Positions 1 through 64,000 of a stretch of DNA of 64,000 nucleotides are shown here, one piece after another. The translations under genes were made by a program, and so were the position numbers. The notes below the pieces were generated by a model, which did no database searches, was not told the origin of the DNA, and was given only the letters and a program-made list of their open reading frames with translations. This stretch comes from Gemmatimonadota bacterium (GTDB lineage: Bacteria; ARS69). The stretch is from NCBI GenBank assembly GCA_030747075.1, contig JASLLL010000009.1, positions 14,148 through 78,147 of the forward strand, given 5' to 3'. Positions within the stretch are counted from its first letter, which is position 1; every line of letters begins with the position of its first letter.

Positions 1-467
1 TCTCGGGCAGCGCCACGGATCCTTTTGTGAACACAGGAACGGCGGCTTTTGGCGTGGGTTTCTTCACGCTCCACTTCGTGTGTGACTCTGACGGCATGTC
101 CGCTGCCGAGTTTGACATTGGCGGAACCATGACCGTTTATGCGTTCACCCCGCTGAACGGTTACCTGAACGCCGGTGGCGCCACCAACCTCATGCTTGCC
201 GTGGGTGGCTGCCCGGTGGGTCCGCTGGCTGCCGGCACCGTCATGGCGCTGGACCTCGGTGGAGCGATCTACCCGATGGACTCCGCCGCGAACGCCCTCA
301 ATGTGACGGTGAACTGTGCCGCCACGGATATGTTTGACAACAACTACATCGGCTACTCGACCGACGGTTCGGCTCCCGTGTCGAACGTTGCTGACGCTTC
401 CGCTCTCTGCGTCGGAACCGGTGTGGAGCCCTCCAACTGGGGCGCCATCAAGGGTCTGTATCGCTAG
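1..467 (+). CDS. Secreted protein, C-terminal 'WGxIKxLYR' tail family (5' end runs off the window start)
   Basis: The ORF is in frame from nt 3 with no stop; the upstream in-frame residues (..TDPFVNTG..) align with the downstream paralog (..DDPFANTG..). It is clearly paralogous to 607..1170 across its whole length and ends ..SNWGAIKGLYR-stop. Confidence 0.6.
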   Translation, partial: SGSATDPFVNTGTAAFGVGFFTLHFVCDSDGMSAAEFDIGGTMTVYAFTPLNGYLNAGGATNLMLAVGGCPVGPLAAGTVMALDLGGAIYPMDSAANALNVTVNCAATDMFDNNYIGYSTDGSAPVSNVADASALCVGTGVEPSNWGAIKGLYR

Positions 468-606
468 TTGATACGCTCTTTTGTGAAGTATTGGGGGCTT
501 CCTTCGGGGAGCCCCTTTTTTTTGAGTTCGGGCGGGATGAGAGGGGGATGCGCGGGGCGCGCCGGGCTGCTGCCATGCGCCGGTGCACTGGACGAAAGGA
601 GGCGAC

Positions 607-1170
607 ATGAAGCGTTTCGCGGCTCTTTCCGCAACGCTGCTGGTCCTCATTCTGGCAGGCGGCGCGGCAGCCGAGGTCCACGGCTGGACGATCTCGGGCA
701 GAACGGACGATCCCTTCGCCAACACGGGCCCTCCCGCGAACGGAATCGTCTATCTCACCCTCTGGTATGCCTGCCCGTCCGACGGATGGTCGGCAGCGGA
801 GTTCGATCTCAGCGGATCCATGACCGTCCTCGGATTCATTCCGAACAGCGCATTTTCTGTTCTGAACTCGGGGGGCGCCGAGAATCTGTTTCTGGCGGTC
901 GGTGGTTGTCCGAGCGGCCCCATGCCCGCCGGGTCCATCGTGGCGCTGGACTTCGGCGGGACTCTCTGCATCGTGCCGAGTGCGGCGAACGGGCGCAATG
1001 TGACCGTAAACTGCGATCCCACGAATCCGCAGGCGTTCAACAACCTCTACACCGGATACGCCAGCGACGGGTCCACTCCCTGCTACAGCGTGCCGCCTCC
1101 GCATGAGGTGTGTATTCCGGTCTTCGCGGAGGAGTCCCGCTGGGGGACGATCAAGAGCCTGTATCGCTGA
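607..1170 (+). CDS. Secreted protein, tandem paralog of the preceding gene, C-terminal 'WGxIKxLYR' tail family
   Basis: ATG at 607 is preceded by AAGGAGG 6 nt upstream. N-terminal signal peptide MKRFAALSATLLVLILAGGAAAEV. It is a paralog of the 1..467 protein and ends ..SRWGTIKSLYR-stop. Confidence 0.65.
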   Translation: MKRFAALSATLLVLILAGGAAAEVHGWTISGRTDDPFANTGPPANGIVYLTLWYACPSDGWSAAEFDLSGSMTVLGFIPNSAFSVLNSGGAENLFLAVGGCPSGPMPAGSIVALDFGGTLCIVPSAANGRNVTVNCDPTNPQAFNNLYTGYASDGSTPCYSVPPPHEVCIPVFAEESRWGTIKSLYR

Positions 1171-1609
1171 CACGGTGCTCTGAAAGAGGTTGTCGGGGAG
1201 TGGATTGGTTGTGTTGCAGAGATTGTTGTCGGGGACCAAGGGCCGGGCTTTCGGGCCGCGAAGAGAGCCGCCGGGGCGCACGACAGCCTACTCAGATGTG
1301 TATCTCATTATAAGGCCACAGGTTGGACGCTGCAGAACGCGAGCCCCGGCTCTCAGGCGAACCAGAACCCGCCTGGTCCATCCCCCCGGGGAGGGGGCGT
1401 GTCTGGGGAATCCAGTGCTATTGGCATTCAATCCGCCGACAAACCGGCCGATCCGGCCGTTCCCCACCGGATTCGCATGCGCGGTCAACCGTGCGCCGGG
1501 CACACGAAAGTGTGTCAGAAAGGGAACTTAGCGCGACGGAGACGCCCGGAGGGCGGCGCGGGGCAGAACAACAATCTTCGCGACACAACTTTCGGGACAC
1601 AACCCCGGG

Positions 1610-2242
1610 CTATCGGTGGGAGCCGGGCATGACTTCGCGGAGAGCATACGCCAGCAGGCGCGTCATGCGTTCCATTTGCCGGGCGTGGTACGGTTCGTCG
1701 GAGGATGCCCACAGGAACACGGCGGCGGCCGGGACGGGTTCGATGGTCTTCCCCCGGTTCACCCGCGCGGTGAGCAACTCCAGGAGATCCTCGACGGCCC
1801 ACGCGTCGGGGGGGAGCCGGTCGAGATCCTCCCACACTTCGCGAATGTGATAGACGACCTCCTGAATGTCGTGGAGCGCGGCTCCCTTTCGCAACAGATC
1901 CCGGGCAACTCGCTCCACTTCCAGCAGCTCCAGAAAGCTCCCTGCAACGGGGGTCGCACGAACCCGGCCCCGCTTCCGGAACGACTTGGGAAGGGCTGCC
2001 ATGGCGGCTTCCACCCCCTCGAAACCCAGCCACTTGAACGCCCCGCGGATCGGTCCGCCATCGTAGCCGGTGGACCAGGCCTCGGCATACTCGCTCGGGC
2101 CGGAACCGGGGGGAGGCGGTGCCCACGGGGGCGAGACCTTCCCGAACCGGGAGAGCTCGCGCAGGTGTCTGGGCAGCGGCTGGCGCAGGAACGCCTCGAC
2201 AAGCGGAGGCGATGATCCGCGAGGATTCCGGGTTCGAGGCAT
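1610..2242 (-). CDS. Hypothetical protein (about 210 aa)
   Basis: ATG on the minus strand at 2242 is preceded by AAGGAG 8 nt upstream. The amino-acid composition looks like a normal protein, not the Arg/Pro/Gly-rich kind seen in spurious frames. I recognise no domain. Confidence 0.45.
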   Translation of the reverse strand: MPRTRNPRGSSPPLVEAFLRQPLPRHLRELSRFGKVSPPWAPPPPGSGPSEYAEAWSTGYDGGPIRGAFKWLGFEGVEAAMAALPKSFRKRGRVRATPVAGSFLELLEVERVARDLLRKGAALHDIQEVVYHIREVWEDLDRLPPDAWAVEDLLELLTARVNRGKTIEPVPAAAVFLWASSDEPYHARQMERMTRLLAYALREVMPGSHR

Positions 2243-2394
2243 ATTCCGCTCCTTCCGCGAGTCCAGGGGGCGTACCGGGCCCAAGCCCGCAGCACGCCGT
2301 CTGCACCAGCAGAAGCCGCCCGATGCTCCCGAGGGCGGATGAGCCACGAACGGGGCCGAGGGGAGGATTGAGATACCCTCAACGCAAGGCACCC

Positions 2395-2560
2395 CAACGA
2401 GTTGCCGAATCTCAACCGGGGTTTCCCTCGAGTTCGGCCGGTCCGTTCGCCTGAATCAAGAATCCCACGCGACTTGGAAGAGGGCAAGGGAAGATCTGCC
2501 TCGCTCCGAGGAGGGAGCGGTTGATCGAAGGGGGAAATCCCGCCTGAACGGGCCGGATTG
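2395..2560 (+). promoter_or_regulatory. Candidate 5' leader / possible TPP (THI-box) riboswitch upstream of thiC; not confidently recognised
   Basis: There is a ~440 nt untranslated gap before thiC, and thiC is normally riboswitch-controlled. I see a partial match (GGGGAGGAUUGAGAUACCCUC resembling the GGGG..CUGAGA..ACCC core). I cannot find the ACCUGAUC..AAUGCC..GCGUAGGGA half. Confidence 0.2.
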
Positions 2561-2686
2561 GCCCAAACCATGCTGTTTCGAAGAATGTGGATCTTCCGGG
2601 GCGATCCACTCCGCGTCCTATGGACCGCAACGGGGGAATCCCCTAAAGTGCGGCATGGAGAGCTTCATTACCCCGGAGAAACGATC

Positions 2687-4174
2687 ATGGATACGCGCAA
2701 CCCTGAGAATAGCGGAAAGATCGGCCCTGTAGAGCCCGATCACGGCCCCGGCTACGGTCGCCTGGACGATATGGACCCGGATCTTCGCCCCCGGGCGGAG
2801 TGGGTGGAGGCTCGACGGGGGGATCCCGTCCGAACGCAGATGCACTATGCCCGGAAGGGACTCGTCACCGAGGAAATGTGGGTGGTTGCCGGGCGGGAGC
2901 GCCTGGAACCGGAGTTTGTCCGGGATGAAGTCGCCCGTGGACGGATGATCATTCCCTCCAATGGGAACCATCTCAATCTGGTCCCCATGGGGATCGGCAT
3001 TCACGCCCGATGCAAAATCAACGCGAACATCGGGAACAGCGCGGTGACTTCAGACGCCGACGGGGAAATCGAAAAGCTCCGACGCTGCATTCGCTACAAG
3101 GCGGATACGGTGATGGACCTCTCCACAGGCGGGGACATTGCTGGAATCCGCGACGCCATCATCCGCCGCAGCCCCATTCCGGTCGGTACGGTTCCGCTCT
3201 ATCAGGCCATTCAGGAGGTGCGCGCCGTCGGGGAACTGACGCCGGAAGGGCTCCTTGCCGTGATCAGGTCTCAGGCCGAGCAGGGCGTGGACTACATGAC
3301 GATCCACTGCGGCCTTCTCCGGGAGCATCTCCCGATGGTGTCGGGGCGGATCACCGGCATTGTGAGTCGCGGCGGGTCGCTCATGGCACAGTGGATGATG
3401 GAGCACCACCGCCAGAACCCGCTGTTCGATTGCTACGACGAGATTCTGGAAATCTGCCGGGAGCATGATGTTTCCCTCTCGCTCGGGGACGGGCTTCGCC
3501 CGGGGTGCCTGCACGACGCTTCCGATGACGCCCAGTTCGCGGAACTCGAGGTCCTCGGGGATCTCACACGGCGCGCCTGGGCGAAGGATGTCCAGGTGAT
3601 GGTCGAAGGGCCGGGGCACATTCCCATGGATGAAGTGGTGATGAATGTCGAGCGCCAGCAGGAGTCGTGCGATGAAGCTCCGTTTTATGTGCTGGGCCCC
3701 ATCGTGACCGATGTCGCCCCCGGATATGATCACATCACCTCCGCGATCGGCGCGGCCATGGCGGGGCAGGCCGGTGCGGCGATGCTCTGCTATGTGACCC
3801 CGAAGGAGCATCTGGGGCTTCCGGACGCGGGCGATGTGCACCAGGGGATCATCGCCTACCGGATTGCCGCGCATGCGGCGGATGTCGCGCGCAAGCGCCC
3901 GGGCGCACGCGACTGGGACGATGCGCTCTCCCGTGCGCGCTACACCTTCGACTGGAACGAGCAGTTTGATCTGTCGATGGACCCGGACACCGCTCGGTCC
4001 ATGCACGACGAGACGCTCCCCCAGGATGTATTCAAAGGCGCGGAGTTCTGTTCCATGTGCGGCCCGAAGTTCTGTTCCATGCGGATCTCGCAGCAGGTGG
4101 ATGAGTACAATGCCCGTCAGGCCGGGATGGAAGCGCCCATGCGGTTCCGGGAGTCTGCGGAGACGGCGCCCTGA
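2687..4174 (+). CDS. thiC: Phosphomethylpyrimidine synthase ThiC
   Basis: ThiC hallmarks are present, including the C-terminal [11 protein letters not shown] Fe-S motif and the MDLSTGGDI and HCG segments. ATG at 2687 is preceded by GGAGAA. Confidence 0.9.
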
Positions 4175-4203
4175 TCCGGCTGCGTGCTGAGGGGAGGCTT
4201 CTC

Positions 4204-4824
4204 GTGAGCAAGATGCGTCACAGGCACCGGCTGTACGCGTGCGCGCTTCTTGCGTGGGCCGCAGTGCCCTTCGCGGCGGGATGCGGCGGAGACACCTTCG
4301 ACCCCGGGGGGGTTCCCCCGCCGGACATCTCCACGCCCGGCGGGCTGATCCGCGCGCTGGAAGAGCATTACAGCTACCAGAGACCTGACAACGCGCTGGC
4401 GCTGCTTCACCCCGACTACACCTTCACCCCGGCGCGCCCGGATTCCATCGACTGGCTGGCCGGTGCGCCCTCCTGGGACCGGGACGCGGAGGAGAACATC
4501 CTGGAGGATCTCCTCGATGGTGTCCGTGAAAGCTGGATCGATCAGGTGCTTCTGGAAGTGGCGGTGGACTCCGTGGCTCCCGCGACGGACCCCGATTCAC
4601 TTCCGGTCGGGGCCACCGTGAGCGTTCACACGCGGGTGGATCTGTCCCTGCTTCTGCCCGGATCGCACTATCAGGCCGGCCATTCGAAGGTGGTCTTCGT
4701 CTGTCGCAGAGAGGACAACGGCGACTTCCTTCTTCTGGAGGAGCGCGAATCCGTGGAACTGGAAGCAGACCGGACGGTCGGGGAACTGAAAGCGGTGTAC
4801 TACGACACTCCGGAGGGGGGTTGA
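4204..4824 (+). CDS. Hypothetical lipoprotein
   Basis: Signal peptide plus lipobox (..AVPFAAGCGG). No domain recognised. The start could be GTG at 4204 or ATG at 4213. Confidence 0.55.
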   Translation: MSKMRHRHRLYACALLAWAAVPFAAGCGGDTFDPGGVPPPDISTPGGLIRALEEHYSYQRPDNALALLHPDYTFTPARPDSIDWLAGAPSWDRDAEENILEDLLDGVRESWIDQVLLEVAVDSVAPATDPDSLPVGATVSVHTRVDLSLLLPGSHYQAGHSKVVFVCRREDNGDFLLLEERESVELEADRTVGELKAVYYDTPEGG

Positions 4825-4826
4825 GC

Positions 4827-5867
4827 ATGGCCGGCATGGGGGCCGTGGTCATGCGCGACTTTGGCGGCCCGGAGGTTCTCGAATGGGCGGAGGTCCCGCG
4901 GCCCGTCGCGGAAGGTGATCGTGTTCTGGTGCGCGTCGCCGCATGTGGGCTGAACCATCTGGATCTTTGGACCCGGAGCGGACATCGCGGCCGGTCCATT
5001 CCTCTCCCGCACATTCTCGGAAACGAGCCGGTCGGTTTTGTGGAAGAGGTGGGGCCGCGCGCGGAAGGGGTTGCACCGGGCGACTTCGTGGTGGTCGCGC
5101 CCGGGTTCCTCGATCGATTCCGTGCCGATCGATCCGGCTGGGACACTCGGTACCCGGAATACGGCGTCATCGGGAACCGCGCCCCGGGCGGCTACGGGGA
5201 GTACCTCGCCGTTCGGGCGGAGCATGTCGTGCGCGTGTCGGACCGGTGGTCGCCCGAAGAGTGGGCCGCCACGCCGCTCGTCTTCCTGACCGCATGGCAC
5301 ATGCTGGTCGGTCGCGCGCGCCTCCGGCCGGGGGAGACCGTGCTGGTGGTGGGTGCGGGCAGCGGAGTCGGGTCATCCGCCGTGCAGATCGCCCGGCACT
5401 TTGCCTGCCGCGTCATCGCGACCGCGGGCACCAGAGAGAAGCTCTCGGCCGCGAAAGAACTGGGAGCGCACGCGGCCGTTCTCCACGGGCAGGACGCGTG
5501 GTCCGCGGAAGTTCGGGAAGCCTCCGGCGGGCGCGGCGTGGATGTGGTCGTGGAGCATGTCGGCGAGGCCATCTTCGAGGACGCCGTGAAGACGCTTGCG
5601 CACGGGGGGCGCCTCGTGACCTGCGGAAGCACCACCGGGCCGTCGGCTCACCTCAACCTGACGCACCTTTTCGCGAAGCAGCTCTCCATTCTCGGGAGCT
5701 ACATGGGCGACCATGCGGAACTGCTCGATGTACTGCGGCTTCTGGATGCCGGGAAGCTGAAACCGGTCGTGGACCGCGTGTTCCCGGTTCGCGAAGCCGC
5801 GAAAGCCCACGCCCGCATGGAGAATCGCGAACATTTCGGCAAGATCGTTCTGCGCCACGGGGCCTGA
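4827..5867 (+). CDS. Zn-dependent alcohol dehydrogenase / quinone oxidoreductase (MDR superfamily)
   Basis: GroES-like N-terminal domain plus Rossmann GxGxxG (VLVVGAGSGVGSSAVQIA). Typical QOR layout. The start is uncertain; the track ORF begins at 4821. Confidence 0.8.
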   Translation: MAGMGAVVMRDFGGPEVLEWAEVPRPVAEGDRVLVRVAACGLNHLDLWTRSGHRGRSIPLPHILGNEPVGFVEEVGPRAEGVAPGDFVVVAPGFLDRFRADRSGWDTRYPEYGVIGNRAPGGYGEYLAVRAEHVVRVSDRWSPEEWAATPLVFLTAWHMLVGRARLRPGETVLVVGAGSGVGSSAVQIARHFACRVIATAGTREKLSAAKELGAHAAVLHGQDAWSAEVREASGGRGVDVVVEHVGEAIFEDAVKTLAHGGRLVTCGSTTGPSAHLNLTHLFAKQLSILGSYMGDHAELLDVLRLLDAGKLKPVVDRVFPVREAAKAHARMENREHFGKIVLRHGA

Positions 5868-5880
5868 CCCGGGAGACCGA

Positions 5881-8544
5881 ATGAACCTCGATCGGATCCT
5901 GCGGGACGAAATCCTCCCCCGTGTGCAGAAGCCCAGCCGATACCTGGGAAACGAACTGAACGCCGCGCGCGCGGCTCCCGAACCGGGGGATGTCCGGATT
6001 GCGCTGGCATTCCCGGACCTCTACGACGTCGGGCTCTCCAATCTCGGCCTTCTCATTCTCTACGGGATCCTGAACCGCCTGCCCGGGGTCTCCGCGGAGC
6101 GCACCTACGCTCCCGCGGCTGACCTCGAGGAGAAGATGCGCGCACGCGGATTGCCGCTCTTCTCATGGGAGTCGCGGACCCCGCTTTCGGATTTCGACGC
6201 CATCGGCTTCACCATCCAGTATGAACTCTCCGCGACGAACATTTTGAACATGCTGGACCTCGCCGGGCTTCCCCTTCGCGCGGCGGATCGTACGGATTCG
6301 CACCCGCTGGTGCTGGCCGGAGGGCCGTGCGTCTGCAACCCGGAACCGTATGCGTACTTCATGGACGCGTTTGTGATCGGCGACGGGGAGGACGCCGTGG
6401 TCGAGCTGGCGCGGTTCCTCCGGGAGACGCGCGGGATGAAGCGGGTCGCGCGTCTGGATGCGCTGGCCGGACTCCCCGGCGTCTATGTCCCCGCGGTTCA
6501 CCCCACCGTGCGCGGGCCACACGGGCAGGTTCTCCCGGATCCATCCGGGCCGACGATTCGAAAGTCCGTCGTGGCCGATCTGGACGCCGCGCCGTATCCC
6601 ACCGACTACATCGTTCCCTACACGCAGCAGGTTCACGATCGCGCGTCGCTGGAGGTGCTGCGCGGTTGCACGCAGGGATGCCGGTTCTGTCAGGCGGGCA
6701 TGACCTATCGCCCCGTGCGAGAGCGCAGTCTCCCGACGCTGGACCGTCTGCTGACAGAGACGGTTCGGAAGACCGGCTACGACGAAATCTCCCTCGCCAG
6801 CCTCTCTACCTGCGACTACGGAAAGGTGAAGCACCTCCTCGAACAGTCCGTGCGGAGGCTCACGCCGCAGGGAGTGGCGGTGGCGCTTCCATCGATTCGA
6901 ACGGATTCCTTCTCGGTGGACCTTTCGGACATGGTGGCCGGGGCGAAGAAGTCCGGCATCACCTTCGCCCCCGAGGCCGCCACTGGGCGTCTGCGTGCAT
7001 TGATCGACAAGTGGATTCCCGACGAGGAGATTCTCGGCACCACCGAAGCGGTCTTCGCGCGCGGCTGGGAACGCGTGAAGCTGTACTTCATGATCGGGCA
7101 TCCCACCGAGACCGACGAGGATGTGGAGGCCATTGCGCGACTCTCGCGCGAAGTCCTCGCGCGGGGGCGGACGGTTCAACCGCGGGCGCAGGTGAATGTG
7201 AGCGTCTCCACCTTCGTGCCGAAGCCGTTCACGCCGTTCCAGTGGGAGCGGCAGATCGACCTGGAGGAAACGCGCCACCGGCAGGAGATTCTCCGGCGCG
7301 GAATGAAGGAGCGCGGGCTGCGGTTTCGTCCGCACGATGCATCGACGAGTTGGCTGGAGGGCATTGTCTCCCGAAACGATCGCCGCGTGGGCGACCTCTT
7401 CGAGCACGCATGGCGGGAGGGGTGCCGCCTCGACGGATGGAGCGAGCATTTCGACTTCGCGGCATGGCGCCGCGCACTGGAGAAATGGGGCGGGTCCCCG
7501 GAGGAGGCGTTGCGCGAGAGGTCCGTGGAGGAGCCGCTGCCGTGGGACCACATCGACATTCTCGTGAAGAAGGAGTTTCTGGCCGGGGAGCTTGAGAAGG
7601 CGAAGAGCGGTGTGCGGGAAGAGGCACTCACCGCGGACTGCCGGAGCGGATGTCACTTGTGCGGCGTGATTGATGAGGAGAAGGAACTCTGCAACCGGAT
7701 GATCCGCACCGCAAAGGCCGGGAAGAAGGAATCCGCCGAGTGGGTGTCGCGGGGTCCGGTCACCGGGCCGTGGACAGAACCGGTCACGGGCACGATCCGG
7801 TTCCGTTTTACGAAGGCTCCCGAGGTGGCGCTTCTGTCGCACCTGGAAGTGCAGACGGCGCTGGGGCGGATGCTGCGCCGCGCGGAGATCCCTGTCGCGT
7901 TCACGCAGGGGTATTCGCCGCATCTTCGTCTGGCGCTCTCCGACGCGCTTCCCGTCGGTATGGCCAGCGACGCGGAGTACGGGGATGTGCGCCTGCGTCG
8001 GTCCATGTCACCGGACCGCTTCGTGGAGCGCATGCAGGCCGCCGCGTCTCCGGGGCTTGGCGTGTCGGCCGCGCGCACGGTGTCCGCCGACGCGCCGTCG
8101 CTCTCCTCCCGCATTGCCGCCGCCCGCTACCGTGTGGGCCTCGGGCGGCTCGGCATCCCGGTCGACGACGCGATGGACAAGGTGGCGGCGTTTCTCGCCC
8201 GGGAAGAGGTGGTGGTCGAGAAGCTCGTCATTCGGAAGCGGCGTGAGAAGATCGTCCGCGTGGACATTCGTCCGTTCACGCGGTCTCTGGTCGCCGGTGA
8301 GTCGGACGGCGAGGCCGTGCTGGATGTCGTGCTGGGCCGCCGGTCCGGGAACCTCGTCCGGCCGAAGGAGATTCTGGCGGCACTTTTCGGGATCGACGGA
8401 GACCGGCTACTCGACGCACGGGTTCACAAGCGCGACTCTCTCGTGGAGTTCGACGGGCGGCTCGTATCCGTCGGGCAGGGGTGGGCTGTGTCGGGCCGAT
8501 ACGACCCCTGGGAGAGGCTGCCGCAGGAAGGGGGCGTGGCGTGA
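5881..8544 (+). CDS. Radical SAM protein, TIGR03960-type B12-binding-like radical SAM fused to a TIGR03936/DUF2344-type C-terminal domain
   Basis: CxxxCxxC in LRGCTQGCRFCQAG with an N-terminal B12-binding-like region. The C-terminal ~250 aa resemble the DUF2344 partner, which is usually encoded adjacently or fused. Family assignment is from memory of this architecture. Confidence 0.7.
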   Translation: MNLDRILRDEILPRVQKPSRYLGNELNAARAAPEPGDVRIALAFPDLYDVGLSNLGLLILYGILNRLPGVSAERTYAPAADLEEKMRARGLPLFSWESRTPLSDFDAIGFTIQYELSATNILNMLDLAGLPLRAADRTDSHPLVLAGGPCVCNPEPYAYFMDAFVIGDGEDAVVELARFLRETRGMKRVARLDALAGLPGVYVPAVHPTVRGPHGQVLPDPSGPTIRKSVVADLDAAPYPTDYIVPYTQQVHDRASLEVLRGCTQGCRFCQAGMTYRPVRERSLPTLDRLLTETVRKTGYDEISLASLSTCDYGKVKHLLEQSVRRLTPQGVAVALPSIRTDSFSVDLSDMVAGAKKSGITFAPEAATGRLRALIDKWIPDEEILGTTEAVFARGWERVKLYFMIGHPTETDEDVEAIARLSREVLARGRTVQPRAQVNVSVSTFVPKPFTPFQWERQIDLEETRHRQEILRRGMKERGLRFRPHDASTSWLEGIVSRNDRRVGDLFEHAWREGCRLDGWSEHFDFAAWRRALEKWGGSPEEALRERSVEEPLPWDHIDILVKKEFLAGELEKAKSGVREEALTADCRSGCHLCGVIDEEKELCNRMIRTAKAGKKESAEWVSRGPVTGPWTEPVTGTIRFRFTKAPEVALLSHLEVQTALGRMLRRAEIPVAFTQGYSPHLRLALSDALPVGMASDAEYGDVRLRRSMSPDRFVERMQAAASPGLGVSAARTVSADAPSLSSRIAAARYRVGLGRLGIPVDDAMDKVAAFLAREEVVVEKLVIRKRREKIVRVDIRPFTRSLVAGESDGEAVLDVVLGRRSGNLVRPKEILAALFGIDGDRLLDARVHKRDSLVEFDGRLVSVGQGWAVSGRYDPWERLPQEGGVA

Positions 8545-9494
8545 GCCGTGCGCGTGTGCTGGGCTTTGACATTGGCGGGACGAATGCGAAGGCGGTGCTG
8601 GCGGACAGGACGGGTCGCGTTCTGGCGCGTTCCAGGCGGGAGACTTCCTCGCTCGGAGCGAAGGGGGTGGAGGTGGCGCCCGCGCTGGCCGAGTGGGCGC
8701 GCGAACTCACCGCCCGACACGGCATCCGGCCCCGGGCGGTCGGCGTGGCGTGCGCGGGACTGGTGGACGCGCGTTCGGGGCGTGTGGAGTCTTCGCCGAA
8801 CCTTCCCCACCTTCGGCGGCTTCGACTGGGCGATGCACTGGCCGGGGAACTCGGACGGCCGGTCCATCTTGAGAACGACGCGAACGCGCTGGCCTGGGCC
8901 GAGTTCCGCTTCGGTGCGGGAAGGGGCGCGCGGAATCTCGTGTGCCTCGCGCTCGGGACGGGCGTCGGCGGCGGGCTGGTGATGGACGGGCGGCTGCATC
9001 GGGGCGCGCACGGGCTCGGCGCGGAGCTTGGACACATGGTGGTAGAGCGGAATGGTCGCCGCTGTGCCTGCGGGCAGCGCGGGTGCCTGGAAGCGTACGC
9101 CGGGGCGTGGGCGATCACGCGGTCCGCCCGTCGTGCGCTGGCCCGGGGTGCTCCCGGGAGCCGGATGCTCGCCGTGCGCCTTCGCGGGGAGGACCCCACA
9201 CCGGCGGCACTCTCCCGTGCCGCGCGTGACGGCAGCGCGCTGGCCACGGCGCTCTTCGCCGAAGCCGGGCGCGCGCTTGGTGTGGCGGTGGCGTCGCTCG
9301 TTCACATCTTCGACCCGGACCGCGTGTTGCTGGCAGGAGGCGTGTCGGCTGCCGGTCGGCTTCTTCTGGACCCGGCGCGGGAGGAAGCGCGAAGCCGCGT
9401 CATGGATCCGACGGTGCAAAAGCACGGACTGCGACTGCGGAAACTCGGCGACGACGGGGCGGCACTCGGGGCGGCGCTTCTGGCGATGGAGTGA
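8541..9494 (+). CDS. ROK family sugar kinase (glucokinase / N-acetylglucosamine kinase-like)
   Basis: ROK motifs LGFDIGGTNAK, LENDANALAWAE, GLGTGVGGGLV and CACGQRGCLE. GTG at 8541 overlaps the upstream TGA (GTGA), suggesting translational coupling. Confidence 0.8.
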   Translation: MSRARVLGFDIGGTNAKAVLADRTGRVLARSRRETSSLGAKGVEVAPALAEWARELTARHGIRPRAVGVACAGLVDARSGRVESSPNLPHLRRLRLGDALAGELGRPVHLENDANALAWAEFRFGAGRGARNLVCLALGTGVGGGLVMDGRLHRGAHGLGAELGHMVVERNGRRCACGQRGCLEAYAGAWAITRSARRALARGAPGSRMLAVRLRGEDPTPAALSRAARDGSALATALFAEAGRALGVAVASLVHIFDPDRVLLAGGVSAAGRLLLDPAREEARSRVMDPTVQKHGLRLRKLGDDGAALGAALLAME

Positions 9495-9522
9495 TCGCCC
9501 ACGACAGGGCCCGGGGCCTGTG

Positions 9523-10248
9523 CTATCCGCCCGTGACAACCGGCGCGAGCAGCCGGAGCGCCATCAGTGCCAGCACCACGCGGAACATCTTGCGGAACAG
9601 CGCGTCCGGCATTCGCCCGAGAAGGCGTGTCCCGATCCATGTGCCCGCGATGACGCAGAGGAGAAGCGGCGCGATCCACTGCAGCCGCGGCACATAGTCG
9701 AAGCCCACGGAGAGGAACGCGGGGATCTTGAGCAGATGCCCGAACGACTGGATGGCCGCCTTCGTGGCGACGATCTCCCGGCGCTCCAGATCGTCCCGCA
9801 GGAAGAACGCCGCCAGAAACGGACCGGTGGCGCCGAGTGTTACGGTCAGCAGCCCTCCGACAAGCCCGGCAGGCAGGAAGACCCACCGGGGGACCACGAT
9901 GCGCTTGGGTTTGAAGCGGTCCCACAGGAGGAAGGCCAGCACGAAGGCGCCGATGGCGGGCTTGAACCCGGGCAGGCCTTCGCCGCCGGTGATCCGGATT
10001 CCCGCCACGACTCCAAGCACCATCCCCGGGGCGTAGAGTGCCACGATCCGCCAGCACACGCGGGGAAGCAGCGCGAGCATCCGCGAGAAGTTGCTGGTCA
10101 GCTGCACCACGCCGTGAACCGGCACAACCTCCGCAACCGGCAGGATGGATGCCATGACGGCCAGAAGGACCACGCCGCCACCCATGCCCAGCATGCCCGA
10201 AAGAGCGGAGGCGAGGAGGGCGGCAGGGATCAGAACGGGGAGGATCAC
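9523..10248 (-). CDS. TSUP-family (TauE/SafE, DUF81) membrane transporter
   Basis: About 8 TM helices with Gly-rich internal repeats typical of TSUP permeases (..GMGGGVVLLAVMA.. / ..TLGATGPFLAAFFL..). Confidence 0.7.
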   Translation of the reverse strand: MILPVLIPAALLASALSGMLGMGGGVVLLAVMASILPVAEVVPVHGVVQLTSNFSRMLALLPRVCWRIVALYAPGMVLGVVAGIRITGGEGLPGFKPAIGAFVLAFLLWDRFKPKRIVVPRWVFLPAGLVGGLLTVTLGATGPFLAAFFLRDDLERREIVATKAAIQSFGHLLKIPAFLSVGFDYVPRLQWIAPLLLCVIAGTWIGTRLLGRMPDALFRKMFRVVLALMALRLLAPVVTGG

Positions 10249-10412
10249 GAGCGTCTCCAGTGCGTTTCCGTGCAGAATATGCGCATTTCGCCCCCTTCGG
10301 GAACCTCGGATTGGCTGCGGGGTATGGAAGCCGGGTCCATCGGGATGCTTGACCCGACCGGTGGAGCTGCCGATACTCGGCAGGAATGTTGGTTTCTTGC
10401 GGGAGATGGCAA

Positions 10413-10817
10413 ATGCCCCTGATGGGAAAGGCCTTCATCTTCGTTCTGGTCGCCGGGCTGACGCTCCCGCTCGGACCGGGTGGAATCTGCTGCTGTCTCC
10501 TGGCCGATGACTGCCCCGATGCCGCCCCGAAGGCGGCCCCCGTGGAGTCGTGCTGCTCCTCCGGGGCCGGACCCGATGCGTCGGCCTCTTCCGCCCCGGC
10601 GGAGCGCGACTGCTGCGCCTGCCCCGAACTCCAGCCTGCACCATCCTCTTCCGCGACGCTTGCCGTGGTGGCCGCCGCCGGGAGTCCCCTCGCCGCTCCG
10701 GAGAGTCAGGTCCGGCTTGCCACTCCGGCTCAGGGCACGGAGGGCTTTCGAGAAGAGACCCACCCGCCCCCTGTCCTCGGGGCGGTCTACCGCACCACCT
10801 GCTCCCTGCTCTGCTGA
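10413..10817 (+). CDS. Small secreted Cys-rich protein (putative metal-binding), first gene of the heavy-metal efflux operon
   Basis: Signal peptide followed by clustered Cys (ICCCLL..DCPD..SCCSSG..DCCACPE.. and C-terminal TTCSLLC). GGGAG RBS. It sits immediately upstream of the TolC-MFP-RND genes. Confidence 0.45.
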   Translation: MPLMGKAFIFVLVAGLTLPLGPGGICCCLLADDCPDAAPKAAPVESCCSSGAGPDASASSAPAERDCCACPELQPAPSSSATLAVVAAAGSPLAAPESQVRLATPAQGTEGFREETHPPPVLGAVYRTTCSLLC

Positions 10818-10936
10818 GATTCCCCGTCCGGGTTGAGTGACCCTGACGGCCGGGTATGCCTGTGCCCGGCGACCGGTGATGTCCGCGGCGGAGCGTCCGC
10901 GAGCGGCCTGTCCCCGGGGAATCCGCACCTGCAGGA

Positions 10937-12262
10937 GTGATCATCATGACAGCCCGCTTCCTTCCGGGAGTCCGGCGTGCGGCAGTTGTGGCCGCGCTCT
11001 GGATACCGGCCGCTCAGACCGGCGCTGCCTTCGCCACTTCCGAACCCATGGCCCCGGGAGCCGTTCTGGACGAACTTCGGCGAGAGGTTCTTGCCGCCAA
11101 TCCCCGGCTTGCGGCGGCTCGCCACCGATGGGAGGCCGCGGAGTTCCGCGCTTCCGTTCGCGGTTCCTTTCCGGACCCCCGCGTGAACTGGGTTCGCTTT
11201 CTGGAGAGCGTGGAGACGAAAACGGGTCCGCAGACCGACCGCATTGGTGTGCGCCAGCGGATTCCCTGGCCGGGCCGTCTCGACGCCCGGGAGGCCGAAG
11301 CTTCGTCGCTTGCGTCCGTGCTTCGTGCCGGGGTCGATGACACGCGTGTCGGTCTCCTGCGCGACATCACTCACGCGTGGGCGGACCTCTATCTGCTGGA
11401 TCGGGAAGTGGACATCACGCGGGAGAACCTCGACATCCTGATCGAACTCGAACGCGTCCTTCGGCAACGCTACCGCACGGGCACCGCGCGCCACGCGGAT
11501 CTTGTGAAAGTGCAGGTGGAGCTGGGAGAACTGGAGGACCGCCTGCGAAGTCTGGAGGACCGGCGCCGCCCGGTGCTGGCGCGCATCAACGCGCTTCGCC
11601 GGAGTTCGCGTTCGGAGGGGGTTCCCTCCGCCGGAGAGCCGCGCGTCTTCCCGGGTGTCCCTTCGCTGGAAGAGGTGTCGGGAGCGCTTCTCGATCGAGC
11701 ACCCCGCCTGCGCGCTCGAGACAGGGCCGTGGACGCCGCCGGAGAAGCCGAACGCCTTGCGCGCATGGAAGCGTACCCGGACCTCATCGCGGGCGTGGAT
11801 TGGATTCGCACGGGTACCGAGTCCGCTTCGTCTGCCGGGGACGCCGGCCGGGACCCCGTGGCCGTGAGCTTCGCCGTGGATCTCCCCGTCTTTCGTGGGC
11901 GAATCCGGGACGGAGTCCATGCCGCGGAGGCATCGCTGGAGGAAGCGCGGGCCGCGCGCGTCGCGGAAGAGGACCGGCTCTTCGTGGACGCGGAAGACGC
12001 GCTCTATCGACTTCGGGATGCGGTGCGCCGCGAAGAACTCTACCGACAGGGGCTTCTTCCGAAGGCTCGTGAGTCGTGGATTGCATCTCTCACCGCATAC
12101 GAAGCGGCTCGCGGCGGGTTTCTCGATCTGATGGATGCCCGCCGCACACTGCTCGCTTTCGAACTGGCGCATGCGCGCGCCCGGGCGGATCGTTGTCGCG
12201 GTCTTGCCGATCTGGAGGCCATCACCGGCGTTGACTGGGCCGGACGGGAGGAGAACCGATGA
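10937..12262 (+). CDS. Outer-membrane efflux protein (TolC/OprM family) of the HME-RND system
   Basis: Signal peptide and the two-repeat OEP architecture. It directly precedes the MFP and RND genes. Confidence 0.8.
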   Translation: MIIMTARFLPGVRRAAVVAALWIPAAQTGAAFATSEPMAPGAVLDELRREVLAANPRLAAARHRWEAAEFRASVRGSFPDPRVNWVRFLESVETKTGPQTDRIGVRQRIPWPGRLDAREAEASSLASVLRAGVDDTRVGLLRDITHAWADLYLLDREVDITRENLDILIELERVLRQRYRTGTARHADLVKVQVELGELEDRLRSLEDRRRPVLARINALRRSSRSEGVPSAGEPRVFPGVPSLEEVSGALLDRAPRLRARDRAVDAAGEAERLARMEAYPDLIAGVDWIRTGTESASSAGDAGRDPVAVSFAVDLPVFRGRIRDGVHAAEASLEEARAARVAEEDRLFVDAEDALYRLRDAVRREELYRQGLLPKARESWIASLTAYEAARGGFLDLMDARRTLLAFELAHARARADRCRGLADLEAITGVDWAGREENR

Positions 12263-14217
12263 ACGCGAAGAGAACTGGCGGCCGCCCGGTCGGCAAGCTT
12301 GTGGGGATTGCACTGGTGCTGTTCGTGGCGGGGATTCTCGTCGGGCGCGCGTGGCTCGCGCCGTCGTCTCCCGCGCCCGGGACGCACGAAGGACACGAGC
12401 AGGAGGAAGCCGCTGAGGTCTGGACCTGCTCCATGCACCCGCAGGTGCGGCTTCCCTCGCCGGGGAAGTGCCCGATCTGTCGCATGGACCTCGTGCAGGT
12501 GGAGTCGGGCGCGGCAGGAGAGGACGGCGACGCGCCGCGTCTGGAGATGAGCGAGGCCGCACGGGTTCTGGCGGAGATCGAAACGGCGCCCGTCGTGCGG
12601 GATCGCCCGCGACTGGAGATCCGCATGACCGGGAAAGCGGAAGTGGATGAAACGCGCGTCCACGCGCTTTCGGCACGCGTGGCGGGTCGGCTGGATCGGA
12701 TGTTCGTGGACTACACGGGACTGCCCGTGCGTGCGGGAGATCACCTGGCGGAGATCTACAGCCCCGAACTGCTGGCCGCGCAGGAGGAGTTGCTGCAAGT
12801 GGTGGCTTCCCGGGGAGCGCTGTCGGGCGAATCGACCGGGCTTCTTTCCGACACCGCCACCGCAACCGTGGAGGCCGCCCGCGAGAAGCTGCGCCTTTAC
12901 GGACTCACCGAAGAACAGATCAAGGGAATCGAGCGTCGGGGAGAGACCGAAGACCATGTCACGCTCTTCGCCGACCACGGGGGCATTGTCATCGAGAAGA
13001 ACGCGGTCGTGGGGGACTATGTCCGCACGGGGACGACTATCTACCGCATCGCGGACTTGTCGCGACTATGGGTGGTGCTCGATGCGCACGAGTCCGATCT
13101 GGCGTGGCTTCGTTCCGGGCAGGAGGTGGAGTTTGACGCGGAGTCCCTTCCCGGGCGGATCTTCACCGGGCGCGTTTCGTTCATTGCGCCCGCGGTCGAG
13201 GAGGCGTCGCGTACGGTTCGCGTTCGAATCAATGTCGACAACTCCGACGGCTTGCTGAAGCCGGGGATGTTCGTCCGCGCAGTGGTGTATGCGGAAGTCG
13301 CGTCCGACGGGACCGTGGTCGCCAGCGAGTTTGCCGGACGCTGGGTCTGCCCGATGCACCCGGAAGTCGTGGGGGACGCCGCCGGATCCTGCGACGAGTG
13401 CGGGATGGACCTCGTGCCCGCGGAGGAGATGGGACTGGTGTCGGGAAGCCCGGATGGCGACGGGCCGCTTGTGGTGCCGGTGGAGTCGGTCCTTCGCACC
13501 GGGCGGCGCGCGATCGTCTATGTGGAAGTTCCCGATGCGCATCGTCCATCGTACGAGGGACGCGAAGTGGGACTCGGTCCGCGCGCGGGGGATGTGTACA
13601 TCGTGCAGTGGGGCCTGGAGGAAGGGGAACGCGTGGTGTCTCGCGGGAACTTCAAGATCGACAGTGCGCTGCAGATTCAGGCGAAGCCTTCCATGATGAG
13701 TCCCGGGGATGGAACGGATGCGATGGAACCGGAAGGGCCCGTCGCGGACGATGCGCTTCTTCGGATTCTGTCGGATGTGTACTCGACCTACTTCGAACTC
13801 CAGATGGCGCTGGCCGGAGATGATGCGACCGTCGCCGCTGCGGCATTCGCCCGGATCGGGACGCTGACGAACGGGAACTTCGACGACATCCGCCCCGGAA
13901 TCCGACCCGACTGGAAGGAGCGGGCCGTGCGTCTCGGGGAAGCGGTTGCGGCCGCTGAGGGTGTGGACATCGCCGCGATGCGCGTCGCCTTCGAAGACGC
14001 ATCGAAGGCGATGATCGACCTGGAGCGCACCTTCGGGCATGCCGGTGGCGAGCCGCACCATGTGACCTACTGTCCCATGGCGTTCGACTTCCGCGGGGCC
14101 TACTGGCTGCAGGATCACGAACGCATCGACAACCCGTACTTCGGTGCGTCGATGCTTCGGTGCGGGTCCGTCGAAGAGACCGTTCCGGGCGCCGCGTACG
14201 CAGGAGGGACGCGATGA
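12259..14217 (+). CDS. Membrane fusion protein (CusB/CzcB-like) with two CxMHP..CPxCxMxL metal-binding modules and a C-terminal Cys-motif extension
   Basis: WTCSMHPQVRLPSPGKCPICRMDLV and WVCPMHPEVVGDAAGSCDECGMDLV flank a barrel-sandwich/beta-barrel MFP core. An extra ~170 aa tail ends ..YCPMAFDFRGAYWLQ..NPYFGASMLRCG. ATGA overlap with the upstream and downstream genes. Confidence 0.8.
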   Translation: MNAKRTGGRPVGKLVGIALVLFVAGILVGRAWLAPSSPAPGTHEGHEQEEAAEVWTCSMHPQVRLPSPGKCPICRMDLVQVESGAAGEDGDAPRLEMSEAARVLAEIETAPVVRDRPRLEIRMTGKAEVDETRVHALSARVAGRLDRMFVDYTGLPVRAGDHLAEIYSPELLAAQEELLQVVASRGALSGESTGLLSDTATATVEAAREKLRLYGLTEEQIKGIERRGETEDHVTLFADHGGIVIEKNAVVGDYVRTGTTIYRIADLSRLWVVLDAHESDLAWLRSGQEVEFDAESLPGRIFTGRVSFIAPAVEEASRTVRVRINVDNSDGLLKPGMFVRAVVYAEVASDGTVVASEFAGRWVCPMHPEVVGDAAGSCDECGMDLVPAEEMGLVSGSPDGDGPLVVPVESVLRTGRRAIVYVEVPDAHRPSYEGREVGLGPRAGDVYIVQWGLEEGERVVSRGNFKIDSALQIQAKPSMMSPGDGTDAMEPEGPVADDALLRILSDVYSTYFELQMALAGDDATVAAAAFARIGTLTNGNFDDIRPGIRPDWKERAVRLGEAVAAAEGVDIAAMRVAFEDASKAMIDLERTFGHAGGEPHHVTYCPMAFDFRGAYWLQDHERIDNPYFGASMLRCGSVEETVPGAAYAGGTR

Positions 14218-17200
14218 ACCGGCGACCGCCATCCGGCGGCGACTCCCTGCTGGGGAAAGTCGTCGGGGCCTGTCTCACCAACCGCCTGCCACTGTTCCTT
14301 GCGGTCGCGGGGATCGTGCTGTGGGGATACTCGGCCGCGCCCTTCGACTGGAACCTGGGTGGAATCCCGCGTGACCCGGTTCCGGTGGACGCCATTCCCG
14401 ACCTGGGGGAGAACCAGCAGATCGTCTTCACCGACTGGCCCGGGCGTTCCCCGCGCGATGTCGAGGACCAGGTCACCTATCCGCTGACCGTTTCACTCCT
14501 CGGGCTTCCCGGCGTGAAGACGGTGCGGAGTTTCTCCTTCTTCGGGTTCTCTTCCGTCTATGTCATCTTCGAGGAGGGCGTGGACTTCTACTGGTCCCGC
14601 TCCCGGATTCTGGAGAAGCTCGCCAGCCTGCCTCGCGGAACACTGCCCGAAGATGTTCGCCCCGCACTCGGCCCGGACGCGACCGGGCTTGGACAGGTCT
14701 ACTGGTACACGCTGGAAGGCCGCGACGAGGAAGGCAACCCGGCGGGAGGCTGGGGGCTGGAGGAGTTGCGTTCGATCCAGGACTTCCTCGTGCGGTACGC
14801 GCTGGCCTCTGCCGACGGTGTCTCCGAGGTCGCGTCCGTCGGAGGCCATGTCCGCGAATACCAGATCGATGTGGACCCCGACGCCATGCGCTCGCGGGGG
14901 ATTGCGCTTCAGGATGTGTTTCGTGCGGTGAAGCGGTCGAATGTGGATGTCGGTGCGCGGACGATCGAAGTGAATCGCGTCGAGTATGTGGTCCGGGGTA
15001 CGGGCCTCCTGCAGGACATTCCCGAAATCGAATCCACGGTCGTCAAGTCGGTCGGGAATGTCCCCGTCACGATCGCCGACATCGCACGCGTGACGACCGG
15101 CCCGGCCATGCGTCGGGGTGCGCTCGACAAGAACGGTGCGGAGGCGGTCGGCGGGGTGGTGGTGGTTCGGACCGGCGAAAACCCGATGGAGGTCATCTCG
15201 AACATCCATCGGAAGGTCGAGGAGATCTCTCCGGGACTTCCATCGAAGACATTGCCCGACGGCACGGTCTCTCATGTGACGATCGTGCCCTTCTACGACC
15301 GCACGGGACTCATTCACGAAACGCTCGGCACGCTCGGGACCGCGCTCGAGGAAGAAGCACTGGTCACGATTGTCGTCGTTATGGTGATGGTCGCGCATCT
15401 GGCGACTTCGCTGCTGGTGTCGCTGGTGCTTCCGCTGGCGGTGCTTCTGGCATTCATCGCGATGAGAGTCGGCGGCGTGGACGCGAACATCGTGGCGCTC
15501 TCCGGGATTGCGATCGCCATCGGGACGATCGTGGATGTCGGGATCGTCATTGCGGAGAACATTCTGCGGCGTCTCCGTGAAGCGGAGCCGGATGAGGACC
15601 GGGTTGCCGTCATTCGCTCGGCGACCAGTGAGGTCGGGAGTGCGGTTCTCACGGCGGTGTTCACTACCGTGGCCGGGTTCCTGCCCGTCTTCGCGATGGA
15701 AGGCCCGGAGGGGAAGCTCTTCCGGCCGCTTGCGTGGACGAAAACCGCGACGCTGATCGCGTCCATTGTCGTGGCGTTGACGGTACTGCCGGCGATCGCG
15801 CGTACGCTTCATGCGAGAAGGAAACCGGTGCGCGGCGCGAAGTGGCTGCCCGCGGCGGCGGCGCTCCTCGCGGGAGTTCTTGTGGCGCGGGGAGTGTCCG
15901 TGACCGCCGGGTCGCTTCTGGTGCTTGCCGGCGGCGTGGGGCTGTTCAGGGACCGACTCCCCGCCCGCCTCCGGACCCGCGCGGGAGGGACCGTCAACGC
16001 GATGGTGGTGGCCGCGGTCGTCGTGCTTCTCGCGGGGCGATGGCTGCCGCTTGGACCCGAGCCGGGCTTCGCGCGGAATCTGGTGTTCGTGGCGGCGCTT
16101 CTCTTCGGCTGGCTTGGTCTTTTCCGCGCATTCGCACGGCACTACGAGTCCGTCCTGCGGTGGTGTCTCGGCCACAAGGCGTACTTCCTGGCGGCGCCCG
16201 TGTTTCTGGTGCTGCTGGGCGCGACCATCTGGCGCGGCTGGGAAGGGACGGCGGGGATCATCCCGTCCGGGATGAACCGCCTTCACCTTCCGGGTGACAC
16301 GCTTCGAGAAACCCGCCTCTGGCGATCCGCAATCGAGGCGTTCCCGGGGCTGGGCCGCGAGTTCATGCCCGACCTCGACGAGGGGTCCTTCCTCTACATG
16401 CCGACCACCATGCCGCACGCTTCGATCGGCGAAGCGATGGATGTGCTGGCGAAGCTCGATCTTGCGATCTCCGCCGTCCCGGAGGTGGAGTCCGCGGTGG
16501 GGAAGATCGGACGCGTGGAGAGCGCGCTGGATCCGGCGCCGGTGTCCATGGTGGAGATGGTCGTCAATCTGAAGTCGGAATACGCAACGGATGCCGCCGG
16601 AACGCGTCTTCGCTTTCGCTGGGATGACGAAGCAGCGGAGTTCGCGCGGGACGAGCGTGGAGAACTTGTGCCGGATCCACGCGGACGGGTCTTCCGCCAG
16701 TGGCGGGATGATACTCATTCCTCCGGCGACATCTGGGACGCCATCGTCGCGGCCGGGCGGATTCCCGGGACGACCTCCGCGCCCCGGCTCCAGCCGATCG
16801 CCGCCCGGATTGTCATGTTGCAGAGCGGGATGCGCGCGCCCATGGGCATCAAGATTCGCGGCCCGGATCTGGAGACTCTGGAGCGTGTCGGGCTGGATCT
16901 TGAGCGCATCCTTCAGACAGTTCCCGGGGTGGAACCCGCCACCGTGCTGGCTGACCGGATGGTGGGGAAGCCGTATCTGGAGATCAATGTGGATCGCGAG
17001 GCCATCGCGAGGCACGGGATTCTCGTACGGGATGTCCAGGATGTGATCGAGGTCGCGGTCGGGGGACGACGCGCAACCACGATGATCGAGGGGCGCGAAC
17101 GCTATGCGGTTCGGATCCGTTACCTGCGCGAACTTCGGGACACGATCGAATCGCTGGGACGCATCCTTGTGCCGACACCGTCCGGGGCGCACATTCCGCT

Positions 17201-18038
17201 GGAGGAGCTCTCGGACATGGTCTATGTGCGCGGGCCACAGGTGATCAAGAGCGAAGAGACTTTTCTGGTGGCCTATGTGACCTTTGACAAGAAGGCGGGT
17301 CTTGCGGAGATCGATGTGGTCGAGGAAGCGCGGACGCGTCTTGCGGTGGCGGTGGAATCGGGAGAACTCATCGTTCCGGCGGGCGTGAGCTGGACCTTCG
17401 CCGGGAACTATGAGAACCAGATCCGGTCGGAGAAGAAGCTCCGGGTAATCCTGCCGATTGCACTCGGGATCATCTTCCTGTTGCTCCATTTCCAGTTCCG
17501 CTCCATGGCGACGACAGCCCTGGTGTTCTCCGGAGTCCTGGTGGCGTGGTCCGGGGGCTTTCTGATGATCTGGCTCTACGGGCGGCCGGAGTTTCTGGAC
17601 TTCTCCGTCTTCGGAGTCTCCATGCGCGATCTCTTCCAGATCCACCCGATCAACCTGAGCGTCGCGGTGTGGGTGGGATTCCTGGCGCTGTTCGGGATCG
17701 CGACCGACGACGGCGTCATCATGTCCACCTACCTGACGAGCGAGTTCCGGAGGGAACCGCCGAAGACGCCCGAAGAGGTCCGTGACGCCACCGTGCGGGC
17801 CGGGTTGCGCCGCATTCGGCCCTGCCTCATGACGGCGGCGACGACCATTCTCGCACTGCTCCCGGTTCTGACTTCGACGGGACGCGGCGCGGATGTCATG
17901 ATCCCGATGGCGATCCCCTCGTTCGGAGGGATGACGGTTCAGCTGATCACGCTTCTGATCGTGCCGACGGTGTGGTGCTGGATGCACGAGCGAAAGCTGC
18001 GGCGTTCGTTCCCGGCGCCGGAAGGAGAGGTCGAGTGA
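14214..18038 (+). CDS. Heavy-metal efflux RND pump (CusA/CzcA family), unusually long (about 1274 aa)
   Basis: Typical HME-RND N-terminus and 12-TM pattern. ATG at 14214 is preceded by GGAGG and overlaps the MFP stop. There are extra hydrophobic and periplasmic insert segments relative to the ~1045 aa canonical size. Confidence 0.85.
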   Translation: MNRRPPSGGDSLLGKVVGACLTNRLPLFLAVAGIVLWGYSAAPFDWNLGGIPRDPVPVDAIPDLGENQQIVFTDWPGRSPRDVEDQVTYPLTVSLLGLPGVKTVRSFSFFGFSSVYVIFEEGVDFYWSRSRILEKLASLPRGTLPEDVRPALGPDATGLGQVYWYTLEGRDEEGNPAGGWGLEELRSIQDFLVRYALASADGVSEVASVGGHVREYQIDVDPDAMRSRGIALQDVFRAVKRSNVDVGARTIEVNRVEYVVRGTGLLQDIPEIESTVVKSVGNVPVTIADIARVTTGPAMRRGALDKNGAEAVGGVVVVRTGENPMEVISNIHRKVEEISPGLPSKTLPDGTVSHVTIVPFYDRTGLIHETLGTLGTALEEEALVTIVVVMVMVAHLATSLLVSLVLPLAVLLAFIAMRVGGVDANIVALSGIAIAIGTIVDVGIVIAENILRRLREAEPDEDRVAVIRSATSEVGSAVLTAVFTTVAGFLPVFAMEGPEGKLFRPLAWTKTATLIASIVVALTVLPAIARTLHARRKPVRGAKWLPAAAALLAGVLVARGVSVTAGSLLVLAGGVGLFRDRLPARLRTRAGGTVNAMVVAAVVVLLAGRWLPLGPEPGFARNLVFVAALLFGWLGLFRAFARHYESVLRWCLGHKAYFLAAPVFLVLLGATIWRGWEGTAGIIPSGMNRLHLPGDTLRETRLWRSAIEAFPGLGREFMPDLDEGSFLYMPTTMPHASIGEAMDVLAKLDLAISAVPEVESAVGKIGRVESALDPAPVSMVEMVVNLKSEYATDAAGTRLRFRWDDEAAEFARDERGELVPDPRGRVFRQWRDDTHSSGDIWDAIVAAGRIPGTTSAPRLQPIAARIVMLQSGMRAPMGIKIRGPDLETLERVGLDLERILQTVPGVEPATVLADRMVGKPYLEINVDREAIARHGILVRDVQDVIEVAVGGRRATTMIEGRERYAVRIRYLRELRDTIESLGRILVPTPSGAHIPLEELSDMVYVRGPQVIKSEETFLVAYVTFDKKAGLAEIDVVEEARTRLAVAVESGELIVPAGVSWTFAGNYENQIRSEKKLRVILPIALGIIFLLLHFQFRSMATTALVFSGVLVAWSGGFLMIWLYGRPEFLDFSVFGVSMRDLFQIHPINLSVAVWVGFLALFGIATDDGVIMSTYLTSEFRREPPKTPEEVRDATVRAGLRRIRPCLMTAATTILALLPVLTSTGRGADVMIPMAIPSFGGMTVQLITLLIVPTVWCWMHERKLRRSFPAPEGEVE

Positions 18039-18856
18039 GAGCGCTCTTCGGATTGGACCGACCCCTGTTTGCCATGCTCCATGTTCCGCCGTGCCCGGGC
18101 GTTCCCGGGTTCCCGGGGGTGGAGGAAGCCGTGGAGGCGATGACGCGTGATCTGGATGCGTGTCTCGCCGGAGGGATGGATGGGGTCGTGCTTGAGAACA
18201 TGCACGACTTCCCCTGCGTGCGCGAGGCGGAGATGGGGCCGGAGGTGGCGGCGTACATGACCCGCCTGGCCGTGGCGGCGCGAGCGCGGACGGATGAACT
18301 GTCCGAAGGCGCCCGCCGCCCGCCGATCGGGATTCAGGTGCTCTTCGCGGCAAACCGCACGGCTCTGGCGGTGGCGCAGGCGGCGGGACTGGACTTCATC
18401 CGTGCGGAGGCGTGGACGCATGCGCACATCAGCGACAAGGGATGGATCGATGCGCAGGGAGGGCGCGTCGTGCGTTACCAACACGCGATCGGCGCGAGCG
18501 GCATCCGTGTTTTTGTGGATGTGAAGAAGAAACACGCCAGCCACGCGCTGACCGCGGACCTGGCTCCGGGGGAGGTGGCCGCACTTCAGGAACTGCACCG
18601 TGCGGACGGCGTGATCGTGACCGGATCGGTCACGGGGGATGCGCCGGACGCCTCGGAACTCCGGGAGATTCGCGGTCAGACGAAGCTCCCGGTTCTTCTG
18701 GGAAGCGGGATCGACGCGTCCAACCTGGCGGAGTTCTTCCCCCTTGCGGACGGGTTCATCGTGGGGACGAGCCTGAAGGAAGGCGGGGAGTGGGATGCGC
18801 CGGTGGACAAGCGGCGCGTTCGGGAACTGGCGGAAGAGGCCCGGCGGTTGCGCTAG
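18035..18856 (+). CDS. BtpA/SgcQ-family TIM-barrel protein
   Basis: N-terminal ..LFAMLHVPPCPG.. matches the BtpA signature (..IHLPPLPGSP..). GTG at 18035 overlaps the RND stop (GTGA). Confidence 0.65.
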   Translation: MRALFGLDRPLFAMLHVPPCPGVPGFPGVEEAVEAMTRDLDACLAGGMDGVVLENMHDFPCVREAEMGPEVAAYMTRLAVAARARTDELSEGARRPPIGIQVLFAANRTALAVAQAAGLDFIRAEAWTHAHISDKGWIDAQGGRVVRYQHAIGASGIRVFVDVKKKHASHALTADLAPGEVAALQELHRADGVIVTGSVTGDAPDASELREIRGQTKLPVLLGSGIDASNLAEFFPLADGFIVGTSLKEGGEWDAPVDKRRVRELAEEARRLR

Positions 18857-21087
18857 TGGATGCGGACGGACTTGACGGAGGCGCGTCGTCCTCCGCCCGT
18901 GATGTTCAGGAAGTAGACTCCCGCGGGAAGCAGGGTGCCGTCGTCTGCGCGTCCGTCCCAGGTCGTGGTCGAAGCGCCTTCCCGGAATGAGGGGGGCACG
19001 AGCGTTCGCACGCATCGCCCCGCGATGTCCATGACGCGCACGGTAAGGCGCGTGCCTTCCGTTCCCGAGAGGCACAGAGTCTGTGTCCGGGAAGCGGGCT
19101 GTGGCCGGATGCCGAGTACGGCCCACGCGGCAGGGCCGCCGGTCAGGGCTTCCACCGCCGTGGACGACCCCGGGTCATCTTCCCGCATCGTGTACAATCC
19201 GGGTGCCACGCCCTTCCAGACAGTCCGGGTTCCGGATGGCCAGTTCACCACGACCGAGTCCGCGCTTTCCGATTCTTCGATGCCGAGCATGACGCGAAGC
19301 GGGTTCATGAAGCCGCGCCACGAGTTCGCGAAGACGCGGCGATGCACCTCGTCATCATCGTGGTAGGCGACGACTTTCGCCCCGACAGCGGCGTGGCCGG
19401 AGAGCGTTCCAATCAGATCAAGCCGGATCGAGACTCCCCCGGCGCGGGCATTTCGGTAGTACCGGACCACTCCGTTTGCGCTGTAGGTCTGGGGTCCCGC
19501 TCCCTCGCTCAAGAACAACTCCGGAAGTCCGTCTCCGGTCAGGTCTCCCCAGACCGCGCCATCGGCCAGTCCGGTGCTTCCTCCGGGAAGGCCTTCGCTT
19601 GCGGTCACATCCGTCAGCGTTCCCCGCTGATTGCGGTAGAGGCGGTCGGGCGCGTTCGGTTGCGCCGAGGTGCCCATGTCCACGACATGGAGGTCAAGAT
19701 CGCCGTCCGCGTCATAATCCACCCAGGTGATGTGTCGCGGATTGACCATGGCTGACAGCCCCAGACTGCTGGTGACCTCCTGGAATGTCCCGCCGTCGTT
19801 GCGCCACACCCGAGGGCTCCCCGGGATGAATCCCGAATCTTCCAGATCGACTCCGGTCGCCTGCAGCGTACTTCCGCCAGCGGTGACCCACCCGTCGAAG
19901 GTGTCGAAGTTGATGTCGGGCGTGGAACAGCGGATCTGCCACGGGCCCGACGCAGACTCCCGCCACACCCAGGTTCCGCGCTCCACGCCCGGCTGGAAGT
20001 CCGGCTGGCCGATGAACTCGGGCGTCAGGAGAATGGTCTCTCCATTGGGGGGGATCAGTTCGTCCGGCCCCAGAAAGATGCGATTGAGGTTCTGGTAGCC
20101 GCGCAGCCGGAACTGAGCGTGCAGCGTGTCGGCCGTCGTGGAGACAGTCAGTCCGTCCAGTCCCAGGTCTCCGTATCGTGTATTGAAGAAGTAGGAGAGC
20201 GTATCCCCGATGGTATAGGCGTCAAACACGCCGACCATGCCATCGCAAACGGCCAGATCCAGGTCTCCGTCGTTGTCGTAGTCTCCCCAGTCGGCTCCGG
20301 AGATTGTGGGAATGGAAGGGGTGAACACCTCCGACGCATCGACAAAGACTCCGCCGTCGTTGCGGTAGAGTCTGGTCGGTCGCGGGAACTCCTCTCCGCC
20401 GACCAGGAGATCCGGGTCTCCGTCGTCGTCGTAGTCTCCCCAGATTCCCCCGACGGTGCCGTCGAACTCCTCCAGTCCGCTCCCGTCCGACACATCCACA
20501 AACGAGAACCCTCCGCGATTCCGAAAGAGAGCGTTGCCGTAATTCTCGGACGGGGCGGCTCCAGTCCACAGGTCCGGAAGACCGTCGCCATCGTAGTCGG
20601 CGGCGGACACGGCCCGGGTCCGCGTGGGCGGGGAGTCCGCGCCTCCCGCGTCGGGAACCGGAGTGAAGGCTCCGTCGCCCTCGTTCACATACAGTTCGTT
20701 GGCCTCCGGGCTGCTTCCTCCGCCCCCTCCGTGGGTGTAGAAGATGTCAGGCAGGGGGCTGCCGTCCAGAGGCAGAGCCACGGCGCCATGCCGGTCCATC
20801 GGGCCGACCCAGGGCAGTGGATGCAAGAGGCGGGAGAAGACGCCAGTACCGTCGTTCCAGTAGAGAATGGGGGAGTAGAAGTGGTGTCCGGCGCAGAGAT
20901 CCAGGTCTCCGTCGAGATCGAGGTCCGAAAGGAAAGCTCCCCAGGTCGGCTGCGTCCAGTTCAGCCCGGACGAAACCGTCTCATCGAAAAAGACGGCCCC
21001 GGCCGGGCAGCCGCCGAGGGCGATCCATAGGGCCGCACCGACGGCCAGGAAGTGTGGAATGATTGAATGACGCAACGGATGCCCCAC
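18853..21087 (-). CDS. FG-GAP/VCBS-repeat protein with T9SS (Por) type-A C-terminal sorting domain
   Basis: Multiple D-x-D-x-D-G-D calcium-loop repeats (DYDGDGLPDL, DLDGDLDL..). The C-terminal ~70 aa (..RLTVRVMDIAGRCVRTL..WDGRADDGTLLPAGVYFLNITGGGRRASVKSVRI) match the T9SS CTD pattern. N-terminal signal/lipobox. Confidence 0.8.
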   Translation of the reverse strand: MGHPLRHSIIPHFLAVGAALWIALGGCPAGAVFFDETVSSGLNWTQPTWGAFLSDLDLDGDLDLCAGHHFYSPILYWNDGTGVFSRLLHPLPWVGPMDRHGAVALPLDGSPLPDIFYTHGGGGGSSPEANELYVNEGDGAFTPVPDAGGADSPPTRTRAVSAADYDGDGLPDLWTGAAPSENYGNALFRNRGGFSFVDVSDGSGLEEFDGTVGGIWGDYDDDGDPDLLVGGEEFPRPTRLYRNDGGVFVDASEVFTPSIPTISGADWGDYDNDGDLDLAVCDGMVGVFDAYTIGDTLSYFFNTRYGDLGLDGLTVSTTADTLHAQFRLRGYQNLNRIFLGPDELIPPNGETILLTPEFIGQPDFQPGVERGTWVWRESASGPWQIRCSTPDINFDTFDGWVTAGGSTLQATGVDLEDSGFIPGSPRVWRNDGGTFQEVTSSLGLSAMVNPRHITWVDYDADGDLDLHVVDMGTSAQPNAPDRLYRNQRGTLTDVTASEGLPGGSTGLADGAVWGDLTGDGLPELFLSEGAGPQTYSANGVVRYYRNARAGGVSIRLDLIGTLSGHAAVGAKVVAYHDDDEVHRRVFANSWRGFMNPLRVMLGIEESESADSVVVNWPSGTRTVWKGVAPGLYTMREDDPGSSTAVEALTGGPAAWAVLGIRPQPASRTQTLCLSGTEGTRLTVRVMDIAGRCVRTLVPPSFREGASTTTWDGRADDGTLLPAGVYFLNITGGGRRASVKSVRIH

Positions 21088-21286
21088 AGAGGAGAATGTT
21101 CACGGCGAGTTTATCAAATGTGGGGGTCGGACCTCAAGCGGCTCGGCGCGCGCCCGGGGGAGGCTCCGGCCGGAGTTGACAAGCCCTCCTGTGGGAAGTA
21201 CCTTGCGTGGGCTGTAACCGATTGAAACTCAATGTGTTCCGGACTCCGCACTCCGGAGTTCCGGTCGTTCCCGGAGAGGGCAGGTC

Positions 21287-21610
21287 ATGATTACCGTCAC
21301 AGAGGTTGCGTCGGGAAAGATGAAGGAGATTCTCCAGGAGGAAGATCAGGCTGAAAAGGGCATTCGGATCTTCGTGGAGGGCGGCGGGTGCTCCGGTTTC
21401 CAGTACGGATTTGCCTTCGACGACGCCAAGGAAGCGGATTTCAAGCTGGAAATGCCCGGCGGTTTCGAAGTGCTCGTGGATGCGTTCAGCATGAACTACC
21501 TGAAGGGTGCCACGGTGGATTATGTGGAGACGCTGGAGGCATCCGGCTTCAAGATCACCAACCCCAACGCCACCGGAACCTGCGGTTGCGGGCAGTCGTT
21601 CGACAGCTGA
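21287..21610 (+). CDS. erpA: Fe-S cluster insertion/carrier protein, HesB/IscA/ErpA family
   Basis: 107 aa with conserved Cys in ..GGGCSGFQYGF.. and C-terminal ..GTCGCGQSF. Confidence 0.85.
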   Translation: MITVTEVASGKMKEILQEEDQAEKGIRIFVEGGGCSGFQYGFAFDDAKEADFKLEMPGGFEVLVDAFSMNYLKGATVDYVETLEASGFKITNPNATGTCGCGQSFDS

Positions 21611-21663
21611 CGCAGGGCTTCGCGCCACGGGGCGCGGGACCGGGAGAGGCTACCCGGTAGAAA

Positions 21664-21697
21664 GGGCCCCCGCCTGATCGGCGGAGGCCCTTTTCTT
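21664..21697. terminator. Bidirectional rho-independent terminator between convergent genes
   Basis: GGGCCCCCGCC-TGATC-GGCGGAGGCCC stem-loop, followed by TTTTCTT on the plus strand and preceded by AAA (a T-tract on the minus strand). Confidence 0.7.
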
Positions 21698-21713
21698 GCG
21701 CGTGGCACCTTGT

Positions 21714-21974
21714 CTATCTCCATGCCCAGTGTCCGCGTACCCGGATGCGGCACCCGGGGGCGACGCGCTTCCAGTGTCCCGGAACCCACACCCTGTGATG
21801 GCGCGGGGCTCTCGGTCCGGCGACGACCACGACCCGAGCCGGAGCCGGTCGAGGAGTCCGGATGACAAGCCTCCCCCGAACCCGTGCGGATGCGTCAGTC
21901 GGGGCGGCGAGTCCGGCGGAGAGAAGGGCGGCGGTGAGAAGTGCGGGAGCGATGAGTCCGGACAGCGTCTTCAT
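21714..21974 (-). CDS. Small secreted protein (86 aa) with repeated GHW motifs
   Basis: ATG at 21974 with AAGGAG 7 nt upstream. Signal peptide MKTLSGLIAPALLTAALLSAGLAAP. Basic C-terminus ..HRVWVPGHWKRV..RVRGHWAWR. Confidence 0.5.
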   Translation of the reverse strand: MKTLSGLIAPALLTAALLSAGLAAPTDASARVRGRLVIRTPRPAPARVVVVAGPRAPRHHRVWVPGHWKRVAPGCRIRVRGHWAWR

Positions 21975-22210
21975 GAGGGTCTCCTTATGGCCGAATCTCC
22001 GGCCTGTGTGGGTTGCCCGGCGATACCGCAATGCGTGTGCCAATTGCACGCATTGCGGCGTGATCACCCGCAAGTGTCTGTGTCGACACGGGTTCGGTCC
22101 CAGATGGCTGGCCCGTGCCGCCCTCCTTCCTGACGGACCTCTGCGTACATGTTGGACCCCTGCGGCCATGTCCGGCATGATCGACGACGACTGACTCCGG
22201 AGGATCGCCT

Positions 22211-23353
22211 GTGTCGCCCCCTGACTCGGAACAGACTCGCCGCTACGCCCGGCACCTTGTCCTGCCGGAGGTGGGGCGCGAAGGGCAGGAGGCGCTGGGG
22301 CGTGCGCGGGTTCTCTGCGTGGGCGCGGGGGGATTGGGTTCGCCGCTTGCGCTTTATCTTGCCGCGGCCGGCATCGGGACGCTGGGGATCATCGATCACG
22401 ATCGCGTGGACGAAACCAATCTCCAGCGGCAGGTGATTCACGGAACGCCGGATATCGGGCTCCTCAAGACGGACTCCGCCGCATCTGCGATTGACCGCAT
22501 CAACCCCGGCGTCCGGGTAGTTCGCTATCCGGAACGACTGGATGCATCCAATGTGCTGGAGATTCTTGCCGACTACGATCTGGTGGCGGACGGCACGGAC
22601 AACTTCCCCACTCGGTATCTGGTGAACGATGCCTGCGTGCTCGCAGGCAAGGCGAATGTCTACGGTTCCGTGTTTCGATTCGAAGGCCAGGCGGCCGTCT
22701 TCTGCGACCCGGACGGCCCCTGCTACCGCTGCCTCTACCCGCAACCGCCTCCGCCGGGAATGGTGCCCGACTGTGCGACGGGTGGGGTCCTCGGCGTGCT
22801 CCCCGGGCTGATCGGGATGATCCAGGCGACAGAGGTGGTCAAGCGCGTGATCGGAATCGGGGAGCCACTTGTGGGACGGCTCATTCTATACGACGCCCTC
22901 TCCATGACCTTTCGCGACATGAAGATTCGCCGGGACCCGGGTTGCCCCGTCTGCGGAAAGTCCCCACGGATCACCCGGGCGGAGGATCTGGCGGACGCCT
23001 GCGGGGCCGGCGCTGAATCCCCCTCGGCTGGACCGGACACGGACCTGTCGGTGGAGGAAGTCTCCCGGAGGCTGGAGAGCGGGGAGGATCTGGTTCTGCT
23101 GGATGTCCGGATGCCGGAAGAGTGCGGCATCTGCTCGCTGCCGGGTGCGGTGGCCATTCCGCTTCCGCATCTCACGGAGAGGGTCGGGGAACTGGACCCC
23201 GCGCGTGAGGTGATCGTCTATTGCCATGTGGGAATCCGGTCCGCGCACGCCGCTGGAATCCTGCGAAGTGCCGGTTTCCGGAAGGTGTGGAATCTTGCCG
23301 GCGGGATCGATGCCTGGTCGGACCGGGTGGACGCGACGATCCCGCGCTACTGA
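22211..23353 (+). CDS. moeB: Molybdopterin/thiamine-type E1-like adenylyltransferase (MoeB/ThiF family) with C-terminal rhodanese domain (MoeZ-like)
   Basis: GxGxxG (VLCVGAGGLGS), CxxC..CxxC zinc motifs, and a C-terminal rhodanese with the active-site Cys loop (VYCHVGIRS). Confidence 0.85.
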   Translation: MSPPDSEQTRRYARHLVLPEVGREGQEALGRARVLCVGAGGLGSPLALYLAAAGIGTLGIIDHDRVDETNLQRQVIHGTPDIGLLKTDSAASAIDRINPGVRVVRYPERLDASNVLEILADYDLVADGTDNFPTRYLVNDACVLAGKANVYGSVFRFEGQAAVFCDPDGPCYRCLYPQPPPPGMVPDCATGGVLGVLPGLIGMIQATEVVKRVIGIGEPLVGRLILYDALSMTFRDMKIRRDPGCPVCGKSPRITRAEDLADACGAGAESPSAGPDTDLSVEEVSRRLESGEDLVLLDVRMPEECGICSLPGAVAIPLPHLTERVGELDPAREVIVYCHVGIRSAHAAGILRSAGFRKVWNLAGGIDAWSDRVDATIPRY

Positions 23354-23362
23354 GGGAGTGGG

Positions 23363-24166
23363 CTAGTCTTCCTGTTCGGAGCAGGGGTTTTCCCCGGTCG
23401 CGAAGTTGAGGCGGCACCGGCCACCCTCGTACGGAATCACTCCGGAACCGGACCCGTCGAGTTCCAGAGTGAAGGGGAGGATCGTCTCCCCGAACAGGAA
23501 CGCTCCCATCTCCATCTCTCCCGACGGCCATTGGCCGACCGCGCCCGCGCTGTAGGAGAAGGTCAGATCGAGTTCGTGAATCCAGGAGTAGAGGAGGTTG
23601 GTGTCTTCCATCCGGAGAGTCCCTTGAGTCCGGATGCCCGTTCCCGTTTCGGAGGGTCGGCAGCGAATCCCCCCGGAGTCCCAGAGCGTGGGGTGCGCGG
23701 ACATCGTAAAGGTGCGCCCGAGAGAATCAGGGAGCGTCAGAATGAGTTCCGGCACGGACAGAGTCCAGGAGGGGACCGGGGATGTCTCTTCCACCGTGTA
23801 GGACATGGATCCGTCCACGGTGTAGCGGATCCACTCTCCGCAGAGAAGCTTTGCATCTTCGAACGAGGCCTCTCCGGTGGACGGATGCAGCACCCAACTG
23901 CCAGCGGGCTCTTCGCAGGTGGTTCCCGTGATGGGGGCGGATGATCCTTCCTCCATGCGGGAAAGAAGCGACTCAGCGAGCGAGTTCTGGAACTGCAGGA
24001 AGTCCAGGGCCACGCGGGACGCCAGGAAGATGTCGTCCGAATCCAGCCTGCCGGTCCCGGGATCCGCCAGCGATCCTCGATCGTCTTTGCAGGAAGCGAG
24101 CGGCAGCGCCACGAGAAGCACGGCGACTGGTGCGAAGCGACGGAAGAACTGGCGATCACGCGACAT
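23363..24166 (-). CDS. Hypothetical lipoprotein
   Basis: Signal peptide plus lipobox (LVALPLASCKDD). No domain recognised. Confidence 0.5.
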   Translation of the reverse strand: MSRDRQFFRRFAPVAVLLVALPLASCKDDRGSLADPGTGRLDSDDIFLASRVALDFLQFQNSLAESLLSRMEEGSSAPITGTTCEEPAGSWVLHPSTGEASFEDAKLLCGEWIRYTVDGSMSYTVEETSPVPSWTLSVPELILTLPDSLGRTFTMSAHPTLWDSGGIRCRPSETGTGIRTQGTLRMEDTNLLYSWIHELDLTFSYSAGAVGQWPSGEMEMGAFLFGETILPFTLELDGSGSGVIPYEGGRCRLNFATGENPCSEQED

Positions 24167-24279
24167 TCTGGACCCCTCCAGAAAGAAGAATCGGCCGGGA
24201 GAGGGAATCTCCGGACCCGGTGACAGACCCGCCTACATCTAGCAGAAGGAGGGCGGAATGTCCAGCGTGAGCCCATCCA

Positions 24280-25089
24280 TCACGGGGCACGGAAGAAGAG
24301 CGTGCCTCCCAGATCGATCCACTTGATCGTGACTCGCCCCGCGATCCCGGTCTCTTCACGAGCGCCGATGTTGAACATCTCCTCGAAGACCACCCCGCCC
24401 TTGAAAGTCCGATCCTCCGCGATCAGGAAGTCGAGGAACAGAAGGACCGAGGAGTCCTCATTCCCGACGAGGACATCCGCTCCGTCGGAATAGAGGACAT
24501 AGGCGGCTTTCCCTTCGCGGCCCTTGCTGCGGATCACCTCAGGAAGGACCTTGTCCCTGCGAACATGGAACTCCGTGAGCGTCGTGGGAGATCCGATGAA
24601 CCGGCGAAGCTTCCTGGTATTGGACGCCTCGGTCTCGCAGAGATGGACATCGGAGAGGAACTCATCGAAAGGAACTTCCGCATGGCCCAGCAGTTCCGGA
24701 AGCCGGAGCTGCACTTTGGTTTCTTCGGAGAAGAGTTCGACGACTTCCTTGCCGTTGTAGATCCGATCCAGGACGAGGTGCGTTCGCGGCTGCTTCCTCT
24801 TGCGGACACCCAGCATGGTGCCTCGCTTGACATGTTCGCGGAGGTTCTTCTTGAGGTCCGGTCCCATCATGACCAGGAAAATGTTGCCATCGCGGACGAG
24901 TGCCGTGTTCTTCCGGGCGGCGGCGATCTTGGGGACAGGAATGCGATAGGTGTGGGTGCTGCTTTGCACCTGGCCCTTCATCATCTCCTCAAGAGACGCT
25001 TCCTTGTACGGATCCTGAAAAGACTCACAGCCCACCAGGGCGAAGGCAACCAACAGGGACGGAATCAGGATACGCAGGGGCTTCATCAT
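24280..25089 (-). CDS. Hypothetical lipoprotein (Lys-rich)
   Basis: MMKPLRILIPSLLVAFALVGCES lipobox. The Lys-rich composition in a 70% GC genome argues for real coding. Confidence 0.5.
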   Translation of the reverse strand: MMKPLRILIPSLLVAFALVGCESFQDPYKEASLEEMMKGQVQSSTHTYRIPVPKIAAARKNTALVRDGNIFLVMMGPDLKKNLREHVKRGTMLGVRKRKQPRTHLVLDRIYNGKEVVELFSEETKVQLRLPELLGHAEVPFDEFLSDVHLCETEASNTRKLRRFIGSPTTLTEFHVRRDKVLPEVIRSKGREGKAAYVLYSDGADVLVGNEDSSVLLFLDFLIAEDRTFKGGVVFEEMFNIGAREETGIAGRVTIKWIDLGGTLFFRAP

Positions 25090-25226
25090 GGGACCACCTC
25101 TCACCGACCGGAGTGAACTCGAAGGAGGGTCCGCTCCCTCCCGACGACCAATGTTCCCTGTTCGCGGCTTTTCGGCAAGCCCTGCGTTGGGGTAGGATGG
25201 ACTGGTTCACCCACCCGGAGGAATCC

Positions 25227-26570
25227 ATGCCTGATCTTACGACCGAGTTTGCCGGAGTGGTCTCCCCAAACCCCTTCTGGCTGGCATCTGCCCCGCCCAC
25301 GAATATGGGGTCCATGGTGTCTCGCGCATTCGACCAGGGCTGGGGGGGGGCGGTCTGGAAGACCCTGGGAGACCCCATCGTGAATGTCTCGTCGCGGCTT
25401 GCGGCCAGCGACTACGGTCCGCTTCGCATGATGGCGCTGAACAACATCGAACTCATCACGGACCGTTCGGTGGAGACGAATCTCCGGGAAATCGCCGAGG
25501 TGAAGAAGGCCTGGCCGGACCGGGCCGTCATCGTGTCGGTGATGGTCAATCCCGAGCGGGAAGCATGGCACGAGATGGTGGAGCGCGTGGGGGATACCGG
25601 GGCGGATGGCGTGGAACTCAACTTCGGCTGTCCGCACGGGATGAGCGAGCGCGGTATGGGCTCCGCGATCGGGCAGGTTCCCGAGTACACGAAAATGATC
25701 ACCGAGTGGGTCGCGGAAAAGGCCGCGGATGTGAAGAAAGACCGGCCCTTTGCGGTGATCGTGAAGCTGACGCCGAATGTGACGGATGTTGTGCACATTG
25801 CGCGTGCGGCGCGCGAGGGGGGCGCGGATGCGGTGGCGCTCATCAACACCATCAACAGCATCATGAGTGTGGATCTGGACACGATGGTTCCCGCGCCGAA
25901 TGTGAACGGCAAGGCGGCGCACGGTGGCCTCTGCGGTCCGGCGGTGAAGCCGATCGCGCTTCACATGGTCAGTTCCATCGCGCGGGATCCGGGCTGGGAC
26001 TTGCCGATCTCCGGAATCGGGGGGATTGCTGACTGGCGGGACGCCGCCGAGTTCCTCGCGCTGGGCGCGACCAATGTTCAGGTCTGCACGGCAGTCATGC
26101 ACTTCGGATACCGGATTGTCGAGGAGATGACTGAAGGGCTGGAGGACTATCTCACGGAAAAGGGACTCGCCTCCGTTTCAGAGATGGTCGGCGCCGCCAA
26201 CGGGCAGGTCGTGGACTGGGGGGATCTGGATCTCGGCTATCAGATTGTGGCGCGGGTTCATCCGGAGAAGTGCATCCGCTGCAACCTTTGCCATGTGGCC
26301 TGTCGCGACGGCGCCCATCAGAGTATCGAACTGGTGTCCGCGGAGACCGGGGCCATCGTCCGTGATCGTCAGGGGGTCGGAGAGGAACCCGCCCCGGATG
26401 CCCGGGTTTACCCGCGCGTCGTGGACGATGAGTGTGTGGGATGCAACCTGTGTTCGCTGGTGTGCCCGGAACCGGGGGCGATCACGATGGAGCGCGTGGA
26501 CGACGGCTCCCGTTCGATCACCTGGCGGGAGTGGACGGAGCGCGGACTCCCGGTGGTGCCCAAGCCCTGA
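25227..26570 (+). CDS. preA: NAD-dependent dihydropyrimidine dehydrogenase subunit PreA-like (DHOD-like TIM barrel plus two 4Fe-4S ferredoxin motifs)
   Basis: FMN-binding DHOD/DPD fold (..GADGVELNFGCPHGM.., ..ISGIGGI..). C-terminal CIRCNLCHVACRDG and CVGCNLCSLVCP clusters. ATG at 25227 with GGAGG. Confidence 0.8.
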   Translation: MPDLTTEFAGVVSPNPFWLASAPPTNMGSMVSRAFDQGWGGAVWKTLGDPIVNVSSRLAASDYGPLRMMALNNIELITDRSVETNLREIAEVKKAWPDRAVIVSVMVNPEREAWHEMVERVGDTGADGVELNFGCPHGMSERGMGSAIGQVPEYTKMITEWVAEKAADVKKDRPFAVIVKLTPNVTDVVHIARAAREGGADAVALINTINSIMSVDLDTMVPAPNVNGKAAHGGLCGPAVKPIALHMVSSIARDPGWDLPISGIGGIADWRDAAEFLALGATNVQVCTAVMHFGYRIVEEMTEGLEDYLTEKGLASVSEMVGAANGQVVDWGDLDLGYQIVARVHPEKCIRCNLCHVACRDGAHQSIELVSAETGAIVRDRQGVGEEPAPDARVYPRVVDDECVGCNLCSLVCPEPGAITMERVDDGSRSITWREWTERGLPVVPKP

Positions 26571-26572
26571 CG

Positions 26573-28894
26573 CTACTGGATGTATCCGAGTGCGCGGAGT
26601 TCCTCTCGGATTCTCTCGTCGGCGTCGGTCGCGATTCCTTCCGTCGTTGCGCTGTCCCGGGCGCCGTAGCTCTCCACCATGCGCACCCCGTGTTCCTCAG
26701 CCCAGGCTTCTGTGAAGAGATCGGTCAGCACCACGCCCTCCATGTCGGCGGCAGCTGGCGCGCCCAGGAGGTGGAGGATCGTCGGAGTCAGGTCGACCGC
26801 CCGCGCCCCGCGGACCCACCCGCCCTTTCGAAAGGGAGGCCCCGCCGCCAGCAGGAACCCGTCCATGGCGTGATCGCCGGAGTGCCCGCTCGGGACGATC
26901 GCGCTTCCCGCAGGGAGTCGCCCGTTGCCCAGAGAGAGGGCGGCCCCGGCCAGTCCCCGGTGGAATCGGGCCAGAAGGAATGGCCCGTCCTCATCGCGTC
27001 CTGTCGAGAGTCGGCGGAAAACCGCCCCCCCCGCATCGGTGCGTGCCTTGCTCAGCGTTCGCTTTGCCTCTTCCAGCGCCACTTTCCCGTTCGCGGCGGC
27101 CCTGCCCGGGCGCAACCGTCGCACGGGGTCGGTGAAACGGTCTGCGTTCGGATCGAAGACCCGGCTGGCCCGCTCATCCACGCTCCCCGGTTCTCCCGGC
27201 AGCGAAACAGCCAACCCGGCCGCCGCGAGCAGGTGGTTCATGTGGTAGGCGGTGTCGCGTTCGTTGTTTGCGAGGAATCCGTGATCGGACAGGATGACGA
27301 TGCTGGTGCGCGGATCCACCATCGCGATCACCTCGCCCACGAGTTCATCGGCGAAGTCGTAGTACCGGTCGATGACCGGAGCGAGGGCACGGACTTCGTC
27401 GTCGGCCATGGTGCCGTAGAGCGTTTCGGAGAGCCCCCGCCGCCCGCGTTCCGCCATGCGGTACTTCCAGAAGAGGTGCTGCGTATTGTCGGTGCCGCGG
27501 AAGTAGAGTGCGGTCAGGTCCGGTTGTTCTTCGCGAAGGAGAAGCCGCGCGGACTCCAGCGTGAAGAGATCATGGCGCACCACCCGATCGAGCACATCCA
27601 CGGCACGACGGGTCGGCCCCCATTGCTCGCGCCGGAACACCTCCAGCGAATCGCCGACTTGTGTGAACCTCCCGATGCCGCGCCACGGATGGGTGTCCAG
27701 CGTCTGGCGCACCGAATCCACCGCCGCCGTGAGGTGCGCGGGATACACGCGGTCCGACAGGCCGTCGAAGTCCGCCCGGTCGGAGACAATCGTGCCCGCC
27801 ACCTCCTCCGCAGGCCACGACACATACCAGTTCACGAACGCCACCGTGTAGTCCGCCGGCGCGGCGATGTTCCACAGCGCGGGAACTCGTCGCATCCGGC
27901 CTGACACCGGAATGGCCTCACCATCGCGCCGCGTGACAAAGTCCCGAATGCCGTGCGTGGTCGGGAGCATTCCCGTCACGACCGAGGTCCACACCACGGG
28001 CGACTTCGGCGTGCGGATGGAACGCAGCGGGCCGGTCGTTCCGTCGCGCAGGAGTCGCGCGAAGTTCGGCAGGCGCCCTTCGGCGATGCCCTCGTCGAGG
28101 AGGCCTCGCTCGATTCCGTCGATCGCGAGAATCAGGACGCGCTCGTCGCTGCCCGATCGGGCCGCGCTGGCGACGGTCTCCGCGTCCGGGCGGCGAGGTC
28201 CCGGAAGCGAGGTCGTCGCCATTCCCGCGAGAAGAAGGAGCGCCATGGCGGGCAGGCCGAACGCAAGCGCGCGAAGAACCTGCGGGGGGGCCACGCGACT
28301 CACGCGGGCACTCACCCATGCGACGGCAAACGCCCCGCTCGCCGCCGCAAGAACGATCCACAGTCCGGGTGCCGCGGGCAGACCCCGGTGAAGCCAGAGC
28401 CGTCCGAACGCGGCGGCGTCGATGGCAGCCAGGACGCTCGCGATCGCGGCGGCTCGCGCCAATCCCGCCCGGAGCTTCCCGCGAGCGAGAGTCGCCAGCG
28501 CCGCGCCCGCGGCGGCCCCGACCAGCGCATGCATGGCGACATAGGCAGCGGTACCCATGGCGGCGGTATCCAGATGCGTGAGTGTCGGCTCCGAGAGAAG
28601 AGGACGGAGTCTGCGGAATGCGAAGTTGAGCAGGTCCGCCCATACATGGAGGTCGCGGGATCTCTCGGCCGCGGCGAATACGGCGCCGGCACCGATCCCC
28701 GCGAGGAATCCCTCGATCGCTGCACGCGCTCGGTCGATCTCCCGGGCGGGGAGGCGCGCGTCGCTCAACGGCGCGTCTCGGGATGGGTCGATGCGCGCGT
28801 GTCCGCTCCAGTGCGACCCGCACCCTGAGATTCGCCCGGTTCGGTCAGAAGCAGGCGATGAATCTCCTCCACATCGGGCCGTGGAAGGCCGCAA
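26573..28894 (-). CDS. Membrane-anchored type I phosphodiesterase / nucleotide pyrophosphatase (AlkP superfamily) protein, paralog of 35533..37539
   Basis: N-terminal multi-TM region followed by an AlkP-core motif (LILAIDGI..TPKSPVVWTSVVTGMLPTTHGI). The start is uncertain; the annotated 5' end overlaps the next gene by ~130 nt. Confidence 0.7.
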   Translation of the reverse strand: MRPSTARCGGDSSPASDRTGRISGCGSHWSGHARIDPSRDAPLSDARLPAREIDRARAAIEGFLAGIGAGAVFAAAERSRDLHVWADLLNFAFRRLRPLLSEPTLTHLDTAAMGTAAYVAMHALVGAAAGAALATLARGKLRAGLARAAAIASVLAAIDAAAFGRLWLHRGLPAAPGLWIVLAAASGAFAVAWVSARVSRVAPPQVLRALAFGLPAMALLLLAGMATTSLPGPRRPDAETVASAARSGSDERVLILAIDGIERGLLDEGIAEGRLPNFARLLRDGTTGPLRSIRTPKSPVVWTSVVTGMLPTTHGIRDFVTRRDGEAIPVSGRMRRVPALWNIAAPADYTVAFVNWYVSWPAEEVAGTIVSDRADFDGLSDRVYPAHLTAAVDSVRQTLDTHPWRGIGRFTQVGDSLEVFRREQWGPTRRAVDVLDRVVRHDLFTLESARLLLREEQPDLTALYFRGTDNTQHLFWKYRMAERGRRGLSETLYGTMADDEVRALAPVIDRYYDFADELVGEVIAMVDPRTSIVILSDHGFLANNERDTAYHMNHLLAAAGLAVSLPGEPGSVDERASRVFDPNADRFTDPVRRLRPGRAAANGKVALEEAKRTLSKARTDAGGAVFRRLSTGRDEDGPFLLARFHRGLAGAALSLGNGRLPAGSAIVPSGHSGDHAMDGFLLAAGPPFRKGGWVRGARAVDLTPTILHLLGAPAAADMEGVVLTDLFTEAWAEEHGVRMVESYGARDSATTEGIATDADERIREELRALGYIQ

Positions 28895-29466
28895 TCCATC
28901 GCGCGGAAGTCCCGTGGGAGGTTCTCGATGGCCTCTTCCAGCATCGGCCGTCTGCGAACGGAGTGGGCGGACTCATGCGGCGTGCGTCCGGCCAGGTCCT
29001 TGTGCGGAAGGTAGACCCACGCTTCCTTGAGAAATCGGCGGGCGAAGTGCGCCGCGTCCAGATATGCGTCGCCCTCATCCTCCAGCGGATGGAGCAGCGC
29101 GCCGGGGCGGCGCAGCGCTTCCGCCAGCGGGACGATCCGCGTGGCGTCGGCCACCGTCTTTCCGGAACCGAGCGACTCCACTCTTCTGCGAAGCACCTGC
29201 ATGCGGTCCTCCGACACCGTATCCAGCAGGATTCCGCGCGGCCAGAGGGTCACCAGCCCGAGAGGCGTTCGGGCGGGTTCCTCTTCGGCCGACCAGCGGA
29301 TCCACTCCGCACGCATTCCCCGTCCGATGCGCACAGCGCGAAAGAGCGGGCTGGCACAGAGCGCATCGGCCAGGCCCTCGCCGGGCGGGGTGGCGGCCCA
29401 CGCCTGATGGAAGCAGACGGGGGCGGCGGCCAGCGTCCGCGGATCCGCGTGGCTCCCCGCGGTCAT
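28765..29466 (-). CDS. Hypothetical protein, translationally coupled to the upstream M42 peptidase gene
   Basis: The ATG at 29466 overlaps the TGA of the peptidase gene (ATGA). Protein-like composition. The competing plus-strand ORF is Arg-rich and looks spurious. Confidence 0.45.
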   Translation of the reverse strand: MTAGSHADPRTLAAAPVCFHQAWAATPPGEGLADALCASPLFRAVRIGRGMRAEWIRWSAEEEPARTPLGLVTLWPRGILLDTVSEDRMQVLRRRVESLGSGKTVADATRIVPLAEALRRPGALLHPLEDEGDAYLDAAHFARRFLKEAWVYLPHKDLAGRTPHESAHSVRRRPMLEEAIENLPRDFRAMDCGLPRPDVEEIHRLLLTEPGESQGAGRTGADTRASTHPETRR

Positions 29467-30521
29467 GCCTTCGTTCCCGTGAGGCACCGGTGGGCCTCGG
29501 GGATCCACGCGGACAGCAGGTTGACGGACGCCCGAATGTCCTTCTCGTGGCACATCTCGATGTGGGAGTGGACATACCTTGTCGGGATGGAGATGCAACC
29601 CGCCGGGATTCCGTGCCCGGCCCGCTGAATGCCAGCGGTGTCCGTGCCGCCTTGCGAGAGGATCTCCATCTGATGCGCAATCTTCTTCTTCTCCGCGACA
29701 CCCCGCAGCGATCCCACGACGCCCGGATCGCAGATCACGCTGGAATCCATGATCTTGATGGCCGCGCCCTTTCCGAACCGGCAGATCCGGTCCTGCGCGG
29801 GCGCTCCCGGGACATCGTTCGCCAGAGTGATGTCGATGGCGAGTCCCAGATCGGGATTCAACTGCCTCGCCACCACCTGCGCTCCACGAAGTCCCACTTC
29901 CTCCTGAGTGGTTGCGACGGCAATCAGTTCCACGGAGTGGTTCCGCAGCTTCCGGATGGCCTCGATCATCACAAAAAGGCCCATCCGGTTGTCGAGTGAC
30001 TTCGAGGTGACCGCGTCTCCGATCCGGGCAAACTCCCGCTCACGGGTGATCATGTCGCCGACGGAAACCAGTTTCGTCACCTTCGATTTCGGAAGTCCCA
30101 GATCGATGAAGAAGTCCTTCAGCGCCGGCGGCTTCGCCCTTTCCTCGTCCGACATGATGTGGACCGGCTTCGATCCGATGAGACCGAGAAGATCCTTCTT
30201 GCCATGAACCAGGACGCGCTGCGCGGTGAGCGTCTTCGGGTCGAATCCGCCGAGTGTCGTGAACCGGAGGAAGCCGTCGTCGTCGATGTGCGTGACCATC
30301 AGCGAGATCTCATCCATGTGCGCGGCCAGCATGAGGCGCAGCGGATCCTTCGGGGCGCTCCGACCACGGGGGCTTCGGACCCCGATCAGGTTCCCCAGTC
30401 GATCCACTTTCGTGTGATCCACGAGAGGTTCCAGTTCGCGGGACACGACTTCGCGGATGCGCTCTTCGCGACCCGGTCCACCGGGCACGCGGCAGAGTTC
30501 GCTCAGCAGGTCGAGGTTCAT
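29463..30521 (-). CDS. M42 family metallopeptidase (glutamyl aminopeptidase / FrvX-like)
   Basis: M42 dinuclear-metal motifs (..LAAHMDEI.., ..DNRMG.., ..TQEEVGLRGA..). ATG at 30521 with GGAGG 5 nt upstream. Confidence 0.8.
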   Translation of the reverse strand: MNLDLLSELCRVPGGPGREERIREVVSRELEPLVDHTKVDRLGNLIGVRSPRGRSAPKDPLRLMLAAHMDEISLMVTHIDDDGFLRFTTLGGFDPKTLTAQRVLVHGKKDLLGLIGSKPVHIMSDEERAKPPALKDFFIDLGLPKSKVTKLVSVGDMITREREFARIGDAVTSKSLDNRMGLFVMIEAIRKLRNHSVELIAVATTQEEVGLRGAQVVARQLNPDLGLAIDITLANDVPGAPAQDRICRFGKGAAIKIMDSSVICDPGVVGSLRGVAEKKKIAHQMEILSQGGTDTAGIQRAGHGIPAGCISIPTRYVHSHIEMCHEKDIRASVNLLSAWIPEAHRCLTGTKA

Positions 30522-30700
30522 GATTCCTCCGAAGGAAATATCCGGGCCTCGGCGCGGGGGATTTCCCCTCCGGGGCCGTAGGGGAAAGATGGTAACTTCG
30601 GGACAGTGACGACCCAAGGGATTTCCACGGACGCCGCCGGGTTCTTCCGTCTCGGGCGGGGAGACTGGCGTGTGGATGCGTTGCGGGAAGGGAGCTTGAG

Positions 30701-33700
30701 ATGGCCGGTACCGATCCTCTGGAGATCCGGGCACTCTCTGATGTTCTCCACGCTTCCGGCGAAACCTATCTGAAAGACGGGGATTATACGCGCGCGGCGG
30801 AGTTCTTCCGCAAGAGCCTGGACATTCGTGAGCGGATCGGCGAACCGCGCCTGACCGCGGATACGCTTGCGGACCTCGGGCGCGTTCTCATGCTGCTCGG
30901 AGAGATGGAAGAGGCGGCGGAGCGCGTCCGGAGCGCGCTGAAGCATCGGGAGGACGCCGGGGACTCCGCCGGGGTGGCCGACTGTCACGATATCCTGGGG
31001 AACATCGCCCGGGGGCAGGGGCGACCCGACGAAGCGGAGTCGCACTACGGCCGGGCGCTTGCGTTCAAGCAGGAAGCCGGGGACGAGCGCGGGATGGCCA
31101 CGACCCTCGCGCTGTACGGGATTCTCCACAACGAACGCGGGGATTATCCGGCGGCTGAAGAGCGCTATCAGGCGGCGCTCGCCATCTTCGATCGTGTCGG
31201 GGATCGGGAACAGGTGGCGTCTCTCACCAACAACCTCGGCAATCTCTACCTGCGCAAGGGAGATCCTGGCGCCGCAGCCACGGAACTGGAGAAGGCGCGG
31301 GACCTGTTCGAGGAACTCGGCGACCCGCGCGGCGTCGGCAAGTGCCTGAACAACCTTGCGGCCATCTACCGCGCCTTGGGCAAGGACAGCCCGGCGGCGG
31401 ATTCCTACCGGAAGGCGCTGGGCCTTTTCGAGGAGATCGGCGACAAGCGCGGCGCTGCGATCTCGGCGAACAATCTCGCCGTGATCGAGCAGGACTTCGG
31501 GCGATATCGGGAGGCGTCCGAGTACCACGAGCGGAGTCTGGAACTGAAGCGGGAGATGGGGGATCGCACGGGTGAAGCCGTGTCGCTGGGGAATCTCGCG
31601 GACATTGCCTTCTTCCGTGGGGAGTGGGAGCGGGCGGACCGCCTGCACCGGCAGGCCCTGGCGATTCAGGAAGAGGTAGGCAATCGAACGGGGGAGGCCC
31701 GGCTCAGGAACCGTCGCGCCCGATTGCGACTGGTGCGCGGGGGGCGCGAGGCCGCCGCCCGGGAAGCGGCGACGGCGCGCCGACTGGGGCGCGAAGTTCA
31801 GTCGCGCGAGATCCAGGCGGAGGCGCTGCTCATCGAGGTCCGCCTTGCATCGGCAGCGGGCGACACCGGCGGGGCTCGCCGTCTTCTGGAGGAGGCCGAG
31901 GAACTCGGCCGGGCCATGCGCAGCCGGGAGACGGAGGCCGCCATCCGCGTGGCGCGCGGGGAGGTTCTGGCGTCGGAGGGAGAGGAAGAGGCGGCTTCCA
32001 CCATCTTCGACGAAGCCTCCCGGGCCTACAAACGGCTGCGGCGCTCCTTCGATCTGGCGGGGGTGGAGCTGGCGCGCGGCGTCTCGCTGGCGCGGTTCGG
32101 GCGGGGGGATCGGTGCATCGAACCGTTCGCCCGGGCCGAGGAGATCCTGGACGGCATGGGTTCCTCGGCGCACATGCTCGCGCCGTTGAGGCAGGCGCTG
32201 GAGATTCTCGCGAAGGAGCACCCCGGCGAGGGGGTGGAACTGGCGGAGATGGGGACCCGACTCGCCCATCGCCTGGGGGACTCGGATGCTGCCCGGGACT
32301 TTCAGGAGGCGCTCCAGACGCGTGAGAGTGGCGGCGGCGAGAACCCGGCGGAGCATCGGCTGGCGGTTCTCTCGGAGGTGACCCGACACCTTCAGGAGAC
32401 CCGGCAGGCCGAAGGCGTCGCGGGCTGGATTCTGGAGCGTGTGGTAGAGGAGGTCCGTGCGGATCGCGGCCTGCTGCTGTTGCAGGAACTGGCGGGCGAC
32501 GGGTTTCAGGCGGCGGCGGTCCTTCGGCTGGAGGATCCCGCGTTGACGGATGCGGTCCGCGCTGCGGAGAGGGCCGGGGAGTCGGGGGAGACGATCCGGG
32601 ACTTCCAGGGCGGAGGGAGCGCGGGGAGCAGATCGAGACTTGTCGTGCCCTTCGGGGTGCGGGGGGAGGAGGGCGTGGCGGGCGTCATGCATCTGGAGGC
32701 GTCGGTCGGTGCGCGCGGGTTCTCTCTGGCGGATGCGCGCTTTGTGAGCAGTTGTCTGGCCGCCTACGCGCTCTTTCTGCGGGGCGGATCCCCCCGGGAG
32801 TCCCGGGATCGCGTGGCGGTGGGGTCGGGAAACACCCCGGCGGCCTTCTCGACGATCGTGGGAGATTCGAAGCGCATCCGCGAAGTATTCCACGCGGCCA
32901 CGCGGGTCGCGGCCGGGAACGCCACCGTGCTCATTCTCGGAGAGAGCGGGACCGGGAAGGAGCTTCTGGCGCGGGGGATTCACGACTCCTCTCCGCGCAC
33001 GGCGGAGCCCTTTGTGGCGGTCAACTGCCCGTCGATCCCGCGGGACCTGCTGGAGAGCGAGCTTTTCGGGTACGAGAAGGGCGCATTCACCGGCGCCGAC
33101 TCCCCCAAGGCAGGCAGGCTGGAACTGGCCGACGGAGGGACGCTCTTCCTGGACGAGGTGGCGGACCTGTCGCCGCCCGCCCAGGCGAAAATCCTGCGCG
33201 TGCTTCAGGAGCGCACCTTTGAGCGACTCGGCGGGCTGGAGACGAAGGCGGTGGATGTTCGCATCCTCGCGGCCACCTCCACCGACCTGGCCGAAGCTGT
33301 CCGAGATCGGCGCTTCCGGGAAGATCTCTACTACCGGATCAATGTGGTTCCGCTCGTACTCCCCGCACTCCGCGATCGAAAGGAGGACATCCCCGCGCTG
33401 GTGGACCACTTCCTCGCGAAGTACGCGCGGCCCGAGCGGCCCGTCCGCTTCGTCACGCCGGAGGCACTCCGTCGACTGACCGTCTACCCGTGGCCCGGGA
33501 ACATTCGGGAGTTGGAGAACGCCATTCAGTACGCGGTGAGCCTCATGGACGGAGAGACCCTGGCACCGGGAGATCTCCCCCGGACCGTTCGGTCCCACGG
33601 CGGCGGCGATCTCCGGGGGATCGGGAGCCTCCGTTCGGAACTCGAACGCGTCGAGAAGGAGATCATTCTGGAGATTCTGGAAGAGACCGGATGGAACCGG

Positions 33701-33850
33701 AGCGAGGCCGCCCGCCGTCTGGGAACTCACGAGAGCAAGATCCGTCAACGCATCCGCAAGTATGGCCTGTCTTCCCCGAAGAAGAGCGAAGAATCCGCTC
33801 GCGGAACACGCTCAGACGACCAAGGATTCGTCGATTCTGACGAACACTGA
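30701..33850 (+). CDS. Sigma-54-dependent transcriptional activator with N-terminal TPR repeats and GAF-like sensor domain
   Basis: About 10 TPR-like repeats (..LGNLYLRKGD.., ..LNNLAAIYRALGK..) and a central GAF-like region. AAA+ sigma-54 interaction domain (VLILGESGTGKELLARGIH; ESELFGYEKGAFTGA; GAFTGA). C-terminal Fis-type HTH. Confidence 0.85.
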   Translation: MAGTDPLEIRALSDVLHASGETYLKDGDYTRAAEFFRKSLDIRERIGEPRLTADTLADLGRVLMLLGEMEEAAERVRSALKHREDAGDSAGVADCHDILGNIARGQGRPDEAESHYGRALAFKQEAGDERGMATTLALYGILHNERGDYPAAEERYQAALAIFDRVGDREQVASLTNNLGNLYLRKGDPGAAATELEKARDLFEELGDPRGVGKCLNNLAAIYRALGKDSPAADSYRKALGLFEEIGDKRGAAISANNLAVIEQDFGRYREASEYHERSLELKREMGDRTGEAVSLGNLADIAFFRGEWERADRLHRQALAIQEEVGNRTGEARLRNRRARLRLVRGGREAAAREAATARRLGREVQSREIQAEALLIEVRLASAAGDTGGARRLLEEAEELGRAMRSRETEAAIRVARGEVLASEGEEEAASTIFDEASRAYKRLRRSFDLAGVELARGVSLARFGRGDRCIEPFARAEEILDGMGSSAHMLAPLRQALEILAKEHPGEGVELAEMGTRLAHRLGDSDAARDFQEALQTRESGGGENPAEHRLAVLSEVTRHLQETRQAEGVAGWILERVVEEVRADRGLLLLQELAGDGFQAAAVLRLEDPALTDAVRAAERAGESGETIRDFQGGGSAGSRSRLVVPFGVRGEEGVAGVMHLEASVGARGFSLADARFVSSCLAAYALFLRGGSPRESRDRVAVGSGNTPAAFSTIVGDSKRIREVFHAATRVAAGNATVLILGESGTGKELLARGIHDSSPRTAEPFVAVNCPSIPRDLLESELFGYEKGAFTGADSPKAGRLELADGGTLFLDEVADLSPPAQAKILRVLQERTFERLGGLETKAVDVRILAATSTDLAEAVRDRRFREDLYYRINVVPLVLPALRDRKEDIPALVDHFLAKYARPERPVRFVTPEALRRLTVYPWPGNIRELENAIQYAVSLMDGETLAPGDLPRTVRSHGGGDLRGIGSLRSELERVEKEIILEILEETGWNRSEAARRLGTHESKIRQRIRKYGLSSPKKSEESARGTRSDDQGFVDSDEH

Positions 33851-33863
33851 TCCTGTGCGAAAT

Positions 33864-33989
33864 CAAGGACTTACGGCCCGATTTCGACAAACTCGCGGAT
33901 TTCGACGAACTCCGTCCGATCGGCGAGGTTTCCTGCGGGAATTGTCGCAGAATTGAGGCGCCGGAACAGACGCCGGGCCAAGGACTTAC
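33864..33989 (+). repeat. Intergenic direct repeats: 2x CAAGGACTTAC (33864-33874, 33979-33989) and tandem 2x GATTTCGAC[A/G]AACTC (33880-33894, 33898-33912)
   Basis: Read directly in the sequence. They lie between the activator gene and the sigma-54 promoter, roughly -160 to -40 from the -24 element. Confidence 0.5.
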
Positions 33990-34025
33990 AGAGACACTCG
34001 CGAAAATCGCCGAACCTGCGAAAGT

Positions 34026-34041
34026 TGGCATCCGGATTGCA
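34026..34041 (+). promoter_or_regulatory. Sigma-54 (RpoN) -24/-12 promoter TGGCAT-N5-TTGCA
   Basis: TGGCATCCGGATTGCA matches the TGGCAC-N5-TTGCW consensus with exact GG/GC spacing. It lies 55-70 nt upstream of the next ORF start and immediately downstream of a sigma-54 activator gene. Confidence 0.55.
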
Positions 34042-34096
34042 GTAGTCCCTCCCCGTACGCCGGGAACGAGTCCCGGCGGTGGAGAGGAAAGCCGAG

Positions 34097-34405
34097 ATGC
34101 AAACTCCAGGAAACACACCCCGAGAGCGAATCACACAGGCTCCGGAGAGCCGAGGAAATCATGGGCGGCACCCATTCCTCGCTACGCTCTCCGTTCTGGC
34201 CCTGGTGATCGCTCTGGGGATCCTGGGGGGTTCGAGCCGGGTCACTCCGGTCGCGGCGGAAGCGAATGCCCCGTCCCGAACTCTTCGCGGAGACACCTCC
34301 ATTCTCCACCGCCAGGACGCTGTTTCCGGCGGAGACCGGTATGAGCGACCCGCATGCCCCGTTCCGTCTCGCGTCGCGGGGAGCGTGCGGGTTCGTATTC
34401 CGTAA
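34097..34405 (+). CDS. Small hypothetical membrane protein (about 103 aa)
   Basis: ATG at 34097 with GGAGAGG upstream (alternative GTG at 34079). One predicted TM helix (FLATLSVLALVIALGILGG). It stops 1 codon before the next gene region. Small-ORF call, moderate support only. Confidence 0.35.
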   Translation: MQTPGNTPRERITQAPESRGNHGRHPFLATLSVLALVIALGILGGSSRVTPVAAEANAPSRTLRGDTSILHRQDAVSGGDRYERPACPVPSRVAGSVRVRIP

Positions 34406-34495
34406 GTGTTCGAGAGGAGAGCAATCCGCCTCTCAAATGCGGTAGAATGGTGGCAGTGTTACCCCCCTTCGATGCGGGACAGGAGGACTTTCGAA

Positions 34496-35506
34496 ATGCA
34501 ACTCAAAATGCGCTCACACTTTGCGTCGGCGACTCGGATCGCGTCGCTTCTTCTGCTTGCGGGTTCTCTTGCGCTCCCGGCAGAGGCCGCGGTGATGATC
34601 AATGAGTTCGAACGCGCGTCGGGTTCGGACTATGTGGAGCTCTACAACGACGGGACGGTCTCGGTGGATCTCTCCGGTTGGACACTGGAGAGCAAGCTGG
34701 GCGTGGTCATTCCTCTGTCCGGTGTCATTTCCGGAGGCGGATACACCACGCACAGCACATCCAATGTCGTGCTCGACGGGGGGGAGATCGAACTTTACGA
34801 CGGCAGTTACCTCAAGCGTGACGAAGTCGCTTTCGGATCCGCCGGGGGGGCGCCCGCCGTACCGCCGATCGGTTCATACTCCTGCGGTCGCGCCCCGAAC
34901 GGTACAGACACCGGGAACGACGCCGCCGACTGGAACCTGGCGACCAGCAACTCACTCGGTTTTGCAAATACGCACCCGGTCGCGAATCTGAACGGCTGGG
35001 TGGCCATGAACGAAGTGGGCTTCCAGAGGTTCCGCTCCTCCGCGGGGTGTGAACTCGGAGCGACCGTGGTGGAACTGTTCAACTCCACCGGAACCTATGT
35101 GGATCTCTACGGGTGGTGGGTGACCAACGGCCGCAAGGTGACCGTTCTCTTCGGGATGATTGCCCCGAACGGATTTGCCGTATTCAATGACCTTGCCACG
35201 GGGTTCTGCTTTGACGAGACCGAAGTGATCTATCTCTTCGGACCCACCGGTCGACGCTTCGATCAGTTCGGTACGAAAGGCGCCCGGCTCCCCGACGAGA
35301 GCTTTACCTTCCAGCGTGTTCCGGACGGCACGGGCGGACAGGGTCCCTTCGACGGGTTCGACTATGTATCGAGCGGCGGGTCGAGGGTGCTGTTCATGCT
35401 CCCGCAAACCTGGAACGACACGAACGATCAGGCCACGCCGATGGCGGCGGACGACCCCGCGATCGAGGCCGGAAGCTGGGGGAGGGTCAAGGCCCTCTAC
35501 CGCTAG
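34496..35506 (+). CDS. Secreted protein with two lamin-tail domains (LTD) and C-terminal 'WGxVKxLYR' tail
   Basis: ATG at 34496 with AGGAGG 9 nt upstream. Signal peptide ..IASLLLLAGSLALPAEAAV. LTD signatures (INEFE..YVELYNDG..VDLSGWTL and MNEVGF..VVELFN..VDLYGWWV). Ends ..GSWGRVKALYR-stop. Confidence 0.75.
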   Translation: MQLKMRSHFASATRIASLLLLAGSLALPAEAAVMINEFERASGSDYVELYNDGTVSVDLSGWTLESKLGVVIPLSGVISGGGYTTHSTSNVVLDGGEIELYDGSYLKRDEVAFGSAGGAPAVPPIGSYSCGRAPNGTDTGNDAADWNLATSNSLGFANTHPVANLNGWVAMNEVGFQRFRSSAGCELGATVVELFNSTGTYVDLYGWWVTNGRKVTVLFGMIAPNGFAVFNDLATGFCFDETEVIYLFGPTGRRFDQFGTKGARLPDESFTFQRVPDGTGGQGPFDGFDYVSSGGSRVLFMLPQTWNDTNDQATPMAADDPAIEAGSWGRVKALYR

Positions 35507-35532
35507 GTTGGTGCGGCTGCGGGCGGGCTTCT

Positions 35533-37539
35533 CTAAGGTGTGGCGGGTTCGTAGGTTGCGACGACGCCCGGGATTCTGTGGCGCAGCGCTTCTTCCAGCG
35601 ACTCCTGAATCACATCGCCGGCGAGGTCCGCAGCGAGATCCATCTCATTCAGGGCCAGCATGGTGGGCATGAGGTCGAGCAGGTCCGCGTTCTCGAAGTG
35701 GGTGCCCGGAGCGACGCGTCTTCCGCTGAGCACGAGCGCGCCCGTTTCCACCGTGCGGGAACTCTCCTGGAACTCCATGGAGCGAACGAGGTCATCCAGC
35801 GGACACCGGCCGCCCTGGAACAGGACGACATCTTCGCTTCCCGGCACGACATCCGGGTGGATCGTGACGACCATATTTCCCCACTCATCCAGACGCGTGA
35901 CGAACGGCTGAATGTCCGCACGCGCCAGTCGAGCCGTCTGGAAAAGGCGGCGCACGCCGTCCAGGTCCGGTTCGTGGCCATCCCTCATCCGCACATAAGT
36001 GCGCAGCCCGAGGTTGGTTGCTTCCACCGCGTTCTTGAGGCGCATCTCCCGCAAGAGCGGCTCCGGCCGGAGCGTCAGGTTCCGGTGGGAGTCCCCGGGG
36101 ACCGCTTCGGCGCCATGATCCGACACGACGACGACCAGCTCGTCCTCCGCCGCATCGGCGAGGATCTTGCCGATGAACGCATCCGCGAGGCGGTAGGCGT
36201 CGTGTACGCTGCCGCCGTAGCGCTCGATGTCCTCCCGGGAGACATCTCCGAAGGAGTCGGGTTCGTGGTACTTCCAGAAGTGCGACTGGGCCACATGGAT
36301 GATGTTCGTGTGATAGGCGGCGAAGTCCGGTTCAAACTTCCGGCGAAGCTCCACGAAGAAGTCCGAGTTCAGCTTCGCCCGGAGCTTTCGCTTCGTGAAG
36401 ATCTGCGCCGAGTTCAGCGTTCGCCCGTGGAGGGGGTCGGAGAGAATTTCACCCGCGGCTTCGGAGAGCGTACCGAGCCGCACCCCGTAGCGGATCCCGA
36501 GAAATGCGTACCGGCAGTACCTTCCCCAGGTGCGTCTTCGGCGGGTCTTCTCGTTCATGGCGAGTTCGCGGATGAAGCCCAGCCGGGGCGGCCAGGTGTC
36601 CGGGCCGGGGTCGGATACGGAGGGAACCACGAAGCCGTCCGTGGCGGTCGGCGGCCATGTGACAGGCCATCCGAAGATGCCCACCGACCATGCGCGTTCG
36701 GCGAAGATGTCCCAGATCCGCCGCGTCTGTACATCCTGAGTCGTGGATGCGGCCACGCCGAGGATCCCGTGCTCCCTGGCGGGCCTGCCGGTCGCGACGG
36801 AGGTCCAGACGGCGGAGGTGGTGTAGGGCTGAACGGAGTGGACATCTCCCCAGGCGCCTCCCCGGCGGAGCACTTCGAGGTTCGGCATCTCCCCTCGCTC
36901 GATCAGTTCCTCCGCGACGGTCCACGACATTCCCGGGAAGGCCAGTATCAGCGCCCGCGAACCCGGTGCCAGCCCACGGCCGGAGGGGGTTGCTCCCGCG
37001 AGAATCGCCACCACGGGCAGCGCCGCAAGAAGGGGCCAGACCCAGATTCTGCGGTGAGCGCAGACATAGCGCGCGGTGATGGAGGCTAGCCATCCGAGCC
37101 CCATGGCGATCAGGGGTCCGACGCCGTAACGCAGCATCTCCGACGAATGGAAAAGGCTGAGGAGCGGCGGAAGGAAGGGGAGCGTCGCGGCGAAGACTGC
37201 GATCCCGGCCACCGACGCCCAGAGGAGTTCATACGCGCGAGGGACATCTTCGCTGGAGCCGATTCCGGCGAGCCAGCGGAGGATCCGGCCGAGCACAAGC
37301 CCCAACACCCCCCCCCCGAGGACGGGGAGCACCAGGTAGAAGGTCACGCCCAGGCCCGCCCGGTCCACAAAGCGTGGATTCAGTGCGAACGCTACCGTCG
37401 CGACGATGGAGATCCAGAAGAGGGAAACGGCCACACCGGTCCGCGGCCCGGAGGAGAGAAGTCCTCGCGGGTCGGGAGGCGTGTGCCGTCTGGGGGTCGA
37501 TGGCCTCGTGGTCATACTTCCCGAATCGGATGGATCCAC
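35533..37539 (-). CDS. Membrane-anchored type I phosphodiesterase / nucleotide pyrophosphatase (AlkP superfamily) protein, paralog of 26573..28894
   Basis: N-terminal multi-TM region followed by the AlkP core (LILAFPGMSW..TTSAVWTSVATGRPAREHGI). Same architecture as the other paralog. Confidence 0.7.
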   Translation of the reverse strand: MDPSDSGSMTTRPSTPRRHTPPDPRGLLSSGPRTGVAVSLFWISIVATVAFALNPRFVDRAGLGVTFYLVLPVLGGGVLGLVLGRILRWLAGIGSSEDVPRAYELLWASVAGIAVFAATLPFLPPLLSLFHSSEMLRYGVGPLIAMGLGWLASITARYVCAHRRIWVWPLLAALPVVAILAGATPSGRGLAPGSRALILAFPGMSWTVAEELIERGEMPNLEVLRRGGAWGDVHSVQPYTTSAVWTSVATGRPAREHGILGVAASTTQDVQTRRIWDIFAERAWSVGIFGWPVTWPPTATDGFVVPSVSDPGPDTWPPRLGFIRELAMNEKTRRRRTWGRYCRYAFLGIRYGVRLGTLSEAAGEILSDPLHGRTLNSAQIFTKRKLRAKLNSDFFVELRRKFEPDFAAYHTNIIHVAQSHFWKYHEPDSFGDVSREDIERYGGSVHDAYRLADAFIGKILADAAEDELVVVVSDHGAEAVPGDSHRNLTLRPEPLLREMRLKNAVEATNLGLRTYVRMRDGHEPDLDGVRRLFQTARLARADIQPFVTRLDEWGNMVVTIHPDVVPGSEDVVLFQGGRCPLDDLVRSMEFQESSRTVETGALVLSGRRVAPGTHFENADLLDLMPTMLALNEMDLAADLAGDVIQESLEEALRHRIPGVVATYEPATP

Positions 37540-37697
37540 CTGAAAGTTCAGCGATAAGCGACGAAGAGCGGGGGAAGCCTCCGGGTTTCACTCTATTGGA
37601 TGTGCTCCGAGCGGGTCAAGGACCGCTCACAGCGAGGGGAGCGGACATGGGGAATCCTCCCGGATTCTTGCGGTTCCTGACACGCTCCCCGCGCTCT

Positions 37698-39416
37698 TTA
37701 CCGAATGCGAAGGGGTTCCCACGCCCACCGGACCGTCTCGGGTGCGACGCTCCTCTGGAGGGCCTGCCCCGCCTCCTGAATGATGGACGCCTTCCCCAGT
37801 TCCAGGATCTCGCCCGAGAGAACCATGTCCGCCAACGACTTCCGCTTCGGGAAGTGCGTCAGCGCGGCTCCTTCCGCCGGGTCCGCTTCCGCGAGCTCCA
37901 GCGCCACTTCCACCGCGCGGTCGAATCCGCCCAGATCGTCCACCAGCCCCAGACCCAGCGCCTGACGCCCCGTCCAGACGCGCCCGCGGCCGATCTTGTC
38001 CACATCGTCAAAGGACATCCCGCGTGCCTTCGCAATCTCCTCCACCCAGCGGCGATAGGATTCCCAGTGCGTCTTCTTGACGATTTCCCACTCGCTGTCC
38101 GTGAAATCGTGGAGCCCGGAGTAGAGGAAGGCGTTCGGCCCGAAGGAAATGTGGTCGTGGCGGACTCCGAGCTTCTCCCAGAACCCGGAGGTGTTGAACT
38201 TCCCGGTAATCGACCCGATGGATCCCGTGATCCCCTTTGCGGGGCAGATGATCCGGTCCGCGTTCTGGCTCATCATGTACCCGGCCGACGCCGCGACATC
38301 GCCCACGGAGACGACGACGGGCTTCTCCGCTTTCGCGCGTGCCACCGCCCGGGCGATCTTCTCCCCGCCGATCGAAGCCCCGCCGCCCGTGTCCCAGCGG
38401 AGGATAATGGCGACGATGTCATCGTCCTCCGCCGCCTCCCGGAGATTGTCCACAATGCGATCCGGCCCGAGGGTCATCCCCAGGACCGGGTCGTAACCAT
38501 CCTCTCCGCCCGCAGCCACAAACCCCTGCGCGTGGATCACCGCCACGCCGTGTTCGCCCGCGATCCCCGCGTCCCGGGGCGGGATGTCGGCGTACTCGGC
38601 AGAGGAGACGGTCGGGAGTTCGTCCTCGCCGCCCAGCAGTGTCTCCAGCTCTTCGCGGTCCACGAGCGCATCCACGAGTCCTGCCGTCAGCGCATCCGAG
38701 GCCAGAAAGACGGACTCTTTCCGCATCTCATCCAGCGCACCCTCCGGGAGATCCAGGTCGCGCGTCATCTCTTCGTCCACCGCATCCGAGATCTCCTCCA
38801 CGAGCCACCGGAGGTTCTCGATGGCCTCGCTGGAGGACCGTTCCCGTGTCATCATCTCCGCGGCGCTCTTGTACTTTCCGATCTGGTGGATCTGATCGTT
38901 CACATCCAGCTTGCGGAGCGCACCCTTCACATGCAGGATCGATGCGCCCCGCCCGTGCAGGACGACTTCGCCCTTCGGGAAGAGGAATGTGGAGTCGCAC
39001 ACTCCCGAGACATAGAGACCGCCGCCGGTGAGCATCTCCGCGTGCGCGTGGACGGGCTTGCCGGTTTCACGGACACGAAGGATTCCGCTCCGGAGTTCAT
39101 CCAGCTTCCCGGGTCCGGCGGAGAAGGAACCGATCTCGAAGAGCACGCCGGCGATTCTCTCGTCCACGGCCGCCTTGTCGAGATTCTCCAGGATCTCCGT
39201 AAGGCACGGCGCCGCCTCTCCCGTCACCGATCTGAGCGTGGGGGGCGGATAGTATTCGGGCAGGTCACCGGACAGAGAGATGGTGAGCCAGGAGCCCTCC
39301 TCCAGCCCGCCGCCGAAATCCATGGACGAGACCGCAAGGAGCAGCAGAACCGGCAGAATCGCCAGGAATGCCGCAGCCAGAATCACGCCGAGAAAAGTCT
39401 GGGCAATGGTCTTCAT
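37698..39416 (-). CDS. sppA: Signal peptide peptidase SppA (protease IV, 67K type)
   Basis: N-terminal TM followed by duplicated ClpP/crotonase-like S49 domains with the Ser/Lys dyad region (..GDVAASAGYMMS..). Confidence 0.85.
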   Translation of the reverse strand: MKTIAQTFLGVILAAAFLAILPVLLLLAVSSMDFGGGLEEGSWLTISLSGDLPEYYPPPTLRSVTGEAAPCLTEILENLDKAAVDERIAGVLFEIGSFSAGPGKLDELRSGILRVRETGKPVHAHAEMLTGGGLYVSGVCDSTFLFPKGEVVLHGRGASILHVKGALRKLDVNDQIHQIGKYKSAAEMMTRERSSSEAIENLRWLVEEISDAVDEEMTRDLDLPEGALDEMRKESVFLASDALTAGLVDALVDREELETLLGGEDELPTVSSAEYADIPPRDAGIAGEHGVAVIHAQGFVAAGGEDGYDPVLGMTLGPDRIVDNLREAAEDDDIVAIILRWDTGGGASIGGEKIARAVARAKAEKPVVVSVGDVAASAGYMMSQNADRIICPAKGITGSIGSITGKFNTSGFWEKLGVRHDHISFGPNAFLYSGLHDFTDSEWEIVKKTHWESYRRWVEEIAKARGMSFDDVDKIGRGRVWTGRQALGLGLVDDLGGFDRAVEVALELAEADPAEGAALTHFPKRKSLADMVLSGEILELGKASIIQEAGQALQRSVAPETVRWAWEPLRIR

Positions 39417-39470
39417 GGAGTCCTCCTTTTGCCCGGGCGGGGCGATGGTTGTGTTCCGGCTGAGATCGCG

Positions 39471-40499
39471 TCAACCGGACGCGGGGACCTCGGCCGTCCG
39501 GAAGTGCAGGAGGTGGATCTCCACCCCGACTCCGTGGATCGTGAGTTCCAGATTGCGGGTTCCGAAAGAGGCGGACCCGGTGACCTCATATACGCGCCCG
39601 TCGTCCACCGGGATGCGTGCGATTTCATCCTCGGGGAGCAGATCGGCCCCGGCGTCCTGCGGGCCGGGGGGTGCCCCGTTCAGCGTGACATGGACGGAGG
39701 CGTGTTCCCTGGCGGCCGCCACGATGTGAACCCCCGCCGAGGAGTGCACCACCGCCAGTCCCGTCTCTTCAGAGGCAGTGGTGATCGACTCCGCGCCGAC
39801 ATCCCACGACCCGCGAAGGTAGGCGCGGCCTTCCTCCCGGAGTTCCGGCCAGTCTTCGAAGTGGTGCTGTCCGAGGGTCGATTCCTCCGGCCGGGTGGAT
39901 GCGCCGTCGTCCCCTGCGTCGGCCCGAAACCGGATCTCCGGTGTGGCGCGCCACCGCAGCACTCCGGGACGAATGAGCCCGGGGGGGAAAACGACCGCGG
40001 GCGGAAGGTCCGTCTCCCCGGCCTCCCGCAGCAGGGTCCGCACTCCGGCTTCCACCTCCGGGAGTCCGCCCGCGCCGTGGTGCCAGCCACGGATGGCGCC
40101 GCCCGAGTCCAGCAGGAAGCGCGCGGGGAGGTTCCGGTTCTCATAGGCGCGCCATGTGTCGAAGCTCCCGTCATGGGCGATCGGCCACGGGATTCCCCGT
40201 CGGAGGACCTCCAGCCGGGCGTCCTCCACGCTTCGCTCGAAGGGGTACGCGGGGATGTGGACCCCCACGACGGACAGCCCGACTCCGGCGTAGCCCTTGG
40301 CCAGACTCTCCAGCGCGGGGAGTTCAGCCATTCCTGCCGGGTCCCCGTAGGAAAAGAAGTCCAGCAGGACCACCTGGCCCCGCAGTGCCCCCAGATGGGC
40401 GGGTTCGTCGCTCAGCCACGCAGTCGGCGTGAGTTCCGGAGCGGAATAACGGCTTTCTCGAAAGAGTTCCAAGGGTCTTCCTCCTGAATGGACCCCCAT
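39471..40499 (-). CDS. Thioredoxin-fold (TlpA/redoxin-like) protein with extended C-terminal domain; catalytic CxxC replaced
   Basis: The redoxin-fold block ..GQVVLLDFFSYGDPAGMAELPAL.. carries SYGD where TlpA/DipZ-type proteins have WxxCxxC. Confidence 0.55.
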   Translation of the reverse strand: MGVHSGGRPLELFRESRYSAPELTPTAWLSDEPAHLGALRGQVVLLDFFSYGDPAGMAELPALESLAKGYAGVGLSVVGVHIPAYPFERSVEDARLEVLRRGIPWPIAHDGSFDTWRAYENRNLPARFLLDSGGAIRGWHHGAGGLPEVEAGVRTLLREAGETDLPPAVVFPPGLIRPGVLRWRATPEIRFRADAGDDGASTRPEESTLGQHHFEDWPELREEGRAYLRGSWDVGAESITTASEETGLAVVHSSAGVHIVAAAREHASVHVTLNGAPPGPQDAGADLLPEDEIARIPVDDGRVYEVTGSASFGTRNLELTIHGVGVEIHLLHFRTAEVPASG

Positions 40500-40620
40500 G
40501 CATGGACCCTGGCGCCTTCGGAGTCAAGAACAGGGAAGGATTGGTCGATGTTGACAGAGGACGGGGTCGCGATCCGGCCCCGGTCCCAGGGGAAGTTCAT
40601 GCCAGAGGGGGAGGGGTGTC

Positions 40621-41277
40621 ATGCATCGATTCGAGTCGTCCACGCGTCGTACCATTCACGGGCCCGGCGTGGCACGGTATCTCCTGGTCATTGCGGCTCT
40701 CGTGGCCGTCGTTCTGGCGCTGGTTCCCACGCTCCGTTCCTCTGCGGAGAAGTCACGGCTGTCCCGCGCGGGCGTGGATGCTCAGAATCTCGCGCATGCG
40801 CTGGCCGCCGTTCGCGAAGACACCGGACAGTGGCCTTTTACGATGGCCGGACACCCCTCCGAAGGCAGGCCCGTAGACCGCCTTGTGAGTTCCCCCGCCG
40901 TCCCGACGAGGGCCGGTGCCGCCGCCGGGGCAGGCGCGGCAAACTGGGGGTCCTTCGGAGCTTCCATGCAACTGGGAAGCGTGCTTCGCCCTGACGACCG
41001 TCTTCAGCGCACGCAGGAAGGCCGCTGGCTCGGCCCGTACACCGATTCGGTGGAGACCACCGATCCGTGGGGAAACGCGTATGTCGTGAATGTGCGTTAC
41101 CTGCCCGGCGGGGGTTACTCCGGCAAGACGCCGCATCGGGTGCTCGTCCTCAGCGCGGGGCCGGACGGCGTCTGGCAGACTTCCTATCGGGACGACACCA
41201 CCGAAGCGATTCTGGGTGACGACATCGGGTATGAGGTGCCGATGCCTCGTGAGTCCGGCGTCCTCATCCCGCGCTAG
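40621..41277 (+). CDS. Pseudopilin-like protein (GspG/type IV pilin fold) with non-canonical N-terminus
   Basis: Hydrophobic N-terminal helix plus a GspG-like C-terminal block (..TDPWGNAYVVNVRYLPGGGYSG..VLVLSAGPDGVWQTS). The canonical G|F-T-L-I-E prepilin cleavage motif is not seen. Confidence 0.5.
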   Translation: MHRFESSTRRTIHGPGVARYLLVIAALVAVVLALVPTLRSSAEKSRLSRAGVDAQNLAHALAAVREDTGQWPFTMAGHPSEGRPVDRLVSSPAVPTRAGAAAGAGAANWGSFGASMQLGSVLRPDDRLQRTQEGRWLGPYTDSVETTDPWGNAYVVNVRYLPGGGYSGKTPHRVLVLSAGPDGVWQTSYRDDTTEAILGDDIGYEVPMPRESGVLIPR

Positions 41278-42503
41278 CGTTCCCTCGCCCAGCGCAGCGC
41301 CTCCGGAAGTGACGGGCGCTTTCCGTACATCAGGATGCCCACGCGGAAAACACGCGCCGCCACAAAGAACATGCCCGCCGCCGCCGCCACCAACACTGTC
41401 CACGCGGCGGCGATCTCCGCAGCCGGAAGCGGCCGGATGGAGTGGCGGAAGAGGATCATGCCCGGGGTGAGCGGCGGGAAGAACGAAAGGACCCGGACCA
41501 GTATGTGCCCCGGATCTTCCGCGATGAACACGCCCAGCATCACCGGCAGCACAAGCATGAGCGAGATGGGGCTCAGGAAGGGCTGCGTTTCGCGTTCGCT
41601 GTTGCAGACCGACCCGATGGCCCCCAGCACTCCCGCGAAGAGGAAATACCCCGGAAGGAAAAACAGGACGAAGAGTCCTGCCGTGCCGGGGTCGAGAGGA
41701 AGCGTTCCCATGCGAAGCGAAAGGAGTCCCGCGCAGGCCGCCCAGGTTCCGATCATCGTCAGGCCGACCGCTCCGAGCCCGAGGATCTTCCCGAGCATGA
41801 GTTCCAGCGGACTCACGCTGGAGAGCAGTACTTCGATCACCCGGTTGGATTTCTCCTCGATGACGGAACGCATGAGGATCTGACTGGTGGGCAGCAGGGC
41901 GAACAGGAGCATCATGACCACGGCGACGGCCCGCAGATAGACGGCGGTGAAGTCGGCTTCGCGGCCCCCGGTGTTCCCGATGAGAAATGTGCGGGATCGG
42001 ACGGGTTCCAGCAGCGACTCGATCTCCGCGCGGGACATCCCGCGCCCCGCGGCCTTGTGCACGGCCAGCGCGCGCTGGAATCGCCGTTCCACCCGGTGCA
42101 GGACCTCCGGATCCGACAGCGTTGCGGCATGATGCTCCACGGTGCCGTCGGCCGCGAACTCCGGCGGCACGAAGATCCATCCCCGAATCTCCTCCCGGCG
42201 AACGCGCTCATCCAGTTCTTCGGCGTTCGCCTCGCCGGCAGTCTCCTCAAAGGCGAACGAGATGCGGGGCGTTTCGTCCGCGTCCGGCGCCTCTCTCGCA
42301 AGAAGCGGCGCGATCTCCCCCGTGCCGTCCACCACGAGAAACTTGTGCTCGGTGGGACCGGCCATTCGTGTTCCGAAAACCGGAAGGAAGATCAAGAGCA
42401 TCATGATGGCCGGCGTGGCCACCAGTCCGAAGAGAAACGACTTCTTCCGGACGCTCTCCAGATACTCGCGGCGGAAAACGAGGAGGATCTTCGCTCGGTT
42501 CAT
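41274..42503 (-). CDS. ABC-2 type transporter permease
   Basis: N-terminal TM helix, a large extracytoplasmic loop, then 5 TM helices (ABC-2/NatB-like). Its stop overlaps the ATPase gene. Confidence 0.75.
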   Translation of the reverse strand: MNRAKILLVFRREYLESVRKKSFLFGLVATPAIMMLLIFLPVFGTRMAGPTEHKFLVVDGTGEIAPLLAREAPDADETPRISFAFEETAGEANAEELDERVRREEIRGWIFVPPEFAADGTVEHHAATLSDPEVLHRVERRFQRALAVHKAAGRGMSRAEIESLLEPVRSRTFLIGNTGGREADFTAVYLRAVAVVMMLLFALLPTSQILMRSVIEEKSNRVIEVLLSSVSPLELMLGKILGLGAVGLTMIGTWAACAGLLSLRMGTLPLDPGTAGLFVLFFLPGYFLFAGVLGAIGSVCNSERETQPFLSPISLMLVLPVMLGVFIAEDPGHILVRVLSFFPPLTPGMILFRHSIRPLPAAEIAAAWTVLVAAAAGMFFVAARVFRVGILMYGKRPSLPEALRWARER

Positions 42504-43471
42504 CGGTCCGCCCTCCCCGCGGCCGGAAGGGGAGAGACCTCCGGTTCGTCCCTCTCCGGCGCGCGCTGTCCCGACACAAGCCGAACGAAGATCCGGTGGA
42601 GGCTCGGGCGCCGCATCTCAAACCGCGTCACCGCAAGGCGCGGCGCGATCTCCGCCAGAATGCCGGAGGCCGAAGCTCCCGGCGCGGGTTCGATCTCCAG
42701 AGCGCTGCCGGAAAGTGTAGCGGTCCGGACGGAATCCAGATCCGGCACGAACGAAGCGTCGCCCGTGAACTCCATGCGGATGGAGTCTGTGCCGTATCGC
42801 TGCTTCACTTCGGAGAGTTCCCCTTCGATCAGCATGGATCCGGAGTCGAGCAGGGAAAGGTGCGTGCACATTCTCTCGACTTCGTCCATCAGGTGGGTGG
42901 ACAGGAGAATCGTGACCCCGTCGCCCGCGAGCTCCGTGAGGATCTCGCGGAGAAGATCCTGATTCACCGGGTCCAGTCCGGAGAATGGCTCGTCGAGCGC
43001 GATCAGTTCCGGGTTGTGAATCACGGCGGAGATGAACTGCACCTTCTGCTGATTCCCGCGGGAGAGTTCCTGCAGGCGAAGCGAGGATGACGCGGCGATT
43101 CCCAGCCGTTCCAGCCAGCGTTGCCCGCTCTCCCGGGCGGCGGTCGCAGAGAGTCCCTTGAGACCTCCGAAGTAGACGAGGTTGTCGAGCACCCGCATGG
43201 ACCGGTACAGCCCTCTCTCTTCGGGGAGGTAGCCGGTTCGTGCCGTGAGCGATCCGCCCGGCGTCTGTCCGAGGACGCGGATCTCCCCTTCGTCGGGACG
43301 GAGGATTCCCATGAGCATGCGAATCGAGGTGGTCTTGCCCGCGCCGTTCGGGCCGAGGAGTCCGTAGATGGAGCCTTGCGGGACACTCAGCGAAAGGCCG
43401 TCCACGGCCGGGCGGTCGCCGAAGGTCTTGCGAACGCGGTCGAAGTGGACGGCGGGATCGGGCGCGAGCAC
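42500..43471 (-). CDS. ABC transporter ATP-binding protein
   Basis: Walker A GPNGAGKTT, signature LSRGNQQKV, Walker B ..LIALDEPFSGLD. Confidence 0.9.
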   Translation of the reverse strand: MLAPDPAVHFDRVRKTFGDRPAVDGLSLSVPQGSIYGLLGPNGAGKTTSIRMLMGILRPDEGEIRVLGQTPGGSLTARTGYLPEERGLYRSMRVLDNLVYFGGLKGLSATAARESGQRWLERLGIAASSSLRLQELSRGNQQKVQFISAVIHNPELIALDEPFSGLDPVNQDLLREILTELAGDGVTILLSTHLMDEVERMCTHLSLLDSGSMLIEGELSEVKQRYGTDSIRMEFTGDASFVPDLDSVRTATLSGSALEIEPAPGASASGILAEIAPRLAVTRFEMRRPSLHRIFVRLVSGQRAPERDEPEVSPLPAAGRADR

Positions 43472-43602
43472 GGCGACGCTCCTTGCATGAGTACGCGCAG
43501 GCTACCAGAGAAGGCGCGTGCCGGGCGTCTCTTTCTTGCGCGGGGCTTGCGTCGGTGCCAGCTTCCCCGCATTCTCTGCGGCGACCGTCGGGAGGGGATC
43601 GC

Positions 43603-44445
43603 ATGGCCGGGGTTCGGACGCTTCTGTCCTTCGTGAAGTTCGAGCACACGCTCTTTTCATTGCCGGTGATCGTGGCCGGTGCGGTGCTCGCGTCCGGCGG
43701 GGTGCCGGAAGGGGCCGTGCTTGCGTGGGTTCTGGTTGCCGGGACAGGAGCGAGGACGGTCGCGATGGCGCTCAACCGGCTCATCGACCGGGAGATTGAC
43801 GCACGGAATCCGCGTACTGCATCCCGTGAGATCCCGGCGGGCAGGATGTCCACGCTTGGCGGCTGGGGCGTGGCGATCGCCGGGTTGGTGCTGTACTTCG
43901 GGGCGCTGGCGTTTCTCCCGCCGCTGTGCCTTGCGCTGTCCCCCGTCCCGCTGATGGTGTTCGTGATCTATCCGCTCATGAAGCGATTCACTCCGCTCGC
44001 GCACTTCGGCGTGGGAGCCGGGCTTGCGCTGGGACCTCTCGGGGCGTGGGTCGCGGTCACGGGTACGCTGGTTCCCTGGGGGCCGGCGCATACGCTGGCG
44101 GTCTTCACGCTCCTGTGGGTGGCCGGATTCGATGTGATCTACGCCACGCTGGATGAAGATTTCGACCGCGCGGAGGGACTCCGCTCGCTGCCCGCGTCAT
44201 TGGGACGGACGCGCGCGCTTCGAGCGGCACGCGGGGTCCATGTCGCCGCGTTCGTCGCCCTTGCGCTGGTCGCGGCACCCGCGATGCCGGGCGCGGGGTC
44301 GTGGTTTCTGCTGGCCGCGGTCGGAGCGATGCTCGTGGCTGAACATGTCCTCGCGGCTCGCGTGGACCTCTCGTTTTTCCGGATCAATGCGGCGCTCGGG
44401 TTTGTCGTGCTGGCATTCGTCTGGAGCATCCTTCCCGCAGGCTGA
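43603..44445 (+). CDS. UbiA-family aromatic prenyltransferase (menaquinone/futalosine-pathway MqnP-like)
   Basis: UbiA motifs (..NRLIDREIDARNPRT.. and a second Asp-rich ..YATLDEDFD..) with 8-9 TM helices. It heads a cluster with UbiX, UbiD and Mqn genes. The start coordinate is approximate (+/-1). Confidence 0.75.
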   Translation: MAGVRTLLSFVKFEHTLFSLPVIVAGAVLASGGVPEGAVLAWVLVAGTGARTVAMALNRLIDREIDARNPRTASREIPAGRMSTLGGWGVAIAGLVLYFGALAFLPPLCLALSPVPLMVFVIYPLMKRFTPLAHFGVGAGLALGPLGAWVAVTGTLVPWGPAHTLAVFTLLWVAGFDVIYATLDEDFDRAEGLRSLPASLGRTRALRAARGVHVAAFVALALVAAPAMPGAGSWFLLAAVGAMLVAEHVLAARVDLSFFRINAALGFVVLAFVWSILPAG

Positions 44446-44467
44446 ATCCGTCGAGGGGAGAGGGATC

Positions 44468-44728
44468 ATGACGACACAACTCTGGCTGCTCGCGGGAGCG
44501 ATCCTCGTGGTCAATCTTCCCTTCGGATACTGGCGCGCCGCGTGCCGGAGGCGGAGTGCGGCCTGGTTTCTGGCGATCCACATTCCCGTTCTCCTTGTGA
44601 TCGGGATGCGCGCGCTCCTCGGCGTATCGCTCCACTACACGACCCTTCCCGTGACCGTGGGAGCGTTTGCCGCCGGGCAGTTTCTCGGCAGCCGTCTTCG
44701 CGGGCGCGGCTCCCCGCCTCAGCGGTAG
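44468..44728 (+). CDS. Small membrane protein (86 aa, 3 predicted TM)
   Basis: ATG at 44468 with GGGGAGAGGG upstream. Hydrophobic segments. Unknown function. Confidence 0.4.
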   Translation: MTTQLWLLAGAILVVNLPFGYWRAACRRRSAAWFLAIHIPVLLVIGMRALLGVSLHYTTLPVTVGAFAAGQFLGSRLRGRGSPPQR

Positions 44729-45426
44729 AGCGACTTGACCTGTCCCCAGGAACCCGGGGGGCAGCAGTCTTCCGGCGCGGAGACATCCGGCGACTCCAGC
44801 GCCCCGGTGTCGATCCACTCGCGAATCACATCGATCACCGGCTGACTCAAGGGCTGTGCGCCGCGAGGCATCCGCGAACCGACCATCCCCTGACAGAACT
44901 CCAGCTTGCAGATGAGGTAGCTGTTGTCCGCGGAGAACGGCTCGACCCGCAGCCACGAGGGAGCCTGCGAACTCCCGATGCCCACGAGCGAAGCCCAGGA
45001 GTTGCCGTCGCGAAGATCCAGTGAGGCCTGGGCCGCGCTTCCATGACAGAAGGAGGCGGCGCAACCCGGCGTGAAGACATTCGCCTGGATGGCGGGCAAC
45101 TCGGGAGGAAAGAACTCCCCGCGGGAAGGCGGGGCTTTGGCATGGGGTTCCGCCCCGGGTTGGGCGGCAGGACCGGCGGACGCGGCGACGGGCAGCAGAG
45201 CGACGAACGCGAGGATGGCGAGGATCACGAGGCGCACGCGTCTCTTCCCGGGTTGGGCGTTTCGGACTCTCCGGAGTCGATCTTCGGGAGCGGGGATAGC
45301 AGAGATACGGGACTTTACCCCCGGAGCGTAGCTTACTCCGTGGCCGGAAGCCAGCCGTTGGGGAGAGGCCCGGGAACGGGGCTTTCCGTCGCGTTGACGC
45401 ACTTCCGGGAGCAAGCTAGCCTGCAC
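44719..45426 (-). CDS. Secreted planctomycete-cytochrome-like (PSCyt-type) domain protein with C-terminal 'WGxVKxLYR' tail
   Basis: Signal peptide ..RLVILAILAFVALLPVAASA (true start probably an internal GTG near 45250). CAASFCHG..SWLRV..GSRMP..LSQPVIDVIREWIDTGA matches the PSCyt pattern from memory. Ends ..GSWGQVKSLYR-stop. Confidence 0.6.
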   Translation of the reverse strand: MQASLLPEVRQRDGKPRSRASPQRLASGHGVSYAPGVKSRISAIPAPEDRLRRVRNAQPGKRRVRLVILAILAFVALLPVAASAGPAAQPGAEPHAKAPPSRGEFFPPELPAIQANVFTPGCAASFCHGSAAQASLDLRDGNSWASLVGIGSSQAPSWLRVEPFSADNSYLICKLEFCQGMVGSRMPRGAQPLSQPVIDVIREWIDTGALESPDVSAPEDCCPPGSWGQVKSLYR

Positions 45427-45472
45427 GCTTCATCCGGCCGCCCTGCAGGCGTCCCCTTTCGGGAGAGAGACC

Positions 45473-46027
45473 TTGCGCACCGTCGTGGTTGTCACCGGAG
45501 CCTCCGGGTCCATCTTTGCGGTCGAGTTGCTGCGGCGGCTTCCCGGCGAGAAGTTCCTGATAACGACGAAGTGGGGGAAGGTCGTCCTGCGGGAGGAGAC
45601 GGGGCTTGCGGAGGCGGACCTTGGCGAACTGGCGGACGCGGTCTTCCCGGATGACGATCTTGCCTCGCCGCTGTCGTCCGGATCCAATCCGTTCGATGCG
45701 GTCGTCGTCCTGCCGGGGAGCGCGGGCTTCCTCGCGAAGGTGGCAAACGGAATGGGCGACACGCTGGGCACTCGCGTCTGTCACATCGCGCTCAAGGAAC
45801 GGCGGCGCCTCGTCTACTGCCTTCGCGAGAGTCCGCTGACGGCCATCGCGCTGGACAACGCCGCGCGACTTTCCCGGGAGGGCGCGGTACTGATGCCGGT
45901 GTCCCCGTTCTTCTACGGCAAGCCGGACTCGCTGGAGCGTCTTGTCGGCGACTTCGTGGATCGCGTCGTGCAGGTGGCCGCGGGCATTCCGCCCGCGGAC
46001 GGATGGCGTCGCGAGGATCTTTCGTGA
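45473..46027 (+). CDS. ubiX: Flavin prenyltransferase UbiX/Pad1
   Basis: ..VVVTGASGSIFAVELLRRL.. flavoprotein fold, 184 aa. TTG start. Confidence 0.8.
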   Translation: MRTVVVVTGASGSIFAVELLRRLPGEKFLITTKWGKVVLREETGLAEADLGELADAVFPDDDLASPLSSGSNPFDAVVVLPGSAGFLAKVANGMGDTLGTRVCHIALKERRRLVYCLRESPLTAIALDNAARLSREGAVLMPVSPFFYGKPDSLERLVGDFVDRVVQVAAGIPPADGWRREDLS

Positions 46028-47835
46028 GGGCGCCGGACCTGCGTTCGTTCCTCGCGGAAGTGGATCGCGCGGGGGAGCTGCGGCGCGTGACCGCGCGGGT
46101 GGATTCGCATCTCGAAATCACGGAGATCTGCCAGCGAATCGTTCGGGAGGAAGGCCCCGCGTTGCTCTTCGAGAATGTGGAGGGGGCGGACTTTCCGCTG
46201 GCCATCAATCTGTTCGGGTCTCGGCGCAGGATTGCGATTGCCCTTGGCGGGAAGGAACCGGCGGAGGCAGGCGGGGAGCTTCTTGCGATGGCGGGGGCGT
46301 TCATGCCGCCTGAGCCGGGGAAGATCCTCCGCGCCGCTCCGCAACTCGTGCGCGCCCTGGGGATGCGGACTCGCGTGCGTCGCGGGGGGGCTGTGCGGGA
46401 GGTGGAGGAAGCGCCGGACCTCACGCGCCTGCCGGTATTGACCTGCTGGCCGGAAGACGGCGGACCGTTCGTGACCTTCCCGCTGGTCGTCACGCGCAGC
46501 CTGCGCGACGGAACTCCGAATGTCGGCATCTACCGTATGCAGGTGTTCGGGCCCGATGAGACGGGGATGCACTGGCAGATCGGCAAGGGCGGCGGGTATC
46601 ACTTCCACGACGCGGAAGGACTCGGGCGCCCGCTGCCTGTCACGGTCGCGCTGGGCGGGGATCCGCTGGTGATGATGGCGGCGATGATGCCGCTTCCGGA
46701 GGGGCTGTCCGAGTACGCGTTCGCCGGACTGTTGCGCGGGAAACCCGTGATCCTCAGCCGCAGCGGGGGGCGTGCGCCGGATGTTCCGGCCGGTGCGGAG
46801 TTTGCGCTGGAGGGCGTCGTGGAGCCGGGTGTGCGCCGCACGGAAGGTCCATTCGGCGATCACTTCGGGCACTACTCTGCCGCCGCGTCCTTCCCCGTGT
46901 TTCGTGTGACGCGAATGACGCGCCGCCGCGACGCCATCTATCCGGCGATCGTGGTCGGGAAGCCGCCACAGGAGGACGGCTTCCTCGGGAATGCCGTGCA
47001 GGAGCTCCTCGGTCCGCTCATCCGCATCCCGCACCCGGAGATCCGCGATCTCTGGAGCTGGGAAGCCACCGGGTTCCACCACCTCCTGGTGGCGTCGGCG
47101 GAGCAGCGGTTCACGCGCGAGGCCATGCGTTCGGCGTTCGGCCTTCTGGGGCAGGGGCAACTGGGTCTGACGAAGGTGCTCTTGATGGTGGGCCCGGGGG
47201 TCGATCCCCGAAACCTCGACGATGTGCTGGAAGCCATCGCCACCGACTTCGACCCGTCGCGGGACTTCATGCTTCTGCCCCGGGTTCCTTTCGACACGCT
47301 GGACTTCACCAGCACGACGATGAACCTCGGCAGCAAGATGATCCTGGACGCCACCCCGGGTCCGGGGGATGCGGACGAAGCGCGTCCGGCTCCCACGCCG
47401 GACGGACTGGCGCTCGTGCCGGATCTGACCGGCGTGGACCGGCGGATTGTCGGGCAGGCGCTTCTCGGCCGGGCGATCCTCGTGGTGCGCGTGGAGGGGG
47501 AGAACCCGCGGGAAGTTCTTGCGAAGGTGCTGGACGCGCTGCGCGGGAGCGAATCGGATGCCGACCTCGTGACTCCGCCGAAGATCGTCGCGGCCGTATC
47601 TCCCGACATTCCCGAGAACAACCGGGATCTTCTCCTGTGGGGGATCTTCACGCGCTTTGATCCCGCGCGGGATGTCTTCTTCGAAGAATCTTCGCTGCGC
47701 GGCGCGTGGCCGGTTCATCGCGGGCGGATGGCGATCGACGCGACATTCAAGACCGGCTACCCGAACCCGCTGGAAATGTCCCCGGAGGTCGTGGCGAAGG
47801 TGGATCGCCGCTGGAGGGAGTACTTTCCAGCGTAG
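46024..47835 (+). CDS. UbiD-family decarboxylase (menaquinone/futalosine-pathway decarboxylase)
   Basis: UbiD-family N-terminus (..DLRSFLAEVDRAGELRRV..LEITEI..) and length. GTG at 46024 overlaps the ubiX stop (GTGA). Confidence 0.8.
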   Translation: MRAPDLRSFLAEVDRAGELRRVTARVDSHLEITEICQRIVREEGPALLFENVEGADFPLAINLFGSRRRIAIALGGKEPAEAGGELLAMAGAFMPPEPGKILRAAPQLVRALGMRTRVRRGGAVREVEEAPDLTRLPVLTCWPEDGGPFVTFPLVVTRSLRDGTPNVGIYRMQVFGPDETGMHWQIGKGGGYHFHDAEGLGRPLPVTVALGGDPLVMMAAMMPLPEGLSEYAFAGLLRGKPVILSRSGGRAPDVPAGAEFALEGVVEPGVRRTEGPFGDHFGHYSAAASFPVFRVTRMTRRRDAIYPAIVVGKPPQEDGFLGNAVQELLGPLIRIPHPEIRDLWSWEATGFHHLLVASAEQRFTREAMRSAFGLLGQGQLGLTKVLLMVGPGVDPRNLDDVLEAIATDFDPSRDFMLLPRVPFDTLDFTSTTMNLGSKMILDATPGPGDADEARPAPTPDGLALVPDLTGVDRRIVGQALLGRAILVVRVEGENPREVLAKVLDALRGSESDADLVTPPKIVAAVSPDIPENNRDLLLWGIFTRFDPARDVFFEESSLRGAWPVHRGRMAIDATFKTGYPNPLEMSPEVVAKVDRRWREYFPA

Positions 47836-47913
47836 GCCTGCACCGGAACCGCATCGACTCCGGCAGGCCTGCGCGGTACCCTGTGACCTTCCCGCACCAG
47901 GAGAGAAGGGCCC

Positions 47914-49047
47914 ATGGTTTCCGACATCCAGGCTGATCGCTTCCAGGACCCGGCGCTGGCACGCGTTGCGGAAAAGGTGGCGTGCGGGGAGCGTCTTGAT
48001 GAAGCCGACGGCCTGGCGTGTCTCACTACCGCGGACCTCTTCGGGCTGGGGAGAATCGCGGACGCGGCGAAGCGCGCGAAGACCGGAGAGCGCGTCTACT
48101 ATGTTCTCAATCGCCAGCTGAATCCGACGAATCTCTGCATCCTGACCTGTCGGTTCTGTGACTTTGCCGCGCGCCCCGGCGACGACCATGCCTACGAACT
48201 CAGCATGGAGGAGATCCTGGCGCACGGCGGCGACGACATCGACGAGATCCATATCGTCGGCGGGCTTCATCCGAAGTGGAAGTTCGACCGGTATGTCGAG
48301 ATCACGCGCGGGATTCATGAACGATGGCCGCGGCTGCCCATCAAGGCGTGGACGGCGGTGGAGATCGACTGGTTTGCGAAGATCTCGAAGAAGCCGGTCG
48401 AGGACATCCTCCGCGAACTGAAGGCCGCGGGGCTTTCCACCATGCCCGGCGGCGGCGCGGAGGTCTTCTCCGAGAGGATTCGCGCGGAGCTTTATCCCCG
48501 GAAGATGGGACACGAACGGTGGTTCGAGATTCATCGCGTCGCGCATTCGATGGGCATCCGCTCCAATGCCACGCTTCTGTACGGACACATCGAAACGCTT
48601 CCGGAACGCGTCTCGCATATGCTGCAACTCCGTAGCCTTCAGGACGAGACGCACGGGTTCCACTCCTTCATCCCGCTGGAGTATCAGGTCGGGAACTCGA
48701 AGCTTGTCGAGCGGGGCGCGTCCGCACCGGACGGCCTCCGCACCATCGCCACCGCACGGCTCCTGCTGGACAACATCGACCATGTGAAGGCGTACTGGGT
48801 CATGCTCGGTGAGGAGACGGCGTCCGCCGCGCTGAACTTCGGCGCCGACGACATGGACGGGACCATCGACGAGGAACGCGTCGCCCACTCTGCGCTTGCG
48901 GACTCGCCGGTCGGACTCACGGAGCTGCGAATCCGGCAACTGATCCGGGAAGCCGGAAAGATCCCCACGAGGAGGAATGCACACTACGATGTCCTCGAAA
49001 CCAAGGACCAGACTGACGCTGGCGCTCATTCCGTATCTCAACTGTGA
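47914..49047 (+). CDS. mqnE: Radical SAM menaquinone-biosynthesis enzyme, MqnE/MqnC family (probably aminodeoxyfutalosine synthase MqnE, given its position upstream of mqnA)
   Basis: CILTCRFCDF radical-SAM cluster motif and the N-terminal ..GERLDEADGL.. block typical of MqnC/MqnE/CofH-like enzymes. The E-versus-C assignment is tentative. Confidence 0.7.
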   Translation: MVSDIQADRFQDPALARVAEKVACGERLDEADGLACLTTADLFGLGRIADAAKRAKTGERVYYVLNRQLNPTNLCILTCRFCDFAARPGDDHAYELSMEEILAHGGDDIDEIHIVGGLHPKWKFDRYVEITRGIHERWPRLPIKAWTAVEIDWFAKISKKPVEDILRELKAAGLSTMPGGGAEVFSERIRAELYPRKMGHERWFEIHRVAHSMGIRSNATLLYGHIETLPERVSHMLQLRSLQDETHGFHSFIPLEYQVGNSKLVERGASAPDGLRTIATARLLLDNIDHVKAYWVMLGEETASAALNFGADDMDGTIDEERVAHSALADSPVGLTELRIRQLIREAGKIPTRRNAHYDVLETKDQTDAGAHSVSQL

Positions 49048-49777
49048 ACCCTTCTACGGGGGGATCGGTGAACTCGGATACGACATCGTGAGGGAACCTC
49101 CCCGCGAACTCGGGCGAATGGCTCGCGAGGAGGATCTCACCTGCGGCCCGATGGCGGTCGCGGATCTGTTTCGTCTGGAAAGTCGCTACGAACCGCTCGG
49201 AGACTTCGGGATCTCCTGCGAAGGCCCCGCGCATTCGGTGCTGCTCTTCTCGCGCACGGAGATCGGAGACCTCTCCGGTGCCCGCATCGGCCTCACTGCG
49301 GAGAGTTCCACTTCGGTGCAACTCCTCCGGCTCGTCCTGGAGTGCAAGTACGAACTGACGGACATCGACTTCATTCGCGGCAAGTCCGAGGACGATGTCG
49401 CCCGGCTGCTGATCGGGGACGAAGCTCTCGTGGCAGCATGCGACGGTGGTTCGGAGTTCCCGTTCGTCTACGATCTCGGAGAGGAGTGGCACGGCTGGCA
49501 GGCGCTTCCCTTCGTGTTCGCGCGGTGGGCGGTTTCCCGCAAGGTGGCGGAGGAAGACCGGCGGAGAGTGACGGACAGCCTGGAGGAATCGCTGGCCGGG
49601 TGGAAGCTCCGCATTCCGGAAATCGCGGCGCGTTGCGGCGCGGCGTTTGGACTGAACGCGGCGGGGGTTCTGCGTTATCTGGAGACCTTCCGTTATCGAC
49701 TCGGGCCCGTGGAGAGCCTCGGCGAGAACCAGTTTCGCGAGATGCTGAGCGGCCTCCCGGTCGGCGGCCCGGGATAG
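48989..49777 (+). CDS. mqnA: Chorismate dehydratase MqnA (futalosine pathway)
   Basis: ..RLTLALIPYLNCEPFY.. N-terminus and the PBP-like fold characteristic of MqnA. Overlaps the upstream gene by ~60 nt. Confidence 0.75.
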   Translation: MSSKPRTRLTLALIPYLNCEPFYGGIGELGYDIVREPPRELGRMAREEDLTCGPMAVADLFRLESRYEPLGDFGISCEGPAHSVLLFSRTEIGDLSGARIGLTAESSTSVQLLRLVLECKYELTDIDFIRGKSEDDVARLLIGDEALVAACDGGSEFPFVYDLGEEWHGWQALPFVFARWAVSRKVAEEDRRRVTDSLEESLAGWKLRIPEIAARCGAAFGLNAAGVLRYLETFRYRLGPVESLGENQFREMLSGLPVGGPG

Positions 49778-49781
49778 AGCG

Positions 49782-50906
49782 ATGAGCAGCACTCTCCGAC
49801 AGAAGACGCACATCCCGCGCGGCGACTCCGTGCGCTTCGCCGAAGTGGAGAGGCGCGTTCTTGCTGGAGACCGGCTGGACGCGGCGTCCGCGCTTTTCCT
49901 CTTGCGCGACGCGCGCCTCGGGGATCTTGGATCGCTGGCGCACGAGATGCGCGGCCGTCGCGTTCCCGGGAACGCGGTCACCTTCGTCATCGACACGAAC
50001 CCGAACTACACGAACGCGTGCGAGACCGACTGCCTCTTCTGTGCGTTCTATCGGAAACCGGGACACGAGGAAGCGTATCGGCACCCGGTGGAGCGAATCG
50101 TGGAGAGGGTGGGGCGCGCGGTTGAGCGCGGCGCCACCACGGCCCTTCTGCAGGGTGGGCACAATCCGGAGATTCCGTACGAGTACTACCCGGAAGTCGT
50201 ACGCGCTTTGACGGACGCGTACCCCGGGTTGTGTACGCATCTGTGGAGTCCTTCGGAGATCACGATGATGGCGAAGGTCTCGGGGCACACTGTACGGCGG
50301 GTTCTGGAGGATCTCTGGGAGGCCGGGCAGCGCACCATCCCCGGAGGGGGCGCGGAGATTCTTGTGGAGCGGGTGCGGAAGCGCATCAGTCCTAAAAAGC
50401 CCACCTCGGACAGCTGGCTGGGCGTCATGCGAGAGGCGCACCACATCGGTTACCGAACCACCGCGACGATGATGTACGGCCATGTCGAGACGGACGAGGA
50501 GATCATCGAACACCTGTTGAAGCTGCGGGACCTTCAACACGAGACGGGCGGGTTCACCGCGTTCATTCCGTGGAGCTTCAAGCCGGGGAATACGCTGCTT
50601 CGCAAGTGGGTGCCGGAGGGAGCGGGGCCTGTCCGGTATCTTCGGATCATCGCGGTCGCGCGTCTCGTCCTGGACAACTTCGACCACATTCAGGCGAGCT
50701 GGTTCTCCGAAGGGCAGAAGGTGGGGCAGATCGCGCTGCACTGCGGCGGCGACGATTTCGGCGGTACCCTCATCGAGGAGAATGTGCTGCGGCTGGCGGA
50801 TCATCACAACAGGGCGACCACACCCGACTGCGTGGAGCTCATCCGGGACGCGGGCTTCGATCCCGTGCAGAGAACCACGCTGTACGAGCGCGTGAAGGAC
50901 TGGTAG
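49782..50906 (+). CDS. mqnC: Radical SAM menaquinone-biosynthesis enzyme, MqnC/MqnE family (probably cyclic dehypoxanthine-futalosine synthase MqnC)
   Basis: NYTNACETDCLFCAFYRKP cluster motif. Paralogous to 47914..49047. The C-versus-E assignment is tentative. Confidence 0.7.
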   Translation: MSSTLRQKTHIPRGDSVRFAEVERRVLAGDRLDAASALFLLRDARLGDLGSLAHEMRGRRVPGNAVTFVIDTNPNYTNACETDCLFCAFYRKPGHEEAYRHPVERIVERVGRAVERGATTALLQGGHNPEIPYEYYPEVVRALTDAYPGLCTHLWSPSEITMMAKVSGHTVRRVLEDLWEAGQRTIPGGGAEILVERVRKRISPKKPTSDSWLGVMREAHHIGYRTTATMMYGHVETDEEIIEHLLKLRDLQHETGGFTAFIPWSFKPGNTLLRKWVPEGAGPVRYLRIIAVARLVLDNFDHIQASWFSEGQKVGQIALHCGGDDFGGTLIEENVLRLADHHNRATTPDCVELIRDAGFDPVQRTTLYERVKDW

Positions 50907-50908
50907 CC

Positions 50909-51625
50909 GTGCCGCGCAAAGGGGCGACGCCTCCAGAGAACCGGGTGACGGTCTGGTGCGCGGATCTGGACGGAGAAGCTGCGCGGAGGGTGTCCGGCGC
51001 CGGGCTTCTCTCGGCAGAGGAACGCCGGCGGGCGGGGCGGTTTGCCGGTGTGAAGGGGCGTCGGCGGTGGATCGCCGCGCGGTCGATTCTGCGTGCCATT
51101 CTGGGCGAGCGACTCGAAGTGGACCCGGCGGACCTCCGTCTGGAATCGGGGACGCACGGGCGACCATTTCTGGCGGACTCGCCCGACCCCGCGCTCGACT
51201 TCAACCTCTCGCATTCGGGTTCCCTTCTGTTGGTGGCGCTGGGGCGGCCCGGTCCGATTGGTGTGGACATCGAACGCGTACGGTCGGGAAGCGCGGCGGA
51301 GCGGGTCGCCCGGCGGCACTTTCCCGAGGCGGAGGCGGTGGCACTCTCCGCCCTCCCCGAGGCCCGGAGGGCGCGTGCGTTCCACCGTGCATGGGCGGCC
51401 CGTGAGGCGTGGGTGAAGGCACGCGGGGAGCGGATCCTCCGCCATCTTTCACGCGTGGAAGTCCGTGTGGACCCGGACGCGTCCCCGGCATTCCTCTCGG
51501 TGGACGGGTGCCCGAATGCTGCCGCCGGGTGGCATCTGGAGGAAGTGCCGGTCGGAGAAGAGTATGCGGCGGTCGTCGCTCGGGAGGGGCTTCCGCCCGC
51601 GTCCTTCGTCATCGAGTGGGCGTGA
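50909..51625 (+). CDS. 4'-phosphopantetheinyl transferase (Sfp/EntD type)
   Basis: ..FNLSHSGSLLLVAL.., ..IGVDIERV.. and ..WAAREAWVKARG.. PPTase motifs. GTG start 2 nt after the upstream stop. Confidence 0.75.
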   Translation: MPRKGATPPENRVTVWCADLDGEAARRVSGAGLLSAEERRRAGRFAGVKGRRRWIAARSILRAILGERLEVDPADLRLESGTHGRPFLADSPDPALDFNLSHSGSLLLVALGRPGPIGVDIERVRSGSAAERVARRHFPEAEAVALSALPEARRARAFHRAWAAREAWVKARGERILRHLSRVEVRVDPDASPAFLSVDGCPNAAAGWHLEEVPVGEEYAAVVAREGLPPASFVIEWA

Positions 51626-51796
51626 CCCGCGACCGCCATCACGCAAAGAGGCCCGCCGTCAAACACGCCCCCCGGACGCGCCCGTGCCGATGACCCGGCT
51701 CATTCCGAAGTTGACGGGAGAGCCGTCAGTTCCGTGACTCACGCCCCAAAAGACACGGCGCGGGACCGGGTCAAAGACCGACGACGGATGGGTCCT

Positions 51797-54028
51797 CTAC
51801 TCGCCCGCGATCCGGATCCTGGCGTCCACGATCCGGCAGGAATCCGCTTCCGGGGAGACCAGAAACGGGTTCAGGTCGATCTCGGCCACTTCCGGAAGGT
51901 CCCCCACCAGCGCCGACAGGCGAAGCAGCGCGTCGTGAAGCACCGGCAGCGCAACGGATTCCTCGCCTCGAACGCCGGTCAGCAATGCATAGCCGCGGAT
52001 TGACTCCACCATTTCCCCCGCCTCCACATCGGTGATGGGGTGGACGCGGAGTGTGACATCCTGCATGACCTCGACATACTTTCCGCCCAGGCCGAACAGG
52101 AGCACCGGGCCGATCGCGGGGTCCGTGCTCATCCCCAGAATGACCTCTCGTGACGCCGTCTCCTGATGCTGCACGAGGCACCCTTCCTCCGCGGGGTCCA
52201 GCCCCAGCTCTTCCATGGCACGGCGAATGCGCGCGAAGGCGCCTTCCATCTCCAGCGGGTTGCGGATGCCGAGGACCACTCCCCCGACATCCGACTTGTG
52301 GACGATCTTGCGGCCAGCCACCTTGAGAACCGCCGGATAGCCGAGTTCGTTGGAGGCGGTGACGGCTTCCTCTACCGTGGTGACGCGCCGCCACGGCGAC
52401 AGTGGGAACCCGTATGCGCCAAGCAGCCGGAAGGCGGCGTCCGGATCCAGATACTCACCGGGCGTCCCTTCTTCTTCCACGATGCGCCTTGCCGCGCCGC
52501 GATCCGCGTCGATCACGGGGATGCGGCCGGGATCACGACGCGTCCACTTCACATGGTTCCACATTTCCGCGGCGGTGCGCGCGGCTTCTTCCGGGTATCG
52601 ATAGAGGGGGGGCGCGTCGGGGATCTCGCCCGGAATCCGGCGGTAGTAGTGCTCCTCCGCCATCAGCACCATGAAGATGGGCTTCTTCGAACCGCGCGCC
52701 GACTCCGCGATGTGCCTCATCACTTCCATGGGGTTGATCATGACCGGCGGCACAAAGCCGACAATGATCTGGTCCACCTCATCGCATTCGATCAGTACCT
52801 TGAGGCAGTGCCCGTAGTTCTCCGCCGTGGCGCCGGCGATCATATCCACGGGGTTGGTGGTCGTCGCTTCCGGCGGCAGCTTCTCCCGAAGCTGCGCCTG
52901 CGTCTCTTCGGGCAGCGCCGCCACCGAGAGGCCGTGGCCGATGAGGGCATCGGTCGCCATGATGCCGGGTCCGCCCGCGTTCGTGAGGATGGCGACACGC
53001 GGTCCCTCCGGCAGCGGACACTTCGTGAAGCCGAGAATCATGGCCAGCATGTCCCCGATGGCTCGCGCGCGGATGACGCCGGTCTGCCGCAGGAGCGCGT
53101 CGGTCGCGTTGTCGAGTCCGGCGAGCGCGCCTGTGTGCGACGACGCCGCCCGCGCTCCGGCGGCGGTTCTCCCCGACTTCACCATGATGATCGGCTTCTG
53201 TCGGGTCACTCGCCGCGCGAGTCCGAGGAAGCGTCGCGGATCCCCGAAGCTCTCGATGTACAGCCCGATGACCTGCGTTGCGGGATCGTCCTCCCAGTAT
53301 TCGATGAGCGCATTCCCCGCGACATCCACCTTGTTCCCGATGGACGCGAACTGCGAGAACCCGACGCCCAGGTTCTGCATCTCCGTCCAGATGGCGATCC
53401 CCAGCGCACCACTTTGCGAGACGAAACCGACCTTCCCGTTCCCGGGAATCCCGGGCGCAAAGGTGGCGTTGAGGGAGACGGCCGGATCCGCGTTGAACAC
53501 GCCCAGGCAGTTCGGGCCGACGAGGCGCATCTTGTACCGGAGGGCGATCTTGCGAAGCGCTTCCTCTCTCGCCAGGCCTTCTTCACCGGTCTCACGGAAG
53601 CCCGCGGTGACGACCACCAGTCCCTTCACGCCCTTCCGGCCGCACTCGTCCGCGACTGCGTTGACGGCGGCTGCCGGGATGACAAGGATGGCCAGGTCTA
53701 CCGGGTCCGGGATGTCGAGAATGGACGGGTACGCCTTGATCGAGTGGATGAACTCCGCCTTCGGGTTCACCGGGAAGAGCTTCCCCCGAAAGTCCCCGAC
53801 GATCAGGTTGTGGACCATCTCCCGCCCGATGGACCCGGGGCGCGTCGAGGCACCGATGACAGCGACCGACCGGGGCCGGAAGATGGCGTCCAGCGTGGAG
53901 GGGTCAGGCCTCTCCCGGTCGGCTGGCTGCGCCGTCTGCGTGGCGTCGGGCGTGGTAGCTGCTTCGGACGAGCGGTCCGGATTCGACGAAGCGGAATCCA
54001 AGGTCTTCTGCCTCCTCGCGGATTTCAT
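51797..54028 (-). CDS. Acetyl-CoA synthetase (ADP-forming), fused alpha/beta (NDP-forming acyl-CoA synthetase family)
   Basis: CoA-binding N-terminus (..RSVAVIGASTRPGSIG..), succinyl-CoA-synthetase-like ligase domain with the His loop (..SSHTGALAG..), and ATP-grasp C-terminal half. The annotated 5' end overlaps the lipA 3' end by ~125 nt, so the start is uncertain. Confidence 0.8.
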   Translation of the reverse strand: MKSARRQKTLDSASSNPDRSSEAATTPDATQTAQPADRERPDPSTLDAIFRPRSVAVIGASTRPGSIGREMVHNLIVGDFRGKLFPVNPKAEFIHSIKAYPSILDIPDPVDLAILVIPAAAVNAVADECGRKGVKGLVVVTAGFRETGEEGLAREEALRKIALRYKMRLVGPNCLGVFNADPAVSLNATFAPGIPGNGKVGFVSQSGALGIAIWTEMQNLGVGFSQFASIGNKVDVAGNALIEYWEDDPATQVIGLYIESFGDPRRFLGLARRVTRQKPIIMVKSGRTAAGARAASSHTGALAGLDNATDALLRQTGVIRARAIGDMLAMILGFTKCPLPEGPRVAILTNAGGPGIMATDALIGHGLSVAALPEETQAQLREKLPPEATTTNPVDMIAGATAENYGHCLKVLIECDEVDQIIVGFVPPVMINPMEVMRHIAESARGSKKPIFMVLMAEEHYYRRIPGEIPDAPPLYRYPEEAARTAAEMWNHVKWTRRDPGRIPVIDADRGAARRIVEEEGTPGEYLDPDAAFRLLGAYGFPLSPWRRVTTVEEAVTASNELGYPAVLKVAGRKIVHKSDVGGVVLGIRNPLEMEGAFARIRRAMEELGLDPAEEGCLVQHQETASREVILGMSTDPAIGPVLLFGLGGKYVEVMQDVTLRVHPITDVEAGEMVESIRGYALLTGVRGEESVALPVLHDALLRLSALVGDLPEVAEIDLNPFLVSPEADSCRIVDARIRIAGE

Positions 54029-54878
54029 CGAACTCCGCAGGCGTGTAGTACTTCTCGACCCCGAGGTGCTCCGGGGAGGGACTCAGATACTGACCTATCG
54101 TCACAATGTCAACGCCCGAGGAGCGGAGATCCGCCAAGGCGTGCAGGAGCTCGCCTGTGGTTTCACCCAGGCCGACCATCATGCCGGACTTGGTGAGCAA
54201 CCCGCTCTCCCGGTGTTGCCCCGCGCGGGCCAGCAGGTCCAGTGAACGCCGATAGATCGCACGCGGGCGCACGCGCCGGTAGAGTCGCTCGACGGTCTCC
54301 AGGTTGTGATTGAGGATGTCGGGGTTCGCATCGAGGACGATGTCGAGTGCATTTTGATTTCCGTCGAAGTCCGGGATCAGCACCTCCGTCCGGCACTCGG
54401 GGTTTCGCTGCCGGATGAGGCGAATGGTCTCCGCGAAGTGCGCGGCACCTCCGTCCGGCAAGTCGTCGCGGTTGACGCTGGTGATGACGGCGTGCGCCAG
54501 TTCGAGATGGGCCACCGCTGCGGCGACATTCCCGGGTTCCTCCGCGTCCGGCCGCTGAGGATCGCCCTTTCCGACGGCGCAAAACGAACAGTACCGCGTG
54601 CAGATATCGCCCAGGACCATGAAGGTGGCCGTGCGATCCTCCCAGCACTCGTAGATGTTGGGGCAGCGCGCCTCCTGACACACCGTGTGGAGATGGAGTC
54701 CGTCGACGAGCTTTCGTACATCTCGAAACTCCCGTCCCGTGGCCATCCGCACCTTGAGCCATTCCGGCCGTCGCGGTTCATCCCGGCGTCGGCCGCGCAC
54801 CCGGGGGAGCGTGCCGGTCTGTCCGCCGTCCGCGAGCGGGAAGGGTCCGGGCGTTCCCGCGGGAGGCTTGCGCGTCAC
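53904..54878 (-). CDS. lipA: Lipoyl synthase LipA
   Basis: CQEARCPNIYEC and CTRYCSFCAV clusters. GTG start overlaps the lipB stop (GTGA). The long upstream in-frame extension in the track is rejected. Confidence 0.85.
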   Translation of the reverse strand: MTRKPPAGTPGPFPLADGGQTGTLPRVRGRRRDEPRRPEWLKVRMATGREFRDVRKLVDGLHLHTVCQEARCPNIYECWEDRTATFMVLGDICTRYCSFCAVGKGDPQRPDAEEPGNVAAAVAHLELAHAVITSVNRDDLPDGGAAHFAETIRLIRQRNPECRTEVLIPDFDGNQNALDIVLDANPDILNHNLETVERLYRRVRPRAIYRRSLDLLARAGQHRESGLLTKSGMMVGLGETTGELLHALADLRSSGVDIVTIGQYLSPSPEHLGVEKYYTPAEFDEIREEAEDLGFRFVESGPLVRSSYHARRHADGAASRPGEA

Positions 54879-55591
54879 GAGAGAACCTCCCTGGCGGCGG
54901 GGGCGTTCCACGAAAGCGAGGGCGGGGGGGCGGTCCGGCAGACGGCGTCGCGGTCGAGGACTTCCGCCAGTTCCCGTGCGAGGACATCGCGGACTTCCCG
55001 GACGGCGACCTCTCGCTCCAGCACACGGGAGAGGCTGGTGACGCCGCGATGGCGAATGCCGCACGGCACGATGTGATCGTACGGGCGCAGATCCGTGGCC
55101 ACATTGAACGCGAGTCCGTGCGTCGTGACCCATCGCGAAATCCTAACGCCGATGGCTGCAATCTTGAGATCCCCGACCCAGACCCCCGTGAGTCCCGGAA
55201 TGCGTCCCGCCGTCACGCCCAACCCGGCCAGCGTGCGCAGGACGGCCTCTTCCAGGTCGCGGACGAAGCGTCGCACATCGCGCCGGTCGGGATGGAGGTT
55301 CACCACCGGGTACGCGACGACCTGCCCGGGACCGTGGTAGGTGACATCCCCGCCGCGGCCCGTCCGGTGGAACGCAATGCCGTGTTCCCGAAGGCCCTCC
55401 GGCGTGGCGAGCAGATGCTTCTCCACGCGCGCGTTCCGGCCCGCTGTCACGACAGGCGGATGCTCCAGCACGAAGAGCTGATCGGGGACGCTTCCGGCAA
55501 GGACCGCGTGTCGCGCGGAGTCCATGAGATCCAACCCGTCCTTGTAGGGAACGAGTCCCAGTTGCGTGATCTCCAGCGTCCGTCGGTCCAT
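54875..55591 (-). CDS. lipB: Octanoyltransferase LipB
   Basis: ..RGGDVTYHGPGQ.. and ..KIAAIGVR.. LipB motifs, 238 aa. Confidence 0.85.
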   Translation of the reverse strand: MDRRTLEITQLGLVPYKDGLDLMDSARHAVLAGSVPDQLFVLEHPPVVTAGRNARVEKHLLATPEGLREHGIAFHRTGRGGDVTYHGPGQVVAYPVVNLHPDRRDVRRFVRDLEEAVLRTLAGLGVTAGRIPGLTGVWVGDLKIAAIGVRISRWVTTHGLAFNVATDLRPYDHIVPCGIRHRGVTSLSRVLEREVAVREVRDVLARELAEVLDRDAVCRTAPPPSLSWNAPAAREVLS

Positions 55592-55604
55592 TGCGTCTCC
55601 GGCG

Positions 55605-56888
55605 CTACAGCGCCGCCTCCGTCATGGCCGCGAGACTGTCTCGCGCCGCTCCCATGAACTGCTCGGCCACCGCACCGTCGATCAGCCGGTGGTCGAACGA
55701 CAGTCCGAGGTAACACATCGGGCGAATGGCGATGGCATCGTCTATGACGACGGGGCGTTTCTCAATCGCGCCCACGCCGAGAATCCCGGACTGCGGCTGG
55801 TTGATGACCGGGCAGCCGAAGAGCCCGCCGTAGATGCCGGGGTTTGTGATGGTGAAGGTGCCGCCGGAGACCTCGTCCGGGGAGAGCTTCTTCGACCGGG
55901 CGCGTCCGGAGAGGTCCGCGATGCTCTTCGCGAGTCCGGAGACATTCATGTCTCCGGCGTGACGCACGACCGGGACGATGAGCCCCCAATCCAGCGATAC
56001 GGCAATCCCGAGGTGGATGGCGCCGTGGTAGTGGATCTCCTCACCCGAGAGGGAGGCGTTCAGGATGGGTACGGCTTTGAGCGCGTCGCAAACCGCCTTC
56101 GCGATGAACGCCGTGTACGAGAGCTTCACCCCGTTGCGTGAAAGGAATGCGCTGCCGTGCCGTTCGCGAATCGCGACCAGATTGGACACATCCACTTCCC
56201 GGAATGTCTGCACATGCGGACTGATCCTCTTGGAGTCGACCATGTGGTCCGCGATCACCTTCCGCATGGTGGACATGGGTTCCACGCGGTCGCCGAGTTG
56301 CGGCGCTGGCGCGGCGGCCGTCGCCGGTGTGGTCGGGACGGCTGCGGGTGCGGCGGGTGCGGGCGGCGACGACACCCCGGATTCGAGGTGCGCCAGCAGG
56401 TCGCGCTTCGTGACGCGGCCGTGGATTCCCGTGCCCGAAACGAGCGAGAGGTCCACGCCGTGTTCGGCCGCCATCTTTCGTACGAGCGGCGAAGAGAAGA
56501 CGCGCACGCGTTCCCACTCGGTCGCTTCCGGGGCACCCGCGGGGATCGGCTGCGGGGCCGGTGCCTCGGTCGGTGCGGCGGGATGTGCGGCGTCCGGTTC
56601 CGTCGACTTCGGTTCTGTCGGCGCGGGCGCGGGTTCGACCCGGACGCTCGCATCCGTCTCGATTCGAGCAACGACCGTGTTCACCTCGACGGTGTTGCCT
56701 TCGTCCACGATGATCTCCGCAATCACCCCCGCCGCGGGCGAGGGGATCTCCGCGTCCACCTTGTCGGTGGAGATCTCGAAGAGAGGATCGTCCTTCGCGA
56801 CGGGTTCCCCGGCCTTCTTCAACCACTTCGTAATGGTGCCTTCGGCGATGCTCTCGCCCATCTGGGGCATGATGACATCGATCTTCAT
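55605..56888 (-). CDS. Dihydrolipoamide acyltransferase E2 of a 2-oxoacid dehydrogenase complex
   Basis: Lipoyl domain (..EISTDKVDAEIPSP..), Ala/Pro linker, E3-binding domain, catalytic domain with ..DHRLIDG. AGGAGG RBS before the ATG at 56888. Confidence 0.85.
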   Translation of the reverse strand: MKIDVIMPQMGESIAEGTITKWLKKAGEPVAKDDPLFEISTDKVDAEIPSPAAGVIAEIIVDEGNTVEVNTVVARIETDASVRVEPAPAPTEPKSTEPDAAHPAAPTEAPAPQPIPAGAPEATEWERVRVFSSPLVRKMAAEHGVDLSLVSGTGIHGRVTKRDLLAHLESGVSSPPAPAAPAAVPTTPATAAAPAPQLGDRVEPMSTMRKVIADHMVDSKRISPHVQTFREVDVSNLVAIRERHGSAFLSRNGVKLSYTAFIAKAVCDALKAVPILNASLSGEEIHYHGAIHLGIAVSLDWGLIVPVVRHAGDMNVSGLAKSIADLSGRARSKKLSPDEVSGGTFTITNPGIYGGLFGCPVINQPQSGILGVGAIEKRPVVIDDAIAIRPMCYLGLSFDHRLIDGAVAEQFMGAARDSLAAMTEAAL

Positions 56889-56896
56889 CGTTCCTC

Positions 56897-57871
56897 CTAG
56901 TACGCGGCCAGTTGCCGGGCGGCCTCCACGAGGTCCGCGACTCCCGGAAGGTACGCCTCTTCCAGAGGTGGGCTGAAGGGGACCGGCGTGTCCGGCGCGG
57001 TGACGCGCACCACCGGTCCGTCGAGACTGTCGAAGCACCTCTCCGCGAGGATTGCCGAGAGTTCCCCCCCGATCCCGCCGGTGCGTTGCGCTTCGTGGTA
57101 GATGATCACCTTGTTCGTGCGCCTCGCCGTGGCGAGAAGCGCATCTTCGTCGATGGGAAGAAGCGTTCGCAGATCCACGACCTCAATGGAGATTCCCTCC
57201 GCGGCGAGCAGGTCGGCCGCTTCGAGCGCGTGGTGGACGCACGCTCCGAAGGTCACGACGGACAGGTCCGTTCCGTCGCGGTGAATGCGTGCCTTTCCGA
57301 TCGGAACGGTGAACTCTCCGGCCGGGATTTCGTCACGGACTCTCCGGTAGAGGTACTTGTGTTCGAAGAACAGAACCGGATCCGGATCCCGGATGGCGGC
57401 CCGCATGAGGCCGTAGGCATCCAGCGCCGTGGCGGGTTCCACGATCTTCAGTCCCGGCGTGGACAGATAGTGGCTCTCCACATTCTGAGAGTGGAACGGT
57501 CCCCCGTGCACGCCGCCCCCGCATGGACCGCGCACCACAATGGGCACTCCGGCGTTCCAGCGGTATCGGGCCTTCGCGGCCATGTTCACCACCTGATTGA
57601 ACGCGCACGACAGGAAGTCGATGAACTGCATCTCCGCAACCGGGCGCAGGCCGTTCATGGCCGCGCCGACCGCCGCCCCCACGATGGCCGACTCGGAGAT
57701 GGGCGTGTCCACGATCCGCTCCGGTCCGAACTCGTCGAGGAAGCCGCGCGTCGCCCGGAAAGCGCCGCCGTAGGTGCCCACATCTTCGCCGATCACGAAG
57801 ACCGAGGGGTCGGCGAGGAGTTCCGCGCGGATGCCTTCGCGGACCGCATCGACGAAGGTCAGCGTGGGCAT
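56897..57871 (-). CDS. 2-oxoacid dehydrogenase E1 component beta subunit
   Basis: Transketolase-like pyrimidine-binding and C-terminal domains. MPTLTFVDAVREG.. N-terminus. Confidence 0.85.
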   Translation of the reverse strand: MPTLTFVDAVREGIRAELLADPSVFVIGEDVGTYGGAFRATRGFLDEFGPERIVDTPISESAIVGAAVGAAMNGLRPVAEMQFIDFLSCAFNQVVNMAAKARYRWNAGVPIVVRGPCGGGVHGGPFHSQNVESHYLSTPGLKIVEPATALDAYGLMRAAIRDPDPVLFFEHKYLYRRVRDEIPAGEFTVPIGKARIHRDGTDLSVVTFGACVHHALEAADLLAAEGISIEVVDLRTLLPIDEDALLATARRTNKVIIYHEAQRTGGIGGELSAILAERCFDSLDGPVVRVTAPDTPVPFSPPLEEAYLPGVADLVEAARQLAAY

Positions 57872-58911
57872 GGTTCGCTCCCTTCGATTCCCCCGTCATC
57901 GGCGGTGACCCGCCCGGCGGCATACGACGCTTCCGGCATGGGGGAGGCGACGGCAAAGTCCGCGTCCGCATCGATCTCTTCGCGGAGCGCGGCCGTTCGG
58001 TTCTCCCGTTCCTCTGAAGTGAGGATTCCCTCCGACTCCAGAAGCGCGTCGTATCGGAGCAACGGATCCTGAACGCGCCACTCGACCAGGAGCTCGGGCG
58101 GGACATACTTCGCGTCGTCGTGTTCGGCGTGTCCCTTCATGCGAAAGGTCTTCATCTCCAGCAGCACGGGGCCGTGGCCGGAACGCGCATGCGCGAGGGC
58201 GCGTCTTGTCGCGTCGTACACAGCGAGCACATCGTTTCCGTCCACCATTTCACCGGGGATTCCATACGACTCCGCCTTCACGACAAAACCCGCCGCCTTT
58301 GTCTGCCGGGAGGTGGGCGTGGAGTAGGCGTAGCCGTTGTTCTCCACAATGACGACCAGCGGGACTTCCAGTACCGCGGCCATGTTGACGCCTTCGTGGA
58401 AGTCTCCGGTGGAGGTGCCACCGTCGCCGATATAGGTCATCGCGGCCAGGTCCTCGCCACGCATTTTTCCGGCCAGCGCGATCCCCGCCATGACCGGAAT
58501 CACGGCACCGAGGTGCGAGATCGGCGCGACGATCCTCCGGTCCAGATCGCCGAAGTGCGTGTTTCCGTCGCGGCCTCCGGTGGGACCGGTGGCGCGTGCG
58601 AGATACTGCGCGAAGACTTCCCGCGGGCGTACGCCCCGCACGAGAAGCGTCCCCAGATTCCGGATGAGCGGCCCCACCCAGTCTTTCTCCTCCAGCGCAT
58701 AGGCCGTGCCGACGGAGATGGCCTCCTGCCCGAGCGAACTGAAGAGCCCTCCGACCACCTTCCCGGTCCGGTAGAGCAACCCGAGGCGCTCGTCCACCAT
58801 GCGATTCCGCTGGAGGTGCTGCCAGATTTCGAGCTTCGCCGAAGGGCTGAGGGCGGCGGCCTCGATTCCGGGCGGCGGGCTAGATGTGGAGGGGATTCCC
58901 GTCGACGCCAT
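57859..58911 (-). CDS. 2-oxoacid dehydrogenase E1 component alpha subunit (TPP-binding)
   Basis: TPP motif ..GDGGTSTGDFHEGVNMA...NN.. The start is uncertain; the ATG at 58911 would overlap the lpdA 3' end by ~30 nt. Confidence 0.8.
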   Translation of the reverse strand: MASTGIPSTSSPPPGIEAAALSPSAKLEIWQHLQRNRMVDERLGLLYRTGKVVGGLFSSLGQEAISVGTAYALEEKDWVGPLIRNLGTLLVRGVRPREVFAQYLARATGPTGGRDGNTHFGDLDRRIVAPISHLGAVIPVMAGIALAGKMRGEDLAAMTYIGDGGTSTGDFHEGVNMAAVLEVPLVVIVENNGYAYSTPTSRQTKAAGFVVKAESYGIPGEMVDGNDVLAVYDATRRALAHARSGHGPVLLEMKTFRMKGHAEHDDAKYVPPELLVEWRVQDPLLRYDALLESEGILTSEERENRTAALREEIDADADFAVASPMPEASYAAGRVTADDGGIEGSEPCPR

Positions 58912-60280
58912 GCGCCGCCTCCTGGATGGCTTCGGAAAGAGTGGGATGCGGATGCATGGTCCGGACGATTTCCTCCGCGGTACACTCGGTACGCAGGAGA
59001 ATCCCGGCTTCCGCGATGAGTTCGGTCGCGTGAGGCCCCATGATGTGGACGCCGAGCACCTCTCCGTGCGGTTTCCCGGCGACAATCTTCACGAAGCCGT
59101 CTGTCGCGCCGAGGATTCGCGCCTTTCCGCTCGCGGAGAAGGGGAACCGTCCGACGGAGACTTCGTGCCCCGCGTCGCGTGCAGCCGCCTCCGTGAGGCC
59201 GACCGAGGCCACTTCGGGGTCCGCGTAAGTGCAGGAGGGCGTGGTCGCGTAATCGACCGGATGCGTCTCGGCCCCGGCGATGTGCTCGACGGCGGCGATC
59301 GCTTCCGCGCTGGCAACATGGGCCAGCGCAGGCGTGTCGATCACATCGCCGATGGCGCGAATGCCCGGGACGGTCGTGCGATAGTGGTCATCCACCTTCA
59401 CGAAGCCGCGATCATCCAGACACACACCCGCCTTCACGGCGCCGAGGCCCTCCGTGAACGGGGCACGACCCACCGCCGAGAGAAGCATGGACGCGGACAG
59501 GTTCTTTGTGCCGCCGTCTCCATCTTCCACGGCGCAGACGACTCCGTCCTCCGTGGCGGTCACGCGCCCCATCCTCGTGCCGCAGTAGGTGCGGATGCCG
59601 CGTTTGCCCAGAGCCTTTGCGAAGGCGTCGGAGATCTCCTCGTCCTCGAAGGGGAGGAGCCTCGGGAGCAGCTCCACGATCGTCACCACCGACCCGAGCC
59701 GGGAGAAGACCGACGCGAACTCCACACCGACCGCGCCTCCACCCAGAACGAGAAGGCTCGGCGGAATCTCCTTCAGTTCCAGCATTTCGTTGGAAGTCAG
59801 AATGTGCCGCCCGTCCGGCTCGATTCCGGGAACCCCGCGAGGAACGGAACCCGTGGCGATCAGGACTTCCCGGGCTTCGAGACAGACCTCCTCCTGATCG
59901 GGCAGCGAGACGGAGACGCTCCCCGGCCCGTCGATGCGGGCGGTTCCGTTCACGACCTCCACGCCGTTTTTCTTCATCAGGTAACGAACGCCGGCGGCCG
60001 AGCGGTCCACGACCTTCTTCTTGTTTCGCATGATGCCGGGGAAGTCCACCGTGATGCCCTCCGCCCGGATGCCGTGGGCGTCGGCCCCGCGCATCTCCTG
60101 AAGAAGGTCCGCCGAGTGCAGGAGCGCCTTGGTCGGGATGCATCCGCGGAGCAGACAGGTGCCGCCGAGCTGGCGTTCCCGCTCCACCAGCGTGACGGAC
60201 AGCCCCAGCCGGGAGGCACGGATGGCACCGACATATCCGCCGGGACCGCCCCCGATGATCACGAGATCCTGCTTCGCCAC
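58880..60280 (-). CDS. lpdA: Dihydrolipoyl dehydrogenase E3
   Basis: FAD GxGxxG (LVIIGGGPGGY), redox-active CLLRGCIPTK, NAD site and dimerisation domain. GTG at 60280 is preceded by AGGAGG. Confidence 0.9.
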   Translation of the reverse strand: MAKQDLVIIGGGPGGYVGAIRASRLGLSVTLVERERQLGGTCLLRGCIPTKALLHSADLLQEMRGADAHGIRAEGITVDFPGIMRNKKKVVDRSAAGVRYLMKKNGVEVVNGTARIDGPGSVSVSLPDQEEVCLEAREVLIATGSVPRGVPGIEPDGRHILTSNEMLELKEIPPSLLVLGGGAVGVEFASVFSRLGSVVTIVELLPRLLPFEDEEISDAFAKALGKRGIRTYCGTRMGRVTATEDGVVCAVEDGDGGTKNLSASMLLSAVGRAPFTEGLGAVKAGVCLDDRGFVKVDDHYRTTVPGIRAIGDVIDTPALAHVASAEAIAAVEHIAGAETHPVDYATTPSCTYADPEVASVGLTEAAARDAGHEVSVGRFPFSASGKARILGATDGFVKIVAGKPHGEVLGVHIMGPHATELIAEAGILLRTECTAEEIVRTMHPHPTLSEAIQEAAHGVDGNPLHI

Positions 60281-60496
60281 GGTCTGCCGCCTCCTGTGTC
60301 CTTCGGTCCCATCCCGCCACACTCTTGACGCGGCGCGGAGTGTAACGCTCCCCGGGCGGGTGGGGAAGACGGCAGTCCGAGGCAATGCGAACGATCGTTC
60401 GCTTTGCCGGTCCCTCCCCGGCGATCTCCTCCGGGGCGCTGGCTCGCTCTCAATAGGCCTTCAGTCGAGGCGGGCGCCACTTTTGTGGCGTTTTGC

Positions 60497-60526
60497 GATT
60501 GACGAGTTTGCAATCAACAATAAAAT
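60497..60526 (+). promoter_or_regulatory. Candidate sigma-70 promoter (TTGACG-16-TAAAAT) overlapping an inverted repeat GATTG-N9-CAATC, upstream of the Rrf2 regulator gene
   Basis: This is the only AT-rich patch in the intergenic region, 65-95 nt upstream of the Rrf2 start. The palindrome overlaps the -35/spacer, as expected for an autoregulated Rrf2 operator. Confidence 0.4.
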
Positions 60527-60590
60527 GGAGGTCTGGATCCGGGTTGTCTTGGACGCGGGTTCCCATTGTCCCGAACGAGAGAGGCAGGTC

Positions 60591-61082
60591 ATGTTCTCCC
60601 AGACCATGGAATACGCGTTGCGGGCGGTTGTCTGCCTGGCGACCTCGACAGATCAGTCGATCACGACGCACCAGATCGCGAGAGACACGAAGATCCCGGC
60701 CAGCTACCTCTCCAAGGTGCTTCAGACGCTGGGTCGGGCGGGAATCGTCCGGTCACGCCGGGGGCTTCACGGGGGATTCCTCCTGGCGAAGGCTCCGGAG
60801 GACCTGACCATTCTGGATGTGGTGAACGCGGTGGATCCCATCCAGCGGGTGGGGCGCTGTCCGCTGGAACTGGAAGAGCACAGCGCGGAACTCTGCCCGT
60901 TGCACCGGCGCCTGGATGAGGCGCTGGCCGAGATCGAGAAGGGCATGGAACGATCGACCGTCGCGGAGTTGATTCTGGAGGGCAAGGCTCATTCCAGCCG
61001 GTGCTGCCTGGACCCGGAACTCCCCGATGGCGGGGACAGTGGTCCGGACACGACGAACGGACAGGATCCCGGGGACCGTTGA
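60591..61082 (+). CDS. Rrf2-family transcriptional regulator (IscR/NsrR-like)
   Basis: N-terminal wHTH (..MEYALRAVVCLA..ITTHQIARDTKIPASYLSKVLQTLGRAGIV.. ..GGFLLAKAPEDLTILDVV..). Three Cys in the C-terminal half (C..C.....C) are candidate cluster ligands. Confidence 0.8.
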   Translation: MFSQTMEYALRAVVCLATSTDQSITTHQIARDTKIPASYLSKVLQTLGRAGIVRSRRGLHGGFLLAKAPEDLTILDVVNAVDPIQRVGRCPLELEEHSAELCPLHRRLDEALAEIEKGMERSTVAELILEGKAHSSRCCLDPELPDGGDSGPDTTNGQDPGDR

Positions 61083-61185
61083 GGGACCGTCCCGGCGATT
61101 CCCACTCCCACACGCGAGCGGTTCTGCGGTAGCATACGCGCTCTTGTGACCGGAAATGGTGGCGTGGATGCCTCGGAGGAAGACC

Positions 61186-62253
61186 ATGAACCTGAAACTC
61201 TCGCGGGCGCTCGTTCTCGCCGCGCTCGTTCTTCCGCTGGCGGGTCTCTTCGTCGTGGGAGCCGTGTTCCGTTTCGTTGAGCCGGAGATGTTTGCGTGGG
61301 CGACGCGCCTCATGAGTCACGAGACGGCGTTTTTCGGCGTGATTCTGCTGGCGGTGGCCGCAGGAGCGGCCGGGCTGGCCTCGCGGGCGGTCCGCGTCGG
61401 GGCGGACTCCCGGGCGGTCGGGTACCTTCTTCTGGCGCTCGCGGCGGGCGGGGGCTTTCTGGCGGTTTTCGGTGCGGAGCGACAGGCGCTGGAGTCGCGC
61501 GGCCTGATCGGCGGACACTTCTTCGACCCCGCGCCCGAGTTTGTAGCGGCTCGCTTTGGCGTGGATCTTCCGGAGGATGCGGGATCGGCGGGACCCTCCG
61601 AGCCGGAGATTGCGCTGGAACCCGGAGACGCGGCGGCGGGCGCCGGTCTCTACCTCTCCACCTGCATGGCGTGTCACGGGATGAACGCCGAGGGCGTGCC
61701 GGGTCTGGGGCCGGGCATGCGCGAGAACGCGTTCGTGTCCGGGCTGGATGATCGGGCCTTCGTGGAGTTTCTCAAAGTCGGCCGGGCGGCGGATGATCCG
61801 GCGAACACCACGGGAATCCCCATGATGCCCCGGGGCGGGAATCCCGCGCTGACGGATCAGGATCTCGCGCACATCGTGGCGCACATCCGCACGCTGGAGG
61901 ATGCCGGAGGGGCGGCACCTCCTCCGGCAGCGACCGGCGGACTTCTCATTCATGCGTCGGTGCTTCCGTCTTCGGCAGCAGGTCCCGCAGGGCTGGCGGC
62001 GACTCCCGGTCCGGATGATGTCCCGCGGACGCCCGCACACGCGAGCCGGTTCTTCCGATTTCACTGGGTGGTGACCGGACTGCTTGCGCTGTTCACGGTT
62101 CTCGCGATGGCCACGCTGCTCCGGACGCTCGCGCGCGCTCTGGCCGGGCATACCGCGCCTCGCGATGATACCGTCGTGCGCCTTTGCGGCGCTTGCTGGG
62201 GCGTGATGGCCGCCGGATGGCTTGTGCTGTTTCCCCTGTTCTACCTGCACTAG
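61186..62253 (+). CDS. Membrane-bound mono-haem cytochrome c
   Basis: N-terminal TM helices, a CMACHG haem-binding site, and additional C-terminal TM helices. GGAGGA RBS before the ATG at 61186. Confidence 0.7.
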   Translation: MNLKLSRALVLAALVLPLAGLFVVGAVFRFVEPEMFAWATRLMSHETAFFGVILLAVAAGAAGLASRAVRVGADSRAVGYLLLALAAGGGFLAVFGAERQALESRGLIGGHFFDPAPEFVAARFGVDLPEDAGSAGPSEPEIALEPGDAAAGAGLYLSTCMACHGMNAEGVPGLGPGMRENAFVSGLDDRAFVEFLKVGRAADDPANTTGIPMMPRGGNPALTDQDLAHIVAHIRTLEDAGGAAPPPAATGGLLIHASVLPSSAAGPAGLAATPGPDDVPRTPAHASRFFRFHWVVTGLLALFTVLAMATLLRTLARALAGHTAPRDDTVVRLCGACWGVMAAGWLVLFPLFYLH

Positions 62254-62271
62254 ACCGGAAAGGGGAACACC

Positions 62272-63375
62272 ATGGCCAGCGGGCCTTCCTTACGCTTCCT
62301 GCCTCTGATGCTGGCGGGGGTCGCGGCGCTTCTGTCCGGCATGTACGCCGGACTGGTGCGCATGGGGTGGATGCTTCCGGGCCTCGGTCCGGGACTGGCC
62401 GCGCTCCATGGTCCGCTGATGGTCTGCGGGTTTGTGGGAACGCTGGTGTGCGTGGAACGGACCGTCGGGATGCGGCAGCGCGTCGCGATACTCATTCCCA
62501 TTCTGGCCGCTCTCGGGATGATCGGGATTCTCGCCGGAGTGCCCGCACCCTGGCCCGCGGTGATCGTGAGTCTGGCCAGCGCAGGACTGATCGTCGCCTA
62601 TGCCACGGCCATGCGACTCCACGGGGGCGTCCCGCTGACCGTCATGGCGCTGGGTGGTGTCGCGTGGCTCGTGGGGAACCTTCACTGGCTGGCGGGCGTT
62701 GCGCTCCACCTGCCGGTTGGCTGGTGGATGGGCTTCCTCGTGCTCACCGTGGCGGGGGAACGCCTGGAACTCAGCCGCATGGCCAACCCGCCGCCTTCCG
62801 CGAGGCGTCTATTCACGGCGTGCGTGGTGCTGTTCTGCGGCGGCCTCACCGCGGGGTCCGTCTTCCCCGGGCATGGGCACATTCCCGTGGGGATCGCGCT
62901 GGCGGCGCTGGCGCTCTGGCTCTTCCGGTTTGATATTGCCCGCCGCACCATCCGGTCCACGGGCCTTCCGCGGTTTGTCGCGGCAAGCCTTCTCTCCGGC
63001 TACGCGTGGTTGTTGCTCGGCGGGGCGGTCATGGCCGGAACCGGAGGAGTCGCCTCGGGCATGACCTGGGACATCATCGTGCATTCCGTGTTCGTGGGCT
63101 TCGTCTTCTCGATGATCTTCGGGCACGCCCCCATCATTTTCCCGGCGGTACTGGGGGTCCCGGTTCACTATCGCCCGCTGCTCTATGCGCCGCTCGCGCT
63201 GCTTCATCTGTCGCTGATTGTGCGCGTCGCGGGGGATCTTGCGGGAAACCCCGTCGTGCGCCGCGCGGGGGGGCTTCTTGATGCGGCGGCCATCATTCTC
63301 TATCTGGCGATGATTCTCGGGTCCGCGCTCGCGGGGCGGGGCCGAGCCGCGGACGAAACCTCCGCCCGCGGCTGA
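62272..63375 (+). CDS. Polytopic membrane protein (about 10 TM), possibly NnrS-like; function unverified
   Basis: Strongly hydrophobic throughout, with conserved-looking His residues in TM segments. Co-oriented immediately after the Rrf2 and cytochrome c genes. Confidence 0.55.
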   Translation: MASGPSLRFLPLMLAGVAALLSGMYAGLVRMGWMLPGLGPGLAALHGPLMVCGFVGTLVCVERTVGMRQRVAILIPILAALGMIGILAGVPAPWPAVIVSLASAGLIVAYATAMRLHGGVPLTVMALGGVAWLVGNLHWLAGVALHLPVGWWMGFLVLTVAGERLELSRMANPPPSARRLFTACVVLFCGGLTAGSVFPGHGHIPVGIALAALALWLFRFDIARRTIRSTGLPRFVAASLLSGYAWLLLGGAVMAGTGGVASGMTWDIIVHSVFVGFVFSMIFGHAPIIFPAVLGVPVHYRPLLYAPLALLHLSLIVRVAGDLAGNPVVRRAGGLLDAAAIILYLAMILGSALAGRGRAADETSARG

Positions 63376-63400
63376 TTCACCCTGTCGGTGTGCGCGCCGG

Positions 63401-63838
63401 CTACTTCTCCGTCAGATTCCGGATGTGTTCGCGCAGTGCGGCCACGATCACCGGCTTCTTCACGAGGTCCGGGTTCGGCGGCATCAGAGGACTCAGGCCG
63501 ACCGCCGGGCCTCCTTTGAGGATGATCGTCTCGATCTCTTCATCCTTGGCGGTCTTCTGCCACTCCGCATCGAGAAACGAGCGCGGCTTCGGGTTGAGTG
63601 CCACCGCCGCAAGCCCGTCACCGGCTCCGGTCGCGCCGTGGCACGCCCCGCAACGGGTGGTGAAGATCTGTGCGGCCTCCTTGCGGGCCTCGTCCGTGAT
63701 CTCCAGGGCCGTCTTTTCGACCCCCTTGATCTCCTGAACCGTCTCCGCGGCCTTGACCTTTCCGGTTTCGGCCGGGACGAACGACGGCAGTGCAAGGGTC
63801 GCGACCACCGCGAAAGCAGGAAGGAACTTCCGAGTCAT
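63401..63838 (-). CDS. Class I soluble cytochrome c (c552/c6-like)
   Basis: Signal peptide, CGACHG haem site and distal Met region (..LMPPNP..). ATG at 63838 is preceded by AAGGAG. Confidence 0.8.
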   Translation of the reverse strand: MTRKFLPAFAVVATLALPSFVPAETGKVKAAETVQEIKGVEKTALEITDEARKEAAQIFTTRCGACHGATGAGDGLAAVALNPKPRSFLDAEWQKTAKDEEIETIILKGGPAVGLSPLMPPNPDLVKKPVIVAALREHIRNLTEK

Positions 63839-64000
63839 GATTTCTCCTTGGGATGCGAGTTGTTGAAACGGGGGGGGATTATGGGAGAGTGACCCACGCA
63901 TTTCCAGCACCGATTCAGCGCGATTCAGACATTTCGTCCGCGATCCACACCGGCGACACCCAGAACCGTTCTCCATCGACCGATTCACCCCGGAGCCACA

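What the first reader, a model, noticed from the sequence alone, without database searches (positions are those of the whole stretch)
33851..34096. Activator-proximal regulatory region: perfect sigma-54 promoter preceded by two sets of direct repeats
Immediately downstream of the TPR-GAF-sigma54 activator gene lies TGGCAT-N5-TTGCA (34026-34041) with canonical GG/GC spacing. Upstream of it are a tandem pair GATTTCGAC[A/G]AACTC (18 nt register) and a pair of CAAGGACTTAC motifs 115 nt apart.

This layout, repeats at about -40 to -160 with a -24/-12 element, is what an enhancer-binding-protein target looks like. The regulated genes would be the small membrane ORF and the LTD-tail protein.
Basis: seen in the sequence. 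Interest (0 to 1): 0.6.

Follow-up and report, generated by a model that had tools for sequence, protein, structure and literature searches.

The report
Conserved sigma-54 promoter with upstream enhancer
The 250 bases after this activator gene hold a real sigma-54 promoter and its upstream activator-binding sites, conserved in position across eight related uncultured Gemmatimonadota-like genomes; it is a sound but ordinary example of a well-known kind of bacterial switch.

Summary

**Promoter.** TGGCATCCGGATTGCA (34026-34041) is the only exact -24/-12 match in 64 kb. An equivalent element sits 55-63 nt before the same small ORF in all 8 orthologous loci I could read.

**Activator sites.** With the start site predicted at 34052, three 18-bp dyads (YTCGNCG-N4-CGNCGAR) lie at fixed positions:
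- -216, inside the last codons of the activator gene

**Possible bend sites.** The two CAAGGACTTAC copies fall on conserved CAA-N4-TT blocks at about -183 and -69. These resemble IHF bending sites, but weakly.

**Protein evidence.** The adjacent TPR/GAF-like activator has an intact GAFTGA loop and an invariant helix-turn-helix.

**Likely target.** The promoter drives a small exported protein. The LTD gene behind it also carries its own conserved TA(G/C)AAT -10-like box.

**Untested.** rpoN and IHF genes could not be checked.

**Verdict.** A new member of a known kind, of modest interest.

The parts
30701..33850 (+). Activator gene (1049 aa): TPR array, divergent GAF-like region, sigma-54 AAA+ domain with GAFTGA, AAA lid, Fis-type HTH
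   Evidence: Pfam. GAFTGA and ESELFGY motifs found. GAF_3 hit only in the L081 ortholog. Orthologs are 58-63% identical with an invariant HTH, WNRSEAARRLGTxESKIRQR. Scores fall below every NCBIfam equivalog cutoff.
33827..33844 (.). Site S0: dyad TTCGTCGATTCTGACGAA centred at -216, inside the last codons of the activator gene
   Evidence: A dyad at -216 occurs in window, L081, L082, L084, L086 and L090, and at -218 in L087. The arms change together (TTCGTC/GACGAA against TTCGGC/GCCGAA) while the encoded amino acids differ.
33861..33874 (+). Exact match to the E. coli IHF core WATCAANNNNTTR.
   Evidence: Only exact match to that pattern in the 64 kb, against 0.19 expected. The block CAAnnACTTC is conserved at about -188 to -177 in the orthologs.
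33883..33909 (.). Site S1: three TCGNCGA-like cores (33884, 33893, 33902) at 9-bp phasing, forming overlapping dyads centred at -160 and -151.
   Evidence: Cores lie at -165, -156 and -147 in window; L081 shows -165 and -156, and L082 -156 and -147, at ≤1 mismatch. Dyads lie at -151 in every in-register locus, and also at -160 in all of those except L084. Repeat family D1 groups it with S0 and S2.
33976..33989 (+). Keeps only CAA-N4-TTR of the IHF core.
   Evidence: CAA..a.TTG is conserved at -73 to -64, often after an A-rich tract. L081 has AACAAAAAATCAATTACTTG, an exact IHF core. In L083 the copy is inverted, at -82.
33997..34014 (.). Site S2: promoter-proximal dyad CTCGCGAAAATCGCCGAA centred at -46. 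Degenerate here, with 2 mismatches.
   Evidence: A dyad sits at exactly -46 in every locus. It is a perfect CTCGTCG-N4-CGACGAG in L082, L086, L087 and L090. The S1 to S2 core spacing is 105 bp in the four loci measured (window, L081-L083).
34026..34041 (+). Sigma-54 promoter TGGCATCCGGATTGCA: GG at 34027-28, GC at 34039-40. Predicted start near 34052.
   Evidence: Unique exact match in the window. Present at the same place in all 8 loci, with consensus tTGGCAynCCGgTTGC. No sigma-70-like promoter in 33500-35700.
34058..34087 (+). Leader hairpin CGCCGGGA-ACGAG-TCCCGGCG, followed by ribosome-binding site GGAGAGG (34081-34087)
   Evidence: Inverted repeat I6. Folds at -22 kcal/mol, z = -1.8. CCGGG..CCCGG plus GGAGAGG is conserved in the orthologs, with little covariation.
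34097..34405 (+). Small ORF (102 aa): Arg-rich N-terminus, one hydrophobic segment, conserved C-terminal ERPACPVPSRVAG. First gene behind the promoter.
   Evidence: Alignment A2. Eleven homologs, all in this clade, with no Pfam or NCBIfam family.
34443..34448 (+). TAGAAT, a -10-like hexamer between the small ORF and the LTD gene
   Evidence: TAGAAT or TACAAT occurs in all 8 loci. Where I measured it, it lies 52-65 nt before the LTD start codon. No -35 element recognised.
34508..35506 (+). LTD (lamin tail domain) protein gene with a signal peptide. Second gene downstream.
   Evidence: Pfam LTD, E = 4.9e-15. Start chosen by alignment with the orthologs. Same gene order in every locus that extends past the small ORF; L082 is cut about 300 nt into this gene.

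Best explanation
This is the control region of a sigma-54-dependent operon. Its first gene is a small exported or membrane protein, and the LTD gene lies downstream.

RNA polymerase carrying sigma-54 would bind TGGCAT-N5-TTGCA and wait as a closed complex. Transcription would start near 34052 only when the adjacent TPR/GAF-like activator hydrolyses ATP and contacts sigma-54 through its GAFTGA loop.

The activator's Fis-type HTH is inferred to bind, as dimers, three 18-bp dyads (YTCGNCG-N4-CGNCGAR) centred at -216, -151/-160 and -46. Three dimers would supply one hexamer.

Two conserved CAA-N4-TT blocks at about -183 and -69 are inferred to be protein-induced or intrinsic bends that bring the distal sites to the promoter. 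The -46 site may add to activation or limit it.

Shown here: the presence, statistics and positional conservation of every element, and the activator's domain content. Inferred: who binds the dyads, the bends, the start site, and the signal sensed by the TPR/GAF part.
For: - **Promoter uniqueness.** It is the only exact match in the window, against 0.05 expected.
- **Promoter conservation.** TGG[CT]-N7-TTGC lies 55-63 nt before the small-ORF ATG in all 8 distinct loci, whose activators are about 60% identical.
- **Preserved register.** In six of the seven ungapped loci the register holds from -245 to -10; L087 is 2 nt off upstream of about -100. Conserved blocks are separated by near-random sequence, at 41% ungapped identity or less between the window and its orthologs.
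- **Dyad positions.** Dyads sit at -216, -151 and -46 in every in-register locus, with a second overlapping dyad at -160 in all of those but L084. Of 27 sigma-54-like sites in 809 kb of unrelated activator loci, only 3 had two or more dyads upstream, and none at these positions.
- **Spacing.** S1 to S2 core spacing is 105 bp in the four loci measured.
- **Symmetry at S0.** The arms change together while the encoded amino acids differ.
- **Activator.** It has Sigma54_activat, AAA_lid_14, HTH_8 and GAFTGA. Its HTH is invariant among orthologs, matching an invariant DNA motif.
- **No competing signals.** No sigma-70-type promoter, no plus-strand terminator between the activator stop codon and the promoter, and no Rfam family.
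- **Second candidate.** Another good -24/-12 match lies in an intergenic region of the same window.
- **Sigma-54 in the phylum.** The one Gemmatimonadetes genome surveyed in PMC3372290, Table 1, has RpoN.
Against: - rpoN was not found in the 64-kb window, and the rest of the genome cannot be read here.
- Binding of this particular activator to the dyads is inferred only from adjacency and co-conservation.
- The 7-bp core TCGNCGA is common background in this GC-rich coding DNA. The N4 pattern gave 18 matches against 18.4 expected; the N2 pattern gave 26 against 15.5.
- The window's own S2 is degenerate, with 2 mismatches.
- A site centred at -46 is unusually close to the promoter for an activating site.
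- The IHF reading is weak. Only the window's first copy, both L083 copies and the second L081 copy match the E. coli core exactly. Across orthologs only CAA-N4-TT is conserved. No HU/IHF gene is in the window.
- The start site is predicted, not measured.
Confidence: 0.78

Rival explanations
1. The -24/-12 promoter is real, but the dyads are operators for some other dimeric regulator, such as a repressor. The adjacent activator would then act from other sites or from solution.
For: Nothing here shows who binds the dyads. The -46 site lies where a repressor or a limiting site would sit. By my recollection, some activators work without DNA binding.
Against: The activator keeps a complete and invariant HTH_8. 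The dyads at -151 and -216 are at classical enhancer distance. Gene, dyads and promoter stay together in all loci. No other regulator gene is conserved in the neighbourhood.
Confidence: 0.1
2. The palindromes act as RNA hairpins in the 3' untranslated region of the activator transcript, for stability or termination. They would not be protein-binding DNA.
For: Several sites could form 6-8 bp stems. The arms of S0 change together, which is also what an RNA stem would show. No terminator separates the activator gene from the region.
Against: Their distance to the -24/-12 element is fixed to the base pair across genomes, which an RNA element would not need. The window's S1 and S2 keep the cores but pair poorly. 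There is no T-run and no Rfam match.
Confidence: 0.05
3. The promoter match and the repeats are chance or compositional background in a GC-rich genome.
For: The short core TCGNCGA and the looser sigma-54 pattern (3 found against 1.46 expected with one mismatch allowed) are not enriched window-wide.
Against: The exact promoter match is unique. The repeats are rare in shuffles. Every element recurs at the same position in 8 orthologous loci within otherwise unalignable DNA.
Confidence: 0.02

Closest known systems
NtrC at glnAp2 in E. coli (sigma-54 promoter with several NtrC dimer sites). Cited from established knowledge, not tested here.
   Same: A -24/-12 promoter. Several dyad sites for a Fis-HTH AAA+ activator upstream, so that bound dimers assemble into the active oligomer. 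Extra sites close to the promoter, which at glnAp2 limit output.
   Different: The half-site sequence is different (YTCGNCG-N4-CGNCGAR). The activator is not a response regulator but has a TPR plus GAF-like sensing part. One site lies inside the activator's own coding sequence. The closest site is at -46.
NifA at nifH, and XylR at Pu (enhancer, IHF bend, sigma-54 promoter). Cited from established knowledge.
   Same: An enhancer at about -130 to -200. An IHF-type bend centred near -60 to -70. A -24/-12 promoter. NifA also has a GAF sensing domain.
   Different: IHF binding is only a sequence resemblance here, and a second candidate bend lies between S0 and S1. The activator scores far below the NifA cutoff (357 bits against 529).
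PspF and pspA (activator gene next to its sigma-54 target, which encodes a small membrane-associated partner). Cited from established knowledge.
   Same: The activator is encoded next to its target promoter. The first product is a small envelope-associated protein that could feed back on the activator.
   Different: The genes are in tandem, not divergent. No sequence similarity to PspA was detected. Any feedback is pure speculation.

Membership tests
Sigma-54 (-24/-12) promoter | GG and GC doublets with the canonical spacing, inside TGGCAC-N5-TTGCW | tested here: met
   TGGCATCCGGATTGCA at 34026-34041. Unique exact match, against 0.05 expected.
Sigma-54 (-24/-12) promoter | Lies upstream of a gene, in a non-coding stretch, at a plausible leader distance, and is conserved in orthologs | tested here: met
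   57 nt from the GC doublet to the ATG. The same element is present in 8 loci.
Sigma-54 (-24/-12) promoter | Sigma-54 (rpoN) is encoded in the genome | not testable with these tools
Indirect support only: a GAFTGA activator, a second -24/-12 candidate, and RpoN in the one Gemmatimonadetes genome surveyed in PMC3372290.
Sigma-54 (-24/-12) promoter | Transcription start about 12 nt after the GC doublet, dependent on rpoN and an activator | not testable with these tools
   Needs 5' end mapping and genetics.
Bacterial enhancer-binding protein (NtrC/NifA class) | AAA+ sigma-54 interaction domain with a GAFTGA loop | tested here: met
   PF00158, E = 4e-68. The sequence ESELFGYEKGAFTGA is present.
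Bacterial enhancer-binding protein (NtrC/NifA class) | C-terminal Fis-type HTH for binding the enhancer | tested here: met
   PF02954, E = 2.9e-11. Invariant among orthologs.
Bacterial enhancer-binding protein (NtrC/NifA class) | Membership of a named, characterised subfamily (NifA, NtrC, PspF and so on) | tested here: not met
   All NCBIfam equivalogs score below cutoff and match the AAA+/HTH part only.
Enhancer (upstream activating sequence) of a sigma-54 promoter | Dyad-symmetric sites about 80-200 bp upstream, usually more than one, conserved with the promoter | tested here: met
   Dyads at -216, -151/-160 and -46 in all in-register loci. S1 to S2 core spacing is 105 bp in the four loci measured.
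Enhancer (upstream activating sequence) of a sigma-54 promoter | Bound by the cognate activator | not testable with these tools
   Needs a gel-shift or footprint experiment.
IHF binding site | Match to WATCAANNNNTTR, often with an A/T-rich tract on the 5' side | tested here: inconclusive
   Exact for the window's copy 1, L081 copy 2 and both L083 copies. The window's copy 2 keeps only CAA-N4-TTA. Across loci only CAA-N4-TT is conserved.
IHF binding site | Lies between enhancer and promoter | tested here: met
   Copy 2 is centred near -69 or -70, between S1 (-151) and the promoter. Copy 1 lies between S0 and S1.
IHF binding site | An IHF or HU protein is encoded and binds the site | not testable with these tools
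   No HU/IHF signature in the window. The whole genome is not available.

The most novel reading that the evidence does not exclude
A rigid three-site enhancer, with one dimer site in the activator's own last codons, one at -151/-160 and one at -46. Two bends alternate with the sites, and the stop codon to start site distance is identical (202 bp) in three genomes about 60% identical in protein. This could pre-assemble exactly one hexamer of an uncharacterised TPR/GAF-type activator on wrapped DNA. The small exported protein it induces could feed back on the TPR sensor, in the manner of PspA and PspF.
Probability: 0.2. Interest if true: 0.45.

Novelty: new member of a known kind. Interest (0 to 1): 0.3.

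Why it matters
It gives a clean, testable regulatory map for an uncharacterised TPR/GAF-type sigma-54 activator in an uncultured, poorly studied lineage labelled Gemmatimonadota. The map covers the promoter, three activator sites, candidate bends, the leader and the target genes.

It also supplies a candidate binding motif for searching the rest of the regulon. It fits the published view that sigma-54 controls cell-exterior functions (PMC3162934).

It does not change what is known about sigma-54 control.

Tried and rejected
- **Genome search with the whole activator.** It returned 80 loci that match only the AAA+ core. These are unrelated activators. I used them later only as a control.
- **Two metagenome searches.** One used the small-ORF alignment and one the TPR/GAF-region alignment. 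Neither gave a confirmed hit.
- **Rfam at a permissive threshold on 33500-34800.** No match.
- **Sigma-70 promoter and terminator scan.** No promoter. Only weak terminator-like hits, none between the activator gene and the promoter on the plus strand.
- **Window-wide enrichment of the core dyad.** None for TCGNCG-N4-CGNCGA (18 found against 18.4 expected) and only mild for the N2 version (26 against 15.5). The motif alone is uninformative; its position carries the signal.
- **Six-frame motif searches.** No RpoN box and no HU/IHF signature in the window.
- **Covariation in the leader hairpin.** Too invariant to test; one covarying pair at best.
- **Autoregulation.** The region upstream of the activator gene has no -24/-12 element and no dyads.
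- **Pfam GAF on the window protein.** Nothing at E up to 10. Only the L081 ortholog hits.

Full report
**1. The observation**

- The activator ORF (30701-33850) ends with TGA at 33848-33850.
- CAAGGACTTAC is at 33864-33874 and 33979-33989.
- GATTTCGACAAACTC is at 33880-33894 and GATTTCGACGAACTC at 33898-33912.
- TGGCATCCGGATTGCA is at 34026-34041.

Each element exceeds chance.
- The exact pattern TGGCAY-N5-TTGCW occurs once in the 64 kb, against 0.05 expected.
- The 11-mer has no third copy even with one mismatch allowed.
- An exact repeat of 11 nt or more arose in 12 of 1000 shuffles of the 246-nt region. A 15-mer pair with up to 1 mismatch arose in 1 of 300.

**2. The genes around it**

The upstream ORF carries many TPR repeats, then Sigma54_activat, AAA_lid_14 and HTH_8. 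It has an intact ESELFGYEKGAFTGA motif.

Pfam finds no GAF domain in the window protein. The same region of the L081 ortholog does hit GAF_3 above cutoff, so 'GAF' is a fair label for a divergent domain. No NCBIfam equivalog reaches its cutoff, so the activator is uncharacterised.

Downstream lie two genes on the same strand.
- A 102-aa ORF starts at ATG 34097, preceded by GGAGAGG. It has an Arg-rich N-terminus, one hydrophobic segment and a conserved C-terminal ERPACPVPSRVAG.
- A signal-peptide LTD protein is encoded at 34508-35506.

The window's activator is 100% identical to a protein annotated as from a MAG labelled Gemmatimonadetes bacterium.

**3. Related loci**

A first genome-wide scan with the whole activator brought only AAA+ paralogs. 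Both metagenome scans found nothing.

Protein searches did find orthologs. Four activator orthologs are 58-63% identical, and eleven small-ORF homologs turned up. Fetching their contigs gave seven further distinct loci with DNA: L081, L082, L083, L084 (same as L085), L086, L087 (same as L088 and L089) and L090.

Gene order is the same wherever the contig extends far enough: M42 peptidase (-), activator (+), small ORF (+), LTD (+), phosphodiesterase (-), S49 peptidase (-). The partial upstream ORFs of L086 and L087 are the same activator.

**4. What is conserved**

Every locus has TGG[CT]-N7-TTGC 55-63 nt before the small-ORF ATG. I set the start site 12 nt after the C of the GC doublet, which is 34052 in the window.

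On that scale, six of seven loci (window, L081, L082, L084, L086, L090) align without a single gap from -245 to -10; L087 is shifted by 2 nt upstream of about -100. In three loci (window, L081, L082) the stop codon sits at exactly -202. Ungapped identity between the window and its orthologs outside the blocks is 41% or less, so the blocks are footprints.

| Block | Position | Window coordinates | Notes |
|---|---|---|---|
| S0 dyad | centre -216 | 33827-33844 | Inside the activator's last codons |
| Promoter | -27 to -9 | 34026-34041 | Consensus tTGGCAynCCGgTTGC |
| Leader hairpin and GGAGAGG | downstream of the start | 34058-34087 | |

An independent repeat finder groups S0, both halves of S1 and S2 into one 25-nt family.

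A scan with YTCGNCG-N4-CGNCGAR puts dyads at exactly -216, -151 and -46 in every in-register locus, and at -218, -153 and -46 in L087. A second, overlapping dyad at -160 is found in all of these except L084. As a control I used 27 sigma-54-like sites in 809 kb of unrelated activator loci. Only 3 had two or more dyads upstream, and none at these positions.

The S1 to S2 core spacing is 105 bp in the four loci where I measured core positions.

At S0 the two arms change together (TTCGTC...GACGAA in the window, TTCGGC...GCCGAA in L081 and L082) while the encoded residues differ. This points to selection on DNA symmetry rather than on the protein tail.

**5. Caveats on the motifs**

The 7-bp core alone is common in GC-rich coding DNA and is not enriched across the window.

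The window's S2 is degenerate, with 2 mismatches.

The IHF reading rests on the E. coli consensus. The window's first copy (AATCAAGGACTTA) is the only exact match in 64 kb. L081's second copy and both L083 copies are also exact. Across loci, though, only CAA-N4-TT is kept. No HU/IHF gene and no rpoN are in the window.

RpoN is reported for the one Gemmatimonadetes genome surveyed in PMC3372290, Table 1.

**6. Mechanism**

The most likely mechanism is a classical sigma-54 switch.
- Sigma-54 holoenzyme sits on the -24/-12 element.
- Dimers of the adjacent activator bind S0, S1 and S2 through the invariant HTH.
- The bound dimers assemble into a hexamer and remodel the closed complex.
- The CAA-N4-TT blocks, at about -183 between S0 and S1 and at about -69 between S1 and the promoter, would provide bends.
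- The -46 site is unusually close to the promoter. It may add to activation or limit it, as the promoter-proximal NtrC sites do at glnAp2 (established knowledge).

The signal sensed by the TPR/GAF part is unknown.

Shown: the elements, their statistics, their conservation and the protein domains. Inferred: who binds what, the bends and the start site.

**7. Which genes are regulated**

The small ORF is the direct target. The LTD gene follows 45-100 nt later with no convincing terminator between them.

A TA(G/C)AAT hexamer is conserved in all 8 loci. In the four loci where I measured it, it lies 52-65 nt before the LTD start codon. The LTD gene therefore probably has a separate basal promoter as well as read-through from the sigma-54 promoter.

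Both products carry export signals. This fits the published link between sigma-54 and the cell exterior (PMC3162934, abstract seen).

**8. Rivals**
- A different regulator binds the dyads: 0.10.
- The palindromes are RNA hairpins in the activator's 3' untranslated region: 0.05. The base-pair-exact distance to the promoter and the poor pairing of the window's S1 and S2 argue against it.
- Chance: 0.02, refuted by conservation.

**9. Verdict**

The region is a well-formed but ordinary sigma-54 promoter and enhancer belonging to an uncharacterised activator family in an uncultured lineage. I rate it a new member of a known kind, with interest 0.3.

Noticed in passing
window 22027-22042 (- strand), with context 21714-22090: A second good sigma-54-like element, TGGCACACGCATTGCG, lies in an intergenic stretch. 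It is embedded in a 12-bp inverted repeat (CCGCAATGCGTG / CACGCATTGCGG). It sits about 54 nt before an 86-aa secreted Arg/His/Trp-rich protein (MKTLSGL...HWAWR). It has no TCGNCGA dyad array upstream, so it probably answers to a different activator.
   Followed up: partly
window 34443-34448; L081 9735-9740; L082 9689-9694; L083 9719-9724; TACAAT in L084, L086, L087 and L090: TA(G/C)AAT is invariant in all 8 loci between the small ORF and the LTD gene. It is probably a -10 element of a separate promoter. In L081 and L082 its TAG is also the small ORF's stop codon. No -35 element was recognised.
   Followed up: partly
window about 30560-30600; L081, L082 and L083 about 5900-5960: Upstream of the activator gene, GATGGTAAC(G/T)T is invariant in four loci. 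In L081 and L082 it is preceded by a palindrome, (CC)CCGGATTCGnTTCCGGGGG. This may be the activator's own promoter and operator. There is no -24/-12 element there.
   Followed up: no
window 34058-34078, and the same place in all orthologs: A GC-rich hairpin (CCGGG-loop-CCCGG) in the predicted leader ends 2-3 nt before the ribosome-binding site. It is conserved in sequence with little covariation. It could stabilise the transcript or gate translation.
   Followed up: partly
L083 6001-9146: The activator gene in this locus is frameshifted within the AAA+ domain. The called product is 944 aa and out of frame from about residue 740. Its -24 element reads TGGCCC, yet the dyads and gene order are kept. 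This is either a long-read assembly error or a decaying copy.
   Followed up: no
window 33850-34052; L081 9159-9361; L082 9090-9292: The distance from the activator's stop codon to the predicted start site is exactly 202 bp in three genomes whose intergenic DNA is only 41-53% identical. Length is tightly constrained here.
   Followed up: yes
window 26573-28894 (-) and 35533-37539 (-): Two paralogous type I phosphodiesterase / nucleotide pyrophosphatase genes bracket the locus. One is convergent with the LTD gene in every ortholog. LTD domains are often found with extracellular nucleases, and there is a weak ExeM N-terminal hit. Together these hint at extracellular nucleotide or DNA scavenging.
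   Followed up: no
window 19193-19208 (- strand): TGGCACCCGGATTGTA is a one-mismatch sigma-54-like match inside a large coding region for a secreted repeat protein. It is most likely chance.
   Followed up: partly

What the first reader, a model, noticed from the sequence alone, without database searches (positions are those of the whole stretch)
34496..35506. Dual lamin-tail-domain secreted protein carrying the LYR tail, apparently under sigma-54 control
Two LTD modules (INEFE..VELYNDG..VDLSGWTL, repeated as MNEVGF..VVELFN..VDLYGWWV) precede the conserved tail. Bacterial LTD proteins are typically surface or extracellular.

The gene follows a small membrane ORF and a perfect sigma-54 promoter, next to a sigma-54 activator. 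This suggests signal-dependent expression of a surface protein of this tail family.
Basis: partly seen in the sequence, partly recalled or inferred. Interest (0 to 1): 0.5.

Follow-up and report, generated by a model that had tools for sequence, protein, structure and literature searches.

The report
Sigma-54-controlled secreted double-LTD tail protein
This gene encodes an exported protein made of two lamin-tail (Ig-like) modules, sits in a conserved sigma-54-driven two-gene unit beside its activator, and ends in a short tag that looks like an undescribed protein-sorting signal shared by several little-studied bacterial phyla.

Summary
Gene 34496..35506(+) encodes a 336-aa protein with four parts: a Sec signal peptide, LTD1, a diverged LTD2, and a linker ending in SWGRVKALYR.

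The sigma-54 promoter TGGCATCCGGATTGCA (34026-34041) is the only exact match in the window. It recurs at the same position in every syntenic orthologous locus that reaches that far. There it always lies downstream of a TPR-AAA+(GAFTGA)-HTH activator gene and upstream of a conserved ~100-aa membrane ORF followed by the LTD gene.

The most interesting part is the tail. These came from Eisenbacteria, Krumholzibacteriota, Latescibacterota, Fibrobacteraceae and Gemmatimonadota MAGs. The motif PxVExx[ST]WGx[IV]KxLYR is almost always the very C-terminus of unrelated, signal-peptide-bearing proteins.

Homologues of this same double-LTD passenger carry a T9SS type-A domain or an IPTL-CTERM domain in place of the tail. 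This "choice of anchor" pattern argues that the tail is a sorting or anchoring signal. No NCBIfam or Pfam model and no searchable paper describes it.

The ligand is unknown. Larger relatives fuse the didomain to EEP nucleases/phosphatases, and two phosphodiesterase genes flank the locus, which hints at extracellular nucleic-acid or phosphoester binding.

The parts
30701..33850 (+). Sigma-54 enhancer-binding activator, 1049 aa: N-terminal TPR/MalT-like repeats, AAA+ domain with GAFTGA, Fis-type HTH
   Evidence: Pfam Sigma54_activat E=4.1e-68, TPR_12 E=1.6e-51, AAA_lid_14 and HTH_8. GAFTGA and GESGTGKE are visible in the translation. The same gene lies immediately upstream in L125-127, L128 and L131, and partly in L001, L004, L129 and L133.
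33821..34015 (+). Four copies of a ~25-nt motif (core TCG-N-CGAAAATCG-N-CGA); candidate activator binding sites (UAS)
   Evidence: the repeat finder family D1 at 33821, 33868, 33886 and 33991. The proximal and distal blocks are conserved in the orthologous intergenic regions. Two of the five window matches to the motif with at most 3 mismatches fall here. That the activator binds here is inferred.
34026..34041 (+). Sigma-54 promoter, -24 GG / -12 GC (TGGCATCCGGATTGCA); predicted TSS about 34052
   Evidence: Only exact match in the window, 0.05 expected. An equivalent site lies 419-452 nt upstream of the LTD ATG in L001, L003, L004, L128, L129/130 and L133/134. The background rate of such sites is 0.007 per kb.
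34058..34078 (+). 5'-UTR hairpin (8-bp stem) just upstream of the RBS GGAGAGGA
   Evidence: Perfect inverted repeat I6. RNA fold -19.8 kcal/mol, z=-2.5. The block CCGGG...CCCGG is conserved in 6 loci.
34097..34405 (+). Small conserved ORF (102 aa): basic N-terminus, one hydrophobic helix, conserved periplasmic-side motif ERPACPVPSRV; no known family
   Evidence: Protein alignment of 5 orthologs, 38-46% identity, with invariant RG..GR..LA and RPA.P.PSRV.G. Called as a 100-110-aa gene in L001, L003, L004, L128, L129 and L133. No Pfam hit.
34438..34448 (+). Conserved TGCGGTAGAAT element (-10-like) between the small ORF and the LTD gene; role unknown
   Evidence: T, G, G, TA and AAT are invariant across 7 loci although the flanks are diverged and the small-ORF reading frame differs. 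The scan found no -35 and no sigma-70-type promoter.
34496..34588 (+). Sec-type signal peptide of the LTD protein (aa 1-31, AEA|A)
   Evidence: Read directly from the sequence. Present in all orthologs.
34589..34993 (+). LTD module 1 (aa ~32-166)
   Evidence: Pfam LTD at 38 bits alone. AF2 pLDDT 85-95. Foldseek match to the lamin Ig-fold, probability 1.0.
34994..35431 (+). LTD module 2 (aa ~167-312), diverged
   Evidence: Pfam LTD at 19.6 bits alone, below the cut-off. Homologous to module 1: hhalign probability 98.8%, E=7.7e-17 and BLASTP E=4e-7. AF2 gives a beta-sandwich with pLDDT 83-95 for aa 190-260.
35432..35503 (+). Linker plus C-terminal tag (...DDPAIEAGSWGRVKALYR-COOH); the core W328-R336 is encoded at 35477..35503
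   Evidence: The tail is conserved in all 15 aligned orthologs, with W and the terminal R invariant and G, K and Y at 90% or more. Family logo. Strictly C-terminal. Selection acts on the peptide, not the DNA.
35533..37539 (-). Convergent neighbour: membrane-anchored type I phosphodiesterase/nucleotide pyrophosphatase-family protein (context)
   Evidence: Pfam Phosphodiest E=1.1e-21. In the same position in L001, L002, L128, L129 and L133. A second copy lies at 26573..28894(-).
604..1170 (+). Another tail-bearing secreted protein (ends RWGTIKSLYR). Its paralog at 3..467(+) ends NWGAIKGLYR.
   Evidence: No Pfam or NCBIfam hit.
44719..45195 (-). Another tail-bearing secreted protein (ends SWGQVKSLYR)
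   Evidence: No Pfam hit.

Best explanation
The gene encodes a non-catalytic, Sec-exported protein built from two homologous lamin-tail (Ig-like beta-sandwich) modules. It is the second gene of a conserved two-gene unit, small membrane protein followed by double-LTD protein.

Proposed regulation. The unit is transcribed from a sigma-54 promoter. That promoter is switched on by the TPR-AAA+-HTH enhancer-binding protein encoded immediately upstream, which probably binds the repeated TCGxCGAAATCGxCGA sites.

Proposed sorting. After export, the strictly C-terminal tag (P-x-V/I-E-x-x-S/T-W-G-x-I/V-K-x-L-Y-R-COOH) directs the protein to its final place in or on the outer envelope. It does the job that a T9SS type-A domain or an IPTL-CTERM domain does for homologous double-LTD passengers in other organisms.

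Proposed activity. At that location the LTD pair acts as a binding module. The best guess for the ligand is extracellular nucleic acid or another phosphoester polymer, working alongside the flanking envelope phosphodiesterases.

Shown in silico: domain composition, signal peptide, conservation of the promoter, activator and operon, and the tail's distribution, positional constraint and interchangeability with known sorting domains.

Inferred: sigma-54 dependence in vivo, the sorting function and its machinery, the final localisation, and the ligand.
For: Domains.
- Pfam LTD hits.
- Internal duplication.
- AF2 model and lamin-fold matches.

Operon and regulation.
- The sigma-54 site is unique in the window.
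- It is conserved at the same relative position in all 7 syntenic orthologous loci that cover the region, against a background of 0.007 sites per kb.
- A GAFTGA-bearing activator lies directly upstream in every locus with enough sequence.
- The small ORF is conserved as a protein.
- No convincing terminator lies between the two genes.

Tail as a sorting tag.
- 99 of 109 complete tail ORFs have an N-terminal hydrophobic stretch after a Met, consistent with a signal peptide (simple hydropathy test).
- The passengers are unrelated and mostly lack any Pfam domain.
- With a relaxed motif, 150 matches are exactly terminal, 8 lie within 2 residues of the stop, 1 lies 7 residues from it, and none is internal.
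- Synonymous codons and all three stop codons vary freely, and the DNA after the stop is not conserved.

Choice of anchor.
- The same didomain (profile positions ~18-311) occurs with the tail in at least 40 cluster representatives.
- It occurs with a T9SS type-A domain: TIGR04183 at 24.7 bits against a cut-off of 23, and FlgD_ig.
- It occurs with IPTL-CTERM: TIGR04174 at 35.4 bits against a cut-off of 20.5.

Ligand hint.
- Four of the nine large relatives tested fuse the didomain to EEP nuclease/phosphatase domains.
- Two Phosphodiest genes flank the locus in all syntenic loci.
- The literature links bacterial LTDs to membrane-associated phosphoesterases, and ExeM loses activity without its LTD (PMC6085458).
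Against: - There are no expression or localisation data, and the organism is an uncultured MAG.
- The sigma-54 promoter precedes the small ORF, not the LTD gene. A conserved -10-like element directly upstream of the LTD gene may give sigma-54-independent transcription.
- The divergent orthologs L131/L132 have no sigma-54 site and no small ORF.
- Sigma-54 sites are not a general feature of tail genes: 2 of 109, against 0.3 expected.
- No candidate sorting machinery recurs next to tail genes.
- The tail region has low AF2 confidence.
- LTD2 alone is below Pfam's cut-off.
- The LTD of ExeM is dispensable for DNA degradation in vivo, so a DNA-binding role is weakly founded.
- The adjacent phosphodiesterase gene is convergent, so it is not co-transcribed.
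Confidence: 0.6

Rival explanations
1. The tail is a minimal T9SS signal, not the tag of a separate pathway. It would mimic the last strand of the local T9SS C-terminal domains and be handled by the same PorV/Sov/PorU-type machinery.
For: - The tail occurs in FCB-group phyla, which possess T9SS.
- The same genomes are rich in FlgD_ig/type-A domain proteins. These appear in 33 of about 120 loci and at window 18853..21087(-).
- Local type-A domains end ...R-K-phi-V-L-L-R/K, which resembles ...K-A-L-Y-R.
- In P. gingivalis Hbp35 the last 22 residues suffice for secretion, and 43-55-aa 'short CTDs' exist (PMC11969387).
Against: - The conserved tag is only about 10-17 residues and has no motif B or motif D (GxY).
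- hhalign of the tail profile against the local type-A domain profile gives probability 0.3%.
- Neither TIGR04183 nor FlgD_ig hits tail proteins.
- AF2 tentatively predicts a helix, not a strand.
Confidence: 0.25
2. The tail is not a sorting signal. It would instead be a C-terminal interaction or turnover motif, for example a PDZ/protease-recognition degron, an oligomerisation helix, or a short amphipathic membrane-binding helix that acts in the periplasm.
For: - The strict requirement for the free C-terminus is typical of PDZ or tail-specific-protease recognition.
- W/I/L/Y spacing of i, i+3, i+6, i+7 fits an amphipathic helix (read from the sequence; low-confidence AF2 helix).
- No dedicated machinery was found nearby.
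Against: - The same passenger alternates between the tail and two recognised sorting domains. That pattern is the signature of sorting signals.
- The upstream P-V-P-V-E linker and a frequent Cys look like a processing or attachment region.
- The tag sits on dozens of unrelated exported proteins per lineage, often in tandem arrays.
Confidence: 0.2
3. The sigma-54 promoter controls only the small membrane ORF. The LTD gene would be expressed mainly from its own promoter at the conserved TGCGGTAGAAT element, so the LTD protein would be essentially sigma-54 independent.
For: - The -10-like element is invariant in 7 loci, 36-47 nt upstream of the ATG.
- In L131/L132 the LTD gene lacks any sigma-54 site.
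Against: - There is no recognisable -35 and no hit from the sigma-70-type scan.
- Terminator-like sites are not enriched between the genes: 3 found against 1.5±1.2 in shuffles.
- The gap between the genes is short (46-90 nt) and the gene order is fixed in all syntenic loci.
- Pairing of the activator gene with the LTD gene persists even where the small ORF is absent.
Confidence: 0.25

Closest known systems
ExeM/Xds-type extracellular nucleases (LTD + OB-fold + EEP domain + GlyGly-CTERM)
   Same: - An N-terminal signal peptide is followed directly by an LTD; NF033680 gives a weak local match to residues 19-64.
- Both are exported proteins that carry a C-terminal sorting tag (PMC6085458).
- Larger relatives of this didomain do carry EEP domains.
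   Different: - No catalytic domain is present here.
- There are two LTDs and nothing else.
- The tag is a short non-transmembrane peptide, not GlyGly-CTERM.
- The match scores 22 bits against a family cut-off of 1300, so this protein is not a member.
T9SS type-A cargo (TIGR04183 / FlgD_ig-like C-terminal domain)
   Same: - Both have a Sec signal peptide plus a C-terminal signal on diverse passengers.
- Both occur in the same phyla and the same genomes.
- Homologous double-LTD passengers carry this domain instead of the tail.
- Both end in hydrophobic residues followed by a basic residue.
   Different: - The type-A domain is a 43-90-aa beta-sandwich or sheet with motifs B, D and E (PMC11969387).
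- The tail is about 10-17 aa and is not detected by the HMMs or by profile comparison.
IPTL-CTERM / PEP-CTERM / GlyGly-CTERM class of C-terminal sorting domains
   Same: - These are modular C-terminal tags on exported proteins.
- One homologue, P0024, carries IPTL-CTERM in exactly the position of the tail.
- The IPTL signature ...PTLSEWG.I resembles ...P.VE..[ST]WG.I. This resemblance is a lead only.
   Different: [quoted passage not shown]
- The tail has no hydrophobic helix.
- TIGR04174 does not hit tail proteins.
NtrC-family bEBP / sigma-54 promoter units
   Same: - GG-N10-GC promoter.
- AAA+ activator with GAFTGA and a Fis-type HTH.
- Upstream repeated sites.
- The activator is encoded next to its target.
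   Different: - The sensor part is a long TPR/MalT-like region with no receiver domain.
- One candidate binding site abuts the -24 element (about -45), which is unusually close.
- The target is a secreted LTD protein.
Outer-membrane-protein beta-signal (C-terminal aromatic motif)
   Same: Both are conserved motifs at the extreme C-terminus of Sec-exported proteins, with an aromatic residue near the end.
   Different: - The terminal residue here is an invariant Arg, not Phe/Trp/Tyr.
- The passengers are soluble Ig-like or other domains, not beta-barrels.

Membership tests
Lamin tail domain (Pfam PF00932) | Profile-HMM match above the curated gathering score | tested here: met
   Whole protein 56.7 bits against 34.3. 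Module 1 alone scores 38 bits. Module 2 alone scores 19.6 bits, below the cut-off, but it is homologous to module 1 (hhalign 98.8%, E=7.7e-17).
Lamin tail domain (Pfam PF00932) | Ig-like beta-sandwich fold resembling the lamin globular tail | tested here: met
   The AF2 model (pLDDT 73, pTM 0.73) matches lamin B2 2lll, lamin B1 3jt0 (TM 0.61, rmsd 3.4) and lamin A/C with probability 0.95-1.0.
Sigma-54-dependent promoter with cognate bEBP | -24 GG / -12 GC elements with exact spacing matching TGGCAC-N5-TTGCW | tested here: met
   TGGCATCCGGATTGCA is unique in the window and conserved in the orthologous loci.
Sigma-54-dependent promoter with cognate bEBP | AAA+ activator with a GAFTGA loop and a DNA-binding HTH | tested here: met
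   Sigma54_activat E=4e-68 and HTH_8 E=2.9e-11. GAFTGA is present in the translation.
Sigma-54-dependent promoter with cognate bEBP | Transcription start about 12 nt downstream of the GC element, dependent on RpoN and the activator | not testable with these tools
   Needs 5'-RACE, RNA-seq or a reporter assay.
T9SS type-A cargo | C-terminal domain matching TIGR04183/Por_Secre_tail or FlgD_ig, with motifs B, D and E | tested here: not met
   No such hit for this protein or for the three other window tail proteins or P0019, and no FlgD_ig or Por_Secre_tail family among the Pfam hits of the 112 tail proteins scanned. The tail-versus-domain profile comparison gives probability 0.3%. Only about 24 residues follow LTD2.
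IPTL-CTERM / PEP-CTERM-type sorting domains | [quoted passage not shown] | tested here: not met
   There is no hydrophobic stretch after the motif (read from the sequence). No TIGR04174 hit, although the same scan detects it in homologue P0024 at 35.4 bits.
ExeM-type extracellular exonuclease (NF033680) | Full-length match including the OB-fold and EEP nuclease domains | tested here: not met
   22.2 bits against a cut-off of 1300. The match covers only residues 19-64, i.e. the signal peptide and the start of the LTD.
WGx[IV]KxLYR C-terminal tag family (defined here) | Sec signal peptide plus the [ST]-W-G-x-x-K-x-x-Y/F-R motif at the extreme C-terminus | tested here: met
   The protein ends SWGRVKALYR-stop. 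Family logo and positional constraint. Orthologs keep W, G, K, Y and R.

The most novel reading that the evidence does not exclude
The C-terminal peptide P-x-V-E-x-x-[ST]-W-G-x-[IV]-K-x-L-Y-R-COOH would be the recognition signal of a so-far undescribed protein sorting or surface-attachment pathway. The pathway would be shared by Eisenbacteria, Krumholzibacteriota, Latescibacterota, Fibrobacterota and Gemmatimonadota-labelled lineages, and would be distinct from T9SS and from the exosortase/rhombosortase-type systems. This sigma-54-controlled double-LTD protein would be one of its regulated cargoes.
Probability: 0.35. Interest if true: 0.75.

Novelty: new variant of a known kind. Interest (0 to 1): 0.5.

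Why it matters
The gene itself is a modest addition: a stand-alone double-LTD exoprotein with a cleanly conserved sigma-54/activator unit in an uncultured marine lineage.

The tail gives it wider value.
- It marks dozens of exported proteins per genome across several poorly known phyla.
- It is not covered by current annotation models, so these proteins are labelled 'hypothetical' or named only by their passenger domain.
- It alternates with T9SS and IPTL-CTERM signals on the same passenger.

If it is a sorting signal, two things follow. It would define the surface proteome of these phyla from sequence alone. It would also point to a missing piece of secretion or attachment machinery that phylogenetic profiling could find.

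The conserved activator, promoter and cargo unit also offers a compact system for testing sigma-54 control heterologously.

Tried and rejected
- **NCBIfam scans.** Four window tail proteins and P0019 gave no model for the tail. The same library does detect the 27-aa IPTL-CTERM in P0024, so short length alone does not explain the miss.
- **Literature.** A full-text search for motif spellings such as WGxIKxLYR and KxLYR found nothing relevant. 'Eisenbacteria + C-terminal + secretion' also found nothing relevant.
- **PDB sequence searches.** Neither a consensus tail peptide nor the family profile gave any hit.
- **Neighbourhood clustering.** All ORFs in about 120 tail loci were clustered to look for a recurrent sorting enzyme. 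The only large recurrent family was T9SS-domain proteins. The others (ABC ATPase, peptidases, sulfatase, bEBPs, ECF sigma factor) each recur in 7 loci or fewer.
- **Sigma-54 as a regulon-wide feature of tail genes.** Rejected: 2 of 109 tail genes have a site.
- **First AF2 run.** With 5 sequences it was too poor to use (pLDDT 49). It was repeated with 15 sequences.
- **Foldseek against PDB.** It gave only generic Ig-like and lamin-fold matches and no functional lead.
- **Sigma-54 site inside the activator gene of L131.** The GGCAC...TTGCG there has the wrong spacing.
- **Tat export of the small ORF.** Four of five orthologs have GRRxFLA, but the window copy has GRHPFLA. Tat export is therefore not assumed.
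- **Chance or DNA-level repeat origin of the tail.** Rejected on synonymous-site variation.
Full report
**1. What is at the coordinates**

The ORF 34496..35506(+) starts at an ATG 9 nt after AGGAGG and ends at TAG. Its 336-aa product is identical to a database protein that NCBI names 'MAG: lamin tail domain-containing protein [Gemmatimonadota bacterium]'. It is found on marine metagenome contigs.

The N-terminus (MQLKMRSHFASATRIASLLLLAGSLALPAEA|AV) is a textbook Sec signal peptide.

The evidence for two LTD modules is as follows.
- Pfam LTD matches the whole protein at E=3.7e-15, 56.7 bits against a cut-off of 34.3, in two stretches.
- Scanned separately, the first module scores 38 bits. The second scores 19.6 bits, below the cut-off.
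- The two halves are clearly homologous. BLASTP gives E=4e-7. A profile-profile comparison of the ortholog alignments gives probability 98.8%, E=7.7e-17 over 119 columns. It runs from the 'xNE' start to the 'T(F/W)GxxN' end of each module.
- An AF2 model built on 15 orthologs (pLDDT 73, pTM 0.73) has two confident beta-sandwiches. These match the Ig-folds of lamins B1, B2 and A/C with probability about 1.0.

The last 60 residues, including the tail, are modelled with low confidence.

**2. The regulatory unit**

TGGCATCCGGATTGCA at 34026-34041 is the only exact match to TGGCAY-N5-TTGCW in 64 kb, where 0.05 are expected.

Sixteen orthologs (34-49% identity) were recovered. Their contigs show the same gene order:
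- Phosphodiest(-)
- a 222-240-aa ORF(-)
- M42 peptidase(-)
- TPR-sigma-54 activator(+)
- ORF of ~100-110 aa(+)
- double-LTD gene(+)
- Phosphodiest(-)
- S49 peptidase(-)
- Thioredoxin_10(-)

In L001, L003, L004, L128, L129/130 and L133/134 a sigma-54 site with at most one mismatch lies 419-452 nt upstream of the LTD ATG. That places it about 55-70 nt upstream of the small ORF. In about 1.7 Mb of unrelated loci such sites occur at 0.007 per kb, so this conservation is not chance.

Alignment of the intergenic regions shows islands of identity at five places:
- the -24/-12 elements;
- a near-palindromic block TCGTCGAAATCGACGA abutting -24;
- a second related block about 140 nt upstream;
- a hairpin in the 5'-UTR (window 34058-34078; -19.8 kcal/mol, z=-2.5);
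- the RBS GGAGAGGA.

In the window the block occurs four times between 33821 and 34015.

The activator (30701..33850) has TPR/MalT-like repeats, a Sigma54_activat AAA+ domain (E=4e-68) with GAFTGA and Walker A, an AAA lid and a Fis-type HTH. It has no receiver domain, so it is probably a one-component sensor.

The small ORF (34097..34405) is conserved as a protein. It has a basic N-terminus, one hydrophobic helix and an invariant RPA.P.PSRV.G motif, but no known family.

Three caveats apply.
- Nothing resembling a strong terminator separates it from the LTD gene, so co-transcription is the simplest reading.
- An 11-nt element TG(C/A)G(G/C)TA(C/G)AAT is invariant 36-47 nt upstream of the LTD ATG in seven loci. 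It is conserved even where it falls inside or outside the small ORF in different frames. It looks like a -10 box without a -35 and may provide a second promoter.
- In the most divergent orthologs (35% identity, L131/L132) the small ORF and the sigma-54 site are absent. There the LTD start codon overlaps the activator's stop codon (ATGA). The pairing of activator gene and LTD gene is thus older and tighter than the promoter arrangement seen in the window.

**3. The tail**

Four window ORFs end in xWGx[IV]KxLYR-stop. All four are exported-looking, and they fall into three unrelated protein families.

A degenerate DNA pattern for WGx[IV]KxLYR-stop was scanned against one genome per GTDB species.

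Among the 80 rows listed, the record titles were:

| Lineage in record title | Loci |
|---|---|
| Candidatus Eisenbacteria | about 22 |
| Fibrobacteraceae / Fibrobacter | 7 |
| Krumholzibacteri- | 5 |
| Latescibacter- | 5 |
| Gemmatimonadota | 2 |
| Unclassified 'bacterium' MAGs | many |

The 129 tail ORFs extracted give a longer logo. It reads Cys at -18 to -20, P(-17), V/T(-16), P(-15), V/T(-14), E(-13), x, x, T/S(-10, 89%), then W-G-x-I/V-K-A/S-L-Y-R. The positions upstream of W were not part of the search pattern.

Further properties of the family:
- 99 of 109 complete ORFs have an N-terminal hydrophobic stretch after a Met, consistent with a signal peptide (simple hydropathy test).
- Most are 180-350 aa.
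- About three quarters have no Pfam domain. The rest carry LTD (5), beta-helix, CHRD, propellers, CBMs and others.
- They often occur in tandem arrays, for example four in L030.
- With a relaxed motif that does not require a stop codon, 150 matches are exactly C-terminal. A further 8 lie within two residues of the stop, 1 lies seven residues from it, and none is internal.
- Synonymous positions, Ser codon families and all three stop codons vary freely, and there is no DNA conservation after the stop. Selection therefore acts on a peptide with a free C-terminus.

The LTD orthologs keep a family-specific variant, [ST]WGxTKAxYR. W and the terminal R are invariant, and G, K and Y are at 90% or more.

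**4. Evidence that the tail is a sorting-type signal**

An exhaustive HMM search with the ortholog profile found 310 cluster representatives at E<=1e-30. In these the two LTDs align as one unit (profile positions ~18-311).

| Form of the relative | C-terminal end |
|---|---|
| Stand-alone, 320-350 aa (at least 40 representatives) | Tail or a close variant |
| 390-420 aa | FlgD_ig / T9SS type-A domain (P0023: TIGR04183 at 24.7 bits against 23; ends ...GVYFVRL...IVRTR) |
| P0024 and P0015 | TM helix plus basic cluster after a ...PTLSEW.. / ...PTMSEWG.. signature; TIGR04174 (IPTL-CTERM) scored only for P0024, 35.4 bits against 20.5 |
| Large multidomain proteins | Didomain fused to EEP nuclease/phosphatase, DUF11, PKD or Big_5 domains |

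One passenger alternating among different C-terminal sorting domains is the 'choice-of-anchor' pattern used to recognise sorting signals. That reasoning draws on my own knowledge of how the NCBIfam 'choice-of-anchor' families were defined. It makes a sorting or anchoring role the best-supported reading of the tail.

The tail is not any of the known signals.
- It has no transmembrane helix, which excludes the PEP-, IPTL- and GlyGly-CTERM types.
- It gets no hit from the T9SS models.
- It shows no profile similarity to the type-A domains of the same genomes (probability 0.3%).

Two resemblances remain as leads only.
- The local type-A domains end K-phi-V-L-L-R/K, and the tail ends K-A-L-Y-R. Very short T9SS signals have precedent (PMC11969387).
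- The IPTL signature PTLSEWG.I echoes P.VE..[ST]WG.I.

No neighbouring gene family recurs that could be the machinery. I found no description of the motif in NCBIfam, Pfam, PDB sequences or the searchable literature. That is absence of evidence within these resources, not proof of novelty.

**5. Likely function**

- **Shown:** an exported two-LTD protein without a catalytic domain.
- **Inferred:** it acts as a binding or scaffolding module in the outer envelope.

Published work describes bacterial LTDs as accompanying membrane-associated phosphoesterases. It also reports that ExeM lacking its LTD degrades DNA more slowly in vitro but almost normally in vivo (PMC6085458). Another study treats the LTD as a putative DNA-binding add-on of secreted DNases (PMC4486849).

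Here the didomain's larger relatives are often EEP nucleases/phosphatases (4 of the 9 tested). In addition, two membrane-anchored Phosphodiest-family genes flank the locus in every syntenic contig.

I therefore favour binding of extracellular nucleic acid or another phosphoester polymer, induced on a signal sensed by the TPR activator. Confidence in this ligand is low, about 0.25. The phosphodiesterase next door is convergent, and it is absent from the L131-type loci.

**6. Verdict**

The gene is a new member of known kinds: an LTD exoprotein and a sigma-54/bEBP unit. The C-terminal tag appears to be an undescribed variant of C-terminal sorting signals. It is widespread in several candidate phyla, and this is what lifts the finding above routine.

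Interest is 0.5. If the tag defines a new sorting pathway (probability about 0.35), interest would be about 0.75.

Noticed in passing
window 22042..22027 (-) and about 21977..21714 (-): A second sigma-54-like site, TGGCACACGCATTGCG (one mismatch to the consensus), lies about 50 nt upstream of a small ORF. That ORF begins MKTLSGLIAPALLTAALLSAGLAAPTDASA, which is signal-peptide-like, and encodes an Arg-rich product of about 87 aa.
   Followed up: partly
window 34438..34448: TGCGGTAGAAT is invariant (TG.G.TA.AAT) 36-47 nt upstream of the LTD start in 7 orthologous loci, independent of the small ORF's reading frame. It may be an internal -10 box or an RNA-level signal.
   Followed up: partly
window 34058..34078: A conserved GC-rich hairpin sits in the predicted 5'-UTR of the sigma-54 transcript, immediately before the RBS. 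Covariation was not analysed.
   Followed up: partly
window 3..467 (+), 604..1170 (+), 44719..45195 (-): Three further exported ORFs carry the same C-terminal tag. Two are tandem paralogs. The third contains an FTPGCAASFCHG motif. None has a Pfam or NCBIfam hit.
   Followed up: partly
window 18853..21087 (-): An FG-GAP/ASPIC protein with a C-terminal FlgD_ig domain, which is the T9SS-type domain. The same genome therefore uses both kinds of C-terminal signal.
   Followed up: no
L131 7990..8010; L132: In the most divergent orthologs the LTD gene's ATG overlaps the activator's TGA (ATGA). There is no small ORF, no sigma-54 site and no adjacent phosphodiesterase, and the tail variant is RWGTIRLLFR.
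   Followed up: partly
L030 63..3405; L115 4205..7584; L020, L031, L059, L081, L089, L093: Tail-bearing genes often form tandem arrays of paralogs, up to four in a row.
   Followed up: no
P0024 and P0015 C-termini: The IPTL-CTERM signature on homologous passengers (VPTLSEWAMILL..., TPTMSEWGLIVL...) shares a P-x-x-S/E-x-W-G-x-I core with the short tail. This may hint at an evolutionary link, with the transmembrane helix lost.
   Followed up: no
window 26573..28894 (-) and 35533..37539 (-): Two paralogous Phosphodiest (NPP/alkaline-phosphatase superfamily) proteins with long hydrophobic N-termini bracket the activator/LTD unit in all syntenic loci.
   Followed up: partly
L036, L056, L023 (C-termini): Some homologues of tail proteins carry decayed or extended versions...TWGQIKHIYRAR...TWGRIKSLYAPKK and ...TWSHIKAGFSSE. 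These may be useful natural variants for defining which residues matter.
   Followed up: no

What the first reader, a model, noticed from the sequence alone, without database searches (positions are those of the whole stretch)
44719..45426. PSCyt-like (planctomycete cytochrome c-type) module fused to the LYR tail, convergent with the menaquinone cluster
The mature region has the PSCyt-type pattern C-x4-C-H ... SWLRV ... RMP ... LSQPVIDVIREWIDTGA followed by the tail. This shows the tail is appended to a third, unrelated fold.

The annotated ORF has a ~60 aa Arg-rich N-terminal extension before the obvious signal peptide, so the real start is probably an internal GTG. Its 3' end overlaps the small membrane gene 44468..44728 by ~10 nt.
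Basis: partly seen in the sequence, partly recalled or inferred. Interest (0 to 1): 0.5.

Follow-up and report, generated by a model that had tools for sequence, protein, structure and literature searches.

The report
Secreted cytochrome c with LYR tail
This gene most likely encodes a small exported haem protein (a c-type cytochrome, an electron carrier) from an uncultured Eiseniibacteriota bacterium; the protein itself is ordinary, but it ends in a short, apparently undescribed C-terminal tag that the same kind of bacteria put on many unrelated secreted proteins.

Summary
The real start is the internal GTG at 45237, giving 172 aa with a Sec signal peptide. Evidence for that start: homologue lengths, three independent gene calls, a GC3 drop and a conserved ubiX promoter-like motif inside the "extension".

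CXXCH relatives score at or above threshold on Pfam PSCyt1, Cytochrome_CBB3 and Cytochrom_C. The window protein hits none of them. "PSCyt-like" is therefore right at superfamily level, but this is not a member of the planctomycete architecture.

The tailed single-domain form was found only in Eiseniibacteriota-type MAGs. It always lies next to ubiX-ubiD and usually next to ubiA.

The tail ([ST]WGx[VI]KxLYR-COOH) is a real terminal tag on diverse secreted proteins. It is absent from Pfam, NCBIfam and the searchable literature, and its mechanism is unknown.

Haem binding, redox partners and tail function are inferred, not shown.

The parts
44719..45237 (-). Corrected coding sequence: 172 aa plus stop, starting at GTG 45237.
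   Evidence: Homologues are 149-173 aa. JGI and ENA aa. GC3 is 0.81. An SD-like GGGAAGAG lies 6-13 nt upstream, at the position of GGAGCGG in 6 of the 7 homologous loci (not L005).
45175..45237 (-). Sec-type signal peptide MRLVILAILAFVALLPVAASA, with predicted cleavage after A-S-A (residues 19-21). No lipobox cysteine.
   Evidence: Read from the sequence. All 20 family members have an equivalent hydrophobic N-terminus. The cleavage site is inferred from the AxA rule; no predictor was run.
44800..45117 (-). Class-I c-type cytochrome module (residues 41-146).
45043..45063 (-). Haem c attachment motif C59-A-A-S-F-C64-H65 (CX4CH). His65 is the presumed proximal ligand.
   Evidence: C, C and H are invariant in A1 and A2. 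Among 345 module copies, 194 are CX4CH and 123 are CXXCH at the same aligned position, sometimes within one protein. CX4CH is an accepted haem c motif (PMC11492766).
44866..44871 (-). Met123-Pro124, the presumed distal haem ligand loop, 58 residues after His65.
   Evidence: M is at least 90% conserved and P is invariant across the family. It aligns with the AMPAF ligand loop of cytochrome c6 and with RMP of FoxE domain 1.
44893..44910 (-). C110-K-L-E-F-C115, an extra cysteine pair specific to the tailed subfamily. Probably a disulfide.
   Evidence: Invariant in all 20 tailed members. Most other family members have LIQKLEG here. The disulfide is inferred.
44752..44799 (-). Linker LESPDVSAPEDCCPPG. 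It carries a 5-residue insertion with a CC pair that is unique to this species.
   Evidence: Alignment A1: the other members have P-x-V-S-V-E-x-x here. That matches the general pre-tail consensus [TV]-P/A-[VTA]-E.
44722..44751 (-). C-terminal tag SWGQVKSLYR, followed by the TGA stop at 44719..44721.
   Evidence: W, G, K, Y and R are invariant in the subfamily. The motif is never internal in about 230 kb of related DNA read in six frames. All 131 metagenome matches end at a stop codon.
45238..45426 (-). Open but non-coding 5' extension of the ORF. It is part of the ubiX/cytochrome divergent intergenic region.
   Evidence: GC3 is 0.62. It is not present in any homologue. It contains the promoter-like motif listed next.
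45394..45422 (+). Sigma-70-like promoter candidate for ubiX-ubiD-mqn: TTGACG-N17-TAGCCT.
   Evidence: TTGAC[GC]-N17/18-TA...T is present 24-92 nt before the ubiX start in all 8 loci compared. Promoter function is inferred.
44468..44728 (+). Small (86 aa) hydrophobic, probably membrane protein gene (membrane location read from the sequence, no predictor run). Its last 10 nt overlap the cytochrome gene's 3' end.
   Evidence: Called by JGI and ENA. GC3 is 0.78. Ten homologues at 45-63% identity, in unrelated neighbourhoods. Absent from the other Eiseniibacteriota loci.
43603..44445 (+). UbiA-family prenyltransferase (menaquinone pathway). Convergent neighbour.
   Evidence: PF01040 on the identical gene in L003. 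Adjacent to the cytochrome gene in 7 of the 9 independent loci that extend to that side.
45473..47835 (+). ubiX (45473..46027) and ubiD (about 46003..47835), followed by futalosine-pathway mqn genes. Divergent neighbours.
   Evidence: PF02441, PF01977, the radical-SAM domain PF19288 (CofH_C) and PF02621 (VitK2_biosynth) in L003. ubiX is the immediate divergent neighbour in every locus that extends to that side.

Best explanation
The gene encodes a 172-aa precursor that starts at GTG 45237. A Sec signal peptide takes the unfolded apoprotein across the cytoplasmic membrane. There one haem is attached covalently to Cys59 and Cys64 of a CX4CH motif. His65 and Met123 are the presumed axial ligands. 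The product would be a roughly 15-kDa mono-haem class-I c-type cytochrome with a FoxE-like fold. A subfamily-specific CX4C pair (Cys110/Cys115) probably forms a disulfide.

The protein most likely works as a small one-electron carrier in the cell envelope. Its last roughly 16 residues, ending in SWGQVKSLYR-COOH, are a lineage-wide terminal tag shared with many unrelated secreted proteins. That tag presumably determines where in the envelope, or on the surface, the protein ends up.

Shown by computation: the gene model, the family relationship, the conservation of the haem-binding residues, the predicted fold, the conserved gene position and the terminal, cargo-independent nature of the tail.

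Inferred: actual haem attachment, His/Met ligation, the disulfide, the electron-carrier role and its partners, and any sorting or anchoring role of the tail.
For: Gene model.

Cytochrome identity:
- The profile of the 20 close homologues finds 10,153 representative proteins (3,656 at E<=1e-10), often with 2-7 tandem copies of the module.
- CXXCH (123 copies) and CX4CH (194 copies) interchange at one aligned position.
- C, C, H and P are invariant and M is at least 90% conserved in a 57-sequence alignment with 37% mean column identity.
- Members hit PSCyt1 (31 of 57), Cytochrome_CBB3 (24 of 57) and Cytochrom_C (10 of 57), with several at or above the curated cut-offs.
- On NCBIfam they hit the SO2930 dihaem cytochrome family (33 of 57).
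- Profile against PDB: FoxE 1.1e-8 on both haem domains, hydrazine synthase alpha haem domain, and cytochromes c6 with the MP loop aligned to their AMPAF loop.
- CX4CH is a documented haem c motif.

Tail as a general tag on exported proteins.

Conserved position next to ubiX.
Against: - The window protein itself matches no Pfam or NCBIfam cytochrome model.
- No cytochrome c maturation gene was seen in the 64-kb window (WWD-motif scan). This says little about the whole genome.
- In FoxE the axial methionines are exchanged between the two domains (PMC10654088). Ligation of the protein's own haem by Met123 is therefore assumed, not shown.
- The model was built without haem.
- No redox partner was identified.
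- The conserved synteny may simply reflect general collinearity in this lineage, because the ABC transporter, thioredoxin-like and S49 peptidase genes are also kept in order.
- The simplest physical idea for the tail, a cationic amphipathic helix, was not supported.
Confidence: 0.75

Rival explanations
1. A FoxE-like Fe(II) oxidase or extracellular electron-transfer protein. The tail would take the cytochrome to the cell surface, where it would exchange electrons with iron or other external substrates, rather than acting as a periplasmic shuttle.
For: FoxE is by far the closest solved structure. Larger relatives combine the module with surface-type domains: Big_7, PKD, CHRD, CopC. Other tail cargos carry typical extracellular domains: beta-helix, PMP repeats, CBM, LTD.
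Against: FoxE is dihaem and is encoded with foxY/foxZ (PMC10654088). This protein is mono-haem and neither neighbour is present. Fold similarity among class-I cytochromes does not predict the substrate. The destination specified by the tail is unknown.
Confidence: 0.15
2. A cytochrome functionally tied to the menaquinone cluster. For example, it could be co-regulated with MK synthesis because it is the acceptor of a menaquinol-oxidising complex. That would explain why the gene is kept between ubiX and ubiA.
For: The gene is the immediate divergent neighbour of ubiX in every Eiseniibacteriota locus examined. This holds even where the other flank was rearranged (L001, L009) and at only 50-59% protein identity. 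The two share a 220-350 nt intergenic region.
Against: Several unrelated flanking genes are equally syntenic, so lineage-wide collinearity is enough to explain it. The conserved promoter-like motif points towards ubiX, not towards the cytochrome gene. Non-tailed relatives in Proteobacteria and Myxococcota were not checked for mqn/ubi neighbours; there the module mostly lies within longer ORFs (L019).
Confidence: 0.15
3. A haem-free, disulfide-stabilised remnant of a cytochrome fold. The four cysteines would form two disulfides and the domain would serve a structural or binding role.
For: The motif is CX4CH rather than the canonical CXXCH. The subfamily has a second CX4C pair. No Pfam cytochrome model hits this protein.
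Against: His after the second Cys and the downstream Pro are invariant, and the Met is kept in at least 90%, across a family with 37% mean column identity, which is hard to explain without haem. CXXCH and CX4CH swap freely within single multi-copy proteins. CX4CH binds haem in known cytochromes. The second Cys pair is absent from most of the family.
Confidence: 0.07
4. The long 235-aa ORF is the real product. The Arg-rich extension would form a cytoplasmic N-terminal domain or a long Tat-like leader, with KRRVRLV as a twin-arginine motif.
For: The frame is open from GTG 45426. An RR pair directly precedes the hydrophobic segment.
Against: GC3 is 0.62 in the extension. No homologue has the extension. 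Independent gene callers start at 45237. The extension overlaps a conserved promoter-like motif for ubiX. From established knowledge, c-type apocytochromes are exported unfolded by Sec, not by Tat.
Confidence: 0.03

Closest known systems
FoxE, the putative Fe(II) oxidase of Rhodobacter ferrooxidans SW2 (PDB 5MAB/5MVO)
   Different: FoxE has two haem domains with CXXCH motifs and exchanged methionine ligands, and is encoded in foxEYZ. This protein has one domain, CX4CH, an extra Cys pair and a C-terminal tag, and lies between ubiX and ubiA.
Pfam PF07635 PSCyt1 (planctomycete cytochrome C)
   Same: The same layout from the haem motif to the MP loop. CXXCH relatives match nearly the whole 59-position model (3-56 of 59) at up to 24.5 bits against a cut-off of 22. 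Multi-copy relatives reach 26-41 bits.
   Different: The window protein and all 19 close homologues give no PSCyt1 hit at all. They have CX4CH instead of CXXCH and no PSCyt2/PSD1 partner domains. The family scores equally well on Cytochrome_CBB3 and Cytochrom_C.
Generic class-I cytochromes c (PF00034 and PF13442; cytochromes c6, c551/c552)
   Same: An N-terminal helix leads into the haem motif, the Met-Pro ligand loop lies about 55-60 residues later, and a C-terminal helix follows. Relatives reach 26-27 bits on these models over their full length. Cytochromes c6 align at both the haem motif and the MP loop.
NCBIfam TIGR03806 (SO2930 family dihaem c-type cytochrome) and the hydrazine synthase alpha C-terminal haem domain (PDB 5C2V)
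   Same: 33 of 57 family modules hit TIGR03806 weakly (best 8.5e-7). The hydrazine synthase alpha domain aligns over the whole module (E 1.7e-4; Foldseek probability 0.96).
   Different: Those are parts of larger proteins. From my own recollection of the published structure (not checked here), the hydrazine synthase haem alpha-II is bis-His ligated. The window protein itself hits neither NCBIfam model.
Known C-terminal sorting signals: PEP-CTERM/exosortase, GlyGly-CTERM/rhombosortase, LPXTG/sortase, T9SS C-terminal domains, and the outer-membrane-protein beta-signal
   Same: Like them, the tail is strictly C-terminal and independent of the cargo. It is found on proteins with N-terminal signal peptides (83 of 87) from 39 sequence clusters, and several tailed genes occur per genome region.
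   Different: It has no transmembrane helix and no basic cluster after the motif. It is only 10-20 residues long, against 70-100 for T9SS domains. It ends in Arg, not an aromatic residue. No Pfam or NCBIfam sorting model matches. No partner enzyme was identified.

Membership tests
Pfam PF07635 PSCyt1 | Score on the PSCyt1 model at or above its gathering cut-off (22 bits) | tested here: not met
   No hit for the window protein or any of its 19 close homologues, even at E<=10. Only more distant CXXCH relatives reach 20-24.5 bits as single modules, and multi-copy proteins reach 26-41 bits.
Pfam PF07635 PSCyt1 | Canonical CXXCH haem motif at the start of the domain | tested here: not met
   The motif is C-A-A-S-F-C-H (CX4CH) at 45043..45063. 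It is invariant as CX4CH in the tailed subfamily.
Pfam PF07635 PSCyt1 | Usual architecture with PSCyt2 (DUF1549) and PSD1 (DUF1553) in large planctomycete-type proteins (from my own knowledge of the family) | tested here: not met
   172-aa single-domain protein with no other Pfam domain. Homologues are 149-173 aa.
Class-I c-type cytochrome (Pfam cytochrome c clan) | Cys-Xn-Cys-His covalent haem attachment site after an N-terminal helix | tested here: met
   CX4CH is invariant. It aligns with the CXXCH of FoxE, hydrazine synthase alpha and cytochromes c6, with a 2-residue gap between the cysteines. A helix precedes it in the model.
Class-I c-type cytochrome (Pfam cytochrome c clan) | Distal methionine ligand in a conserved loop downstream | tested here: met
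   Met123-Pro124 is conserved (M at least 90%, P invariant) and aligns to the MP loop of cytochromes c6 and FoxE. Actual ligation cannot be tested here.
Class-I c-type cytochrome (Pfam cytochrome c clan) | Cytochrome c fold | tested here: met
Class-I c-type cytochrome (Pfam cytochrome c clan) | Covalently bound haem in the mature protein | not testable with these tools
   Needs expression, haem staining, a pyridine haemochrome spectrum or mass spectrometry.
Class-I c-type cytochrome (Pfam cytochrome c clan) | Export to the extracytoplasmic side, where haem lyases act | tested here: met
   An N-terminal hydrophobic signal with an A-S-A site once the start is set to GTG 45237. Equivalent signals occur in all 20 members. 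This is a heuristic reading; no dedicated predictor was available.
FoxE iron oxidase | Dihaem two-domain protein encoded with foxY and foxZ | tested here: not met
   One module only. The neighbours are ubiX/ubiD and ubiA, with no PQQ protein. The FoxE description is from PMC10654088.
NCBIfam TIGR03806 SO2930 dihaem cytochrome | Match to the model | tested here: not met
   No hit for the window protein. Only weak hits for 33 of 57 relatives (best E 8.5e-7).
Exosortase-, rhombosortase- or sortase-type C-terminal signals | Signature motif followed by a transmembrane helix and a basic cluster | tested here: not met
   The protein ends 10 residues after the conserved Trp. There is no hydrophobic stretch and no NCBIfam sorting-domain hit in four tailed proteins.
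T9SS C-terminal domain | A 70-100 residue beta-sandwich CTD matching the Por_Secre_tail models | tested here: not met
   The conserved C-terminal region is only about 20 residues. There is no Por_Secre_tail hit in the tailed proteins of the window, and it is not among the 19 families found in 87 metagenomic ones.
Outer-membrane-protein beta-signal | Terminal aromatic residue at the end of a beta-barrel | tested here: not met
   The terminal residue is Arg in 128 of 128 instances (forced by the search pattern, but also in all independent instances except one, which ends in Gln). The cargos are soluble-type domains.

The most novel reading that the evidence does not exclude
The roughly 20-residue C-terminal module C-x(1-3)-[TV]-P-[VTA]-E-x-x-[ST]-W-G-x-[VI]-K-x-L-Y-R-COOH is a previously undescribed protein-sorting or surface-attachment signal of Eiseniibacteriota and perhaps related uncultured lineages. 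It would be read from the free C-terminus by an unknown envelope machinery. This cytochrome would be a redox-active cargo of that system, meaning these bacteria place a haem electron carrier at a defined envelope or cell-surface location.
Probability: 0.4. Interest if true: 0.75.

Novelty: new variant of a known kind. Interest (0 to 1): 0.42.

Why it matters
The cytochrome itself adds little new. It is a small class-I haem c module from a very large family that current domain libraries cover poorly. The CX4CH half of that family escapes Pfam and NCBIfam entirely, so haem proteins of this type are probably under-counted in metagenome surveys of electron-transfer potential.

The tail matters more. 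Here it is shown on a cofactor-bearing redox protein as well as on structural and carbohydrate-binding domains. That supports the view that it is a cargo-independent address label rather than part of any one fold.

If a dedicated machinery reads it, this would be a new sorting system in a widespread soil and sediment phylum with no cultured members.

The corrected gene model also removes a spurious 63-residue extension and identifies the likely ubiX operon promoter.

Tried and rejected
- Direct Pfam and NCBIfam scans of the protein and of its 19 close homologues gave nothing useful.
- Single-sequence phmmer against PDB gave only weak thaumatin hits (E 0.04-0.2). I treat these as cysteine-rich noise.
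- The first AF2 run, on the shallow 20-sequence alignment, gave pLDDT 49 and was discarded.
- The afdb50 fold library was unavailable.
- Rfam on 43000..46500 found nothing.
- The consensus promoter scan found nothing. The two terminator-like hairpins it found lie inside the coding sequence at chance frequency.
- A WWD-motif scan for cytochrome c maturation genes in the window found none.
- The tail as a cationic amphipathic helix: its hydrophobic moment at 100 degrees is not above shuffles (p of about 0.15-0.5). This idea is dropped as a leading explanation.
- Literature searches for the tail motif and for Eisenbacteria secretion signals found nothing relevant.
- A "choice of anchor" comparison using the LTD tail protein failed because only 2 homologues were found.
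- The small membrane gene as a partner of the cytochrome: its homologues sit in unrelated neighbourhoods, and other Eiseniibacteriota loci lack it.
Full report
**What is in the sequence.** The minus-strand ORF 44719..45426 (GTG start, 235 aa) exists as described. The tail's DNA pattern occurs four times in the 64-kb window against 0.00 expected from shuffles. Each time it forms the last ten codons of an ORF: 3..467+, 583..1170+, 34406..35506+ and this gene.

**Gene model.** The 63-codon Arg-rich extension is an open frame but is not coding.
- Its GC3 is 0.62, against 0.81 for the rest of the gene and 0.79-0.82 for the neighbours.
- All 19 homologues found among 5.8 billion proteins are 149-173 aa and start at the signal peptide. 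The 99%-identical P0001 is 172 aa.
- JGI and ENA gene calls on near-identical contigs give 172 aa.
- No ATG, GTG or TTG lies between codons 9 and 64.
- In eight aligned Eiseniibacteriota loci, an SD-like GGAG(C)GG or GGGAAGAG sits at the same distance before the start in seven of them.
- The extension also contains a bipartite motif on the opposite strand, TTGAC[GC]-N17/18-TA...T. It is conserved in all eight loci 24-92 nt before ubiX (window + strand 45394..45422). I read it as the ubiX operon promoter; this is an inference.

The real product is therefore 172 aa from GTG 45237. Its signal peptide is MRLVILAILAFVALLPVAASA, with an A-S-A cleavage site.

The 10-nt 3' overlap with the small gene 44468..44728 (+) is correct. 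That gene belongs to a real small membrane-protein family. It is found at this position only in this species, and its homologues have unrelated neighbours elsewhere.

**What the domain is.** The protein itself hits nothing in Pfam or NCBIfam, and neither do its 19 close homologues. A profile of these 20 sequences was searched against 1.84 billion representative proteins. It found 10,153 hits at E<=1e-3 and 3,656 at E<=1e-10, with the matched stretch at profile positions ~42-148 in most hits listed. Many large proteins carry 2-7 tandem copies.

Among 345 module copies in the best 150 proteins, 194 have CX4CH and 123 have CXXCH at the same aligned position. Both types sometimes occur in one protein. 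In a 57-sequence alignment with 37% mean column identity, the two cysteines, the histidine and the proline of the MP pair are invariant. The methionine is kept in at least 90%. This pattern is what a covalent haem site with His/Met ligation predicts. CX4CH is a recognised haem c motif (PMC11492766).

Individual CXXCH modules score on three Pfam cytochrome models:

| Pfam model | Best single-module score (bits) | Curated cut-off (bits) |
|---|---|---|
| PSCyt1 | 24.5 | 22 |
| Cytochrome_CBB3 | 27.0 | 27 |
| Cytochrom_C | 26.1 | 21.3 |

Multi-copy full-length relatives pass the PSCyt1 cut-off clearly, at 26-41 bits. NCBIfam gives weak hits to the SO2930 dihaem cytochrome family.

Against solved structures, the family profile matches three groups:
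- FoxE, at E 1.1e-8, with both haem domains aligned over the full module;
- the C-terminal haem domain of hydrazine synthase alpha, at 1.7e-4;
- cytochromes c6, at both the haem motif and the MP loop.

The domain is therefore a class-I c-type cytochrome module of a FoxE-like branch. "PSCyt-like" is a fair description at superfamily level, but the defining tests for PSCyt1 membership fail for this protein.

**What is special to this subfamily.** The single-domain, tailed form has three distinguishing features.
- CX4CH is invariant in it.
- It has an extra invariant cysteine pair, C110-x4-C115, where most relatives have LIQKLEG. This is probably a disulfide.
- It carries the C-terminal tag.

In GTDB species representatives, this form occurs only in MAGs titled Candidatus Eiseniibacteriota, "Gemmatimonadota" or "bacterium". 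Untailed relatives are in Woeseiaceae, other Gamma- and Betaproteobacteria and Myxococcota.

The window's own copy has a unique 5-residue insertion with a CC pair in the linker.

**Genomic context.** In every Eiseniibacteriota locus that extends far enough, the gene is the immediate divergent neighbour of ubiX-ubiD, and futalosine-pathway genes follow in the four loci annotated that far (L001-L004). In most loci it is also the convergent neighbour of a UbiA-family prenyltransferase. Two loci (L001, L009) have insertions on that side.

UbiX is 67-78% identical across these loci, and the cytochrome is 50-59% identical. Several unrelated genes further out are equally syntenic. A functional tie to menaquinone is therefore possible but not required.

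**The tail.**
- In about 230 kb of related DNA read in six frames, the motif occurs 13 times, always 0-7 residues from a stop codon.
All 131 matches end in a true stop. The residue before Trp was not specified in the pattern, yet it is Ser or Thr in 117 of 128.
- Conservation extends upstream: C(-20..-18), [TV](-16), P/A(-15), [VTA](-14), E(-13). Most members of the cytochrome subfamily follow this with V-S-V-E.
- Of 87 complete tailed proteins, 83 have a signal-peptide-like N-terminus. They fall into 39 sequence clusters.
- The few with Pfam domains carry Beta_helix, PMP repeats, LTD, NHL, CHRD, CBM and pullulanase X25 domains.
- No Pfam or NCBIfam model and no paper in the searchable library describes the motif.
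- It lacks the transmembrane helix of sortase- or exosortase-type signals. It is far shorter than a T9SS domain, and it ends in Arg rather than an aromatic residue.
- An amphipathic-helix anchor is not supported by the hydrophobic moment.

I conclude that it is a cargo-independent terminal tag on exported proteins. Its strict terminal position suggests recognition of the free C-terminus, but the mechanism is unknown.

**How it most likely works.**
- Shown by computation: the gene model, homology, conservation of the haem ligands, the predicted fold, synteny and the generality of the tail.
- Inferred: Sec export, haem attachment to Cys59/Cys64 with His65 and Met123 as ligands, a Cys110-Cys115 disulfide, a role as a one-electron carrier in the envelope, and localisation directed by the tail.

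The rival readings are a FoxE-like surface iron oxidase, a menaquinone-linked partner, a haem-free remnant and the long ORF being real. They are scored in the rival-explanations section.

**Verdict.** "PSCyt-like" means the class-I cytochrome c clan, with FoxE as the nearest structure. The gene lies inside the menaquinone cluster rather than merely convergent with it. The cytochrome is a new variant of a known kind. The most interesting element is the tail, which this finding shows on a redox cofactor protein.

Noticed in passing
window 45394..45422 (+): Conserved sigma-70-like bipartite motif TTGACG-N17-TAGCCT upstream of ubiX. The same TTGAC[GC]-N17/18-TA...T is present in all 8 Eiseniibacteriota loci compared, 24-92 nt before the ubiX start. 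This is the likely promoter of the ubiX-ubiD-mqn operon. The consensus promoter scan missed it.
   Followed up: partly
window 3..467 (+) and 583..1170 (+): Two tandem paralogous small secreted proteins with no Pfam or NCBIfam match. Both end in the tail (NWGAIKGLYR and RWGTIKSLYR). The first runs off the window start.
   Followed up: partly
window 34508..35506 (+), flanked by 35533..37539 (-): A lamin-tail-domain protein (PF00932, E 3.5e-15) carrying the tail. It lies next to a large membrane protein with a Phosphodiest (PF01663) domain, and a second PF01663 gene is a few kb away in the identical contigs L154/L155. Only two homologues of the LTD protein were found in the protein database.
   Followed up: partly
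metagenome loci L034-L153: The tail is very common in soil and sediment metagenomes: the scan stopped at its 120-locus limit. Several contigs carry two tailed genes side by side (L048, L062, L067, L096, L103, L104, L117, L123, L139, L142, L146). A cysteine lies 12-30 residues before the C-terminus in 91 of 128 instances. Two tailed proteins (L075, L076) have a CXXCH motif and may be other cytochrome cargos.
   Followed up: partly
L001 11173..15025 (-): In the MAG contig JAWKKG010000002, a block of genes has been inserted between the cytochrome gene and ubiA. It includes two Beta_helix proteins that carry the tail (one is followed by 7 extra residues) and a protein with a weak FlgD_ig hit.
   Followed up: no
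L013 about 10376: One cytochrome orthologue ends ...SWGRVKAMYQ. The terminal Arg is therefore not absolutely invariant.
   Followed up: no
proteins P0020, P0038, P0155: Large relatives combine up to five copies of the cytochrome module with CHRD domains and bacterial Ig domains. Others combine it with PKD, CopC or Lipoprotein_15 repeats. About half of the module family (the CX4CH type) is invisible to Pfam cytochrome models.
   Followed up: partly
window 44468..44728 (+): The 86-aa hydrophobic protein is a member of a small uncharacterised family (10 hits, 45-63% identity, 83-141 aa). It has no Pfam domain and no conserved neighbourhood.
   Followed up: yes
window 45115..45134 (-): Two overlapping terminator-like hairpins lie inside the cytochrome coding sequence, in the signal-peptide-to-domain linker. 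Their number matches the chance expectation (2 found, 0.9 expected), so they are probably not functional.
   Followed up: no
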